The position numbers were made by a program, and so were the translations under genes. Positions 1 to 64,000 of a stretch of 64,000 bases of DNA are shown here, in pieces. Numbering within the stretch: position 1 is the first letter of the stretch; each line of letters opens with the position of its first letter. This DNA is from Flectonema sp. DT1601 (Eukaryota): assembly GCA_964019425.1 (NCBI GenBank), contig OZ025804.1, forward strand, positions 682,001 through 746,000. Reading direction: 5' to 3'. Under the pieces are notes generated by a model, which saw only the letters and a list, made by a program, of their open reading frames with translations, was not told where the DNA came from and did no database searches.

Positions 1-2
1 AA

Positions 3-3000
3 ACCATCGAATCGTTATCTCTACAGCTGGAAGGTGAAAAGTCTTCACTCTCTGAAGAACTGACCAACTCCAATGACAGAGTTGTTGAGTTGGAGAATGT
101 TTGCAATGAAACAACAGCTGCCCTCACTTCTTCGAAGGAAACCATCACATCGTTATCAACACAACTGGAAGACATTCACTCCAATAGATATAAAGACAAT
201 GTAATCCTCACTGACAGGAACATTGAATTGGAGGCAAATATTGAAAGTCTAATAGCCGACAGGCAGGACAGTTTACGAGAAAATAATTCTCTAGAAGATA
301 AAATAAGAACAACGCTAATGGAAATGGACCAACTGACGTCGGATAATGTCCTCATTGAGAATGGTATCTCAAATCTGAGAGATGTTGTTGTGGTTCTCAG
401 GCAAACTCTTTCATTACCGAATACTGAAATCTCATTAGCTAACCCTCACCAAGGCATAGCTAACCTAACTCTGATGGTGTCACAAGTTGAAGAAGCGGTT
501 GAGAGTTTAATTTCTTCTTTCGAAGAAGAGAAACATCGTGCCTGCGACCTTACTCAAAACGCAGGTAATGTAGAGAAAGAGAACAACAAAAAGATTAATG
601 AGCTGGAATCGAAAAGTTATAAATTAGAGAATGACTTTAACACCCAACGAGTAGAACTTAATTCACTCAAAGACAGTTATTCAGACCTGAATAGTGAACT
701 CAATTTTGAAAAATCGTCAAACTCAGAACTTCGAGAAAAAATTGAAAAAAATAAAAATCAAAAACAAGTCGCTGATGATGACCATCTTCTTGCAAACAAT
801 TCTTTAAAAAGTAAACTTGAGGCTTTGACTGAAGCCTTGGAAGAGTATCAAGAAAAGGTAACAATTTACAAAGCTGACATACACACTACAACTAAACAAC
901 TTGACAGCCAAAAACAAGAAAACGCTCAATTGCGTATCCAACTTGAAAACAGCACTCGAAGTGAAGACAACGTTAGAGAACAGCTATCTTCATTGTCTCA
1001 AATTGCATCATCGACGTCTGCAGAAAATTCTTTACTAAGAGAGAAATCCGTCACTTTAGAACACAAAAACCATGAAATCAGTCAACTTCAACAACAAGTC
1101 TCTGAACTTCTTATCCAGATCGATTCCCTGTCAGAGACATCGTCATCAATGAATATCTTGGAAGAGGAATATACGAAACTATCGAAATGTAACTCAGAAA
1201 TGATTGACCTGAATGAGAAAAACAAACAAGAGAATGAACAATTAAAAAAAAAGGTAACTTTCTTAGAAGAAGGGAACGCCACCTGTCTGGAACTACAAGA
1301 ACAGATCGACGCGTTGAACGAGAAATGTTCCGAAAGTGAAAACGAGCTTCAAACTCTTTATAACGAAAGATCATCAGTATTAACAGCAGCGACAGAAGTA
1401 CGCGACCGCTTCGTTTCCGAAGCGTCTCAGGCAGAAATAGATCACAAAAAGAAAATATCTGAATTACAATTTAGAATAGCATCCCTCACTGATATTGAAA
1501 ACAGCAAAGTCTCTACCGTTCAACAAGAAGCAGTGACAAAGATAAATTCAGCGAGGGCTGAAACTGCTGCGGCGAAGCTCGACTTAGAAAGTCTTCAGAT
1601 TGAATGTGATAAAATAAAAACTGATAACGAAATAAAAGTAAAATCAATTCAAAGTAATGAAACTGAAATACAACATACGCTGCAGACAACACGAGAAGAA
1701 CTGAACAACCTATCAGAGAACCACTCTCTAATTCAAGAAAAATATAAAACTCAACTCACAACGTTAACAGAACTCCGCAGGGACGTATTTGTTTTGCAAG
1801 AAAAACTTCAGGACAGCAATAATAAAAACATCCCAGCAGACACAATAAACCGAATGCTTCACAGCGAGAGACCAATGAAAGATTTATTCCTAGTCTCCTC
1901 CAGTACTCAGGCTACTGTAATCTCTGTTGATGCTTCTACTCAGGCAACAGAGTCGCATAAAAAACCAAGTTCTGTAGGAATTGAACTGGACTGTATTTTA
2001 ACAGAAAATGAGCAGGTTGGTTCTAAACTCAACACTCCGATGTCACTTTCACATCGTAGTAGATCAGAGTCTGGATCAATTCGGGGGAGTCAAATAGTAC
2101 ATTCAGATGTGAGTGTGAAGGGAGCTATTGAATTGGTAAAGAGAAAGAGTAGTACTCCATCTCTGACTACAGTAGATGAGATATCTCAGAGTTCATTAGT
2201 AGAGCAGCGAGTAAATAATGAGATCGCTGAGATTGAGTCATCCCATTCAACGAGAATATCATCTCAGAGTCCATCAGCGTTAAGACAACAACAACAACAA
2301 CAGCAGAGATCTGATGACTCGTCTCGAGTGTCATCATCATCACGACAGACTTGTGTCCCTCAAAGTCCTTCTGTATTAGAGCAGCATCGATTACTTTGGG
2401 TACTTCAGGGGAAGTTAGTAAAATCTCAACAAGAAGCTCTCAGATGGAAAATATCTGCCGAAGAGACTGAGCGAAGCCTTCGTAGAGAACGATCAACCTG
2501 CAGTAGTACAGCAGACCATTCAGAAGGGAAGAATTGTACTCCCGTAACACCATCTCTACGAAAGTCTTGTAGTGTTTTATACTCTCCTCCTGATACACAT
2601 ATCACAAGTGAGTCTTGTGACGTTATTTATGAGAAGGAACAACCCGATACCAATCATTCTCCACCTGATGTCATAAAACAGAATTCATTGTCTCCTCAAC
2701 AACCAAACAGTAATGAAGTAACGAATGTTATTAAAGATGACCTGAGAGAAGTCTCAGTACCACAACAGGATCGTAGTTCAACGACAGCTGTAATTGATAA
2801 CAACATAGTTCGCGATATTGAATTGAGTTTGAGAAATGAATTACAAAGCCCTACATTAAATAAATATCCACCAGTGAGCGAACGACGTTCTAGAAGTGTA
2901 AATGGCAGTTGTCCTCAGTCACCGTTAGTGGGAAAGACGTTTGGTGTTGCGGGAGGTCGACCTCCGCTAACGAAACAGAGTAATGTTCGCTCTTCATCTG

Positions 3001-3110
3001 CTCGGTCACCATCACCTTTTGGTTCCATCACTTCATCTGCTGAAAAGATTAGACGAAACATCGAACTAATTAGAAATCGGGTGTGTTATTTCTTACCATG
3101 ATTGAGAAAC

Positions 3111-3144
<34 letters not shown>

Positions 3145-3361
3145 CATTTGTTATGAAATAATTAAACCCATCCCACAACAGGTTGCTAGTTCTCGAACAG
3201 CAGCAGAGTCTCGATTAAAGTCACCAAGTATGGGTAGGCTCTCAAGGTATGTATTGCATCTTGAGAAAAACCGATTTTTAAAGGAAAAACCAAAAAAAAA
3301 AAAAATATAACAAACCCAACACAGCACTGCACTTAAATATTTGAACACACCACAGAGTTAA
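3..3361 (+). CDS. Large coiled-coil protein with Ser/Pro/Gln-rich C-terminus; 5'-partial; exons <3-3080, 3182-3246, 3325-3361
   Basis: The frame is open from the window edge and has heptad-like E/K/L/Q/S composition. Removing GT..AG introns 3081-3181 (phase 0) and 3247-3324 (phase 2) gives ...IRNR-VASSRTAAESRLKSPSMGRLSS-TALKYLNTPQS* with TAA at 3359-3361. Confidence 0.75.
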
Positions 3362-3660
3362 TCTACCTGCATTGCATTGCATTGCTTTTTTTTTTTTTTT
3401 TTTTTTCAAACGATTTACACTCAGCTTTGGTTAGAGTTTCACCCCCCTGTCGTCTTGCATAACAGGCGTCAATGAGACAAAAAAAAAAAAAAAAATAATT
3501 TTCCCTTTTTTATGTTTTCTTTTTTTTTTCTAAACGTAATTTTTCTTTGATTAACAACTACAAATATTTTTTTCAGTCGAGTAGTTTTGATATTAATTTT
3601 GTTTTTAAATACCCTAAAATTATTACTGTTTTTACATTGTCAAAGTTTCCCCTGTCGCGT

Positions 3661-3820
3661 ATGCAGCTAAGTTAGAAACTTTTATTTTAATATAATGTAG
3701 AGTACTTACGTCAATCGCAGAGTGTATATCTACATTAACATTAACTAATGTTAAATTATCGTTATGTTGTTTTATGATACAATACGTTAGTATTTTACGT
3801 ACAAAAATCGAACAGTTAAC
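3661..3820. repeat. AT-rich dispersed repeat family A (other copies ~8380-8555, and 8981-9880 interrupted by a MITE)
   Basis: Shared text atgcagctaagttagaaac...cgcagagtgtata...ctaatgttaaattatcgt...attttacgtacaa...tcgaaca; the 8981 copy starts at cgcagagtgtata. Confidence 0.75.
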
Positions 3821-4252
3821 GGGTGGCGTTTTCTTTTCCCTTTACGAATCTGTTCCTTCGTTTTAGTTTAGTATGTTACGTTGGTTTGTGTCTCTTCAGC
3901 TCTCTCTCACTCTATTTCTCTCTCTCTGTCGTCGGTTGGCAATTCTTTTTAATTATTTACACCCATTGTGACTGCAATATCATTACACTTATTAACCATA
4001 CTAGTTGACATGGCTAAACAGTTTAAAATCGGTTTTATTTTTTTATTTTTTATATTTTGTAATTTAAGTATTCTGGTCTTTTTGTTAACTGGTTCTTTTT
4101 CCTTTTTTTTTTTCCTTCTTATTTCTCTTTCGAACTTCAAAAAAAAAAAAAGTTTTTAACTACACCGCAAACGTAATTGCGCATCATTTTAATTTAATCT
4201 ATTTTTTTTTTTTAAAAATAGGCTTCTAACGTCCAACAATAAAAATAAAAAT

Positions 4253-5716
4253 ATGGAGCTCAGCAGGGTAATCTTGTTGATAATTGCCTGTGTCACTATA
4301 TTTGCATGCTGGTCTGCCTCTGCAAAAAGCAGAAGATGCGTCACAGTAGTGGTTAAGAGAAATGCAAACGAAACATTACTTCTGAACCCTCTTACTCAAC
4401 AAAGGGATCCCGTGGTCCACTATTCCATACCTCAGTCAACAGAAATTAGAGAAGATAGTTCTGGTCAGGAAGTAGTGTTCTACAGGTATCAAGAAAAGCA
4501 ATGTGCCGGAGGCTTTGATCTGGGCCGCGTCGCTTCCCTGGAAGAAGCGTTTGAAGCGTGTGCGAAGAGGAAAGTCTGCCAGTCGATTAGTTGTCATAAC
4601 AAAAACGCTTGTAGGATCACATCTCCAACATGTATTTTACAGACATCGGTGGCGGATGAGCATGAGGCTTATGTTATTATTGCTAGAACTCCTGAGAGGC
4701 TTCACTTGTATGAGAAACTTCTTCAAGACCTTCCTACTACTGAGGTCTTGAAGAACCAAACTGGTCGTCGTTTAGCATCTGGTGAAAAACACGTGAAGAC
4801 CATAGCGTGGGATCCTCAAAGCAGTGTTTGGAAGGATGGAAACTTTCAGCGGAATTATTCGGAACTTCCTTACATTGAATTGACGAGCTCGGATCACTTC
4901 ACAATGGGACCACTTGTTAACGTAGACCCGATTCATAAAATTGTCATTGTCAGAGTTGCGAAGGTTCAGTCCACAAACATTTACAGATTATACGACAGAC
5001 TTGTTGGTCACCAAGACATTATTAATGATGAAAAGGGTGATATCTGCGTGCATTCAAGACAAGCTCAAAATGATCCCAACCGTGAGCGTATCACATTCAA
5101 AGACTTAGACACAGATACGTGTAACCGTATTATGAATGACCCTACTTATAGAAAAGTTGTGTTTTTTAGAGATCCTGTTGATCGTGTTCTTTCTTGCTAC
5201 CTCGATAAGTTCAAGCGTTTTCATTATTCGACCTTCTTTGGTCAAGAGGATGGCACGACGACCTTCAGTGAGCTTATGAGCTACATTGATACAGATGGTC
5301 CTCCACCATACGGAGTTGGCCCTGGAGTGAATTATCACTATCAAGCTCAGCTACTTACTTCGAATTTATTCAAATTTCTCCCTCTCTTCGACTTCATCGG
5401 TTGGGGAAATACTGCTCACACGAAACTGATGTTAGAGAAGTATGGTCTGTGGGATGACTTTGGAAACAAGACTTGGCCTCATGGCTTTATGAAATCGGGA
5501 GACAATCATCCCACTGGATCTAAAGATAAGAAAACAACGTACCTTAACGATTCGACAATAAAAACAGCAAAACGTGCTTACGATATTGATTATCAATTCT
5601 TTCGTCATATCGGACTTGAGAAAGGAGGTCCTCCTGTTGATGGCAGTCGTTTGGTTCCATTCTTCTCTCATTGTAATTATAATAAAGCCTGCTGGCCTGC
5701 TTATCCTGATGCTTAA
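4253..5716 (+). CDS. Golgi-type carbohydrate sulfotransferase (Sulfotransfer_2/CHST-like) with N-terminal signal-anchor and Cys-rich PAN-like stem; copy 1
   Basis: 487 aa with a hydrophobic N-terminus. Motifs: 5'-PSB-like RVAKVQSTN, 3'-PB FFRDPVDRVLSCYLDKF, HYQAQ, and C-terminal YDIDYQFF. Confidence 0.85.
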   Translation: MELSRVILLIIACVTIFACWSASAKSRRCVTVVVKRNANETLLLNPLTQQRDPVVHYSIPQSTEIREDSSGQEVVFYRYQEKQCAGGFDLGRVASLEEAFEACAKRKVCQSISCHNKNACRITSPTCILQTSVADEHEAYVIIARTPERLHLYEKLLQDLPTTEVLKNQTGRRLASGEKHVKTIAWDPQSSVWKDGNFQRNYSELPYIELTSSDHFTMGPLVNVDPIHKIVIVRVAKVQSTNIYRLYDRLVGHQDIINDEKGDICVHSRQAQNDPNRERITFKDLDTDTCNRIMNDPTYRKVVFFRDPVDRVLSCYLDKFKRFHYSTFFGQEDGTTTFSELMSYIDTDGPPPYGVGPGVNYHYQAQLLTSNLFKFLPLFDFIGWGNTAHTKLMLEKYGLWDDFGNKTWPHGFMKSGDNHPTGSKDKKTTYLNDSTIKTAKRAYDIDYQFFRHIGLEKGGPPVDGSRLVPFFSHCNYNKACWPAYPDA

Positions 5717-5989
5717 AATGCTATTTTAAGCATCCAACTCCCTCTACGTAAAGAGTCGACTTACTAGTAAAAAACTATCCTCACGGAGTGTTGTTAGTTG
5801 CAAGCAAACAACAGCAATCAACGAGGAGCCTAACGTGGTCTTGTTCAGATAACGGAGGAATGAACAAATAAACGGAAAGAAATAAAGAGAGCCCATGCGT
5901 GACAAGGGAGAAAACAGATAGCGAGCTTTCTATTTTACTTCTGCTGTTTAAAAAAGAAATGGGAAAAAAAGAAAAGAAAAAAAAAAAAG

Positions 5990-6575
5990 CAAAACAAAGC
6001 GAGCCTTCATGAGCTATAGGTTTCTTATCTTTTCTTTGCCTTTGATGCGGTTTATATTTTTAGCACACAATCTATCATCATGCAAAATAGACTGTCGTCC
6101 CCAGCTCGCTGTCGATGTATATCAATACGACAATCTTATACAAATTTACGTGTGTACTTCGAAGTGACAAACGTAAAAAGGAAAACAAGGCGTGGCCTTG
6201 CGAGCCTTCGTGAGCTATAGGTTTCTTATCTTTTCCTCGCCTTTGATGTCTTCAAAGTCGAAAAATGCTTAAATGCAAGAAAGACTGCCGTCCCCATCTC
6301 GCCGGGTCTTCCCTGCCGCTGTATATCGATATAACGATCATATACAAACTTACATGTGTTTCGAAGTGACAAACGAACGTAAAAAGCAAAACAAAGCGCG
6401 ACCTTGCGAGCCTTCATGAACTGTAAGTTTCTTATCTTTTCTACGCCTTTGATGTGGTTTATATTTTTATCACACATTCTATCATCATAAGGATCACCGG
6501 TTCTTCTTGGTCGTGTCTTTCAGTCGAAAAATGCTAAAATGCAAGAAAGACTGTCGTTTCCATCCGCTGTACATC
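5990..6575 (+). repeat. Tandemly duplicated degenerate repeat related in part to the 3' UTR of the retroelement at 63117-63269
   Basis: gcgagccttc...gctata(g)gtttcttatctttt recurs three times. gtttatattttta(g/t)cacaca...cataaggatcaccggttc resembles 63181-63227. Confidence 0.6.
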
Positions 6576-6718
6576 GATATACAACGATCAGAGTCGGGAA
6601 AGGCTTTACAAATTTATGTGAAAAAAAAAGCAAAAAAAAAAAAAAAAAAAAAGAAAGAAAGCAAAGCAAAAAAAAAAAAATAGAGAGAAAAAAAAAAAGC
6701 AAAAAAAAAAAATTAATT

Positions 6719-6804
6719 TTCAACTATACAAAATAATGATATAACACTGATTTTTTGTTTGTGCACGAACCTGTGAACCGACTTAAACTGATAAAGCTAA
6801 AGGA
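6719..6804. repeat. Dispersed repeat with an inverted copy at ~48386-48475
   Basis: caactatacaaaataatgatataacactgattttttgtttgtgcacgaa...aaccgacttaaactgataaagc is the near-exact reverse complement of 48386-48475. Confidence 0.8.
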
Positions 6805-6929
6805 GTTCTTACAATAGTTGTTAAATGCAAAAAAAAAAAAAAAAAGCGAAAAATATACTAATTTACTGTGTATTTTTCAGCGACGAAAGGAGTTTCCATT
6901 TTATTTTCCCAAAAAAAAAAAAAAAAAAA

Positions 6930-7542
6930 GGGAAACCCACAGTAGTTTCCGAAATCGCCCACTTAATACAAAATATTTTTATGTTACATGAGAAACACAA
7001 CCTCAATAAAATAATTGTTTTATCCTGCTGACATGGTGTTCTGGTGGTATAACCGCGATTCTCTGAGGTGTACAGGTGGTGGGTTGTGTTAAAATCCTGT
7101 GCCTTGATGTATGGGTGGCGTACCCTGTTGGCAATGTAAGGGCGGTTGGTATCACTGTAACACCCACCTCCATATCGGAGACCACCTTAAACAATGTGCG
7201 GGTTAGAGGCAACGACGTTAACGGTACAAGCTAGTTGTGCGTCAATCAACATTGGCAGCAAAGGGACACGTGGTGCAAGAACACCCAGAATTGTCCAAAG
7301 CTCCGTTCTCCCGTATGTGAACTTGTCACGCGTCTCAAAGGTTTCCCCAGCAGAAGCACGCATCTTTGTTTAGAAAAAAATTGTGAGGCAACGCATTTTT
7401 CAAGGGTAAAGGAAAAAAAAAGTCTGCTAATTCGGCAAGTTCGATTCCGGTGGCGGATTTTTTAACCACAAGCCACAAGGCACTTATTTTGTATAGAGTT
7501 GCGGTTTCGGAAACTTTTTTGTGATCTGATTAGAGGTTTCCC
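6930..7542. mobile_element. Putative non-autonomous DNA transposon with imperfect terminal inverted repeats, in a poly-A tract
   Basis: Ends are GGGAAACC / GGTTTCCC. The subterminal agtttccgaaatcgcccacttaatacaaaata (6944-6975) is an imperfect inverse of tattttgtatagagttgcggtttcggaaact (7485-7515). A-runs flank both sides. Confidence 0.5.
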
Positions 7543-7579
7543 AAAAAAAAAAAAAAAAAAAAGCCAAAAAAAAAAAACT

Positions 7580-8048
7580 AACGTAATCTTGCGAGCTTTC
7601 ATGAGCTATTGTTTTCTTATCTTTTCTTCGCCTTGGCGACGGGGTAACCGCGAGACCTGTAAACCAGCTTGAAACTGTTGATGTGTTTTATATATTTAGC
7701 ACTGACATGATAAGGATCGCTGGTTCTTCTTGGTCTTGTCTTCAAGTCGAAAAATGCTTAAACGCAAAAAAAGACTGTCATCCCCAGTTTGCCGGGTCTT
7801 CCCTGTCGCTGTATTTATACAAAGATCAGAGTCGGAAGAGACGTGTGTGCCTCGAAGTAGCAAACGTAAAAAGCAAAACATAGCCTTCATGAGCTATAAA
7901 CTTCTTATCTTTTCACCTTGGCGACGGGTAATTGAGTAAAACCAGCTTTGGGACTGTTGATGTGTTTCATATTTTTAGCACCGACATCAGAAGGACCTGC
8001 TTCCGAGGGTTTGCTTTCCCACTTGTCTGCCTCTCTCCATCACTCTCG
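7580..8048 (+). repeat. Degenerate relic homologous to the CRE-like element 3' UTR
   Basis: Exact 17-mer ataaggatcgctggttc at 7710-7726 and 63211-63227. cttttcttcgc..ggcgac, ttccgagggttt(t)gct and tgcctctc occur in the same order in both. Confidence 0.75.
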
Positions 8049-8717
8049 TTTTTTTTTTTTTTTTTTTTTTTTTTTTCCAATTTTTTTATTATCATTATCA
8101 TTATTATTATTATTATTGTAAGTTGTCGCGATAGCTAGCGGTATCCTTAAATAATGGTCGTGATAATTTCTTACAAATCAAACAAACGCTTCCCAAAATT
8201 TTACTTACAAAATCAAACAGTTGGCCCCCTTCCCATTTTTTTTTTTTTCAAAATCATTGTTGATTTAATCAAGGAAGTAAGCTTGCACTCTGCCGTATTA
8301 CACGAATCTCACGATCAATTCAAAATTGAATAACTCGATTCCGTACTGCTCTGAATAACAACAAGGAAAAGAGATGTGTATGCAGCTAAGTTAGAAACAT
8401 TTATTTTAATATGTAAAGTACTTATGTCAATCGCAGAGTGTATACCTACACTGACATTAACTTAGTCACTGTATCTCAGAACTAATGTTAAATTATCGTT
8501 GCGTTGTTTATGATACAATACATTTTTATTTTACGTACAAGATCGAACAATTAGCCCCTTCCTGGTGTTTTCGTGTTTCTAAGTTTTTCAAGACAATATG
8601 ATTATTAATTAAGTACTCATGAGTTTTATAAAAAAAAACTGTTACGGTAACATAAGCAGGTGGTGCTCAACTATGTTCACGTGGACTCCAGTGGTATTAT
8701 TTATTCATTTAGTAGGT

Positions 8718-8960
8718 CCGGCGCAGTTATGACCTAAACTGGTTATCATCTTACCTGATCCTTTTGATTTTCATTTCTTGCCGAGCGATATGGCTATGTG
8801 CTGCACAATTTTTTGTGGTACTTTTCTGACTCTTTTCGGTAAGCCCACAGTAAAATTATAATGCTTTGGACAACTGGGTGAACGATCCTCTCTGAGAGTA
8901 TGGGCATATGGGTCGTATTATAAAGAAGGATTCATATGGAAGAAAGAAGATTTTTTATTT
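8718..8960 (+). repeat. Dispersed repeat family B, partial copy (others 14350-14853, 48535-48825)
   Basis: Shared atatggctatgtgctgc...ttttcggtaagcccacag...ataatgctttggacaactggg...gaacgatcctc. Confidence 0.75.
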
Positions 8961-9064
8961 TTTTTCGCCTCCACTCGTTTTCGCAGAGTGTATACCTACA
9001 CTAACATTACCTTTAGTCACTGTATCTCAGAACTAATGTTAAATTATCGTAATGATAAAATATA

Positions 9065-9843
9065 TCAGTCATTCCTTTTTTTTGCGAACAAATTCTGGAC
9101 ACTGAAAAAAAATTTCAAAAAAAAATTGTAAAAATTTCGATCGAAGCGGCATTTTAATGCGCTGCATCGTTGGGTTCATTTCCGTCCGAAATCGGGAGGT
9201 TGGCATCACATACTTGTCACCCGAATTGAGAAAAGAGATTTTGTGGTTTACTAAATCAGCTCAGCCGTGGACAAGTACCAAAACTAAAAATTAATCGAGG
9301 GGTCTAATTTTACACTGCTGGTCCAGCGGGATCCAGAGAAAAAATAATCGAGCAAAAATATATTAAAGAGTACTAAGCATGTGCCGGTGAGGCAGATTGT
9401 TACTACCTGTCTTTTTGGACCTACTTTGATATTTAATGATCATTATCACCACCACAGATGCAACATTTTCCTTACATAATTGCTACCAGGGTTGATTTGT
9501 TAGTAAAAAGGTGCATATCTCTTGAGTGCGGGAGAAGGGAAAAAAAATAGTAAAAAAAAAAAAATTAGGGGTGTTTTTTACTCAGATTTTCTCGATCTTT
9601 CCATTCCAGTTCTGGGATTAATATTTATCATTGAGTAGTACCAAGGAAATTTTGCGAAGAGACGTTTATCTCTTTTTAGCAGCACTTACCATGTTTAAAA
9701 GTATATCCCTATGCCTAATTTTACAGATCGCACCCTCCCCGATTCCAAAAAATAAAAAATCGAGCAAAAGTAACATATCGTGTAACCTTGCTCAGGCGGT
9801 GAGAAAATGGTGTTTTTTGTTCGCAAAAAAAAGGAATGACTGA
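9065..9843. mobile_element. 779-bp MITE with perfect 28-bp TIRs and TA target-site duplication (Tc1/mariner-type ends)
   Basis: tcagtcattccttttttttgcgaacaaa (9065-9092) is the exact reverse complement of 9816-9843. TA lies at 9063-64 and 9844-45. It interrupts repeat family A, whose other copies lack it. Confidence 0.85.
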
Positions 9844-10859
9844 TATATATTTATTTTACGTACAAACTCGAACAGTTAACCCCCCACTCGTTATAGCCAG
9901 TTTCAAGTTGCTTTCCATTTGACATTACACCCCACTCCTTCGTATCGTATCAAATTACCCCCTCCCCCCAACCTTGATTGTATCCAAGTTCCCCCACTCC
10001 CCTACTCCCAGCTCATTTCACAGTACTTTTATTTTTTGTGCTTGCCAGATGAATCTTTTCGTATCGTATCAAACTTCCCCCCCCTCCAGCATCTATGTAA
10101 TCTTGAAGCAAGTGATGTGGAAATTATTAAAGACCGGTCCTTCACGAGAATTTCACGAATGTTTCATTGGATTCAAAAATTTACTAGCCACGAAGTGAAA
10201 GAAAATAATAAAATGCAGGCAATCATAGTAGCACTCAACGAGGCTCTTAAAATTAAGAGAAAGAAAGAAGAAATGTTAGGTTGATGAAGACTTTAATGCA
10301 GCATTCGTAAAAGAAAAGTTCAAGAAGTTATTACTTTCTGGCTTACCGACTGAAACATCCTATGGACTCAGTAGGACTTTAGGATCGAAAATATTTAGCA
10401 CAAATACGATTGAAATAGAGCAGGCACACTAACGATGAACAATGTCCGTGTTATTTATATGAGGCAGTGCCCCCCCTCCACCAAAGAAACCGGGCAATGT
10501 TCAACGCCTCCTGTTTCATGGTGACAGTACTTTTATTTTTTTGTGCAAAGACCTGCAGTATTCTTCCCAGATAAATCTTTTCGTATCGTATCAAAGGTCC
10601 CCCCACGATTTCTGCCAGGCTATCTTGTGGGCTTAACACCCGATCCGAGCCCACCACCCCACGAAAGTACCATCCAAGAAAACCCAATTCCGCTACTGGA
10701 GAACCCCCCTAGCAGCCCGCCAGTTTCAAAATTTCATTTTTTCTAACTGTAAACGTCACTTTTGCCTTGTAAGCTGTGCATTCCTGTGTTAGAAGCGTGA
10801 ATGTATAAAATTTCTTACTTGAAAGCATTCAAGAATTTTATTATTAACCAGCTGATTGA

Positions 10860-12205
10860 GGTAAGGTCTGGGATGTGACATTCCGTAGTCTGGATTTGCT
10901 GCTTGTAAAATTGTGTGTATATCGCCGTGGTGTTGGCAACCAAGGGCTCAATTACAGCCTTAATAACCAGCAGGGTTCAGACTGTCTGCTAGAGACACCA
11001 TCCGTTACGTCGACCTGCATCTTAGATACAAGTCGTGAAGACTGAAGATGTTACGCGGCAAGTTTATTCCGAAGATTCTTGCCAGTGAGGCAGTAGTTGC
11101 ACACGTCCGTCCTGCGCCGTAACTTACTTCTGAAACTCAACGCTTCGTGGAGAACGGTAGACTGAGTATGAGACTACGTCTTTCAGAGGTGAGTCATCAT
11201 AGACCTGCCTAATAGGAAGTCACTCGTATTCACTCAGAGGTGAGTCATCATAGACCTGCCTAATAGGAAGTCACTCGTATTCACTCAGAGGTGAGTCATC
11301 ATAGACTGCCTAATAGGAAGTCACTCGTATTCACTCAGAGGTGAGTCATCATAGACCTGCCTAATAGGAAGTCACTCGTATTCACTCAGAGGTGAGTCAT
11401 CATAGACCTGCCTAATAGGAAGTCACTCGTATTCACTCAGAGGTGAGTCATCATAGACTGCCTAATAGGAAGTCACTCGTATTCACTCAGAGGTGAGTCA
11501 TCATAGACTGCCTAATAGGAAGTCACTCGTATTCACTCAGAGGTGAGTCATCATAGACCTGCCTAATAGGAAGTCACTCGTATTCACTCAGAGGTGAGTC
11601 ATCATAGACCTGCCTAATAGGAAGTCACTCGTATTCACTCAGAGGTGAGTCATCATAGACCTGCCTAATAGGAAGTCACTCGTATTCACTCAGAGGTGAG
11701 TCATCATAGACCTGCCTAATAGGAAGTCACTCGTATTCACTCAGAGGTGAGTCATCATAGACCTGCCTAATAGGAAGTCACTCGTATTCACTCAGAGGTG
11801 AGTCATCATAGACCTGCCTAATAGGAAGTCACTCGTATTCACTCAGAGGTGAGTCATCATAGACTGCCTAATAGGAAGTCACTCGTATTCACTGTTCACA
11901 ACATGAGATCGCTGATAGATTTACCGAAAAGGTTACGAGATACATGCTGGGTACAATGTGGTGCACGGATAAGAGTCGAATAGGACATTGTAAGGGAAGA
12001 AGTGAAAGTTAAAAAGAAATTTATTCGGTCTCTCCGTTCATCGGAAAGAATGGAACTTCCAACCTTTACAGTACATGCATGCAGACTCCACGATGCCTGA
12101 TTCCATACCCAAAGGTATAGTTAAAGGAGCGATGTATAGAGCCAGCATGATTTGTAACAACCTTTCTGACCTCCTTGTAGAGTTCGAATGGATAATATTT
12201 CGGAT
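10860..12205 (+). pseudogene. Decayed Penelope-like (PLE) reverse transcriptase fragment, interrupted by a 51-bp tandem array
   Basis: IRYVD at 11000-11014. FGLSVHRKEWNFQPLQYMHADSTMPDSIPKGIVKGAMYRASMICNNLSDL from 12024 resembles the PLE RT thumb (Y-x-H-x-x-S-x-x-P...R...IC). Stops and frameshifts occur throughout. Confidence 0.45.
11184..11893 (+). repeat. Minisatellite, 14 units of 51/50 bp
   Basis: Unit cagaggtgagtcatcatagac(c)tgcctaataggaagtcactcgtattcact; four units lack one C. Confidence 0.95.
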
Positions 12206-12650
12206 GATTTTTAATACCTAAAGTTGTTACTGTTTTTACATTGTCAAAGTTTCACTCTCCTTTACTTTTTTACATTTTATTTATTTACACCTTTTTTTTC
12301 TTTTCAAAGGAAAGGAAAAAAGATCTTCTGTGAGATTATTTTTAAAAGTTACATTTCCGTTACAAATGTGATTGTTTTATTTTATTTTATTCTACAATCG
12401 TAAAGCAGTTTGTAAGAACCTGAGTAACTTGTGGATACTATTATTTTTTATTTCATCACCCACCTCTACTGCCTGTGGCTCGTGCCTGGGCTAAATTGCT
12501 TCGAAGGCTGCATTCTCTTCCTCGGCGACATGGAAGCGTTCCAACTGCACCAGTTGATTAGAATACTCGGTATTGATTTAGATTGTGATTTAAGTTATCT
12601 GTTATTGTAGTTTACTCATTCAGGTACACAATAATAATAAAAATAAAAAT

Positions 12651-14108
12651 ATGGAGCTTGGCAAGGTAGTGTTTTTAATAATAGTTATTGCTGCCTTGTT
12701 AATATGCTGGACAACATTCTCAAATACTGGTTGCGTCACAGTAGTGGTTAATGGAAATGCAAATGAAGCATTACTTCTAAAGACTCTGACTCAACAAAAG
12801 GATCCTGTGGTCCACTACTCCATACCTCAGGCAACAGTAATTAGAAAAGATAGTTCTGGTCAGGAAGTAGTGTTCTACAAGTATCATGGAAAGCAATGTC
12901 TCGGAGGTACTGATCTGGACCCCGTCGATTCTCTGGAAGAAGCGTTTGAGATGTGTGCGAAGAAGAAAGTCTGCCAAGCGATTAGTTGTCATAACCTCTC
13001 TTGTAGGATCATATCTCCGACATGTATTTTACAGACACCAGAGATAGGTAAGTATTGCGCTTACATTATTATTGCTAGAACTCCTAATAGGCTTCACTTG
13101 TATGAGAAACTTCTTCAAGATCTTCCTCCTACTGAGGTCTTGAAGAACCAAACTGGCCGTCGTTTGGCATCTGGTGAAAAACACGTGAAGAACATAGCGT
13201 GGGATCCTCAAAGCAGTGTTTGGAAGGATGGAAACTTTCAGCGGAATTATTCGGAACTTCCTTACGTTGAAGTGACGAGATTGGATCACTTCACAATGGG
13301 ACCACTTGTTAGCGTAGACCCGATTCATAAAATTATCTTTTTCAGAATGCCGAAGGTTCAGTCCTCAAATATTTACAGATTATACGACAGACTTGTTGGT
13401 CACACGGACATTATTAATGATGAAAATGGTCACATTTGGATGCATGAACGGTTCAGAGAGAATGATCCCAACCGTGAGCGCATATCATTCAAAGATTTAG
13501 ACAAGGATATGTGTAATCGTATTATGAATGACCCTTCTTATAGAAAAGTTGTGTTTTTCAGAGATCCTGTTGATCGTGTTCTTTCTTGCTACCTCGATAA
13601 GTTCAAGCGTTTACATTATTCGACCTTCTTCGGTCAAAAAAGAGGCACGACGACCTTCAGTGAGCTTATGAGCTACATTGATACAGATGGTCCTCCACCA
13701 TACGGAGTTGGCCCTGGAGTGAATTATCACTATCAAGCTCAGGTACTTACTTCGAATTTATTCAAATTTCTCCCTCTCTTCGACTTCATTGGTTGGGGAA
13801 ATACTGCTCACACGAAACTGATGTTAGAGAAGTATGGTCTGTGGGATGACTTTGGAAACAAGACTTGGCCTCATGGCTTTATGAAATCGGGAGACAATCA
13901 TCCCACTGGATCTAAAGATAAGAAAACAAAGTACCTTAACGATTCGACAATTAAAATAGCAAAACATGCTTACGATATTGATTATCAATTCTTTCGTCAT
14001 ATCGGACTTGAGAAAGGAGGTCCTCCTGTTGATGGCAGTCGTTTGGTTCCATTCTTCTCTCATTGTAATAATAAGAATAAGGTCTGTTGGCCTGCTTATC
14101 CAGCTTAA
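12651..14108 (+). CDS. Carbohydrate sulfotransferase copy 2 (divergent N-terminus, 'type B')
   Basis: 485 aa; motifs RMPKVQSSN and FFRDPVDRVLSCY. The C-terminal third is nearly identical to copy 1. Confidence 0.85.
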   Translation: MELGKVVFLIIVIAALLICWTTFSNTGCVTVVVNGNANEALLLKTLTQQKDPVVHYSIPQATVIRKDSSGQEVVFYKYHGKQCLGGTDLDPVDSLEEAFEMCAKKKVCQAISCHNLSCRIISPTCILQTPEIGKYCAYIIIARTPNRLHLYEKLLQDLPPTEVLKNQTGRRLASGEKHVKNIAWDPQSSVWKDGNFQRNYSELPYVEVTRLDHFTMGPLVSVDPIHKIIFFRMPKVQSSNIYRLYDRLVGHTDIINDENGHIWMHERFRENDPNRERISFKDLDKDMCNRIMNDPSYRKVVFFRDPVDRVLSCYLDKFKRLHYSTFFGQKRGTTTFSELMSYIDTDGPPPYGVGPGVNYHYQAQVLTSNLFKFLPLFDFIGWGNTAHTKLMLEKYGLWDDFGNKTWPHGFMKSGDNHPTGSKDKKTKYLNDSTIKIAKHAYDIDYQFFRHIGLEKGGPPVDGSRLVPFFSHCNNKNKVCWPAYPA

Positions 14109-14349
14109 ACTATTAAATGCAGAGAGCTTTCTAATCACATTGGTATTGATGTCGAAACTGACGATGACAACAAGTTCTTTGTTGGGGGAAGTCCCCTCCG
14201 TGTCACCTTACCATAATAGCTTCTTCAAAAAGCTAAATTAATCATCACTATTGTTATGACAAAACAGCTCGTGTTTTACAAGTCAAACAATTATCCTATC
14301 CTAAAAGAACAATAATATTAATTAATCAGTCTTGTCTGTTGTCATTATG

Positions 14350-14853
14350 TCCGGCGCAGTTATGACCTAAACTGGTTATCATCTTACCTGATCCTTTTGG
14401 TTTTCATTTCTTGCTGAGTGATATGGCTATGTGCTGCCCAAATCTTTTGTGGTACATTTCTAAAGCTTTTCGGTAAGCCCACAGCACACTTATAATGCTT
14501 TGGACAACTGGGGGTGAACGATCCTCGGTACTGTTCCGGGGTTTTCTATTTTCTTTCGTGGAGTGTGGGCATATGGCACATGTGGTCGTATTATAAAGAG
14601 AGATGTATATGAAAGAAAGAAGATTTTTTATTTTTTTTTCACCTTCCCCCCACTCCCAGATCGTTTCTCTTTTATTTTCTTTAGTTGTTTACAACCTGTT
14701 AGCCTCTGGGCAAGGTGGAGGCTGGAAGTCGATCACTTCCAGCCAATACTATGAAACTACAATCTTCGCGATTGGGTCCTTACTGATGCGGGCTACCCAG
14801 ACCCCTCGTAGTCATCAGTTTGTATTTTGCTAACTAAACTAAACTAAACTAAT
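14350..14853 (+). repeat. Dispersed repeat family B with 3' hairpin and (AACTA)n tail; possible 3' end of another non-LTR element
   Basis: Hairpin actgat...ggctac...gtagtc.atcagt (~14782-14819) followed by ctaactaaactaaactaaactaa. The same tail occurs at ~48804-48825. Confidence 0.5.
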
Positions 14854-15211
14854 TATTTACACGTCTTTTTCCGCCCGGTATAATCCTCCTTCTGTCTAAC
14901 CAGATTACGGTTGTGCGACAGACAACACAAATTGGCAGATACTCTTGCGGGCTTGCACCACCTCAAGGGTGTGCGCTATCGCTCGGTTGACCTGTTTCAT
15001 CCACTCAGCACCCCACCTCGCGAGGTGTTTTATAATTTTCTAATAGTGTCTTGTTCTCTTGTCCCTCTCTTTAATAAGTTTAAATTAATTTTGTAAGACT
15101 TAAGTAACTAAAAAAATAAATAAATAAATAAATAAATACACTGGTTTTTTGTTACTGTTGCGTGTCAAAGTTTAAAAGTTATTATTTTTTCTCTTCAGAG
15201 GAAGTCAATTT

Positions 15212-15813
15212 ACTCATATGTACTCATATGTGTATGTGTTGTTTTTATTCTTCTTGTTAATCAACTAGACCGTCCATCAGGGATATCCAACACCGCACCG
15301 ACAGGTGATGTAGTTCGGGTTGGAATCTTTGAAGGAGTACCGGAGTGATAATAGATGAGTCAAGAAATATGAGTTTTCTAAACATAGAAGCAAGCAATCT
15401 AATGTCTGGATGTTTCTGGTTGTTGTCAGCTTCCGATTACTCCTTCTCCAAGTACCATACCTGAAAAAACATTACCTCCTCTTATCACTCTTCCTGTTAT
15501 GCCAACAGCTATTCCTAACAGGGAGATAAATTCTGTGGTGCCGCCTTCACAGTCTTCTTCTTGCCAATCCGATGACGATTTTTGTTTTTATCCCACTTGG
15601 AAATTAATAATTTTTATTCTTGCTATAGCAGTTACTCTTTTGTTTGGAATTGTTTTTTTGTATTGTGTTTATAAGAAAAAATCTTCTAAGGGTGGTAAGA
15701 GTGATTCACGTGATACAAATGCGAATCCGAAGCAAGCGATTGAAAGTACGGAGCCGCAATATTCACGTCAACATCTTCCACTTTACTCGGTTAGTCCTGA
15801 GAGGGGGTTGTGA
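15212..15813 (+). pseudogene. Internally deleted copy of the 25567-26745 membrane-protein gene, in a duplicated segment lacking the calpain CDS
   Basis: 14853-15211 duplicates ~23570-24007 and then jumps to the sequence of ~25570. About 585 bp are deleted at gtctgga|tgtttctgg, with further 3-4 bp deletions. The 3' end matches 26340-26745. Confidence 0.85.
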
Positions 15814-16005
15814 TATATTCCATTGTAAGTTTGTTAGCAGATCTGGTTAGGGTCTTTAGATTTCTTCGTTTTACTGTAGTAGTATTTGATTTTATGAAGG
15901 TGGGTGTTGTTGATTCTTGTTTGTTTTTAAAAATATTTTCCCTTCACAGAACAAACACAGTTCAGGAGACCTTTTTTTCTCTCCACCCTGAACGATGTTT
16001 ATAAA

Positions 16006-19000
16006 ATGAGATTCACATTATTGATAGTGATTTTATTCGGGTTGTTAACCCTCAGTCGTGGGATCTGTCCTAACGGGTTTACGGTAGTTGGGAACGACTG
16101 TCTTGCTGTATCTACATCACGGCTGTCTTGCTGTATCTACATCACGGCTGTCTTGCTGTATCTACATCACGGCTGTCTTGCTGTATCTACATCACGACTG
16201 TCTTGCTGTATCTACATCACGACTGTCTTGCTGTATCTACATCACGGCTGTCTTGCTGTATCTACATCACGGCTGTCTTGCTGTATCTACATCACGACTG
16301 TCTTGCTGTATCTACATCACGACTGTCTTGCTGTATCTACATCACGGCTGTCTTGCTGTATCTACATCACGACTGTCTTGCTGTATCTACATCACGACTG
16401 TCTTGCTGTATCTACATCACGACTGTCTTGCTGTATCTACATCACGGCTGTCTTGCTGTATCTACATCACGGCTGTCTTGCTGTATCTACATCACGACTG
16501 TCTTGCTGTATCTACATCACGACTGTCTTGCTGTATCTACATCACGGCTGTCTTGCTGTATCTACATCACGGCTGTCTTGCTGTATCTACATCACGGCTG
16601 TCTTGCTGTATCTACATCACGGCTGTCTTGCTGTATCTACATCACGGCTGTCTTGCTGTATCTACATCACGGCTGTCTTGCTGTATCTACATCACGACTG
16701 TCTTGCTGTATCTACATCACGGCTGTCTTGCTGTATCTACATCACGACTGTCTTGCTGTATCTACATCACGGCTGTCTTGCTGTATCTACATCACGGCTG
16801 TCTTGCTGTATCTACATCACGACTGTCTTGCTGTATCTACATCACGACTGTCTTGCTGTATCTACATCACGGCTGTCTTGCTGTATCTACATCACGACTG
16901 TCTTGCTGTATCTACATCACGGCTGTCTTGCTGTATCTACATCACGGCTGTCTTGCTGTATCTACATCACGACTGTCCTGCTGTATCTACATCACGGCTG
17001 TCTTGCTGTATCTACATCACGACTGTCTTGCTGTATCTACATCACGACTGTCTTGCTGTATCTACATCACGGCTGTCTTGCTGTATCTACATCACGGCTG
17101 TCTTGCTGTATCTACATCACGACTGTCTTGCTGTATCTACATCACGACTGTCTTGCTGTATCTACATCACGGCTGTCTTGCTGTATCTACATCACGACTG
17201 TCTTGCTGTATCTACATCACGGCTGTCTTGCTGTATCTACATCACGGCTGTCTTGCTGTATCTACATCACGACTGTCTTGCTGTATCTACATCACGGCTG
17301 TCTTGCTGTATCTACATCACGGCTGTCTTGCTGTATCTACATCACGACTGTCTTGCTGTATCTACATCACGGCTGTCTTGCTGTATCTACATCACGACTG
17401 TCTTGCTGTATCTACATCACGGCTGTCTTGCTGTATCTACATCACGGCTGTCTTGCTGTATCTACATCACGACTGTCTTGCTGTATCTACATCACGGCTG
17501 TCTTGCTGTATCTACATCACGACTGTCTTGCTGTATCTACATCACGACTGTCTTGCTGTATCTACATCACGGCTGTCTTGCTGTATCTACATCACGACTG
17601 TCTTGCTGTATCTACATCACGGCTGTCTTGCTGTATCTACATCACGGCTGTCTTGCTGTATCTACATCACGACTGTCTTGCTGTATCTACATCACGGCTG
17701 TCTTGCTGTATCTACATCACGACTGTCTTGCTGTATCTACATCACGGCTGTCTTGCTGTATCTACATCACGGCTGTCTTGCTGTATCTACATCACGGCTG
17801 TCTTGCTGTATCTACATCACGGCTGTCTTGCTGTATCTACATCACGGCTGTCTTGCTGTATCTACATCACGACTGTCTTGCTGTATCTACATCACGACTG
17901 TCTTGCTGTATCTACATCACGGCTGTCTTGCTGTATCTACATCACGACTGTCTTGCTGTATCTACATCACGGCTGTCTTGCTGTATCTACATCACGGCTG
18001 TCTTGCTGTATCTACATCACGGCTGTCTTGCTGTATCTACATCACGGCTGTCTTGCTGTATCTACATCACGGCTGTCTTGCTGTATCTACATCACGACTG
18101 TCTTGCTGTATCTACATCACGACTGTCTTGCTGTATCTACATCACGGCTGTCTTGCTGTATCTACATCACGACTGTCTTGCTGTATCTACATCACGGCTG
18201 TCTTGCTGTATCTACATCACGACTGTCTTGCTGTATCTACATCACGACTGTCTTGCTGTATCTACATCACGACTGTCTTGCTGTATCTACATCACGGCTG
18301 TCTTGCTGTATCTACATCACGACTGTCTTGCTGTATCTACATCACGGCTGTCTTGCTGTATCTACATCACGACTGTCTTGCTGTATCTACATCACGACTG
18401 TCTTGCTGTATCTACATCACGACTGTCTTGCTGTATCTACATCACGACTGTCTTGCTGTATCTACATCACGACTGTCTTGCTGTATCTACATCACGACTG
18501 TCTTGCTGTATCTACATCACGACTGTCTTGCTGTATCTACATCACGGCTGTCTTGCTGTATCTACATCACGGCTGTCTTGCTGTATTCTACATCACGGCT
18601 GTCTTGCTGTATCTACATCACGGCTGTCTTGCTGTATCTACATCACGGCTGTCTTGCTGTATCTACATCACGGCTGTCTTGCTGTATCTACATCACGACT
18701 GTCTTGCTGTATCTACATCACGGCTGTCTTGCTGTATCTACATCACGGCTGTCTTGCTGTATCTACATCACGGCTGTCTTGCTGTATCTACATCACGACT
18801 GTCTTGCTGTATCTACATCACGGACTGTCTTGCTGTATCTACATCACGGCTGTCTTGCTGTATCTACATCACGGCTGTCTTGCTGTATCTACATCACGAC
18901 TGTCTTGCTGTATCTACATCACGACTGTCTTGCTGTATCTACATCACGTCTGTACATGGCTGTATCTACGAGGTGGTAATCACGGCTGTCTTGCTGTATC

Positions 19001-21585
19001 TACATCACGACTGTCTTGCTGTATCTACATCACGGACTGTCTTGCTGTATCCTACATCACGGACTGTACTTGACTGTATCTACATCACGGCTTCTTGCTG
19101 TATCTACACACGGCTGTTAGCTGTATCTACATCACGACTGTCTTGCTGTATCTACATCACGGCGGTCTTGCTGTATCTTACATCTCGGCTGTCTTGCTGT
19201 ATCTACATCACGGCTGTCTTGCTGTATCTTAATCACGACTGTCTTGCTGTATCTACATCAACGACTGTCTTGCTTGTATCTCTTGCTGTATCTACATCAC
19301 GGCTGTCTTGCTGTATCTACATCACGACTGTCTTGCTGTATCTACATCACGACTGTCTTGCTGTATCTACATCACGGACTGTCTTGCTGTATCTACATCA
19401 CGGACTGTCTTGCTGTATCTACATCACGGCTGTTCTTCTGCTGTATCTACATCACGGCTGTCTTGCTGTATCTACATCACGACTGTCTTGCTGTATCTAC
19501 ATCAACGGACTGTCTTGCTGTATCTACATCACGACTGTCTTGCTGTATCTACATCACGGCTGTCTTGCTGTATCTACATCACGGCTGTCTTGCTGTATCT
19601 ACATCACGGCTGTCTTGCTGTATCTACATCACGGTTGCTGTATCTACATCACGGCTGTCTTGCTGTATCTACATCACGACTGTCTTGCTGTATCTACATC
19701 ACGGCTGTCTTGCTGTATCTACATCACGGCTGTCTTGCTGTATCTACATCACGACTGTCTTGCTGTATCTACATCACGACTGTCTTGCTGTATCTACATC
19801 ACGGCTGTCTTGCTGTATCTACATCACGGCTGTCTTGCTGTATCTACATCACGGACTGTCTTGCTGTATCTACATCACGACTGTCTTGCTGTATCTACAT
19901 CACGGACTGTCTTGCTGTATCTACATCAACGACGCTGTCTTGCTGTATGCTACATCACGGCTGTCTTGGCTGTATCTACATCACGGCTGTCTTGCTTCTG
20001 TATCTTGCTGTATCTACATCACGGCTGTCTTGCTGTATCTACATCACGGCTGTCTTGCTGTATCTACATCACGGCTGTCTTGCTGTATCTACATCACGAC
20101 TGTCTTGCTGTATCTACATCACGACTGTCTTGCTGTATCTACATCACGGCTGTCTTGCTGTATCTACATCACGACTGTCTTGCTGTATCTACATCACGGC
20201 TGTCTTGCTGTATCTACATCACGGCTGTCTTGCTGTATCTACATCACGACTGTCTTGCTGTATCTACATCACGGCTGTCTTGCTGTATCTACATCACGGC
20301 TGTCTTGCTGTATCTACATCACGACTGTCTTGCTGTATCTACATCACGGCTGTCTTGCTGTATCTACATCACGACTGTCTTGCTGTATCTACATCACGGC
20401 TGTCTTGCTGTATCTACATCACGGCTGTCTTGCTGTATCTACATCACGACTGTCTTGCTGTATCTACATCACGGCTGTCTTGCTGTATCTACATCACGAC
20501 TGTCTTGCTGTATCTACATCACGACTGTCTTGCTGTATCTACATCACGGCTGTCTTGCTGTATCTACATCACGACTGTCTTGCTGTATCTACATCACGGC
20601 TGTCTTGCTGTATCTACATCACGGCTGTCTTGCTGTATCTACATCACGACTGTCTTGCTGTATCTACATCACGGCTGTCTTGCTGTATCTACATCACGAC
20701 TGTCTTGCTGTATCTACATCACGGCTGTCTTGCTGTATCTACATCACGGCTGTCTTGCTGTATCTACATCACGGCTGTCTTGCTGTATCTACATCACGGC
20801 TGTCTTGCTGTATCTACATCACGGCTGTCTTGCTGTATCTACATCACGGCTGTCTTGCTGTATCTACATCACGACTGTCTTGCTGTATCTACATCACGGC
20901 TGTCTTGCTGTATCTACATCACGACTGTCTTGCTGTATCTACATCACGGCTGTCTTGCTGTATCTACATCACGGCTGTCTTGCTGTATCTACATCACGAC
21001 TGTCTTGCTGTATCTACATCACGGCTGTCTTGCTGTATCTACATCACGGCTGTCTTGCTGTATCTACATCACGGCTGTCTTGCTGTATCTACATCACGGC
21101 TGTCTTGCTGTATCTACATCACGGCTGTCTTGCTGTATCTACATCACGGCTGTCTTGCTGTATCTACATCACGGCTGTCTTGCTGTATCTACATCACGGC
21201 TGTCTTGCTGTATCTACATCACGACTGTCTTGCTGTATCTACATCACGACTGTCTTGCTGTATCTACATCACGGCTGTCTTGCTGTATCTACATCACGAC
21301 TGTCTTGCTGTATCTACATCACGACTGTCTTGCTGTATCTACATCACGACTGTCTTGCTGTATCTACATCACGACTGTCTTGCTGTATCTACATCACGAC
21401 TGTCTTGCTGTATCTACATCACGACTGTCTTGCTGTATCTACATCACGACTGTCTTGCTGTATCTACATCACGGCTGTCTTGCTGTATCTACATCACGGA
21501 TGTCTTGCTGTATCTACACTCAAGACGTTCTGGAATATGTCGACATAAGATAGTTGCTTGTGATTGTACGACAAACTATCTGTCT
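16006..21585 (+). pseudogene. Truncated copy 1 of the lectin/multi-TM gene (5' end + 25-bp array + 60-bp downstream fragment)
   Basis: MRFTLLIVILFGLLTLSRGICPNGFTVVGNDCL is identical to the 44834 gene. 21526-21585 equals 45203-45262, then joins the sulfotransferase upstream region. Confidence 0.8.
16098..21518 (+). repeat. 25-bp minisatellite array 1 (~216 units)
   Basis: Unit ctgtcttgctgtatctacatcacg[g/a]; indel-rich zone at ~18585-20005. Confidence 0.97.
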
Positions 21586-21683
21586 CCTACAATTACACCG
21601 TAAACATAATTGCGTATCATTTTAATTTAATTTTTTATTTTATTTTAAATAGACATCTATCGTCCAACAATATAAATAAAAAT

Positions 21684-23144
21684 ATGGAGCTCAGAAGGGC
21701 AATCTTGTTGATTATTGGCTGTGTCACTATATTTGCATGCTGGTCTGCCTCTGCAAAAAGCAGAAGATGCGTCACAGTAGTGGTTAATAGAAATGCAAAT
21801 GAAGCATTACTTCTAAAGACTCTGACTCAACAAAAGGATCCTGTGGTCCACTACTCCATACCTCGGGCAACAGTAATTAGAAAAGATAGTTCTGGTCAGG
21901 AAGTAGTGTTCTACAAGTATCAAGAAAAGCAATGTGTCGGAGGCTTTGATCTGGGTCCCGTCGCTTCCCTGGAAGAAGCGTTTGAAACGTGTGCGAAGAG
22001 GAAAGTCTGCCAATCGATTAGTTGTCATAACATCACCTCTTGTAGGATCACATCTCCGTCATGTATTTTACAGACATCAGAGAAGGATAAGTATTACGCT
22101 TATGTTATTATTGCTAGAACTCCTGAGAGGCTTCACTTGTATGAGAAACTTCTTCAAGACCTTCCTACTACTGAGGTCTTGAAGAACCAAGCTGGTCGTC
22201 GTTTAGCATCTGGTGAAAAACAAGTGAAGAACATAGCGTGGGATCCTCAAAGCAGTGTTTGGAAGGATGGAAACTTTCAGCGGAATTATTCGGAACTTCC
22301 TTACATTGAATTGACGAGCTCGGATCACTTCACAATGGGACCACTTGTTAACGTAGACCCGATTCATAAAATTGTCATTGTCAGAGTTGCGAAGGTTCAG
22401 TCCACAAACATTTACAGATTATACGACAGACTTGTTGGTCACCAAGACATTATTAATGATGAAAATGGTCATATTTGGATGCATTCAAGACAAGCTGAAA
22501 ATGATCCCCACCGTGAGCGTATCACATTCAAAGACTTAGACACAGATACGTGTAATCGTATTATGAATGACCCTACTTATAGAAAAGTTGTGTTTTTCAG
22601 AGATCCTGTTGATCGTGTTCTTTCTTGCTACCTCGATAAGTTCAAGCGTTTTCATTATTCGACCTTCTTTGGTCAAAAAAAAGGCACGACGACCTTCGGT
22701 GAGCTTTTGAGCTACATTGATACAGATGGTCCTCCACCATACGGAGTTGGCCCTGGAGTGAATTATCACTATCAAGCTCAGGTACTTACTTCGAATTTAT
22801 TCAAATTTCTCCCTCTGTACGACTTCGTCGGTTGGGGAAATACTGCTCACACGAAACTGATGTTAGAGAAGTATGGTCTGTGGGATGACTTTGGAAACAA
22901 GACTTGGCCTCATGGCTTTATGAAATCGGGAGACAATCATCCCACCGGATCTAAAGATAAGAAAGCAACGTACCTTAACGATTCGACAATTAAAATAGCA
23001 AAACATGCTTACGATATTGATTATCAATTCTTTCGTCATATCGGACTTGAGAAAGGAGGTCCTCCTGTTGATGGCAGTCGTTTGGTTCCATTCTTCTCTC
23101 ATTGTAATATAAGAGCCTGTTGGCCTGCTTATCCTGATGCTTAA
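21684..23144 (+). CDS. Carbohydrate sulfotransferase copy 3
   Basis: ATG at 21684 aligns with the copy 1 start; 486 aa; PAPS motifs intact. Confidence 0.85.
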   Translation: MELRRAILLIIGCVTIFACWSASAKSRRCVTVVVNRNANEALLLKTLTQQKDPVVHYSIPRATVIRKDSSGQEVVFYKYQEKQCVGGFDLGPVASLEEAFETCAKRKVCQSISCHNITSCRITSPSCILQTSEKDKYYAYVIIARTPERLHLYEKLLQDLPTTEVLKNQAGRRLASGEKQVKNIAWDPQSSVWKDGNFQRNYSELPYIELTSSDHFTMGPLVNVDPIHKIVIVRVAKVQSTNIYRLYDRLVGHQDIINDENGHIWMHSRQAENDPHRERITFKDLDTDTCNRIMNDPTYRKVVFFRDPVDRVLSCYLDKFKRFHYSTFFGQKKGTTTFGELLSYIDTDGPPPYGVGPGVNYHYQAQVLTSNLFKFLPLYDFVGWGNTAHTKLMLEKYGLWDDFGNKTWPHGFMKSGDNHPTGSKDKKATYLNDSTIKIAKHAYDIDYQFFRHIGLEKGGPPVDGSRLVPFFSHCNIRACWPAYPDA

Positions 23145-24008
23145 AATAGTGTTTTAAAGCATCCAACTCCCTCTACGTAAAGAGTCGACTTACAAGTAAA
23201 AAACTATCCTCACGGGGTGTTGTTAGTTGCAAGCTATCAACGGAAAACAACGAGGAGTCTAACGTGGTCTTGTTCAGATAACGGAGACTAGGAGGAATGA
23301 ACAAATAAAACGGAAAGAAAATGGAGCAAGAATAAAGAGAACCCGTGCGTGACAAGGGAGAACACAGATAGCGAGCTATTTACTCTGAGGTTTAAAAAGA
23401 AATGGGGAAAAAAGAAAACAAAACAAAACAAAAAGTGATCTTGCGAGCCTTCATGGGCTATAAGTTTAAAGTTGAAATATTACTCACTCGGAGAACTTTT
23501 TTTTTTTTATCCTCCGTTCCTTTTTTAAAAAATAATAATATTAATTAATCAGTTTTGTCTGTTGTCATTATTTACACGTCTTTTTCCGCCTCCCTTTTTT
23601 TTTTTTTTTTGTTTGAAATTACTGAAATATTCCTCACTCGGAGAACTTCTTTTTTTTTTTTTTTTTTGTAATTGGAAGCAGTCGGTGTAATCCTCCTTCT
23701 GTCTAACCAGATTACGGTTGTGCGACGGACAACACAAATTGGCAGATACTCTTGCGGGCTTGCACCACCTCAAGGGTGTGCGCTATCGCTCGGTTGACCT
23801 GTTTCATCCACTCAGCACCCCACCTCGCGAGGTGTTTTATAATTTTCTAATAGTGTCTTGTTCTCTTGTCCCTCTCTTTAATAATTTAAAATTAATTTTG
23901 TAAGACTTAAGTAACTAAAAAAATAAATAAATACACTGGTTTTTTGTTACTGTTGCGTGTCAAAGTTTAAAAGTTATTATTTTTTCTCTTCAGAGGAAGT
24001 CAATTTAT

Positions 24009-25373
24009 ATGTTTGAGGACAAGGAATTTCCAACAACAGGTCTTCCGTTAAATACGAAATGGACAAGAGTGGGATCACTTGGTAGTATTCATAGCAACAT
24101 TCCCTTCAGAGATGGTGATGTTGAACAAGGATATGACTTTAGAGACTGCTGGCTGATTGGGGCATTAGCAACTATTGGATATACAACTCAAAATGGAGGA
24201 CATCAAATGGTATTAAAAATATCTGATGGACAGTACAAAATTAATTTCTACAAATCAGGGAAACCAATTTCCATTACAATAGACGACCTGATTCCAACAG
24301 TTGAGGGAAGAACTCTATTTGCTTCTTCAACAAATAGCTGGTGGATTCCGTTAGTTGAAAAAGCCTATGCAAAGCTCCATGGTGGATATCTCAACATTAT
24401 GGGGGGCCTTGAAATCTACGCGTTCACTGACCTTACAAATTGGCCTGCTAGCTTAACCCCGACTAGTAAATCTATTCACACTTCATTATTCATCAAATCG
24501 TTACTCGATAAAGGTGCCCTACTTGGTCTCTCCTTCCTTGACGCAAAGTCAAAAACCAAATCTGAAACAGAAAACTACATTAAAGCTAAAGTGTCTTTAG
24601 GTTCTCAAGACTTCGAATTGACATTCACCGCCAATGACAATGCCAGTGAAATCGCAAAGCAATTCTGCACACAAAATGACATAGAATCTGGGAAGGAAAC
24701 TGCGATCACTAATTTTATATCTGCGCATCAACAAGCAAAGAAGCAACATGATTCTGACCAGGGTATTGTCAATACTGGTAATACTTTACGACAAGAGGTG
24801 ATAACAGCACCGCCTTTAAATGTGAAAAAACCTGACGTGACAAAAGATGTCGTACCATCTCACTCGTATTCAATATTGAATATAGACATACGAACTGAAT
24901 CGATGCTTTTACACAATCCCTGGGGTACTGGAGTGCTACAAGACTGTGTTGTTGATGAGATGTGTCCTGCAGGAACATTTTGGGTACGCGTTCACATGAT
25001 TGAAGATTTATTTAATGCATTTCACTGTGCTATTCCATCGTCGTTACTTTGTAAGAAAACTTTTACTGGAGTTGTTGGTACGACTACTGGAATGTCAATA
25101 TCGATACCTTCATCATCCACTCCCATTTCTGTTATGATTCTTTCATCAGAACCACGTTGGGATGGCTCACCTAATACTAACAATGGTGACTTTTCTCTTC
25201 TCAGTTTTATCATCCATACTTCAGACGGCGGTAAGTTAGCATCACCCATCGCAGCTTTAAGACAGGTGTCGGTCTCAGATGTACCTGAGGGTATCCATAA
25301 TTTATTTATTGATAATGGAAGCACCTCTTGTACCTATTCTGTCATGGTGTTTTCTGAAAAGGTAACTGTATAG
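24009..25373 (+). CDS. Calpain-family (peptidase C2) cysteine protease with intact catalytic triad
   Basis: Motifs FEDKEFP, DVEQGYDFRDCWL (Cys), WIPLVEKAYAKLHGGY, SHSYSIL (His) and HNPWG (Asn), plus a short domain-III-like tail. Confidence 0.88.
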   Translation: MFEDKEFPTTGLPLNTKWTRVGSLGSIHSNIPFRDGDVEQGYDFRDCWLIGALATIGYTTQNGGHQMVLKISDGQYKINFYKSGKPISITIDDLIPTVEGRTLFASSTNSWWIPLVEKAYAKLHGGYLNIMGGLEIYAFTDLTNWPASLTPTSKSIHTSLFIKSLLDKGALLGLSFLDAKSKTKSETENYIKAKVSLGSQDFELTFTANDNASEIAKQFCTQNDIESGKETAITNFISAHQQAKKQHDSDQGIVNTGNTLRQEVITAPPLNVKKPDVTKDVVPSHSYSILNIDIRTESMLLHNPWGTGVLQDCVVDEMCPAGTFWVRVHMIEDLFNAFHCAIPSSLLCKKTFTGVVGTTTGMSISIPSSSTPISVMILSSEPRWDGSPNTNNGDFSLLSFIIHTSDGGKLASPIAALRQVSVSDVPEGIHNLFIDNGSTSCTYSVMVFSEKVTV

Positions 25374-25566
25374 GTTAAATGAATGAAAATCTTATCCCTA
25401 GCCCCCTTTTTTTCAATTGTTTTCCTTATTCTTAACCTTTTTCTGTTTGGAAAATAATATTTCAAAATTTTGAAGGAAAAAAAAGTTGCACTAAGAAGAA
25501 AAAAAAAAAAAAAAAAAAACACATGCTTTCCTTTTTTTATTTTTATTTTTTTATACGCAGGGTCCA

Positions 25567-26745
25567 ATGCTCATATGTGTTGTTTTTATTCTTCTTGTTA
25601 ATCAACTAGACCGTCCATCAGGGATATCCAACACCGCACCGACAGGTGATGTAGTTCGGGTTGGAATCTTTGAAGGAGGTAGTACCGGAGTGATAATAGA
25701 TGAGTCAAGAAATATGAGTTTTCTAAACATAGAAGCAAGCAATCTAATGTCTGGATTGCGATACCAAGGGTATGGTCATTTGGGGGGTTGTGCAGGACAA
25801 GGACCGAGATACATATCTGATTTGAATGTACCGTTTTGGGTCGGTTTTGATACCAACGATCAAGGAATAGGTAAAGGAGTCTCATCACATTCAACACTTA
25901 TAGACCTCACTAATACAACCGGTGTTGAGTCAATTGTTATATTCAATGAGAATGATCTGAATAATAGAATCGGATGCAGTGATTTATTCATTCCTGAAAC
26001 ACCGAACTTATATCAATTTCAAACTCTCCATCCGCTAATCAATGCGACTTCATGTACATATTCTGAACTTGGTGATACAGGTCTACCTTACATCAAAGTA
26101 ACAATCGATGTTGGAAGTTCAGTCCCGAATGATTCAGTGGTAGCTGTATCAGCTCGAAGAGGGACTTGCATGTCCCAAGGACCTGTCTATTTGCTGAATC
26201 CTTCTGCTGGGTTGATAGGTTGGAACTCACTGGTCGCTGATACAAAAATTTCAAAACAGTTCGGAGGAATTGCGTTTTCTTTGGGTTCGATCTCCCCGGT
26301 TAGTTTGCGACCAACTATTATTGTATTGACGTATAATGGTGTTTCTGGTTGTTGTCAGCTTCCGATTACTCCTTCTCCAAGTACCATACCTGAAAAAACA
26401 TTACCTCCTCTTATCACTCCTCTTCCTGTTATGCCAACAGCTATTCCTAACAGGGAGATAAATTCTGTGGTGCCGCCTTCACAGTCTTCTTCTTGCCAAT
26501 CCGATGACGATTTTTGTTTTTATCCCACTTGGAAATTAATAATTTTTATTCTTGCTATAGCAGTTACTCTTTTGTTTGGAATTGTTTTTTTGTATTGTGT
26601 TTATAAGAAAAAATCTTCTAAGGGTGGTAAGAGTGATTCACGTGATACAAATGCGAATCCGAAGCAAGCGATTGAAAGTACGGAGCCGCAATATTCACGT
26701 CAACATCTTCCACTTTACTCGGTTAGTCCTGAGAGGGGGTTGTGA
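25567..26745 (+). CDS. Type I membrane protein with two degenerate Cu/Zn-SOD-like domains, Pro/Thr/Ser stalk and single TM helix
   Basis: Signal-like N-terminus. YQGYGHLGGCAGQGPRY...FDTNDQG...SIVIF...RIGCSDL is echoed by GTCMSQGPVY...TIIVL...GCCQL. TM LIIFILAIAVTLLFGIVFLYCVY is followed by KKK. Confidence 0.7.
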   Translation: MLICVVFILLVNQLDRPSGISNTAPTGDVVRVGIFEGGSTGVIIDESRNMSFLNIEASNLMSGLRYQGYGHLGGCAGQGPRYISDLNVPFWVGFDTNDQGIGKGVSSHSTLIDLTNTTGVESIVIFNENDLNNRIGCSDLFIPETPNLYQFQTLHPLINATSCTYSELGDTGLPYIKVTIDVGSSVPNDSVVAVSARRGTCMSQGPVYLLNPSAGLIGWNSLVADTKISKQFGGIAFSLGSISPVSLRPTIIVLTYNGVSGCCQLPITPSPSTIPEKTLPPLITPLPVMPTAIPNREINSVVPPSQSSSCQSDDDFCFYPTWKLIIFILAIAVTLLFGIVFLYCVYKKKSSKGGKSDSRDTNANPKQAIESTEPQYSRQHLPLYSVSPERGL

Positions 26746-26937
26746 TATATTCCATTGTAAGTTTGTTAGCAGATCTGGTTAGGGTCTTTAGATTTCTTCG
26801 TTTTACTGTAGTAGTATTTGATTTTATAAAGGTGGGTGTTGTTGATTCTTGTTTGTTTTTAAAAATATTTTCCCTTCACAGAACAAACACAGTTCAGGAG
26901 ACCTTTTTTTCTCTCCACCCTGAACGATGTTTATAAA

Positions 26938-29040
26938 ATGAGATTCACATTATTGATAGTGATTTTATTCGGGTTGTTAACCCTCAGTCGTGGGATCTGT
27001 CCTAACGGGTTTACGGTAGTTGGGAACGACTGTCTTGCTGTATCTACATCACGACTGTCTTGCTGTATCTACATCACGACTGTCTTGCTGTATCTACATC
27101 ACGGCTGTCTTGCTGTATCTACATCACGGCTGTCTTGCTGTATCTACATCACGGCTGTCTTGCTGTATCTACATCACGGCTGTCTTGCTGTATCTACATC
27201 ACGGCTGTCTTGCTGTATCTACATCACGGCTGTCTTGCTGTATCTACATCACGGCTGTCTTGCTGTATCTACATCACGGCTGTCTTGCTGTATCTACATC
27301 ACGACTGTCTTGCTGTATCTACATCACGGCTGTCTTGCTGTATCTACATCACGGCTGTCTTGCTGTATCTACATCACGGCTGTCTTGCTGTATCTACATC
27401 ACGGCTGTCTTGCTGTATCTACATCACGACTGTCTTGCTGTATCTACATCACGGCTGTCTTGCTGTATCTACATCACGGCTGTCTTGCTGTATCTACATC
27501 ACGGCTGTCTTGCTGTATCTACATCACGGCTGTCTTGCTGTATCTACATCACGGCTGTCTTGCTGTATCTACATCACGGCTGTCTTGCTGTATCTACATC
27601 ACGGCTGTCTTGCTGTATCTACATCACGGCTGTCTTGCTGTATCTACATCACGGCTGTCTTGCTGTATCTACATCACGGCTGTCTTGCTGTATCTACATC
27701 ACGGCTGTCTTGCTGTATCTACATCACGGCTGTCTTGCTGTATCTACATCACGGCTGTCTTGCTGTATCTACATCACGGCTGTCTTGCTGTATCTACATC
27801 ACGACTGTCTTGCTGTATCTACATCACGGCTGTCTTGCTGTATCTACATCACGACTGTCTTGCTGTATCTACATCACGGCTGTCTTGCTGTATCTACATC
27901 ACGGCTGTCTTGCTGTATCTACATCACGGCTGTCTTGCTGTATCTACATCACGGCTGTCTTGCTGTATCTACATCACGACTGTCTTGCTGTATCTACATC
28001 ACGGCTGTCTTGCTGTATCTACATCACGACTGTCTTGCTGTATCTACATCACGGCTGTCTTGCTGTATCTACATCACGGCTGTCTTGCTGTATCTACATC
28101 ACGACTGTCTTGCTGTATCTACATCACGGCTGTCTTGCTGTATCTACATCACGACTGTCTTGCTGTATCTACATCACGGCTGTCTTGCTGTATCTACATC
28201 ACGGCTGTCTTGCTGTATCTACATCACGGCTGTCTTGCTGTATCTACATCACGGCTGTCTTGCTGTATCTACATCACGGCTGTCTTGCTGTATCTACATC
28301 ACGGCTGTCTTGCTGTATCTACATCACGGCTGTCTTGCTGTATCTACATCACGACTGTCTTGCTGTATCTACATCACGGCTGTCTTGCTGTATCTACATC
28401 ACGGCTGTCTTGCTGTATCTACATCACGGCTGTCTTGCTGTATCTACATCACGGCTGTCTTGCTGTATCTACATCACGACTGTCTTGCTGTATCTACATC
28501 ACGGCTGTCTTGCTGTATCTACATCACGGCTGTCTTGCTGTATCTACATCACGGCTGTCTTGCTGTATCTACATCACGGCTGTCTTGCTGTATCTACATC
28601 ACGGCTGTCTTGCTGTATCTACATCACGGCTGTCTTGCTGTATCTACATCACGGCTGTCTTGCTGTATCTACATCACGACTGTCTTGCTGTATCTACATC
28701 ACGGCTGTCTTGCTGTATCTACATCACGACTGTCTTGCTGTATCTACATCACGGCTGTCTTGCTGTATCTACATCACGACTGTCTTGCTGTATCTACATC
28801 ACGACTGTCTTGCTGTATCTACATCACGGCTGTCTTGCTGTATCTACATCACGGCTGTCTTGCTGTATCTACATCACGGCTGTCTTGCTGTATCTACATC
28901 ACGGCTGTCTTGCTGTATCTACATCACGGCTGTCTTGCTGTATCTACATCACGGCTGTCTTGCTGTATCTACACTCAAGACGTTCTGGAATATGTCGACA
29001 TAAGATAGTTGCTTGTGATTGTACGACAAACTATCTGTCT
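26938..29040 (+). pseudogene. Truncated copy 2 of the lectin/multi-TM gene with 25-bp array
   Basis: Same junctions as copy 1; 28981-29040 equals 45203-45262. Confidence 0.8.
27030..28973 (+). repeat. 25-bp minisatellite array 2 (77 full units + 19 nt)
   Basis: Perfect 25-bp phase from 27030 to 28955; the G variant predominates. Confidence 0.97.
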
Positions 29041-29138
29041 CCTACAATTACACCGTAAACATGATTGCGCATCATTTTAATTTAATTTTTTATTTTATTT
29101 TAAATAGACATCTATCGTCCAACAATATAAATAAAAAT

Positions 29139-30599
29139 ATGGAGCTCAGCAGGGTAATCTTGTTGATTATTGGCTGTGTCACTATATTTGCATGCTGGTC
29201 TGCCTCTGCAAAAGGCAGAAGATGCGTCACAGTAGTGGTTAATAGAAATGCAAATGAAGCATTACTTCTAAAGACTCTGACTCAACAAAAGGATCCTGTG
29301 GTCCACTACTCCATACCTCAGGCAACAGTAATTAGAAAAGATAGTTCTGGTCAGGAAGTAGTGTTCTACAGGTATCAAGAAAAGCAATGTGTCGGAGGCT
29401 TTGATCTAGGTCCCGTCGCTTCCCTGGAAGAAGCGTTTGAAACGTGTGCGAAGAAGAAAGTCTGCCAATCGATTAGTTGTCATAACAAAAACGCTTGTAG
29501 GATCACATCTCCGTCATGTATTTTACAGACATCAGTGGCGGATGAGCATGAGGCTTATGTTATTATTGCTAGAACTCCTAATAGGCTTCACTTGTATGAG
29601 AAACTTCTTCAAGACCTTCCTACTACTGAGGTCTTGAAGAACCAAACTGGTCGTCGTTTAGCATCTGGTGAAAAACAAGTGAAGAACATAACGTGGGATC
29701 CTCAAAGCAGTGTTTGGCAGAATGGAAACTTTCAGCGGAATTATTCGGAACTTCCTTACATTGAATTGACGAGCTCGGATCACTTCACAATGGGACCACT
29801 TGTTAACGTAGACCCGATTCATAAAATTGTCATTGTCAGAGTTGCGAAGGTTCAGTCCACAAACGTTTACAGATTATACGACAGACTTGTTGGTCACCAA
29901 GACATTATTAATGATGAAAAAGGTCATATTTGGATGCATTCAAGACAAGCTGAAAATGATCCCCACCGTGAGCGTATCACATTCAAAGACTTAGACACAG
30001 ATACGTGTAATCGTATTATGAATGACCCTTCTTATAGAAAAGTTGTGTTTTTCAGAGATCCTGTTGATCGTTTTCTTTCTTGCTACCTCGATAAGTTCAA
30101 GCGTAAACATTATTCGACCATCTTCGGTCAAGAAGAGGGCACGACGACCTTCGATGAGCTTTTGAGCTTCGTTGATACAGATGGTTTTCCACCATACGGA
30201 GTTGGCCCTGGAGTGAATTATCACTATCAAGCTCAGGTACTTACTTCGAATTTGTTCAAATTTCTCCCTCTCTTCGACTTCATCGGTTGGGGGAATAATG
30301 CTCACACGAAACTGATGTTAGAGAAGTATGGTCTGTGGGATGACTTTGGAAACAAGACTTGGCCTCATGGCTTTATGAAATCGGGAGACAATCATCCCAC
30401 TGGATCTAAAGATAAGAAAGCAACGTACCTTAACGATTCGACAATTAAAATAGCAAAACATGCTTACGATATTGATTATCATTTCTTTCGTCATATCGGA
30501 CTTGAGAAAGGAGGTCCTCCTGTTGATGGCAGTCGTTTGGTTCCATTCTTCTCTCATTGTAGTAATAGAGCCTGTTGGCCTGCTTATCCTGATGCTTAA
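29139..30599 (+). CDS. Carbohydrate sulfotransferase copy 4
   Basis: ATG 29139; 486 aa; FFRDPVDRFLSCY. Confidence 0.85.
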   Translation: MELSRVILLIIGCVTIFACWSASAKGRRCVTVVVNRNANEALLLKTLTQQKDPVVHYSIPQATVIRKDSSGQEVVFYRYQEKQCVGGFDLGPVASLEEAFETCAKKKVCQSISCHNKNACRITSPSCILQTSVADEHEAYVIIARTPNRLHLYEKLLQDLPTTEVLKNQTGRRLASGEKQVKNITWDPQSSVWQNGNFQRNYSELPYIELTSSDHFTMGPLVNVDPIHKIVIVRVAKVQSTNVYRLYDRLVGHQDIINDEKGHIWMHSRQAENDPHRERITFKDLDTDTCNRIMNDPSYRKVVFFRDPVDRFLSCYLDKFKRKHYSTIFGQEEGTTTFDELLSFVDTDGFPPYGVGPGVNYHYQAQVLTSNLFKFLPLFDFIGWGNNAHTKLMLEKYGLWDDFGNKTWPHGFMKSGDNHPTGSKDKKATYLNDSTIKIAKHAYDIDYHFFRHIGLEKGGPPVDGSRLVPFFSHCSNRACWPAYPDA

Positions 30600-31002
30600 A
30601 ATAGTATTTTAAAGCATCCAACTCCCTCTACGTAAAGAGTCGACTTACAAGTAAAACACTATCCTCACGGGGTGTTGTTAGTTGCAAGCTATCAACGGAA
30701 AACAACGAGGAGTCTAACGTGGTCTTGTTCAGATAACGGAGACTAGGAGGATTGAACAAATAAAACGGAAAGAAAATGGAGCAAGAATAAAGAGAACCCG
30801 TGCGTGACAAGGGAGAACACAGATAGCGAGCTATTTACTCTGAGGTTTAAAAAGAAATGGGAAAAAAAGAAAACAAAACAAAACAAAAAAAAACAAAACG
30901 TGATCTTGCGAGCCTTCATGGGCTATAAGTTTCTTATCTTTCATTCGCCTTGGCGACGGGTAATCGTGGGACCTGTAAAACCTGCTCGTGTCTGGCCTAA
31001 AT

Positions 31003-31774
31003 TGCTTCGAAGGCTGCTCTCTCTTCCTCGACGACATGGACGCGTTCCAACTGCACCAGTTGATTAGATGACTATGTGGCCTACTGCTTCGAAGGCTGCT
31101 CTCTCTTCCTCGACGACATGGACGCGTTCCAACTGCATCAGTTGATTAGATGACTATGTGGCCTACTGCTTCGAAGGCTGCTCTCTCTTCCTCGACGACA
31201 TGGACGCGTTCCAACTGCATCAGTTGATTAGATGACTATGTGGCCTACTGCTTCGAAGGCTGCTCTCTCTTCCTCGACGACATGGACGCGTTCCAACTGC
31301 ATCAGTTGATTAGATGACTATGTGGCCTACTGCTTCGAAGGCTGCTCTCTCTTCCTCGACGACATGGACGCGTTCCAACTGCATTAGGTGATTAGATGAC
31401 TATGTGGCCTACTGCTTCGAAGGCTGCTCTCTCTTCCTCGACGACATGGACGCGTTCCAACTGCATCAGTTGATTAGATGACTATGTGGCCTACTGCTTC
31501 GAAGGCTGCTCTCTCTTCCTCGACGACATGGACGCGTTCCAACTGCATCAGTTGATTAGATGACTATGTGGCCTACTACTTGGAAGGCTGCTCTCTCTTC
31601 CTCGACGACATGGACGCGTTCCAACTGCATCAGTTGATTAGATGACTATGTGGCCTACTGCTTCGAAGGCTGCTCTCTCTTCCTCGACGACATGGACGCT
31701 TTCCAACTGCATTAGGTGATTAGATGACTATGTGGCCTACTGCTTCGAAGGCTGCTCTCTCTTCCTCGACGACA
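31003..31774 (+). repeat. 82-bp minisatellite (~9.4 units); 84-bp variants at ~37340-38050, ~40975-41490, ~43873-44115 and a fragment at 12463-12562
   Basis: Unit tgcttcgaaggctgctctctcttcctcgacgacatggacgcgttccaactgca(t/c)cagttgattagatgactatgtggcctac, with internal inverted repeat caactg-nnn-cagttg. Confidence 0.92.
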
Positions 31775-32664
31775 TTACTGAGGTTTAAAGAGAAATGGGA
31801 AAAAAAGAAAAGAAGAAAAAACAGAACGTGACGTGATCTTGCGAGCCTTCGAGCTTAAAACCTGCTCGTGTCTGGCCTAAATTGCTTCGAAGGCTGCTCT
31901 CTCTTCCTCGACGACATGGACGGCATTAGGTGATTATATTCTCCTCGACGACATTACTGAGGTTTAAAGAGAAATGGGAAAAAAAGAAAAGAAAAAAAAA
32001 AAAAAACGTGATCTTGCGAGCCTTCGAGCTTAAAACCAGCTCGTGTCTGGCCTAAATTGCTTCGAAGGCTGCTCTCTCTTCCTCGACGACATGGACGCGT
32101 TCCAACTGCATCAGTTGATTTGATGACTATGTGGCCTCAACTGCCTGTGGCTCGTGCCTGGGCTAAATTGCTTCTAAGGCTGCATTCTCTTCGACGTGGG
32201 CGCGCTCTAACTACACCTATTTTATTTTATTTTATTTTATTTATTTTATTATTTTTTCCTCTATAGTTATCCTCATATTATTTCCTGACAACAATCGGAC
32301 AAGGTGGAAAGCTGACAATAGCATACTGTGTTAAGGATGCCCCGTCAGTAGCATAAAACTATCTGGGTCTAATTACGTTGCTATTGCCTCGTAGCTCTAT
32401 GCTCTCTCGTTTTGCTGAATCAGCGTTTTGCGGGTTTGCGGGTCTGCGATACAGTCCGCAATGTATTGGACTTCCTTATCTATGTATCGATCTTAGCCCG
32501 AAACGAACTTGTTTGTTGTCCTACAAAGTCTTGCTTTTTTTTGATTCACTGATAATTATTATTACCAGTTGATTAGAATACTCGGTATTGATTTAGATTG
32601 TGATTTAAGTTATCTGTTATTGTAGTTTACTCATTCAGGTACACAATAATAATAAAATAAAAAT

Positions 32665-32700
32665 ATGGAGCTTGGCAAGGTAGTGTTTTTAATAATAGTA
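32665..32700 (+). pseudogene. Truncated 5' stub of the type B sulfotransferase (also at 38581, 41932, 44551)
   Basis: atggagcttggcaaggtagtgtttttaataat with the same upstream 100 bp as 12651. It then jumps to the 3' end of the membrane-protein gene, or at 41932 to the sulfotransferase upstream junction. Confidence 0.8.
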
Positions 32701-32935
32701 AATGTTGCCTTCAACGTCTTCCACTTTACTCGGTTAGTCCTGAGAGGGGGTTGTGATATCTTCCATTGTAAGTTTGTTAGCAGATCTGGTTAGGGTCTTT
32801 AGATTTCTTCGTTTTACTGTAGTAAGGAGTTGTTGTTGATTCTTATTTGTTTTTTTTTAAAAATCTTTTTACTTCACAGAACAAACACAGTTCAGGAGAC
32901 CTTTTTTTCTCTCCACCCTGAACGATGTTTATAAA

Positions 32936-35363
32936 ATGAGATTCACATTATTGATAGTGATTTTATTCGGGTTGTTAACCCTCAGTCGTGGGATCTGTCC
33001 TAACGGGTTTACGGTAGTTGGGAACGACTGTCTTGCTGTATCTACATCACGGCTGTCTTGCTGTATCTACATCACGGCTGTCTTGCTGTATCTACATCAC
33101 GACTGTCTTGCTGTATCTACATCACGGCTGTCTTGCTGTATCTACATCACGGCTGTCTTGCTGTATCTACATCACGGCTGTCTTGCTGTATCTACATCAC
33201 GGCTGTCTTGCTGTATCTACATCACGACTGTCTTGCTGTATCTACATCACGACTGTCTTGCTGTATCTACATCACGGCTGTCTTGCTGTATCTACATCAC
33301 GGCTGTCTTGCTGTATCTACATCACGGCTGTCTTGCTGTATCTACATCACGACTGTCTTGCTGTATCTACATCACGGCTGTCTTGCTGTATCTACATCAC
33401 GACTGTCTTGCTGTATCTACATCACGACTGTCTTGCTGTATCTACATCACGACTGTCTTGCTGTATCTACATCACGGCTGTCTTGCTGTATCTACATCAC
33501 GACTGTCTTGCTGTATCTACATCACGACTGTCTTGCTGTATCTACATCACGACTGTCTTGCTGTATCTACATCACGACTGTCTTGCTGTATCTACATCAC
33601 GACTGTCTTGCTGTATCTACATCACGACTGTCTTGCTGTATCTACATCACGGCTGTCTTGCTGTATCTACATCACGGCTGTCTTGCTGTATCTACATCAC
33701 GGCTGTCTTGCTGTATCTACATCACGGCTGTCTTGCTGTATCTACATCACGACTGTCTTGCTGTATCTACATCACGACTGTCTTGCTGTATCTACATCAC
33801 GGCTGTCTTGCTGTATCTACATCACGACTGTCTTGCTGTATCTACATCACGGCTGTCTTGCTGTATCTACATCACGACTGTCTTGCTGTATCTACATCAC
33901 GACTGTCTTGCTGTATCTACATCACGACTGTCTTGCTGTATCTACATCACGGCTGTCTTGCTGTATCTACATCACGACTGTCTTGCTGTATCTACATCAC
34001 GACTGTCTTGCTGTATCTACATCACGGCTGTCTTGCTGTATCTACATCACGACTGTCTTGCTGTATCTACATCACGACTGTCTTGCTGTATCTACATCAC
34101 GACTGTCTTGCTGTATCTACATCACGGCTGTCTTGCTGTATCTACATCACGACTGTCTTGCTGTATCTACATCACGACTGTCTTGCTGTATCTACATCAC
34201 GGCTGTCTTGCTGTATCTACATCACGGCTGTCTTGCTGTATCTACATCACGACTGTCTTGCTGTATCTACATCACGACTGTCTTGCTGTATCTACATCAC
34301 GGCTGTCTTGCTGTATCTACATCACGGCTGTCTTGCTGTATCTACATCACGGCTGTCTTGCTGTATCTACATCACGGCTGTCTTGCTGTATCTACATCAC
34401 GGCTGTCTTGCTGTATCTACATCACGACTGTCTTGCTGTATCTACATCACGGCTGTCTTGCTGTATCTACATCACGACTGTCTTGCTGTATCTACATCAC
34501 GACTGTCTTGCTGTATCTACATCACGACTGTCTTGCTGTATCTACATCACGGCTGTCTTGCTGTATCTACATCACGGCTGTCTTGCTGTATCTACATCAC
34601 GGCTGTCTTGCTGTATCTACATCACGACTGTCTTGCTGTATCTACATCACGGCTGTCTTGCTGTATCTACATCACGACTGTCTTGCTGTATCTACATCAC
34701 GACTGTCTTGCTGTATCTACATCACGACTGTCTTGCTGTATCTACATCACGGCTGTCTTGCTGTATCTACATCACGGCTGTCTTGCTGTATCTACATCAC
34801 GACTGTCTTGCTGTATCTACATCACGACTGTCTTGCTGTATCTACATCACGGCTGTCTTGCTGTATCTACATCACGGCTGTCTTGCTGTATCTACATCAC
34901 GGCTGTCTTGCTGTATCTACATCACGGCTGTCTTGCTGTATCTACATCACGGCTGTCTTGCTGTATCTACATCACGGCTGTCTTGCTGTATCTACATCAC
35001 GGCTGTCTTGCTGTATCTACATCACGGCTGTCTTGCTGTATCTACATCACGGCTGTCTTGCTGTATCTACATCACGGCTGTCTTGCTGTATCTACATCAC
35101 GGCTGTCTTGCTGTATCTACATCACGGCTGTCTTGCTGTATCTACATCACGACTGTCTTGCTGTATCTACATCACGGCTGTCTTGCTGTATCTACATCAC
35201 GGCTGTCTTGCTGTATCTACATCACGGCTGTCTTGCTGTATCTACATCACGGCTGTCTTGCTGTATCTACATCACGGCTGTCTTGCTGTATCTACACTCA
35301 AGACGTTCTGGAATATGTCGACATAAGATAGTTGCTTGTGATTGTACGACAAACTATCTGTCT
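32936..35363 (+). pseudogene. Truncated copy 3 of the lectin/multi-TM gene with 25-bp array
   Basis: Same junctions; the array exits out of frame (…STLKTFWNMST*). Confidence 0.8.
33028..35296 (+). repeat. 25-bp minisatellite array 3 (90 full units + 19 nt)
   Basis: Perfect phase 33028-35278; mixed G/A variants with a G-rich 3' end. Confidence 0.97.
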
Positions 35364-35461
35364 CCTACAATTACACCGTAAACATGATTGCGTATCATTT
35401 TAATTTAATTTTTTATTTTATTTTAAATAGACATCTATCGTCCAACAATATAAATAAAAAT

Positions 35462-36922
35462 ATGGAGCTCAGCAGGGCAATCTTGTTGATTATTGGCTGT
35501 GTCACTATATTTGCATGCTGGTCTGCCTCTGCAAAAAGCAGAAGATACGTCACAGTAGTGGTTAATAGAAATGCAAACCAAGCATTACTTCTAAAGACTC
35601 TGACTCAACAAAAGGATCCTGTGGTCCACTACTCCATACCTCAGGCAACAGTAATTAGAAAAGATAGTTCTGGTCAGGAAGTAGTGTTCTACAGGTATCA
35701 AGAAAAGCAATGTGTCGGAGGCTTTGATCTGGGCCGCGTCGCTTCCCTGGAAGAAGCGTTTGAAACGTGTGCGAAGAAGAAAGTCTGCCAATCGATTAGT
35801 TGTCATAACAAAAGAGCTTGTAGGATCACGTCTCCGTCATGTATTTTACAGACATCGGTGGCGGATGAGCATGAGGCTTATGTTATTATTGCTAGAACTC
35901 CTAATAGGCTTCACTTGTATGAGAAACTTCTTCAAGACCTTCCTACTACTGAGGTCTTGAAGAACCAAACTGGTCGTCGTTTGGCATCTGGTGAAAAACA
36001 CGTGAAGAACATAGCGTGGAATCCTCAAAGCAGTGTTTGGAAGGATGGAAACTTTCAGCGGAATTATTCGGAACTTCCTTACATTGAATTGACGAGCTCG
36101 GATCACTTCACAATGGGACCACTTGTTAACGTAGACCCGATTCATAAAATTGTCATTGTCAGAGTTGCGAAGGTTCAGTCCACAAACATTTACAGATTAT
36201 ACGACAGACTTGTTGGTCACCAAGACATTATTAATGATGAAAATGGTCGTATTTGGATGCATTCAAGACAAGCTCAAAATGATCCCCACCGTGAGCGTAT
36301 CACATTCAAAGACTTAGACACAGATACGTGTAATCGTATTATGAATGACCCTTCTTATAGAAAAGTTGTGTTTTTCAGAGATCCTGTTGATCGTTTTCTT
36401 TCTTGCTACCTCGATAAGTTCAAGCGTAAACATTATTCGACCATCTTCGGTCAAAAAAAAGGCACGACGACTTTCGATGAGCTTTTGAGCTTCGTTGATA
36501 CAGATGGTTTTCCACCATACGGAGTTGGCCCTGGAGTGAATTATCACTATCAAGCTCAGGTACTTACTTCGAATTTGTTCAAATTTCTCCCTCTCTTCGA
36601 CTTCATCGGTTGGGGGAATAATGCTCACACGAAACTGATGTTAGAGAAGTATGGTCTGTGGGATGACTTTGGAAACAAGACTTGGCCTCATGGCTTTATG
36701 AAATCGGGAGACAATCATCCCACTGGATCTAAAGATAAGAAAGCAACGTACCTTAACGATTCGACAATTAAAATAGCAAAACATGCTTACGATATTGATT
36801 ATCAATTCTTTCGTCATATCGGACTTGAGAAAGGAGGTCCTCCTGTTGATGGCAGTCGTTTGGTTCCATTCTTCTCTCATTGTAGTAATAGTGCCTGTTG
36901 GCCTGCTTATCCTGATGCTTAA
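35462..36922 (+). CDS. Carbohydrate sulfotransferase copy 5
   Basis: ATG 35462; 486 aa; motifs intact. Confidence 0.85.
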   Translation: MELSRAILLIIGCVTIFACWSASAKSRRYVTVVVNRNANQALLLKTLTQQKDPVVHYSIPQATVIRKDSSGQEVVFYRYQEKQCVGGFDLGRVASLEEAFETCAKKKVCQSISCHNKRACRITSPSCILQTSVADEHEAYVIIARTPNRLHLYEKLLQDLPTTEVLKNQTGRRLASGEKHVKNIAWNPQSSVWKDGNFQRNYSELPYIELTSSDHFTMGPLVNVDPIHKIVIVRVAKVQSTNIYRLYDRLVGHQDIINDENGRIWMHSRQAQNDPHRERITFKDLDTDTCNRIMNDPSYRKVVFFRDPVDRFLSCYLDKFKRKHYSTIFGQKKGTTTFDELLSFVDTDGFPPYGVGPGVNYHYQAQVLTSNLFKFLPLFDFIGWGNNAHTKLMLEKYGLWDDFGNKTWPHGFMKSGDNHPTGSKDKKATYLNDSTIKIAKHAYDIDYQFFRHIGLEKGGPPVDGSRLVPFFSHCSNSACWPAYPDA

Positions 36923-38851
36923 AATAGTATTTTAAAGCATCCAACTCCCTCTACGTAAAGAGTCGACTTACAAGTAAAACACTATCCTCACGGGGTGTTG
37001 TTAGTTGCAAGCTATCAACGGAAAACAACGAGGAGTCTAACGTGGTCTTGTTCAGATAACGGAGGAGTAGAAAACGACTAGGAGGAATGAACAAATAAAC
37101 GGAAAGAAATAAAGAGAGCCCATGCGTGACAAGGGAGAAAACAGATAGCGAGCTTTCTATTTTACTTCTGAGGTTTAAAAAGAAATGGGAAAAAAAGAAA
37201 AGAAAACAAAAAAGAAGAAACGAAAACATAACAAAACGTGATCTTGCGAGCCTTCATGGGCTATAAGTTTCTTATCTTTCATTCGCCTTGGCGACGGGTA
37301 ATCGTGGGACCTGTAAAACCAGCTCGTGTCTGGCCTAAATTGCTTCGAAGGCTGCTCTCTCTTCCTCGACGACATGGACGCGTTCCAACTGCACCAGTTG
37401 ATTTGATGACTATGTGGCCTCTACTGCTCGGAAGGCTGCTCTCTCTTCCTCGACGACATGGACGCGTTCCAACTGCACGAGTTGATTTGATGACTATGTG
37501 GCCTCTACTGCCTGTGGCTCGTGCCTGGGCTAAATTGCTTCGAAGGCTGCATTCTCTTCCTCGACGACATGGACGCGTTCCAACTGCACCAGTTGATTTC
37601 ATGACTATGTGGCCTCTACTGCTTCGAAGGCTGCTCTCTCTTCCTCGACAACATGGACGCGTTCCAACTGCACTGCACCAGTTGATTTGATGACTATGTG
37701 GCCTCTACTGCCTGTGGCTCGTGCCTGGGCTAAATTGCTTCGAAGGCTGCATTCTCTTCCTCGACGACATGGACGCGTTCCAACTGCACCAGTTGATTTC
37801 ATGACTATGTGGCCTCTACTGCTTCGAAGGCTGCTCTCTCTTCCTCGACAACATGGACGCGTTCCAACTGCACCAGTTGATTTCATGACTATGTGGCCTC
37901 TACTGCTTCGAAGGCTGCTCTCTCTTCCTCGACAACATGGACGCGTTCCAACTGCACTGCAGCAGTTGATTTGATGACTATGTGGCCTCTACTGCCTGTG
38001 GCTCGTGCCTGGGCTAAGTTGCTTCGAAGGCTGCATTCTCTTCGACGTGGAAGCGCTCTAATTACACCTATTTTATTTTATTTTATTTTATTTTATTTTA
38101 TTTTATTTTATTTTATTTTATTTTATTTTATTTTATTTTATTTTATTTTATTTTATTTATTTTATTATCTTTTCCTCTATAGTTATCCTCATATTATTTC
38201 CTGACAACAATCGGACAAGGTGGAAAGCTGACAATAGCATACTGTGTTAAGGATGCCCCGTCAGTAGCATAAAACTATCTGGGTCTAATTACGTTGCTAT
38301 TGCCTCGTAGCTCTATGCTCTCCTATTTTGCTGTATCAGCGTTTTGCGGGTTTGCGGGTCTGCGATACAGTACGCAATGTATTGGACTTCCTTATCTATC
38401 TATCGATCTTAGCCCGAAACGAACTTGCTTGTTGTCCTACAAAGTCTTGCTTTTTTTTGATTCACTGATAATTATTATTACCAGTTGATTAGAATACTCA
38501 GTATTGATTTAGATTGTGATTTAAGTTATCTGTTATTGTAGTTTACTCATTCAGGTACACAATAATAATAAAATAAAAATATGGAGCTTGGCAAGGTAGT
38601 GTTTTTAATAATAGTAAATGTTGCCTTCAACGTCTTCCACTTTACTCGGTTAGTCCTGAGAGGGGGTTGTGATATCTTCCATTGTAAGTTTGTTAGCAGA
38701 TCTGGTTAGGGTCTTTAGATTTCTTCGTTTTACTGTAGTAAGGAGTTGTTGTTGATTCTTATTTGTTTTTTTTTAAAAATCTTTTTACTTCACAGAACAA
38801 ACACAGTTCAGGAGACCTTTTTTTCTCTCCACCCTGAACGATGTTTATAAA

Positions 38852-38999
38852 ATGAGATTCACATTATTGATAGTGATTTTATTCGGGTTGTTAACCCTCA
38901 GTCGTGGGTCACGGCTGTCTTGCTGTATCTACACTCAAGACGTTCTGGAATATGTCGACATAAGATAGTTGCTTGTGATTGTACGACAAACTATCTGTC
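38852..38999 (+). pseudogene. Truncated copy 4 of the lectin gene, array reduced to one unit
   Basis: ...cagtcgtggg|tcacggctgtcttgctgtatctacactcaagacgttctgg... Confidence 0.8.
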
Positions 39000-39096
39000 C
39001 TACAATTACACCGTAAACATGATTGCGCATCATTTTAATTTAATTTTTTATTTTATTTTAAATAGACATCTATCGTCCAACAATATAAATAAAAAT

Positions 39097-40557
39097 ATGG
39101 AGCTCAGCAGGGTAATCTTGTTGATTATTGGCTGTGTCACTATATTTGCATGCTGGTCTGCCTCTGTAAAAGGCAGAAGATACGACACAGTAGTGGTTAA
39201 TAGAAATGCAAACCAAGTATTACTTCTAAAGACTCTGACTCAACAAAAGGATCCTGTGGTCCACTACTCCATACCTCAGGCAACAGTAATTAGAAAAGAT
39301 AGTTCTGGTCAGGAAGTAGTGTTCTACAAGTATCGAGAAAAGCAATGTGTCGGAGGCTTTGATCTGGGCCGCGTCGCTTCCCTGGAAGAAGCGTTTGAAA
39401 CGTGTGCGAAGAGGAAAGTCTGCCAATCGATTAGTTGTCATAACAAAAGAGCTTGTAGGATCACATCTCCGACATGTATTTTACAGACATCGGTGGCGGA
39501 TAAGCATGAGGCTTATGTTATTATTGCTAGAACTCCTAATAGGCTTCACTTGTATGAGAAACTTCTTCAAGACCTTCCTACTACTGAGGTCTTGAAGAAC
39601 CAAACTGGTCGTCGTTTAGCATCTGGTGAAAAACACGTGAAGAACATAGCGTGGAATCCTCAAAGCAGTGTTTGGAAGGATGGAAACTTTCAGCGGAATT
39701 ATTCGGAACTTCCTTACATTGAATTGACGAGATCGGATCACTTCACAATGGGACCACTTGTTAACGTAGACCCGATTCATAAAATTGTCATTGTCAGAGT
39801 TGCGAAGGTTCAGTCCACAAACATTTACAGATTATACGACAGACTTGTTGGTCACCAAGACATTATTAATGATGAAAAAGGTCATATTCGGGTGCATTCA
39901 AGACAAGCTCAAAATGATCCCCACCGTGAGCGTATCGCATTCAAAGACTTAGACACAGATACGTGTAATCGTATTATGAATGACCCTTCTTATAGAAAAG
40001 TTGTGTTTTTCAGAGATCCTGTTGATCGTTTTCTTTCTTGCTACCTCGATAAGTTCAAGCGTCAACATTATTCGACCATCTTCGGTCAAAAAAAAGGCAC
40101 GACGACCTTCGATGAGCTTTTGAGCTTCGTTGATACAGATGGTTTTCCACCATACGGAGTTGGCCCTGGAGTGAATTATCACTATCAAGCTCAGGTACTT
40201 ACTTCGAATTTATTCAAATTTCTCCCTCTCTTCGACTTCATCGGTTGGGGGAATAATGCTCACACGAAACTGATGTTAGAGAAGTATGGTCTGTGGGATG
40301 ACTTTGGAAACAAGACTTGGCCTCATGGCTTTATGAAATCGGGAGACAATCATCCCACTGGATCTAAAGATAAGAAAGCAACGTACCTTAACGATTCGAC
40401 AATTAAAATAGCAAAACATGCTTACGATATTGATTATCATTTCTTTCGTCATATCGGACTTGAGAAAGGAGGTCCTCCTGTTGATGGCAGTCGTTTGGTT
40501 CCATTCTTCTCTCATTGTAGTAATAGTGCCTGTTGGCCTGCTTATCCTGATGCTTAA
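39097..40557 (+). CDS. Carbohydrate sulfotransferase copy 6
   Basis: ATG 39097 is homologous to the other starts; 486 aa. Confidence 0.85.
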   Translation: MELSRVILLIIGCVTIFACWSASVKGRRYDTVVVNRNANQVLLLKTLTQQKDPVVHYSIPQATVIRKDSSGQEVVFYKYREKQCVGGFDLGRVASLEEAFETCAKRKVCQSISCHNKRACRITSPTCILQTSVADKHEAYVIIARTPNRLHLYEKLLQDLPTTEVLKNQTGRRLASGEKHVKNIAWNPQSSVWKDGNFQRNYSELPYIELTRSDHFTMGPLVNVDPIHKIVIVRVAKVQSTNIYRLYDRLVGHQDIINDEKGHIRVHSRQAQNDPHRERIAFKDLDTDTCNRIMNDPSYRKVVFFRDPVDRFLSCYLDKFKRQHYSTIFGQKKGTTTFDELLSFVDTDGFPPYGVGPGVNYHYQAQVLTSNLFKFLPLFDFIGWGNNAHTKLMLEKYGLWDDFGNKTWPHGFMKSGDNHPTGSKDKKATYLNDSTIKIAKHAYDIDYHFFRHIGLEKGGPPVDGSRLVPFFSHCSNSACWPAYPDA

Positions 40558-42072
40558 AATAGTATTTTAAAGCATCCAACTCCCTCTACGTAAAGAGTCG
40601 ACTTACAAGTAAAACACTATCCTCACGGGGTGTTGTTAGTTGCAAGCTATCAACGGAAAACAACGAGGAGTCTAACGTGGTCTTGTTCAGATAACGGAGG
40701 AGTAGAAAACGACTAGGAGGAATGAACAAATAAACGGAAAGAAATAAAGAGAGCCCATGCGTGACAAGGGAGAAAACAGATAGCGAGCTTTCTATTTTAC
40801 TTCTGAGGTTTAAAAAGAAATGGGAAAAAAAGAAAAGAAAACAAAAAAGAAGAAACGAAAACATAACAAAACGTGATCTTGCGAGCCTTCATGGGCTATA
40901 AGTTTCTTATCTTTCATTCGCCTTGGCGACGGGTAATCGTGGGACCTGTAAAACCAGCTCGTGTCTGGCCTAAATTGCTTCGAAGGCTGCTCTCTCTTCC
41001 TCGACGACATGGACGCGTTCCAACTGCACCAGTTGATTTGATGACTATGTGGCCTCTACTGCTCGGAAGGCTGCTCTCTCTTCCTCGACGACATGGACGC
41101 GTTCCAACTGCACGAGTTGATTTGATGACTATGTGGCCTCTACTGCTCCGAAGGCTGCTCTCTCTTCCTCGACGACATGGACGCGTTCCAACTGCACGAG
41201 TTGATTTGATGACTATGTGGCCTCTACTGCCTGTGGCTCGTGCCTGGGCTAAGTTGCTTCGAAGGCTGCATTCTCTTCCTCGACGACATGGACGCGTTCC
41301 AACTGCATCAGTTGATTTGATGACTATGTGGCCTCTACTGCTTCGAAGGCTGCTCTCTCTTCCTCGACAACATGGACGCGTTCCAACTGCATCAGTTGAT
41401 TTGATGACTATGTGGCCTCTACTGCCTGTGGCTCGTGCCTGGGCTAAATTGCTTCGAAGGCTGCATTCTCTTCGACATGGAAGCGCTCTAACTACACCTA
41501 TTTTATTTATTTTATTATTTTTTCCTCTATAGTTATCCTCATTTTATTTCCTGACAACAATCGGACAAGGTGGAAAGCTGACAATAGCATACTGTGTTAA
41601 GGATGCCCCGTCAGTAGCATAAAACTATCTGGGTCTAATTACGTTGCTATTGCCTCGTAGCTCTATGCTCTCTCGTTTTGCTGTATCAGCGTTTTGCGGG
41701 TTTGCGGGTCTGCGATACAGTCCGCAATGTATTGGACTTCCTTATCTATGTATCGATCTTAGCCCGAAACGAACTTGTTTGTTGTCCTACAAAGTCTTGC
41801 TTTTTTTTGATTCACTGATAATTATTATTACCAGTTGATTGGAATACTCAGTATTGATTTAGATTGTGATTTAAGTTATCTGTTATTGTAGTTTACTCAT
41901 TCAGGTACACAATAATAATAAAATAAAAAGTATGGAGCTTGGCAAGGTAGTGTTTTTAATAATGGTAACTATCTGTCTCCTACAATTACACCGTAAACAT
42001 GATTGCGCATCATTTTAATTTATTTATTTTTTTTAAAATAGGCTTCTAACGTCCAACAATATAAATAAAAAT

Positions 42073-43524
42073 ATGGAGCCCAGCAGGGTAATCTTGTTGA
42101 TCATTGTCTGTGTCACTATATTTGCATGCTGGTCTGCCTCTGTAAAAAGCGGAAGATGCGTCACAGTAGTGGTTAAGAGAAATGCAAACGAAACATTACT
42201 TCACAATCAACAACGGGATCCTGTGGTCCACTACTCCATACCTCAGGCAACAGTAATTAGAAAAGATAGTTCTGGTCAGGAAGTAGTGTTCTACAGGTAT
42301 CAAGAAAAGCAATGTGCCGGAGGCTTTGATCTGGGCCACGTCGCTTCCCTGGAAGAAGCGTTTGAAACGTGTGCGAAGAGGAAAGTCTGCCAGTCGATTA
42401 GTTGTCATAACAAAAGAGCTTGTAGGATCACATCTCCGTCATGTATTTTACAGACATCGGTGGCGGATGAGCATGAGGCTTATGTTATTATTGCTAGAAC
42501 TCCTGAGAGGCTTCACTTGTATGAGAAACTTCTTCAAGACCTTCCTACTACTGAGGTCTTGAAGAACCAAACTGGTCGTCGTTTGGCATCTGGTGAAGAA
42601 CAAGTGAAGAACATAGCGTGGGATCCTCAAAGCAGTGTTTGGAAGGATGGAAACTTTCAGCGGAATTATTCGGAACTTCCTTACATTGAATTGACGAGCT
42701 CGGATCACTTCACAATGGGACCACTTGTTAACGTAGACCCGATTCATAAAATTGTCATTGTCAGAGTTGCGAAGGTTCAGTCCACAAATATTTACAGATT
42801 ATACGACAGACTTGTTGGTCACCAAGACATTATTAATGATGAAAAAGGTCATATTTGGGTGCATTCAAGACAAGCTCAAAATGATCCCCACCGTGAGCGT
42901 ATCACATTCAAAGACTTAGACAGAGATACGTGTAATCGTATTATGAATGACCCTTCTTATAGAAAAGTTGTGTTTTTCAGAGATCCTGTTGATCGTGTTC
43001 TTTCTTGCTACCTCGATAAGTTCAAGCGTTTACATTATTCGACCTTCTTTGGTCAAAAAAAAGGCACGACGACCTTCAGTGAGCTTATGAGCTACATTGA
43101 TACAGATGGTCCTCCACCATACGGAGTTGGCCCTGGAGTGAATTATCACTATCAAGCTCAGCTACTTACTTCGAATTTATTCAAATTTCTCCCTCTCTTC
43201 GACTTCATCGGTTGGGGAAATACTGCTCACACGAAACTGATGTTAGAGAAGTATGGTCTGTGGGATGACTTTGGAAACAAGACTTGGCCTCATGGCTTTA
43301 TGAAATCGGGAGACAATCATCCCACTGGATCTAAAGATAAGAAAGCAACGTACCTTAACGATTCGACAATTAAAATAGCAAAACATGCTTACGATATTGA
43401 TTATCAATTCTTTCGTCATATCGGACTTGAGAAAGGAGGTCCTCCTGTTGATGGCAGTCGTTTGGTTCCATTCTTCTCTCATTGTAGTAATAGAGCCTGT
43501 TGGCCTGCTTATCCTGATGCTTAA
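42073..43524 (+). CDS. Carbohydrate sulfotransferase copy 7
   Basis: 483 aa; 3-aa deletion in the stem; motifs intact. Confidence 0.85.
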   Translation: MEPSRVILLIIVCVTIFACWSASVKSGRCVTVVVKRNANETLLHNQQRDPVVHYSIPQATVIRKDSSGQEVVFYRYQEKQCAGGFDLGHVASLEEAFETCAKRKVCQSISCHNKRACRITSPSCILQTSVADEHEAYVIIARTPERLHLYEKLLQDLPTTEVLKNQTGRRLASGEEQVKNIAWDPQSSVWKDGNFQRNYSELPYIELTSSDHFTMGPLVNVDPIHKIVIVRVAKVQSTNIYRLYDRLVGHQDIINDEKGHIWVHSRQAQNDPHRERITFKDLDRDTCNRIMNDPSYRKVVFFRDPVDRVLSCYLDKFKRLHYSTFFGQKKGTTTFSELMSYIDTDGPPPYGVGPGVNYHYQAQLLTSNLFKFLPLFDFIGWGNTAHTKLMLEKYGLWDDFGNKTWPHGFMKSGDNHPTGSKDKKATYLNDSTIKIAKHAYDIDYQFFRHIGLEKGGPPVDGSRLVPFFSHCSNRACWPAYPDA

Positions 43525-44833
43525 AATAGTATTTTAAAGCATCCAACTCCCTCTACGTAAAGAGTCGACTTACAAGTAAAACACTATCCTCACGGGGTGT
43601 TGTTAGTTGCAAACTATCAACGAGGAGTCTAACGTGGTCTTGTTCAGATAACGGAGGAGTAGGAGGAATGAACAAATAAACGGAAAGAAAATGGAGCAAC
43701 AATAAAGAGCCCATGCGTGACAAGGGAGAACACAGATAGCGAGCTTTCCATTTTACTGAGGTTTAAAGAAAAATGGGAAAAAAAGAAAAGAAAACAAAAA
43801 AGAAAAGAAAAAAAAACAAAACGTGATCTTGCGAGCCTTCGAGCTTAAAACCAGCTCGTGTCTGGCCTAAATTGCTTCGAAGGCTGCTCTCTCTCCCTCG
43901 ACGACATGGACGCGTTCCAACTGCACCAGTTGATTTGATGACTATGTGGCCTCTACTGCCTGTGGCTCGTGCCTGGGCTAAATTGCTTCGAAGGCTGCAT
44001 TCTATTCCTCGACAACATGGAAGCGCTCCAACGATGACTATCTGGCCTCTACTGCCTGGCTCGTGCCTGGGCTAAGTTGCTTCGAAGGCTGCATTGCAAC
44101 ATGGAAGCGCTCCAACTACACCTATTTTATTTTATTTTATTTTATTTTTTTCCCCCCCCTCTATAGTTATCCTCATATCATTTCCTGACAACAATCGGAC
44201 AAGGTGGAAAGCTGACAATGGGCATACTGTGTTCATTATGCCCCGTCAGTTATATAAAACAATCCTAATAGGATTGAGTCTGATTACATTGCTATTGCCT
44301 CGAATCTCTATGCTCTCTCGTTTTGCTGTATCAGCGACACAGTACGCAGTATTGGACTTCCTTATCTATCTATCGATCTTAGCCCGAAACGAACTTGTTT
44401 GTTGTCCTGCAAAATTCTACTTTTTTTTGATTCACTGATAATTATTGTTACTGGTTGATTAGAATACTCGGTATTGATTTAGATTGTGATTTAAGTTATC
44501 TGTTATTGTAGTTTACTCATTCAGGTACACAATAATAATAAAATAAAAATATGGAGCTTGGCAAGGTAGTGTTTTTAATAATAGTAAATGTTGCCTTCAA
44601 CGTCTTCCACTTTACTCGGTTAGTCCTGAGAGGGGGTTGTGATATCTTCCATTGTAAGTTTGTTAGCAGATCTGGTTAGGGTCTTTAGATTTCTTCGTTT
44701 TACTGTAGTAGTATTTGATTTTATAAAGGTGGGTGTTGTTGATTCTTGTTTGTTTTTAAAAATCTTTTCCCGTCACAGAACAAACACAGTTCAGGAGACC
44801 TTTTTTTCTCTCCACCTGAACGATGTTTATAAA

Positions 44834-47800
44834 ATGAGATTCACATTATTGATAGTGATTTTATTCGGGTTGTTAACCCTCAGTCGTGGGATCTGTCCTA
44901 ATGGGTTTACGGTAGTTGGGAACGACTGTCTTACTGTATCTACAGCAATATCAACAGGAGATGATGAGGCTCTATGTGAGTCAATAAATGCAGACTCACA
45001 ACTTCTCACGATAGAAGACGAGGCTCAACTAACTGAAGCAAACCAATTTATGGTAGCGAGTAACGTGGACTTTGCTTTTATTGGTCTAAGCAGACTTAAT
45101 TACACTAGGTCACAGTGGACATGGGGAGGTCCAACAGACCTTAATGACTCAGTTTGGTATAAGTTTGAACCTTTACTTGGCCAGACTTGTGCTTGTCTTT
45201 GTCGTTCTGGAATATGTCGACATAAGATAGTTGCTTGTGATTGTACGACAAACTATCTGTCTTCATCTGCAATTGGATTGTGTTTTGGTGTATTGATGCC
45301 TAATGGTGATTGCTATGAAGATACTGCTGTTGATGGTTTTCCGTTAGTCGTCCTCAGGAAGTCTGATCTTGATATATACATGACCCGGTACACAGGTATT
45401 TCTCAACTAATTAGAATTGCTCTTTATCGTCACTTATACCATGAGTTCGTTGATGGCAGTGGTGTTCAAATTGACAAATCTCTTTGGGAAGAACACGAAC
45501 CTGATACTAACTCTTGCGTATACTTAGGAGGACAGGATTTATGCGCTTCAGGTAAGATCTGTGACCATGCATGTTCTGTTGAAAAACTAGCACTTTGTGA
45601 ACATCAATCACCTCCTCCATGTCCGTCAAGGTGGACTGAGATTAGTGGAGTCTGCTACAGGGCAACTGCAGGTTTGAGTGGTTGGAATCCAGGTGAGTGT
45701 ACAACACAGTATCCTGGATCTGTTCATGTTGGTATCAAGACAGCTACTGAATTTCAAGCACTGTACAATTCATTCACAGGTACAACTACTGCCTACTGGC
45801 TTAACTTGACGAGGTTTGCGACTGCTCGTGCGACCAGTCAGTGGTCTTGGTTTAACTCAACTGAAGCGTACACTGAATCACAATCGAGAGATTTATGGGA
45901 CATTCATCATCCTAATAGTTTTCATTCTTGTACGATTATGTCCGCGACTGGATTGAAATCTTGGCCTTGCCAAAGCTCTACTCAGCATTTGTGTGAAGAC
46001 AGCACACTCTCTCTTCCTAACGACTGCGTTGCGGCAAATGGGTACATATATACGGCAACTTCAACTTGTTTTGTCTTGGAGGCTGCAAGTATCTTTTTGA
46101 AGAACAAACAATGCAACTTTTCAAAAAACGCACGACTCGCAATACTAACGGATCGGTTAATGCATGACACAGTTTATGCTTACTATGGAGCGGAAGCGTT
46201 CGTTGGTTTGACGCAGATAGAAGTTCAGACAGGATGGGAGTGGAGGGATCCCAACGCGTTTCCATACAACCCGACAACGTTTGATATTTGGAAAGATTCT
46301 GGTACTCTGTATCCGCTTAAAAATGATAGCTGTGCTGCTCTTGGGACTTCCTGTGAGAGAGCATGTTCTCAGGCGTGTAATTCTAGAAGAGCTCATATCT
46401 GTCAAATGAAAGCGATTCCTCCAACGGCAGTTCCAACACTGATACCAACTTTAGTTCCACCAACGTTAATTCCGACGTTAATTCCAACTGAGTCGCCGAA
46501 GAATGTTTCGACACTTGTTCCCACACTTATCCCAACTAATGAACCCAGCACTGGTGTGCCAACTACTGGTAATCAAACTAATGTACCAGTTGTTAGTAAT
46601 AATCAAACTAATGTACCAATTACAAGTAACCAAACTAGTGCGCCGGTTATAAATAGCAATCAAACAAGTGCCCCGTCAGCTGATAACAATACTGACAATG
46701 GGAATGTTGTCACTTCACGTCCAACAATAACACCGGCATCAATACCGGGAGTTGAGACAACTGAAGCTGTTGCTGTGGTTGCTGCAGGTGCTGGTGCAGT
46801 AACAGCACTTGTAAGTCCGTCAGCAGCTGTAGCTGCATCTCAAATGGCATTAATTCTTTCTGGTTGTCACAATGAAACTGACTGGCAGAAAGTACCCCGG
46901 ATGATGCATCCCCTCCAAATAACAATACACGACAATATCTTCGTCGGAGCTGTAATCTGTAATATTGGTCTTGTCGTTGTTGTTACCGCTTTACATGCGG
47001 CACTTACCTCTGCATTCTTACCAGTATTCGCAAGATTTCGGTTAATTCCGATGAAGTCGTTTTTGGCTGGACAAGGTCTTCTTAGAGTCCCGTCGGCCAG
47101 TTTATTTGTTTTTATATTTTTATATCAAGGAACGGTGTTTTCATCTATGAAATTAGCATTATCTTTGAAGGACTGGTTTAGTGTTGTTGTAGGTATATTT
47201 GGTTGGGCTGTTTGCTTTTTTGTACCAGTGGCTGTGTCTAGAAAGCTGAGCGCTTTATCACCTGTTGATGATAGACTATGTCTTGGAATAGTTGATAATC
47301 CAGCATCTAAGTGTAGATATCGTCTGGATACAAGTACTTGCTCAAAACCTGTAATAACATTCTTTATTGGATCTGGTGAATGGGTTTCGACAGATGTCAA
47401 CTGCAAGTGGGATGATCGTTACACCGTTGTTCTCAGACCTTTTACTGAACGAGCTGCATGGATTGGAGCAGGTCTTCCCTTTATGTTAATGACTTTCTTA
47501 GGTTTAGTTAACACAATGCCAACATCAAGTTACACAGCATGCGGGAATGTAAAACTTTGTTCAGGAATTTGTTACATTGCTTTGACTGGTGTTCAATGTG
47601 TTTTAAGACCGTATGCCAGACCTCGAGATAGGTTTTTGGAACCTCTGATTTCTGCTGTTTTTTCTGTTGATTTATTTATAATGGCATACGGATTCTATAT
47701 GAATGAAAGCGACGGTCCAACTTTTGATGTTGCGGCAATTCTGTCTCAAGTGGCAGTGGCTGTTGTTATGCTAAAGGCAGGTATTGACTTAGTAACTGAG

Positions 47801-48112
47801 ATTTACGTTTTATATAAGAAGAGAAGAGATCTTCTACAAGAAGAAGAATACAGAGCCATCCATAAGGAGGGTAGTGATCTCTTCTCACCATCGATTAATG
47901 ATGATTCCAATGAAACTCCTCTCTTAACACGTTCTAATACTAAAAATATAAATGATTTGTTGTGTATGAGTTTAACACGTAAAGGTTTTGGGTCTCCAAA
48001 TACTACCAAGTGGACGAGTTCGTCAACCGACAGTATTGTTAACCCTAATCTTAATGTCTTACTTCCTGTTACCTCTGCTTCAAAAGGAGAATTAAATCCG
48101 ATTACTCTGTAG
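44834..48112 (+). CDS. Surface receptor-like protein: signal peptide, ~4 C-type-lectin-like domains, PT-rich stalk, multi-pass (about 7-8 TM) domain
   Basis: 1092 aa from ATG 44834. CTL-like patterns: CPNGF...CL...FIGL...WTW...EP...C and CPSRW...CY...YWLNL...WSW...SWPC...HLCE. PTLIPT repeats are followed by multiple hydrophobic helices. Confidence 0.8.
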   Translation: MRFTLLIVILFGLLTLSRGICPNGFTVVGNDCLTVSTAISTGDDEALCESINADSQLLTIEDEAQLTEANQFMVASNVDFAFIGLSRLNYTRSQWTWGGPTDLNDSVWYKFEPLLGQTCACLCRSGICRHKIVACDCTTNYLSSSAIGLCFGVLMPNGDCYEDTAVDGFPLVVLRKSDLDIYMTRYTGISQLIRIALYRHLYHEFVDGSGVQIDKSLWEEHEPDTNSCVYLGGQDLCASGKICDHACSVEKLALCEHQSPPPCPSRWTEISGVCYRATAGLSGWNPGECTTQYPGSVHVGIKTATEFQALYNSFTGTTTAYWLNLTRFATARATSQWSWFNSTEAYTESQSRDLWDIHHPNSFHSCTIMSATGLKSWPCQSSTQHLCEDSTLSLPNDCVAANGYIYTATSTCFVLEAASIFLKNKQCNFSKNARLAILTDRLMHDTVYAYYGAEAFVGLTQIEVQTGWEWRDPNAFPYNPTTFDIWKDSGTLYPLKNDSCAALGTSCERACSQACNSRRAHICQMKAIPPTAVPTLIPTLVPPTLIPTLIPTESPKNVSTLVPTLIPTNEPSTGVPTTGNQTNVPVVSNNQTNVPITSNQTSAPVINSNQTSAPSADNNTDNGNVVTSRPTITPASIPGVETTEAVAVVAAGAGAVTALVSPSAAVAASQMALILSGCHNETDWQKVPRMMHPLQITIHDNIFVGAVICNIGLVVVVTALHAALTSAFLPVFARFRLIPMKSFLAGQGLLRVPSASLFVFIFLYQGTVFSSMKLALSLKDWFSVVVGIFGWAVCFFVPVAVSRKLSALSPVDDRLCLGIVDNPASKCRYRLDTSTCSKPVITFFIGSGEWVSTDVNCKWDDRYTVVLRPFTERAAWIGAGLPFMLMTFLGLVNTMPTSSYTACGNVKLCSGICYIALTGVQCVLRPYARPRDRFLEPLISAVFSVDLFIMAYGFYMNESDGPTFDVAAILSQVAVAVVMLKAGIDLVTEIYVLYKKRRDLLQEEEYRAIHKEGSDLFSPSINDDSNETPLLTRSNTKNINDLLCMSLTRKGFGSPNTTKWTSSSTDSIVNPNLNVLLPVTSASKGELNPITL

Positions 48113-48534
48113 TACCGATTTTGGTTTTCCAAATCACGCCGTTAGGAAATTTTGATAAAACTTTTTTTTTTTTTTTGCATCTAAGAAGAAACCTATTCAG
48201 ATTAAAAGCCGTTTATTATGTCAAATGTTATCTATTTCCCTGAGTGTCGGTGTTACTTATATAAGGCTTATCTGAACGGGTTTTTTCTTGGTTTGCATTT
48301 TACCAACATGTAAATCTCCTTCAGCCTTTTTTTTTGCATTTAACAAGTATTGTAAGAACGAAAAAGAATGTTGGCAGCACGTAAATCCTTTGGCTTTATC
48401 AGTTTAAGTCGGTTCACGGTTTCGTGCACAAACAAAAAATCACAGTGTTATATCATTATTTTCTGTATAGTTGAAGTTAAAGCCAATTCTTTTTTTTTTT
48501 TTTTTTTTTGTACCAAACTGACCTCTCTTTCTTT

Positions 48535-48825
48535 TCTTGCTGGGTGATATGGCTATGTGCTGCCCAAATCTTTTGTGGTACATTTCTAAAGCTTTTCGGT
48601 AAGCCCACAGTACTTATAATGCTTTGGACAACTGGGGGTGAACGATCCTCGGTACTGTTCCGGGGGTTTCTATTTTCTTTCGTGGAGTGTGGGCATATGT
48701 ATCTGGGCAAGGTGGAGGCTGGAAGTCGATCACTTCCAGCCAATACTATGAAACTACAATCTTCGCGATTCCCAGACCCCTCGTAGTCATCAGTTTGTAT
48801 TTTGCTAACTAAACTAAACTAAACT
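48535..48825 (+). repeat. Dispersed repeat family B copy with (AACTA)n tail
   Basis: Matches 14410-14850 with internal deletions; followed by cttagtcactgtat of family A. Confidence 0.75.
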
Positions 48826-51224
48826 TAGTCACTGTATTGTAACTAATGTTTATTTCTTCATAAATATATTTTTAACATTTCAACCCCTAAATTTTACCAG
48901 GCTATTCTGTGGACACCTAACACCTCACTTCAAGCTCCCACGAAAATACTTTCCTGAAAACCCAAATCTGGTCTATCGCTATGCCGACCAGGGGGAAAGT
49001 TAACCAAGCTTTAGATTTACAGAACAGGCTGACAACAGCCAAAAGTGAATCATATTGTCCTTCTCGGGAACTTCCTCACAACCAGATACGTCACTCTATA
49101 AGAAGTACATGCGGCTCAAGAAGTACGTAGTCGCAACTACACTGCAGATATTATGGCAAGAAGGGATCGACGCAGAGAGATCCGACAAAGTCCTGAGTGA
49201 TTGACGTAGTTGAAGCTGTCGCAGGTGCACAGACAGATGGGGTGCGTGTTGAAGTCAACTATATCTCGAAGGACAGTCCGACTTGTTGAATGATGAATTC
49301 GCAGGTGATGTGTTGGTGGGCTGACTTCTTGAAGCAGCAGCTTCCTCCTCACCCTCCGTCACATCGCTGCAACGTGATACTTCCTCTAGAGCCCGTCTTG
49401 TTTGTGGTCTGAAGTTTACAACTGTTTCACCGTCGTTGTCCCCCCACTTAATAGTTCTCACGGAACGCCACCTCAGCAGTTCTCACGGAATTTGGTATTC
49501 ATGTCTCACTTCCTTTCATTCCAGTTCGGGTGTTGACGCAGATAGCCTAAATGGGGGGGGGTTTTTTTTTTCTGACTCATATAATAATATGATGGTATCC
49601 TGAGTGGCATGTGAGCCCATTTTTTTAATGTTAGCTAACCATAGTAAGTTTTGTGTTTGTGTTAGTTGTAGTTAGTTCTGTAATTTATTCTTTGAATTTG
49701 AGAAAAAAAGAATCATTTCATCTGTTGCAATTGCTTGCAGTGCAATACAATACCCGTAAAAGGATTGTTTTAGTTAGGTGTTTGCATAATCCTAAAGAAG
49801 GGTGTCTTGCTAATTTTTCTTGTCTTTCCATAAGGGAAAAAAAGGGTTTGCAGACTCACGGGACCCTTTTTACTCTTGGTCCTGTTGTTTGCCAAGCTTT
49901 TTTTTTTTTGGCTCAGCAACATACAAATTTGATTCTTGGAGATTCTTGCTTCGAATAAGGATTTGCATCACTTATTTCTAAGTACCACTTTTTTTTTCTT
50001 TTTGTTATGTTACTTTTTATTAATCTCAAAGATTTTGCTTTCTCGGTCCAAGCAAACTGTGTGTGTCCTTTAATAATTGTTGTTTATTGCTTTTGGGGAA
50101 AAAACTGAGAAAGCACTTTGACGATTTTTCCACTGTCCTCCCATTTTAAAAAAATATGAAATAAGTTAAAGGAGGTCAGCGTTATACCTTTGGTCTTATT
50201 GTTATCATTGGCCTAAGAGCTTTTTTTCTTTTTAGATCGAACAATCTAACCCTACAACCTCTTAAGGTGAATGAATGCTATTCCTTTTTTTTTTTTATAG
50301 ACCACCTGTTAGGAACGATTTTGGAAAAATAGTTTTGCAAGAGCAAAATCTTTTTTCTTAATGAAGGTTTTTTCTGAGAGGTGCGACCGCATTGAAGCCA
50401 ATCCACACACCCACTGTGAATGGGATGCTCTGTGTCGGGTCTTGGCTTCTTTTTGTTGTGTTTTGTTATATGTTCTTAAGACGGCGGCGGCGAGTCGTTC
50501 TTCGTGTTCCTCACAACTGATCTTAGATTTACTCATGTCTAACTGAGTTATTTTCATTGTGTTAGCTGGATGATCTCAACTTTTTAATTGCAAAAAAAAA
50601 ACTGTTTTTGTTTTGTTATGTCTTCCTTTTCTATTTTCAGTTAAGCAAAGTTATCTGTTGGCGAAAAGGAAATTATTAAATTCTTCTTCAATGCAAAAAT
50701 CAACATTTTATTTATTTTATAAATAAACAACATTTCCCTTCAAAATGCTTTTGCAAAAAGGAGGGATCTTGACAATGTACTAAGAATAATATCTTTTTGT
50801 TGTTGTTTTCGAAAAGAAGTTCAACATCGCAGTAAAATCTCGCTTGTGGACCTTACTAAACAAAGAAAAGGAGAATATTTTTATTTTAAGCTCTTGCACT
50901 TTGTTAGTGATGTGTGGAAATGTAATTGACAGCTCTTGTTGAAGTGATAAATTCGTCACAAGAAGCTCCTGGTTGCAAATGATAGAGCGAGACTTGTGCA
51001 TTTGTACGTCTTTGCCTCATCTGTGCTGACCTGTTTTGGCGTGTGCAATTTTTTGTTTTCTTTGTTTAACCTTGCAGGTCGGTCTCCGACCCAAGTTAGT
51101 GCTGTGTTTTTCAGCGACTCAACAATTTGTTATTTGTAAAAAATCTTTCTTCGATTCTTCAAAGTTCCAATAAAAAATGGCGAAAGGACAGAAGTAGTAA
51201 GTAATATTCACAGAATTGTTTGGG

Positions 51225-51229
51225 AAAAA
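51225..51229 (-). terminator. Pol III T5 terminator of tRNA-Ser
   Basis: TTTTT on the minus strand 2 nt after the discriminator base. Confidence 0.7.
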
Positions 51230-51231
51230 TC

Positions 51232-51313
51232 CGCAGCCGGCAGGGTTTGAACCTGCGCATGCAAAGCACACTCGCTTAGCAGGCGAGCCCCGTAACCACT
51301 TGGGTACGGCTGC
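51232..51313 (-). tRNA. tRNA-Ser(GCT)
   Basis: The minus strand folds as acceptor GCAGCCG/CGGCTGC+G, D arm CCC-AAGTGGTTAC-GGG, anticodon arm CTCGC-CTGCTAA-GCGAG, a long variable arm, and T arm GCAGG-TTCAAAC-CCTGC. Confidence 0.93.
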
Positions 51314-51388
51314 CTCTGGAATGAAAAAAAATCTTTTTTTTTTTTTTGAAAAAAACTCTTATTTCTTCTTGAAGAATACCTATTGGGG

Positions 51389-51459
51389 GCGTCATAGTGC
51401 AGTGGATGGGGTGGTGCCCCCACACCCAATCGGCCTCGGTTCGAACCCCGCTGTACGCA
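51389..51459 (+). promoter_or_regulatory. tRNA-like element with Pol III A box (51395-51405) and B box (51438-51448)
   Basis: TAGTGCAGTGG and GGTTCGAACCC sit at tRNA spacing with a remnant acceptor stem GCGT-CA/TGTACGC. The D, anticodon and T stems do not pair properly, so this is not a functional tRNA. Confidence 0.7.
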
Positions 51460-51608
51460 CCGCGCCTCACAGCGCAATCAGTTTCCGTGTCGCATCCCCC
51501 ATTGTCTCGAAAAAGTGAACGGCCACCCAGTAAGGGCAGCGCCTAAGCAATTATAGTAGTAACAAAAAGAAGGAGAAACACAGTAGTGAAACACTCAAAA
51601 AAAATATA

Positions 51609-52566
51609 TTTGGCGAAGGGACAGCTCCGGTGAGCTATGCGGAGGCTGGGCCTGGAGCACTCACGGTGTCGCACTCGAGGAGTGGACATAAGGTGTTTGG
51701 CGAAGGGACAGCTCCGGGGAGCTACGCGGAGGCTGGGCCTGGAGCACTCACAGTGTCGTACTCGGGGAGTGGACACGACGTGTTTGGCGAAGGGACAGCT
51801 CCAGTGAGCTACGCGGAGGCTGGGCCTGGAGCATTCACGGTGTCGTACTCGGGGAGTGGACACAAGGTGTTTGGCGAAGGGACAGCTCCGGGGAGCTGTG
51901 CGGAGGCTGGGCCTGGAGCACTCACGGTGTTGTACTCGGGGGGTAGACACAAGGTGTTTGGCGAAGGGACAGCTCCGGTGAGCTATGCGGAGGCTGGGCC
52001 CGGAGCATTCACGGTGTTGTACTCGGGGGGTAGACACAAGGTGTTTGGCGAAGGGACAGCTCCGGGGAGCTGTGCGGAGGCTGGGCCTGGAGCACTCACG
52101 GTGTTGTACTCGGGGGGTAGACACGACGTGTTTGGCGAAGGGACAGCTCCGGTGAGCTATGCGGAGGCTGGGCCCGGAGCATTCACGGTGTTGTACTCGG
52201 GGAGTAGACACAAGGTGTTTGGCGAAGGGACAGCTCCGGGGAGCTGTGCGGAGGCTGGGCCTGGAGCACTCACGGTGTCGTACTCGGGGAGTGGACACAA
52301 CGTGTTTGGCGAAGGGACAGCTCCGGGGAGCTACGCGGAGGCTGGGCCTGGAGCACTCACAGTGTCGTACTCGGGGAGTGGACACAACGTGATTGGCGAA
52401 GGGGCGGCTCCGGTGGGCTGTGCGGAGGCTGGGCCTGGAGCACTCGCGTTGGTGCCGTACTCGAGGAGTAGACACAATGTGTTTGGCGAAGGGGCAGCCC
52501 CGAGGAGGTATGCGGAGACGGGGCCTAGAGAACCCACGCTCGTGTCGTACACGAGGAGGGGGCACA
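51609..52566 (+). repeat. 87-bp tandem repeat (11 units) at the element 5' end
   Basis: tttggcgaagggacagctcc recurs at 51609, 51696, 51783 ... 52482; the last units are diverged. Confidence 0.95.
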
Positions 52567-52631
52567 GCCAGTCGAAGACAAACCGCACACTAGGGGCAGG
52601 GAGTGAGACGGCATCAACGCGGGGGCCTGGG

Positions 52632-55600
52632 ATGAACACGACAATGGCACACGAACAGGAGTATACAAAGAGGTGGCGGGCCATGTTGGAATTAGAGATA
52701 CTCAGGGATATGCCGGGTCTAGGGACACATATGGCAACAGGAATATTACCGTCTTTAGCATGTCAAAAACTGGAGCCCACGATATGGTTATTCCCTCAGC
52801 CAAAGCTAGTGGGTTGTGCGGGAACGAATGAGACCGAGAGGTATCAGGAAGAAATCACGCAACAGGTGAGGGGGCCAAACCGGGCGAGCGACAGGTGGAG
52901 ACTGAGTCCACCAGCGCGATGGCACAAGAAACAAGAGAAGAAGCGGGAAAAGGCCCGGAAAACGAAAAGTGGGGGACGAACAAAGGAAGAGAGAGCGCCG
53001 GAAGATGAACAGTCGACGTCAAAGCCGAGAAGCAGTTGCAAGCAGCAGCCCCACGAGATGAGAGGTGGGGGTGCGAGCTGCCCAGTGTGTGAGTGGTCTG
53101 GGACGGAGAATGGCCTGCTGGCACACATAGATGGGAAGCATAAAGGTCAATTGGGACAGGACCAGTGGGCTGACTGCGGCATGAAGGCGTGCGGACACTG
53201 CGGACGAGCAATGAAGGGGACGGCCAGTATGCACCCAAGGTGTAGGAAGTTGAGCAGCTCCAGAGAGGTGGAGGGGGAAGCAACGCCAAGCACGTCCATA
53301 GAACTACAGAGGGAGTTCCCGAGAGTCAGTGTAACCAAGACTAAGGGGGATGGGGACTGTATGTTCCGAGCAATCCTACTGGCGAAGGGAGAATGGAATC
53401 GGCGAGTGGGTGCGAGGGTGCTGCGGAAGAGACTCGCGGAATACATGAGAGGTGAAGAGAGGACGGACCAATGGTTCGTCAACGGACTGGCCAAGGAGGA
53501 CTACGCTGTACGACTGGAGAACAAGGGATGGGGGGACAACGTAGCGCTGCAGGTTGCGGCGGACCAGATGGGAGTAGTGATCATAGTGTGGGAGGCGGGG
53601 AGACTCCTAAAGATGCTGCCCCTGAGAAGGACTGAGGACATCCCGCTGTGGATAGTGCTGGATAAAGAACACTACGAGGCAGTGCTCCAAGCGGACGCCG
53701 AAATGCTCAATCGGGTGGAGGAGAGAGCCGAGGCGGTGTATGTGCTGAAGCTCTCCGAACAAACGGCTGAAGAGGCTGCGGTGAGGATAGGCCTGGGGAC
53801 GGGACCAAGCGCGGGACTGAGGGGGTCTGGGCCTTACTACTGCCCCAGGGGAGAATGCTCGCGATCACGCGCCCAGCGATTTGAGGGATATAAGAACTGG
53901 GGAGGACTATTAGGCCACTTGAACAAGGAGCACCTCCTGTCAGATCGCCCTCTCACGGAGGCGGAGCAGCAGGCGATGGGGGTGCGACCATGCACGATGT
54001 GTGGGTGTCTGACGGGAAGCAGCACCGGGGTCCACCCGAGATGTAGAGAAGCCATGGCGCTAGATGGGGGGGAGGAAGAGGTTCAGAACGCCCCGTGGCC
54101 AGACGAAAAAGAGCTTGGAGAGCTGCCGTCGTGGGAGGAGATAGGGGCGGCACAGGTAGTGGTGCCAAAAAAGTTGGACGAGAGGCTGACGATGTTGTGG
54201 GCGAGAGCTCTCATGGCAACATTGCAACGGATAGCACAGCGGAATGACCCGCGGGCATGGAAGCTGCTATTGATGCTCCCGAAAGCATGCCTGGGAACGC
54301 CGGCGGTGCGGAAGGATGAGAAGGGGACAGAGACGCATAGGGAGAGGCTGACGAGCAGGCTGGAAGGATGGCTGAGGGGAGAGTATGTAGCGATGTGGAG
54401 CACGAGGGCAAAGAGGAACAAAAGACGACGGGAGAAGGAAACGACACAGGGAGAACGGTATGAGCGGTGCTGCGCCCTGAGCAGGAGAGGGAGGTACGCG
54501 CAGGCTAATAAATGCCTGGTGTCGAGCGGGCTAGCGCCGAACGCGCCGGAAGTCCTGGCGGCGATGCAGACCATCCACCCGAGTCCCATGCACGAGAAGA
54601 TAGACCTGGAGGGGGTGAGAACGGGGAACACAGTAGTGTCGCCGGAGGAAGCACTAGCATCGCTGAAGACATTCCCGAAGGACACGGGGGCCGGACCGTC
54701 GGGATTAAGCGTGGAGCTCCTGAAGCAAGCGTGCGACACGGGACTGCGAGGGTTGATGCCAACGCTCTGCACTACATTAGAGCTACTGGTAAGAGGGAAA
54801 GTACCTTATGAGGCGGCACCGGTGTTGGCAGGAGCTCGCCTGATCGCGCTGAAGAAAGAGCCGACCGGGTATAGACCAATAGCAGTAGGGGAATCACTGC
54901 GGAGGTGGGCGTGGAAGATAGTGCTAGCAAAAATAAGGCCCAAGATACCAAACCTCTTAAAGCCAGGAGGACAGCTGGGGGTGGCGGTACCCAGTGGGGT
55001 GGAGGCGGTGTACGCAATAGTACGGGACTACGCGAAGAGGAACAGGGGGGCCAACAAGGCAATCCTGACCATTGATTTTGAGAACGCTTTTAACTGTGTC
55101 TCGAGGGCGGTGTTCCTGCGTGAGCTGGCGTCCACGCTGCCGGAACTGTTGCCTTTGGCATCGTGGTGTTACGAGAGACCGACGAGCCTCTTTTTTGAGG
55201 ATACCACGATTCCGTCGAGGGAGGGGGCCCAACAGGGGGATCCGGCGGGGCCTCTCCTTTTCTCACTCGGGATAAAAAGCCTACTGGAGGGACTCAAGAA
55301 GATGGGACTGGATGGAAGCCTCTGGTTCTTAGACGATGGAGTGTTGATGGGAGGCGTAGACGAACTAGCGAAGGCGTACGACTACCTGGTACAAAAGGCA
55401 TCAAGCCTGGGGCTAAAGGTAAAGGAGGCGAAGTGCGTATTCGTACCTCTGCGGGTGGGCCTGGAACCGAAGGGGGGCTTGGAGAAGGTGAAACAAGAGT
55501 CCGAGGGAAACTTCACCATTCTCAAGCTACCGGTAGGGAGTGGGAGCTACTGCAAGGAATACCTGCTGCAGTACGTGACGAAGCTGAAGAAAGTAAGCGA

Positions 55601-58600
55601 GTCACTGACGATGCTACCGGATCGGCACGTAGCGCTGACCCAGCTACGATACTGCCATTCGTATGGGAAGATGGTATACTTGATGAGGTCAATGTACCTG
55701 GAGGACCAGCGATCAGGTCTGGCAGATTTCGATGCGGTGGTGAGAAGCGTGTTGCGGGGTCTCGTGGGTGGGGATATGGATGAGCGGGCGCACTTACAGG
55801 CGGAGCTACCTTTGCGGGAAGGGGGGGTGGGCCTGCGAAACTGTGGGAGACACGCGGCGGCGGGCAGAGCAGCGTCGGCCACTGCGACGAGGAAACTGTG
55901 CGTGGAGCTGGACGCCCAATACCAAGTCGACCCTGAGGAGTGGAGTGGGGTGTGTAAAGCGCTGACGCTGGAGACCTCGGAGGAGTGCGACCTGGACCTC
56001 GATAAGGTAGTGCGACAGAGAGAGCTGTCAATGAAGATCGACGCCTCGCTGAAAACGAAGATGGTCAACGACCTGAAGGGGAGCGGAGACCGAGAAAGAC
56101 TTGCACACTTCAGAGCGGTGTCCATGCCGAGGGCGAGTGCGTGGTTGGCGGAGGCAAGCGACACGGGAACCGTGATGCCGTCGCAAATTTTCCGGACCGC
56201 GATCAGGGCGCATTTAGGGCTGGAGGTCTTACAGGCGGGACAGCTATGCAAGAGGTGCAACGCTAAGCTAGACCCTCGGGGGGTGCACGCAGGGATGTGT
56301 AACCGGGGGGCAACGCCAACCATACGCCATAACCTAGTCAGGGATTTCCTGGCGAAGCAGGCAAGGGTGACGGGGATGTCCGTGGAAATGGAGCCGCAAC
56401 GAATCCTAGATGGAGGGAGGAAACCGGCCGACATCCTGGTAAGCGAGGCAGTGCCGGGAACGACACGAAACTGGACAGGAAGACCGGCGGCGTACGACGT
56501 GACGGTCATCGAGGTATGCTCGCAGACAAGTCTGTCCCGGGGATCGCACTTGGATGCGAGGCGGGTCATCCAGGCGAAGGAGAGGGAAAAGGTGAAGAAA
56601 TACGGGGAGGAGTGTAGCTCGAAGGGAATAGCTTTCGTTCCTCTAGTCTTCACGCGCGACGGGGCCATGAATGAGGCAGCTGCGGCCTTCATCAAGGCGA
56701 TTTCTCTGAGGACACGGAGACCGGCAGAGGCGTGGAGGGCACTGTCGAAAGAGATATCAACAACGCTAGCGTATAGCTGGGCGAGAGCGGTCGAAGATAG
56801 GGGGGAGTTGCTGATGGGGGGCGACGGAGCACCTATCAGTACGGATCTACCCCCGATATTCAAGGAGGATGAGTGGGAAGACGAGATACAAGACCTGGTC
56901 GACAAGATGGGGAGCATCGGGGAGGGGCCAGACGAATCGGGGCGGTTACTGTCGGAGGCCGACCGGAGTGTGGGAAGGACTACCAGACCGGACGCTGCGC
57001 CGGAGATTGGCCAAGCTGCAAGAGATAGCACACAGAAGGCAGGCAACCAGAGGGAGGTGCAAGCCCCGGAAAGCGGGACGAGGTCCACCCTGCAGGAGCC
57101 GAAGGAACTGGAGCAGACTCACGGAGGGGCAGGGGAGCCGGGGGAGGCACGAACGGAGGAACCGTCAACTGAGGAATCTGGAGTCGGAGGGAGGACGCCG
57201 GCGGAGGGACCAACTCCGGACCGAGGGAACGCAATCACGGAGCCTTCACGAGCTGAGGAACCGGGACCCACGACGAAAGAGACAGGACGGTTGCCGGGCG
57301 CCCCGGTGGTGAAGCTGGTAGTTTCGGAAGGCAAGCCAGGAAGTGTTCCAAGGTTCAAAGGACATGGCAGAGATGTGATGGCCCAGCTAGAGCGAGATAT
57401 GGCGGACCTAGACATCACGAAGCGGCCGTTATTGTCCTACGAGGCGTCGGGAAAACAAGATGACAAGTGGGCCACATCGGATGTGAGGGGATTTGAGAAC
57501 ACGAGAGGGACGTGCTACGCCGCAGCAACAGTTTGCAGCCTAATATGGGCCACACCACTAATAGGGTTGATGAGAGAGAAAGAAACGGCGGATAAAACGT
57601 GCGTAGGGGGATGTCTCGCCTGTGTACTGTGGAAGATGTCTAAAGAAGACCACCCAAGACTGGACGGGTTAATGGAGGAGACACGAGTCACGATCCAGGA
57701 CTTCACGGCGGACACGGTCAGGAAGGAGATAACAAGGTATTCTTTGGCAGGAGGTTCGCCATTGGCTTTCCTTAAACAGATCCTAAATAACCTGGCACTG
57801 AGGGAGTGCGCGGTGTGGGGGGGGACTCTGAGGAGCCTGTTCGAATCCAGATTGAAAGCGACACACAGGTGTGTATGTGGGTTTGTGAGGCAGGAGGTGC
57901 AGCTGAGTTTCATGGTCTTGGACCCAAAGACCAAGCCGGAGACAGCAAAGATCATCCTCTTAGGAGGGCCGCTCGAAGAAGAGACGAAGAGTCCAACGAT
58001 CTGCGAGAGGTGTAGATCGCCAAACAGAGACTGCACTGTGCAGTGGAGATTCGCCGAGATGCCGCCGATCCTGTTCGCGAAGGAGAGAGTGGAACAGACG
58101 ACGAGGGCCGCCTTTCAGGTAGAGACTGAAAGCGGGCCACGCAGTTATGTTTTAACGGGGAGTGTATGTGGCAATGGGAGACATGCAATGACAATGGTAA
58201 GAACGCCGAGGAACCGATGGGCATGTGTGAGCGACGAACGGGTGCGGAGCAAAGAAGGACCAGGCACGGGGCCGCTTTATTGGGTGTATACGAGAATCGA
58301 AGGAACGGAGGGTCTGTTAAGTGAGAAGCTCCTCTCCATAGACCACCGCATGCGGACAAGCCGAGCACTGAAGCCACGCCCAATGGACGATAAATCGGGA
58401 CGAGCGAGGCGGTGGTACTTTGACCAAAAAACACAAGTAGCGAAGGAGGCGGTGGTAGAAAGGAGGGAAGAGCCAGTTCTGCATGTGGAAAAGCCGAGGG
58501 CAGAGCAACCACCATCCCCGTCGGAGCCGAAACCTTTGGAGCCAGCATCAAACGGAGACATTGCGAAACTGACGCAAGAGACGAAGGAAGAGCCACCAGT

Positions 58601-61600
58601 ACAAACTAACCGCTCCAAAGGGGACGGTGGGCAGCAGGCGCTGCCGCCGCCCCAGCTGCTCAAGTCTGAGGCGCGGAGTCCAGAGCGGGCAGAAGGCTCA
58701 ACAACGGAACCAATGCGAATGGACGGGAGCGACCAGACTAAAGACGTCACCGAACCGTCGGCGGGGATAGGATTGCACGCAGGAGGGAATTACTCGGACA
58801 CATCCCTGTCGCTATCGGAACCGCCGCCTGTGAAACCCCACGGAAATGTCGAGACTTTGGAGCCAGCATCAAACGGAGACATTGCGAAGCTGACGCAGGA
58901 GACGAAGGAAGCGCCACCAGTACAAACTAACCGCTCCGAAGGGGACGGTGGGCAACAGGCGCCGCCGCCGCCCCAGCTGCTCAAGTCTGAGGCGCGGAGT
59001 CCAGAGCGGGCAGAAGGCTCAACAACGGAACCAATGCGAATGGACGGGAGCGACCAGACGAAAGACGTCACCGAACCGTCGGCGGGGATAGGATCGCACG
59101 CAGGAGGGAATTACTCGGACACATCCCTGTCGCTATCGGAACCGCCGCCTGTGAAACCCCACGAAAATGTCGAGCGGATGCCACAGGGACTGAGTGCGGT
59201 GCCATTGACGCTGTCAAAGCAACCGGAGGACCAGGATAGACGACAGACACCGCCGGCTCCCCAGCAGTCCGTATTAAAACTACAAGAAACAGGACAGGAT
59301 TTGCTACAGGTCCCGGTGAAAGTAGCCGAGCGGTCGAAAGAACCGGAGGCGCCGCCTGCGGTAAAAGAAGAGTCGAACCTGCCGGCGAGGAACCTTTCAC
59401 CACCGGTGTCTATTTCAACACCAAGCCAGGACGTGCGGACGCCTACGCAGCCGTTGCGTGATCCCGAGCAGGGAGAACCGCATGCACTTGTGAAACCGAC
59501 AGAGGGCGCACAGACGCAAGCGAATGGATTGGTTTCAGAAGGAGCAGCCCCACAGAAGAGCAGAAGGGAGCCGACAGAACCTAAGACGTCTAGGGAGCAA
59601 GGTCTAAAACTGGGCTTTTACGCAACAGGACCGACCACGTGGGAGACAGCACCGTGGGAAGGAGAGCAAGACCCAGAGGAGGCCCAACAAAAGAGGGAGC
59701 CACTGGTACCACAGGAAGCAAACGCTCGGGAGGAAGACCGCGAGGGATATGACGAACCGACAGCGCGTGGAACAGACGGAGAAGCTGATGTACAGATGGA
59801 GAACTATGAGAGCCAGGAAGGGGCGAACTCCCAGGAACTAATGGAGGAAGTTACAGGGGAGATTGCCGAAACGAGCGAGCCGCTAGCGTATGGAATGGAT
59901 GAAGGGGGTGATATACTCATGGAGGACTGTGAACCGGAATCAAACCTTTTCTGCACGCGGGTAGCGCCAGCGGCCCCGTGTCTTGGTAGCAGAGGCCCGG
60001 ACGTCACCGAACCGCAGAGCCAAGGGGGTGGGACGAATATCCAGACGCGGACCACCTGGATGGAGGGCCTGACGAACCTCGGAGACTCGTGTTACCTGAA
60101 CGCCACCTTGCAGGCACTACTGAAGGGGTCGCATGTGGATTTCCAGCGGGCACGGAACACCCCTCACGTATGCGGGACGAGGTGCACAGTGTGCGCACTA
60201 GCACTGGTGCAGGGAGGTGGGTCGCAAGGAGAGATAACGAGGATCACAAGAGAATGGATGGGAAGAGGACAACAGGACGCCCACGGAGCCCTACTACACA
60301 TAGTGTCGGACCTGCAGGAAAGAGCAAGACCAGGCGACCTCTTAGCAAACGCTTTCACATGCATGGTGGCAGTAGAACGCACGTGCATATGCTGTGGCGG
60401 AGGGAGCCAATCAATCGAGCTGGACTGCGGCCTGATACTGCGGGGATGGGACCTACAGTCGGCACTGGAGTCGACGACGATACCACAGGACTACGTGTGC
60501 GGACTGTGCGGTACGGGGTCTTTGCAGGAGCGCAGGATCTTGATGGAGGCGCCGGAAACGATGATCGTATGCATTGTGAACGAGAATGCCACGAAAATGG
60601 CGCTGGGAGAACAAGTGTCGATGCGGAACAGCAAGATACAGGCCGACTATAGGGTGTCCGCTGTGGTGGTCCATCAGGGGTGTCTGGGATCGGGTCACTA
60701 CACGTCTTTCACCCTATCACCGGGCGGCTGGAGGTACCAGGACGATGAGGTGGAGCGAGCAACAAGCTGGCGAGAGGTGCTGTCGTCTGTCCCTTACGTG
60801 CTATTCCTGCGAAGACAAGCTACAAAGGAGATGTTCTGCGCAAATGAAGTTCCGATGATGCCACGACTAGCTCCACAGGTGGTCAGGGTAACGCCCCCAG
60901 AGCAGCACGGAATGGAAGGAAGGGATTATAGGCAAGTGAACAGTGAAATGCTCATACGGCCTGGAACGCAAAAGTCACGGACACAGTGTGAAGTACCACA
61001 ATCAACACGGACCCAAAACCCACCGAACCTGCTAAGGACGGTGAAGACACTAGGTCGGTGCGAGAAGAAGAACGCCACGCGTGTCACAATACGAGCACAC
61101 ACAACGAAAGGCCAGAGGAGTCAACCGGCGACGCGAATGGAGAGCAAGTTCAAGCTCTATGCTATCTCGAAGGGAAGGGGACGCACTACCATCGTGAATA
61201 GCTGGGCAGAGGCCGAGAAACAGACGAAGGGACTCTCTTGCGCTGTTTATCAGGGCTTCAATAATGGAGAGGAGGCGGAGGCTTTCCTGAGAAGCACTGA
61301 CCCGGAGTATAAGACAGCAGACAAGCCAGTAAAAGGCCCACGCAGAAATCGGCGGTACGCGGTCCCGTGTGGACGGCGTCCAGGAACGTACAGCACATGG
61401 AGTGAAGCCTCACTGCAAGTGCTACGCTGTCCAGGTGGGAAGGTGAAGAAGCTTTGCACGGACAGGAGAGCACGGGAGTACGTCGAAGAGCACAGAGCCA
61501 CGAAAGGGTTAACGCAGCCAACACCACCACATCCAGCTGTGTACCTTTTCTTAGGCAAAACCGGAAGGGCGTGCCTGGTGCGGAGTGGCGGAGGACCAGT

Positions 61601-62870
61601 GATGAAGAAGTGGCATGAGACCACAGGAGAGGAAAAAGACCCCATGCTGGCCGCACTAGAATTGGCACTGGAATGGGTCACAGGGAAGGGCCTCCTGGAG
61701 GGACCCGTGGAAGTGCAAGCGTACGCACCCTTGGAACAGTGGACGAGAGAACGGTGGGAGAAATTCGGGGCGATAAGTAGCGTGGTAAGGGCACGAGGAC
61801 TAGTGTTGAGGCTGGCGGACCTACCTGTCGAAGTAAAGCACACAGCTTACCAGTGGGTGTGCCAAGTGATGACAGGCGAAACAGAGGTAGAACAGAAACC
61901 GAAGCCAGCGGAACCAGTCGAGGAGCCGAAGGAAGGATCGGCAGATCCCCACCATGGACGTGAGCCCCGAATAGGATGGCGCCCAAGTGCGATCCATGAG
62001 CCTGAGGAGGGAGTGCGAGGACAGTCGGAACCGGAAGCGGCTTTTAGAGATTCGAAGAAGAGGGCGAAGATCGAGCTCATAGAATGGCACTCTGAAAAGC
62101 CCATCTATGAACTGTTCTACGCAGCAACACAGAGGGAGACGAGAACGTGTGTTGTAAGTGGCGGTGAAGTGATCCACATGTGGAGATTCCCCCTCAAGGA
62201 ATGCTCGCCGAACCGCGAGGGTAAGGCGTTAGGGATCGGGATGGCGCAGCTGCTAAGTTACGGAGACGCAGTGAAGGAAATAGTGGCGTACGGCTCACTC
62301 GAGCACTCAGTAGAGTCACACCGACGATACATCGAGGTCTCGCAGAGAATGGCGCATCGACTTGGATCAACGCTGAGGCTGGAGCGCCTGCCCCCCGAAG
62401 CCAGCGAAGAGGCCTACCGATGGGTGAGAGGTGAGGAAAAAGTCGGGAGGAGATTGTTAAAGTGGAAGGAGGAGAACGGTAAGGAAGTCTCACAGGCGGT
62501 AACAAGCACACACGAGAAAAATATTGTGCCTGAAACCACCACGGAGCCTACCATGGACCATGACTCAGACAAGATGACGTCAGACTCGAGCTCGATCTGC
62601 TCCCCACCGACACAAGAAGACCGCCCCCCAGTAGGGATGTGTGGGTGCGGAAAGGAGATACCGCAAGCAGCGATCAAGAATCCGGTGAAACACCCGACGA
62701 AGGGATGGTGTGATAGGTGTGGAGAGCGGATCGCGAAGGGAACGCGGGTAGTCATGTGCGTGAAGTGTGACTACGCTGAATGCTGCGGATTGTTGGAGAG
62801 ATCGCGGCGTGGGAAAGAGAAGAGGAAAAGGAAATCACGGGGATCGCGATCGAAAAACGATGCCATGTGA
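52632..62870 (+). CDS. Retrotransposon polyprotein: ZnF-OTU-ZnF-RT-RLE-USP-linker-USP-2x RNase H1 hybrid-binding domain-2x RNase-H-like-ZZ-like finger
   Basis: First in-frame ATG at 52632 (frame open further upstream). OTU: GDGDCMFRA...HYEAV. RT: GPSG, RPIAVGE, DFENAFN, QQGDPAGPLLF, FLDDG. RLE: CKRC..H..C, RHN, KPADI, KVKKY. USP: GFENTRGTCY..RHAM..SDERV and GLTNLGDSCYLNA..QQDA..GSGHY..QDDEV. Confidence 0.88.
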   Translation: MNTTMAHEQEYTKRWRAMLELEILRDMPGLGTHMATGILPSLACQKLEPTIWLFPQPKLVGCAGTNETERYQEEITQQVRGPNRASDRWRLSPPARWHKKQEKKREKARKTKSGGRTKEERAPEDEQSTSKPRSSCKQQPHEMRGGGASCPVCEWSGTENGLLAHIDGKHKGQLGQDQWADCGMKACGHCGRAMKGTASMHPRCRKLSSSREVEGEATPSTSIELQREFPRVSVTKTKGDGDCMFRAILLAKGEWNRRVGARVLRKRLAEYMRGEERTDQWFVNGLAKEDYAVRLENKGWGDNVALQVAADQMGVVIIVWEAGRLLKMLPLRRTEDIPLWIVLDKEHYEAVLQADAEMLNRVEERAEAVYVLKLSEQTAEEAAVRIGLGTGPSAGLRGSGPYYCPRGECSRSRAQRFEGYKNWGGLLGHLNKEHLLSDRPLTEAEQQAMGVRPCTMCGCLTGSSTGVHPRCREAMALDGGEEEVQNAPWPDEKELGELPSWEEIGAAQVVVPKKLDERLTMLWARALMATLQRIAQRNDPRAWKLLLMLPKACLGTPAVRKDEKGTETHRERLTSRLEGWLRGEYVAMWSTRAKRNKRRREKETTQGERYERCCALSRRGRYAQANKCLVSSGLAPNAPEVLAAMQTIHPSPMHEKIDLEGVRTGNTVVSPEEALASLKTFPKDTGAGPSGLSVELLKQACDTGLRGLMPTLCTTLELLVRGKVPYEAAPVLAGARLIALKKEPTGYRPIAVGESLRRWAWKIVLAKIRPKIPNLLKPGGQLGVAVPSGVEAVYAIVRDYAKRNRGANKAILTIDFENAFNCVSRAVFLRELASTLPELLPLASWCYERPTSLFFEDTTIPSREGAQQGDPAGPLLFSLGIKSLLEGLKKMGLDGSLWFLDDGVLMGGVDELAKAYDYLVQKASSLGLKVKEAKCVFVPLRVGLEPKGGLEKVKQESEGNFTILKLPVGSGSYCKEYLLQYVTKLKKVSESLTMLPDRHVALTQLRYCHSYGKMVYLMRSMYLEDQRSGLADFDAVVRSVLRGLVGGDMDERAHLQAELPLREGGVGLRNCGRHAAAGRAASATATRKLCVELDAQYQVDPEEWSGVCKALTLETSEECDLDLDKVVRQRELSMKIDASLKTKMVNDLKGSGDRERLAHFRAVSMPRASAWLAEASDTGTVMPSQIFRTAIRAHLGLEVLQAGQLCKRCNAKLDPRGVHAGMCNRGATPTIRHNLVRDFLAKQARVTGMSVEMEPQRILDGGRKPADILVSEAVPGTTRNWTGRPAAYDVTVIEVCSQTSLSRGSHLDARRVIQAKEREKVKKYGEECSSKGIAFVPLVFTRDGAMNEAAAAFIKAISLRTRRPAEAWRALSKEISTTLAYSWARAVEDRGELLMGGDGAPISTDLPPIFKEDEWEDEIQDLVDKMGSIGEGPDESGRLLSEADRSVGRTTRPDAAPEIGQAARDSTQKAGNQREVQAPESGTRSTLQEPKELEQTHGGAGEPGEARTEEPSTEESGVGGRTPAEGPTPDRGNAITEPSRAEEPGPTTKETGRLPGAPVVKLVVSEGKPGSVPRFKGHGRDVMAQLERDMADLDITKRPLLSYEASGKQDDKWATSDVRGFENTRGTCYAAATVCSLIWATPLIGLMREKETADKTCVGGCLACVLWKMSKEDHPRLDGLMEETRVTIQDFTADTVRKEITRYSLAGGSPLAFLKQILNNLALRECAVWGGTLRSLFESRLKATHRCVCGFVRQEVQLSFMVLDPKTKPETAKIILLGGPLEEETKSPTICERCRSPNRDCTVQWRFAEMPPILFAKERVEQTTRAAFQVETESGPRSYVLTGSVCGNGRHAMTMVRTPRNRWACVSDERVRSKEGPGTGPLYWVYTRIEGTEGLLSEKLLSIDHRMRTSRALKPRPMDDKSGRARRWYFDQKTQVAKEAVVERREEPVLHVEKPRAEQPPSPSEPKPLEPASNGDIAKLTQETKEEPPVQTNRSKGDGGQQALPPPQLLKSEARSPERAEGSTTEPMRMDGSDQTKDVTEPSAGIGLHAGGNYSDTSLSLSEPPPVKPHGNVETLEPASNGDIAKLTQETKEAPPVQTNRSEGDGGQQAPPPPQLLKSEARSPERAEGSTTEPMRMDGSDQTKDVTEPSAGIGSHAGGNYSDTSLSLSEPPPVKPHENVERMPQGLSAVPLTLSKQPEDQDRRQTPPAPQQSVLKLQETGQDLLQVPVKVAERSKEPEAPPAVKEESNLPARNLSPPVSISTPSQDVRTPTQPLRDPEQGEPHALVKPTEGAQTQANGLVSEGAAPQKSRREPTEPKTSREQGLKLGFYATGPTTWETAPWEGEQDPEEAQQKREPLVPQEANAREEDREGYDEPTARGTDGEADVQMENYESQEGANSQELMEEVTGEIAETSEPLAYGMDEGGDILMEDCEPESNLFCTRVAPAAPCLGSRGPDVTEPQSQGGGTNIQTRTTWMEGLTNLGDSCYLNATLQALLKGSHVDFQRARNTPHVCGTRCTVCALALVQGGGSQGEITRITREWMGRGQQDAHGALLHIVSDLQERARPGDLLANAFTCMVAVERTCICCGGGSQSIELDCGLILRGWDLQSALESTTIPQDYVCGLCGTGSLQERRILMEAPETMIVCIVNENATKMALGEQVSMRNSKIQADYRVSAVVVHQGCLGSGHYTSFTLSPGGWRYQDDEVERATSWREVLSSVPYVLFLRRQATKEMFCANEVPMMPRLAPQVVRVTPPEQHGMEGRDYRQVNSEMLIRPGTQKSRTQCEVPQSTRTQNPPNLLRTVKTLGRCEKKNATRVTIRAHTTKGQRSQPATRMESKFKLYAISKGRGRTTIVNSWAEAEKQTKGLSCAVYQGFNNGEEAEAFLRSTDPEYKTADKPVKGPRRNRRYAVPCGRRPGTYSTWSEASLQVLRCPGGKVKKLCTDRRAREYVEEHRATKGLTQPTPPHPAVYLFLGKTGRACLVRSGGGPVMKKWHETTGEEKDPMLAALELALEWVTGKGLLEGPVEVQAYAPLEQWTRERWEKFGAISSVVRARGLVLRLADLPVEVKHTAYQWVCQVMTGETEVEQKPKPAEPVEEPKEGSADPHHGREPRIGWRPSAIHEPEEGVRGQSEPEAAFRDSKKRAKIELIEWHSEKPIYELFYAATQRETRTCVVSGGEVIHMWRFPLKECSPNREGKALGIGMAQLLSYGDAVKEIVAYGSLEHSVESHRRYIEVSQRMAHRLGSTLRLERLPPEASEEAYRWVRGEEKVGRRLLKWKEENGKEVSQAVTSTHEKNIVPETTTEPTMDHDSDKMTSDSSSICSPPTQEDRPPVGMCGCGKEIPQAAIKNPVKHPTKGWCDRCGERIAKGTRVVMCVKCDYAECCGLLERSRRGKEKRKRKSRGSRSKNDAM
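58534..59174 (+). repeat. In-frame 321-bp (107-aa) direct duplication in the inter-USP linker
   Basis: ctttggagccagcatcaaacgg at 58534 and 58855; the copies are nearly identical. Confidence 0.95.
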
Positions 62871-63278
62871 GAAGCATGAAACGGAAAGTGAATGAACGGA
62901 AAAAATTAAATGTAAAGAAGTGAACTTGTAAAAAATGTAAAGAAGCAAACATGTTAAAAGAAAAATGAAAAAAAAAAAAAAAAAGAAGAGTGAAAAGGAA
63001 GACAGAGTTGTATGTAAACTGTATGTAAATGTAAGAAGAAAGAAAAAACACGCTGGAAGTGGGAGTGCAACCATCAGCGCAAACACAACCACAAATATTG
63101 TTTTTTTTTCCTTTTTCTTTTCTTCGCTTCGGCGACAGATATGGTAGGACCTAGAAAACCGGCCCAAAACTTGTGTTGCAGTTTATCTTTTTAGCGCACA
63201 CTCATGTAACATAAGGATCGCTGGTTCCGAGGGTTTGCTCTCCTGCCATACTTGCCTCTCACCTCCCTCAAAAAAAAA

Positions 63279-64000
63279 ATAAAACGTGCGTAGGGGGATG
63301 TCTCGCCTGTGTACTGTGGAAGATGTCTAAAGAAGACCACCCAAGACTGGACGGGTTAATGGAGGAGACACGAGTCACGATCCAGGACTTCACGGCGGAC
63401 ACGGTCAGGAAGGAGATAACAAGGTATTCTTTGGCAGGAGGTTCGCCATTGGCTTTCCTTAAACAGATCCTAAATAACCTGGCACTGAAGGAATGCGCGG
63501 TGTGGGGGGGGACTCTGAGGAGCCTGTTCGAATCCAGATTGAAAGCGACACACAGGTGTGTATGTGGGTTTGTGAGGCAGGAGGTGCAGCTGAGTTTCAT
63601 GGTCTTGGACCCAAAGACCAAGCCGGAGACAGCAAAGATCATCCTCTTAGGAGGGCCGCTCGAAGAAGAGACGAAGAGTCCAACGATCTGCGAGAGGTGT
63701 AGATCGCCAAACAGAGACTGCACTGTGCAGTGGAGATTCGCCGAGATGCCGCCGATCCTGTTCGCGAAGGAGAGAGTGGAACAGACGACGAGGGCCGCCT
63801 TTCAGGTAGAGACTGAAAGCGGGCCACGCAGTTATGTTTTAACGGGGAGTGTATGTGGCAATGGGAGACATGCAATGACAATGGTAAGAACGCCGAGGAA
63901 CCGATGGGCATGTGTGAGCGACGAACGGGTGCGGAGCAAAGAAGGACCAGGCACGGGGCCGCTTTATTGGGTGTATACGAGAATCGAAGGAACGGAGGGT
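63279..64000 (+). mobile_element. Second, 5'-truncated copy of the same retrotransposon, head-to-tail, running off the window
   Basis: Matches 57592-58313 with two differences seen (63489, 63493); begins directly at the A10 tail of copy 1. Confidence 0.93.

Follow-up and report, generated by a model that had tools for sequence, protein, structure and literature searches.

What is the very long reading frame that fills the last part of a 64,000-nucleotide stretch of DNA (the window), and what would three protease domains of deubiquitinase type do for its owner? A first-pass annotation had described a giant retrotransposon of the CRE clade, with one OTU and two USP domains, whose protein runs on far beyond the restriction-like endonuclease (RLE), in an architecture that it could not assign to any described family. 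Here we ask whether the element and its tail are real, what the tail contains, how far the arrangement extends among relatives, and which role is the most plausible for the predicted enzymes.

A young, multi-copy element read in one frame

The frame is open from 51534 to 62870 on the forward strand (3,778 codons from stop to stop), with its sole stop at 62870, and the window holds 0 N bases. The annotation had begun the protein at the ATG at 52632 (Table 1), a start that has to be given up, as the frame is already open from 51534 and runs through an array of 87-bp repeats. Since full-length copies extend further upstream, with more repeats and another 465 residues, the window copy is cut inside the array and 52632 is an internal position. 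The residues named in the annotation, on the other hand, all lie in frame at the bases given for them, both upstream and in the core (Cys 53358, His 53670, FLDD from 55326, Cys 56247) and in the tail (Cys 57513, His 58182, Cys 60090, QQDA at 60270, His 60696). The five tail segments hold stops in all other frames of both strands and none in the element frame, which excludes an open frame arising by chance. Its GC content (57-60%) sets the element apart from the host part of the window, where values are 32-49%. At third codon positions, the five tail segments have a GC fraction of 0.58-0.68, compared with 0.69 for the RT-RLE core and 0.30-0.38 for four genes of the host; the tail is thus element-like in composition and not fresh host cargo. 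Pfam matches to Glyco_hydro_11 were discarded, as they arise from the 29-residue repeat.

Table 1. Features of the element and of its surroundings in the window
Feature	Positions	Strand	Remarks
Single open frame	51534..62870	+	Element part from about 51609; ATG 52632 is the first and gives 3,412 aa
5′ junction of copy 1	51594..51608	+	CTC + A8 + TATA abutting the first repeat unit; copy 5′-truncated here
87-bp tandem array	51609..52538	+	10.7 copies (~11), in frame, 29-aa unit
First zinc-finger pair	53079..53243	+	CxxC...H...H and CxxC...H..C; similar fingers in relatives; without Pfam call
OTU cysteine-protease domain	53322..53699	+	Cys 53358 (GDGDC), His 53670 (HYE)
Second zinc-finger pair, upstream of RT	53844..54044	+	Matches D. 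papillatum relatives, E about 1e-7
Reverse transcriptase core	54852..55445	+	QQGDP, FLDD (55326-55337); Pfam RVT_1
CCHC knuckle and restriction-like endonuclease	56247..56813	+	RHN, E, KPAD, KVKKY
Low-complexity P/E/G-rich linker	56814..57473	+
Divergent USP-like domain (probable)	57474..58301	+	Asn, Cys 57513, His 58182, Ser-Asp after Trp; QQD box not kept
Low-complexity linker	58302..60053	+	Holds a 321-bp duplication, 58534-59174, 97%
Canonical USP/peptidase C19	60054..60821	+	Cys 60090, QQDA, GHY His 60696, DD
RNase H1 N-terminal hybrid-binding domain 1	61152..61286	+	Pfam Cauli_VI; PDB 1qhk E 5e-5
RNase H1 N-terminal hybrid-binding domain 2	61353..61490	+	Second Cauli_VI stretch; PDB 3bsu E 3e-4
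Alpha/beta domain copy 1	61524..61874	+	28% identical to copy 2, E 4e-6
Alpha/beta domain copy 2	62088..62441	+	Related to copy 1 (28%, E 4e-6)
C-terminal Cys-rich finger, then basic tail	62640..62792	+	Pfam only at E>=0.44
A-rich 3′ UTR	62871..62984	+	Ends in A17 (62968-62984)
Second copy, 5′-truncated inside the first USP	63279..64000	+	After CTC + A10; runs past the window edge

The protein falls into a 90% cluster of 26 members; details were obtained for 15 of the 26, all from ENA, on at least 12 distinct contigs and possibly from more than one assembly. Among these 15 listed members, 11 share a common C-terminus in a nested series of 5′-truncated copies, and in 4 of the 15, on four distinct contigs, the RLE is joined to the whole tail, which bears out the presence of the tail in other copies. 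Two members are full length (4,614 and 4,730 aa), with 24 and 28 units of the 29-aa repeat preceded by 465 unique N-terminal residues. Comparison of the two with the window copy shows 6 and 7 differences in 3,412 residues. The shared C-terminus and these few differences show that the element is real and young. The 465 residues are predicted from gene calls to form part of the protein; they gave no PDB match and no match to relatives, and their best Pfam hit is DUF1373 (E 0.09). By eye this region has a vWA-like look, and a hydrophobic stretch at the start of the full-length copies is a candidate signal peptide. Within the window, a second copy is 99.7% identical over 722 nt to 57592-58313 (n=2 differences). 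The element is, therefore, a multi-copy, young, RLE-type non-LTR retrotransposon, as had been claimed, with RT and RLE in one ORF, poly(A) and nested 5′-truncated copies. The alternative that the frame is an assembly chimera or a domesticated host gene is very improbable and largely refuted: the RLE and whole tail recur on distinct contigs, truncated members share one 3′ end, a second copy and poly(A) are present in the window, the GC content departs from that of the host part, and a similar architecture occurs in an unrelated NCBI assembly (see below).

The A17 run is likely to be the 3′ end of the window copy. The roughly 300 nt between the two copies had been a further candidate for 3′ UTR, which was rejected for 63100-63267, a segment that resembles a repeat found in host sequence (7609-8048). 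The two 5′ junctions are each found 0-4 nt downstream of a CTC with 8-10 A, a string that occurs just twice in the window; positions equally near an A-run make up 0.4% of the host part and 0.8% of intergenic DNA, figures to be read for a pattern picked after it had been seen and with n=2. Such junctions fit a preference for A-tracts or template jumps onto polyadenylated RNA. As for a target-site duplication, the flanks share no string besides A- or T-runs and CTC-A8, the 3′ end of the second copy lying outside the window. In contrast to elements of the SLACS, CRE and MoTeR type, no spliced-leader or telomere target was seen for the window element: an Rfam scan of 48000-64000 returned tRNA-Ser only and no spliced-leader gene, and a 12-nt leader motif, which may not be the leader sequence of this host, gave 2 two-mismatch matches vs 7 expected.

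Domain anatomy of the protein

The N-terminal and central parts of the protein agree with the first reading of the sequence. The OTU domain scores above the Pfam cut-off (E 8.5e-8, 33.2 bits vs 23.3), matches OTUs in the PDB at E 6e-5, keeps its Cys and His and aligns with the OTUs of its clade; in the PDB profile search, its best solved relatives are OTUs fused to viral polymerases of 4,000 aa. The reverse transcriptase with its FLDD box is equally well supported by RVT_1 (E 4e-13, 49.9 bits vs a cut-off of 29.6), R2 structures ranking above L1 in the profile search. The published endonuclease pattern consists of a CCHC knuckle and RH(D/N)...E...(R/K)P(A)D...D/E, with spacings of 7-8 and 9-10 and the last Asp at 12-14 (PMC12857005). 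In the window element all these residues follow in the order of the SLACS/CRE pattern, with spacings of 9 and 8 and the last Asp 21 residues away, and the RLE assignment is upheld with relaxed spacing. A Pfam scan of the 4,730-aa member found no APE family.

Beyond the RLE, the protein continues in the same frame for ~2,018 aa, here and in other copies, in accordance with the 2,000 or so residues first reported. The second of its two USP domains is canonical in every respect claimed for it, with a UCH score well above the cut-off (E 5e-15, 56.1 bits vs 23.9), the Cys, QQD and His boxes and the DD pair all present, and 77 PDB sequences matched at E<=0.01, the best 60 of the 77 all being USPs. 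The OTU and this USP are firm domain assignments and their deubiquitinase activity is predicted. Searches of viral contigs with the RT and the second USP gave no matches.

The first USP is a different case, in which the catalytic Cys and His stand where the annotation had placed them and the family assignment is probable. Pfam UCH_1 falls below the cut-off (E 7.5e-4, 19.7 bits vs 22.2), and the QQD box is absent. The ESM Atlas relates the domain to UCH clusters at 0.96 (188 of 256 features), a level attained by roughly 1 in 100 shuffled proteins, and a PDB search returned 3 weak matches, 3/3 of them USPs. In the alignment Cys 57513 and His 58182 are kept, together with Ser-Asp at the third and fourth critical positions, a pair that is also found in the active USP16, USP30 and USP45 (PMC10867860). 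The single-sequence AlphaFold model has a pLDDT of 33.6, too low for a fold. A search for relatives with this domain found nothing, and when it was compared with a profile of the second USP and the Diplonema USP, 84 of 1,000 shuffles scored as well. The idea that it is a recent duplicate of the second USP was rejected, the two having no detectable relation. Because the QQD box is missing and no relation to the second USP or the Diplonema USP is detectable, this probable USP may be inactive. Its top three ESM Atlas clusters are giant-virus USPs, which is not evidence of transfer.

The C-terminal part of the tail holds two hybrid-binding domains of the kind found at the N-terminus of RNase H1 (Cauli_VI at 66.1 bits vs a cut-off of 21, in two stretches), both of which the first reading had missed. 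They are followed by two related alpha/beta domains (61524-61874 and 62088-62441), which possibly represent a catalytically dead RNase H fold, a lead taken from an ESM score of 0.85. Pfam, PDB profile and fold searches gave no support for RNase H: the PDB profile search yielded weak kinase matches only, PHROGs gave nothing, and a comparison with the RNase H of a relative produced no match. Conserved acidic residues are not evident by eye, and a low-confidence model (single-sequence AlphaFold, pLDDT 43.1) gave no Foldseek match at E<=0.001 and a best VIA-align Z of 4.9.

A clade with deubiquitinase-type domains behind the endonuclease

An RLE at the C-terminus of the protein is the norm (PMC13708176), and the earlier statement to this effect holds among the relatives found here. 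Among 1.84 billion protein representatives, 13,533 matches reach E<=0.001; in the best 150 of these, 129 show an RLE match, and the tail that follows it has a median length of 13 aa, exceeding 200 aa in 11 of the 129 and 700 aa in 3. Similarly, an RLE match was present in 44 of the best 80 of 323 metagenome loci, and the 42 with a stop all end within 29 aa (42/42). Many of these records are short contigs, which biases against the detection of long tails. Pfam recognised OTU in 2, Ulp1 in 2 and UCH in none of the best 150 relatives. With profiles derived from domains of the clade itself, 7/150 were positive for OTU and 1/150 for USP; most positives are seeds or cluster mates of seeds, which does not apply to P0017, to P0039 or to the first OTU in P0058. 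No OTU or USP was detected in the best 80 of 323 metagenome loci. As 142 of the best 150 relatives show neither OTU nor USP, retrotransposition in general does not depend on these domains. Relatives also carry many unrelated additions, among them MLLE, PHD, RFX and Prim-Pol domains.

A word-index search for long relatives returned the query's own cluster only and missed a Diplonema papillatum protein of 3,379 aa, since the latter is a non-representative cluster member; blanks of this sort mean little. A cluster look-up of 10 relatives revealed two D. papillatum families, in which KAJ9439003.1 (the 3,379-aa protein, known in GenBank only as 'SLACS 132 kDa protein') has the order OTU-RT-RLE-USP, with UCH above the cut-off (E 1e-7). 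A second OTU follows the RLE in two further families (OTU-RT-RLE-OTU), and in three fragments the RLE is followed by one OTU or by two. In a FastTree phylogeny of 148 rows (P0105, P0114, P0131 and P0163 were dropped as too short), the window element groups with P0016-P0020, P0039, P0058, P0202 and P0077 at 0.979. IQ-TREE analysis of 43 chosen rows recovered a 100/100 group of 9, which joins the window element to the two Diplonema families with USP, to five families with OTU and to P0077. A deubiquitinase-type domain lies behind the RLE in 8/9 rows, at a core identity of 31-42%; the ninth (P0077) comes from a contig of 2.5 kb and is a fragment that does not show the tail. Outside this group, Pfam detects neither OTU nor USP among the 150 relatives. 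The tree was midpoint-rooted and the base of the group has no resolution, so it gives no order or number of captures.

The catalytic Cys and His motifs are kept in 8/8 OTU and 3/3 USP domains aligned; degenerate copies also occur within the clade (P0017 and the first OTU of P0058). The class of enzyme behind the RLE, OTU or USP, varies between branches and its position is constant. That the class changes and the place is kept across families that are 31-42% identical argues for selection on activity and not for the inheritance of one passenger sequence.

The placement of the window element as CRE-like relies on motifs and annotations, the trees having comprised database relatives only. Its nearest named relatives are annotated as 'SLACS 132 kDa protein', and a single ORF, RT followed by RLE, N-terminal zinc fingers, internal repeats and a poly(A) end are all present, whereas the C-terminal position of the RLE typical of such elements is not. 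A single ORF with zinc fingers, RT and RLE is shared with the trypanosomatid CRE clade (SLACS, CZAR, CRE1/2) and with the fungal MoTeR, FoTeR and Cnl1, and poly(A) and internal tandem repeats are known from CRE-type elements (PMC12278014, PMC12857005). FoTeR-type proteins have about 1,150-1,200 aa and end at the RLE (PMC12857005), whereas here 2,000 aa follow it; in the available text of PMC12278014 a protease is mentioned 0 times. The closest likeness is to KAJ9439003.1 and KAJ9435656.1 of D. papillatum (35% and 31% core identity, same 100/100 clade), which have the same OTU-ZF-RT-RLE-long linker-USP order with Cys and His kept; they have one USP and no hybrid-binding domains were detected in them, in contrast to the two USPs and two hybrid-binding domains of the window element. 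The searched text and seven supplements of the D. papillatum genome paper mention SLACS-like ORFs with no domain content, and Additional file 1, on repeats, may bear on the matter (PMC10161547).

Captured proteases as such are not new. Those described in transposons are single Ulp1, Josephin, C48, OTU or C19 domains (PMC4640811, PMC6431247, PMC9977147, PMC2836005). Among RLE-type elements, NeSL and Utopia-1_TSP (Ulp1) have a single, N-terminal cysteine protease, and Dualen/RandI have one protease, Josephin-related or C48, together with RNase H (PMC4640811, PMC9977147); Dualen also combines APE with RLE, unlike the window element, which lacks APE. Fused OTU, Ulp1 or peptidase C19 domains are present in Ginger1, Helentrons and a T. 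vaginalis transposase, all of them DNA transposons (PMC2836005, PMC6431247), and Ginger1 has OTU or Ulp1 'but not both' (PMC2836005). The TYMV PRO/DUB and nairovirus L proteins join a deubiquitinase and a polymerase in one chain, but belong to RNA viruses with an unrelated replication core. Nor is the size of the protein a record, since Dualen-1_GCr reaches 5,287 aa (PMC5029228); the Burro ORF, in the cited element literature, has 4,873 aa. The literature searched, outside Repbase and most subscription journals, describes no USP in a non-LTR element and no proteases flanking an RT-RLE core on both sides. The impression of an unfamiliar architecture consequently stands for that literature and has to be qualified for the databases, where KAJ9439003.1 is OTU-RT-RLE-USP and two families are OTU-RT-RLE-OTU. 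Single captured ubiquitin or SUMO proteases are thus already known in transposons, the multi-deubiquitinase architecture is apparently undescribed, and the window element is one member of a deubiquitinase-bearing clade that is apparently undescribed too.

Possible roles of the deubiquitinase-type domains

It is established for RLE elements that the target is bound through zinc fingers and nicked by the endonuclease, and that the RT primes from the nick. The window element would follow the same course: its fingers would bind the target, its RLE would nick it and its RT would copy the polyadenylated RNA from the nick, early stops of the RT giving rise to 5′-truncated copies; the 5′ truncations and poly(A) observed agree with this target-primed reverse transcription. 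The OTU and USP domains would be active deubiquitinases with the element's own machinery as substrate, and the two hybrid-binding domains might hold the RNA:DNA intermediate and may exclude host RNase H. The annotation's proposal, an element that counters ubiquitin-based silencing or degradation by the host or processes its own polyprotein, is plausible and gains from the retention of such domains across the clade. Reasoning by analogy, we tentatively favour, with slightly less than even confidence, that the OTU and USP domains deubiquitinate the protein or RNP of the element itself, which would escape degradation until integration. There are precedents for this: in TYMV the OTU-like PRO/DUB takes ubiquitin off the virus's own 66K polymerase (PMC5695851), human L1 ORF2p is restricted via TRIM41 ubiquitination and degradation (PMC10716122), and the best solved relatives of the OTU domain are, as noted above, part of viral polymerases. 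Both of the ubiquitin examples were described outside this host, one in a plant virus and one in human cells, and the domain anatomy would be just as compatible with self-cleavage or with an action on host chromatin.

An action on host histones, repair or silencing factors, freed of ubiquitin or a ubiquitin-like protein at the insertion site to aid integration or transcription, is unlikely but carries appreciable weight. Such a role has been proposed for OTU, Ulp1 and C19 domains in DNA transposases (PMC2836005). A chain with several types of enzyme would be suited to more than one substrate, and the long flexible linkers tether these domains to DNA- and hybrid-binding modules and a basic C-terminal tail; Pfam, however, finds no chromatin-reader domain in the full-length protein. 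We consider it somewhat less plausible that the polyprotein of 4,700 aa is cleaved by one or more of its proteases, in the manner of viral papain-like proteases, so that the RT-RLE core is released from N-terminal region and tail. The size of the protein, the low-complexity linkers that flank the core on both sides and the putative N-terminal signal peptide of the full-length copies, which would need removal, speak for such processing, and the TYMV PRO/DUB has both activities (PMC5695851). Yet the protein has no 2A motif, and no repeated ubiquitin-like cleavage motif is evident in the linkers. Cellular-type USPs require the ubiquitin fold for binding, and three enzymes exceed the needs of self-cleavage.

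That the tail is passenger cargo, captured by read-through or template switching and of no help to the element, is improbable. The degenerate first USP, the possibly dead RNase H-like domains and the variety of unrelated additions in relatives would be in line with it, but some 2,000 codons remain open and in frame in several copies, the codon composition of the tail is in line with that of the core, and catalytic residues are kept across families of 31-42% identity.

Returning to ubiquitin removal from the element's own products, a broader proposal, possible yet held with more doubt, is that in this clade of giant CRE-like retrotransposons, with Diplonema as at least one host, the position behind the RLE would serve as an anti-host slot in which active OTU and USP enzymes are swapped and stacked in an arms race against ubiquitin-based restriction; in the family of the window element, the hybrid-binding and dead RNase H domains would in addition shield the RNA:DNA intermediate.

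The purpose of ubiquitin and SUMO proteases in transposons has been a question ever since their discovery in NeSL, Dualen, Ginger and Helentrons. Within the clade the combinations OTU+OTU, OTU+USP and OTU+USP+USP form a natural series in which intact young copies exist, and as one branch resides in the cultured, free-living D. papillatum, the question is directly testable. Since a protein of this kind can continue beyond its RLE, elements like the present one would tend to be overlooked in surveys that require the RT-RLE to be C-terminal. The clade also adds compact, divergent predicted deubiquitinases to those available. If the anti-host slot is true, these retrotransposons would encode counter-defence enzymes, as viruses are known to do.

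Ends of the element protein and its relatives

The full-length members of the element's protein cluster, P0007 and P0009, have a unique N-terminus (residues 1-465), absent from the window, which opens with a hydrophobic, signal-peptide-like stretch. The N-terminal start is likewise hydrophobic and signal-peptide-like in the Diplonema papillatum relative P0202 and in P0174, another relative. Some proteins of the fungal element FoTeR are likewise reported to have a predicted signal peptide (PMC12857005). The N-terminus of P0007 and P0009 may be a gene-calling artefact.

At the other end, the C-terminal Cys finger of the element itself resembles a ZZ-type finger, a resemblance that no profile supports. 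P0174, P0185, P0058 and P0017 have Cys clusters like it after their post-RLE OTU. P0202 ends in one more, unassigned 200-aa domain (residues about 3180-3379), also found, as a truncated copy, on 44 contigs. Add-ons differ among other CRE-like relatives (P0031, P0032, P0150, P0112, P0067, members of A4 and A5) and comprise MLLE behind the RLE, Ulp1, N-terminal RNase H, Prim-Pol, RFX and PHD domains.

Flanks of the two copies

In both copies, CTC and an A-run precede the 5' junction; the homologous host repeat has a T-run at its end, not an A-run. About 150 nt 5' of the element lie a tRNA-Ser(GCT) gene and, head to head with it, a degenerate tRNA-like sequence with A- and B-box-like strings and a Gly-like loop, as judged by eye. 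Neither ARAGORN nor Rfam calls the latter, and its folding z is -0.4; possible identities for it are a pseudogene, a SINE head and a Pol III promoter element.

Features of the window
Feature	Position	Strand	Copies
Host repeat	8040-8076		
25-bp array	16094-21518		217
Sulfotransferase	21564-23144		
25-bp array	27026-28973		78
25-bp array	33024-35296		91
tRNA-Ser(GCT)	51232-51313	-	
tRNA-like sequence	51388-51460	+	
CTC + A-run, copy 1	51594-51604		
Cys finger	62640-62792		
CTC + A-run, copy 2	63267-63277		

Organization of the host part

One 25-bp unit is common to three arrays, in which none of the three + frames is closed, and directly 3' of each lies a 526-codon frame, one of them the sulfotransferase. 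Further arrays in the window have 51-, 82- and 84-bp units. All 16 ATG-started ORFs of at least 200 aa in window 1-48112 are on the + strand, the - strand having none; the long ones among them, single-exon in appearance, are a sulfotransferase array, a calpain-like gene and a C-type lectin. We infer from its appearance that this region may be a unidirectional gene cluster, as in a genome of euglenozoan type.
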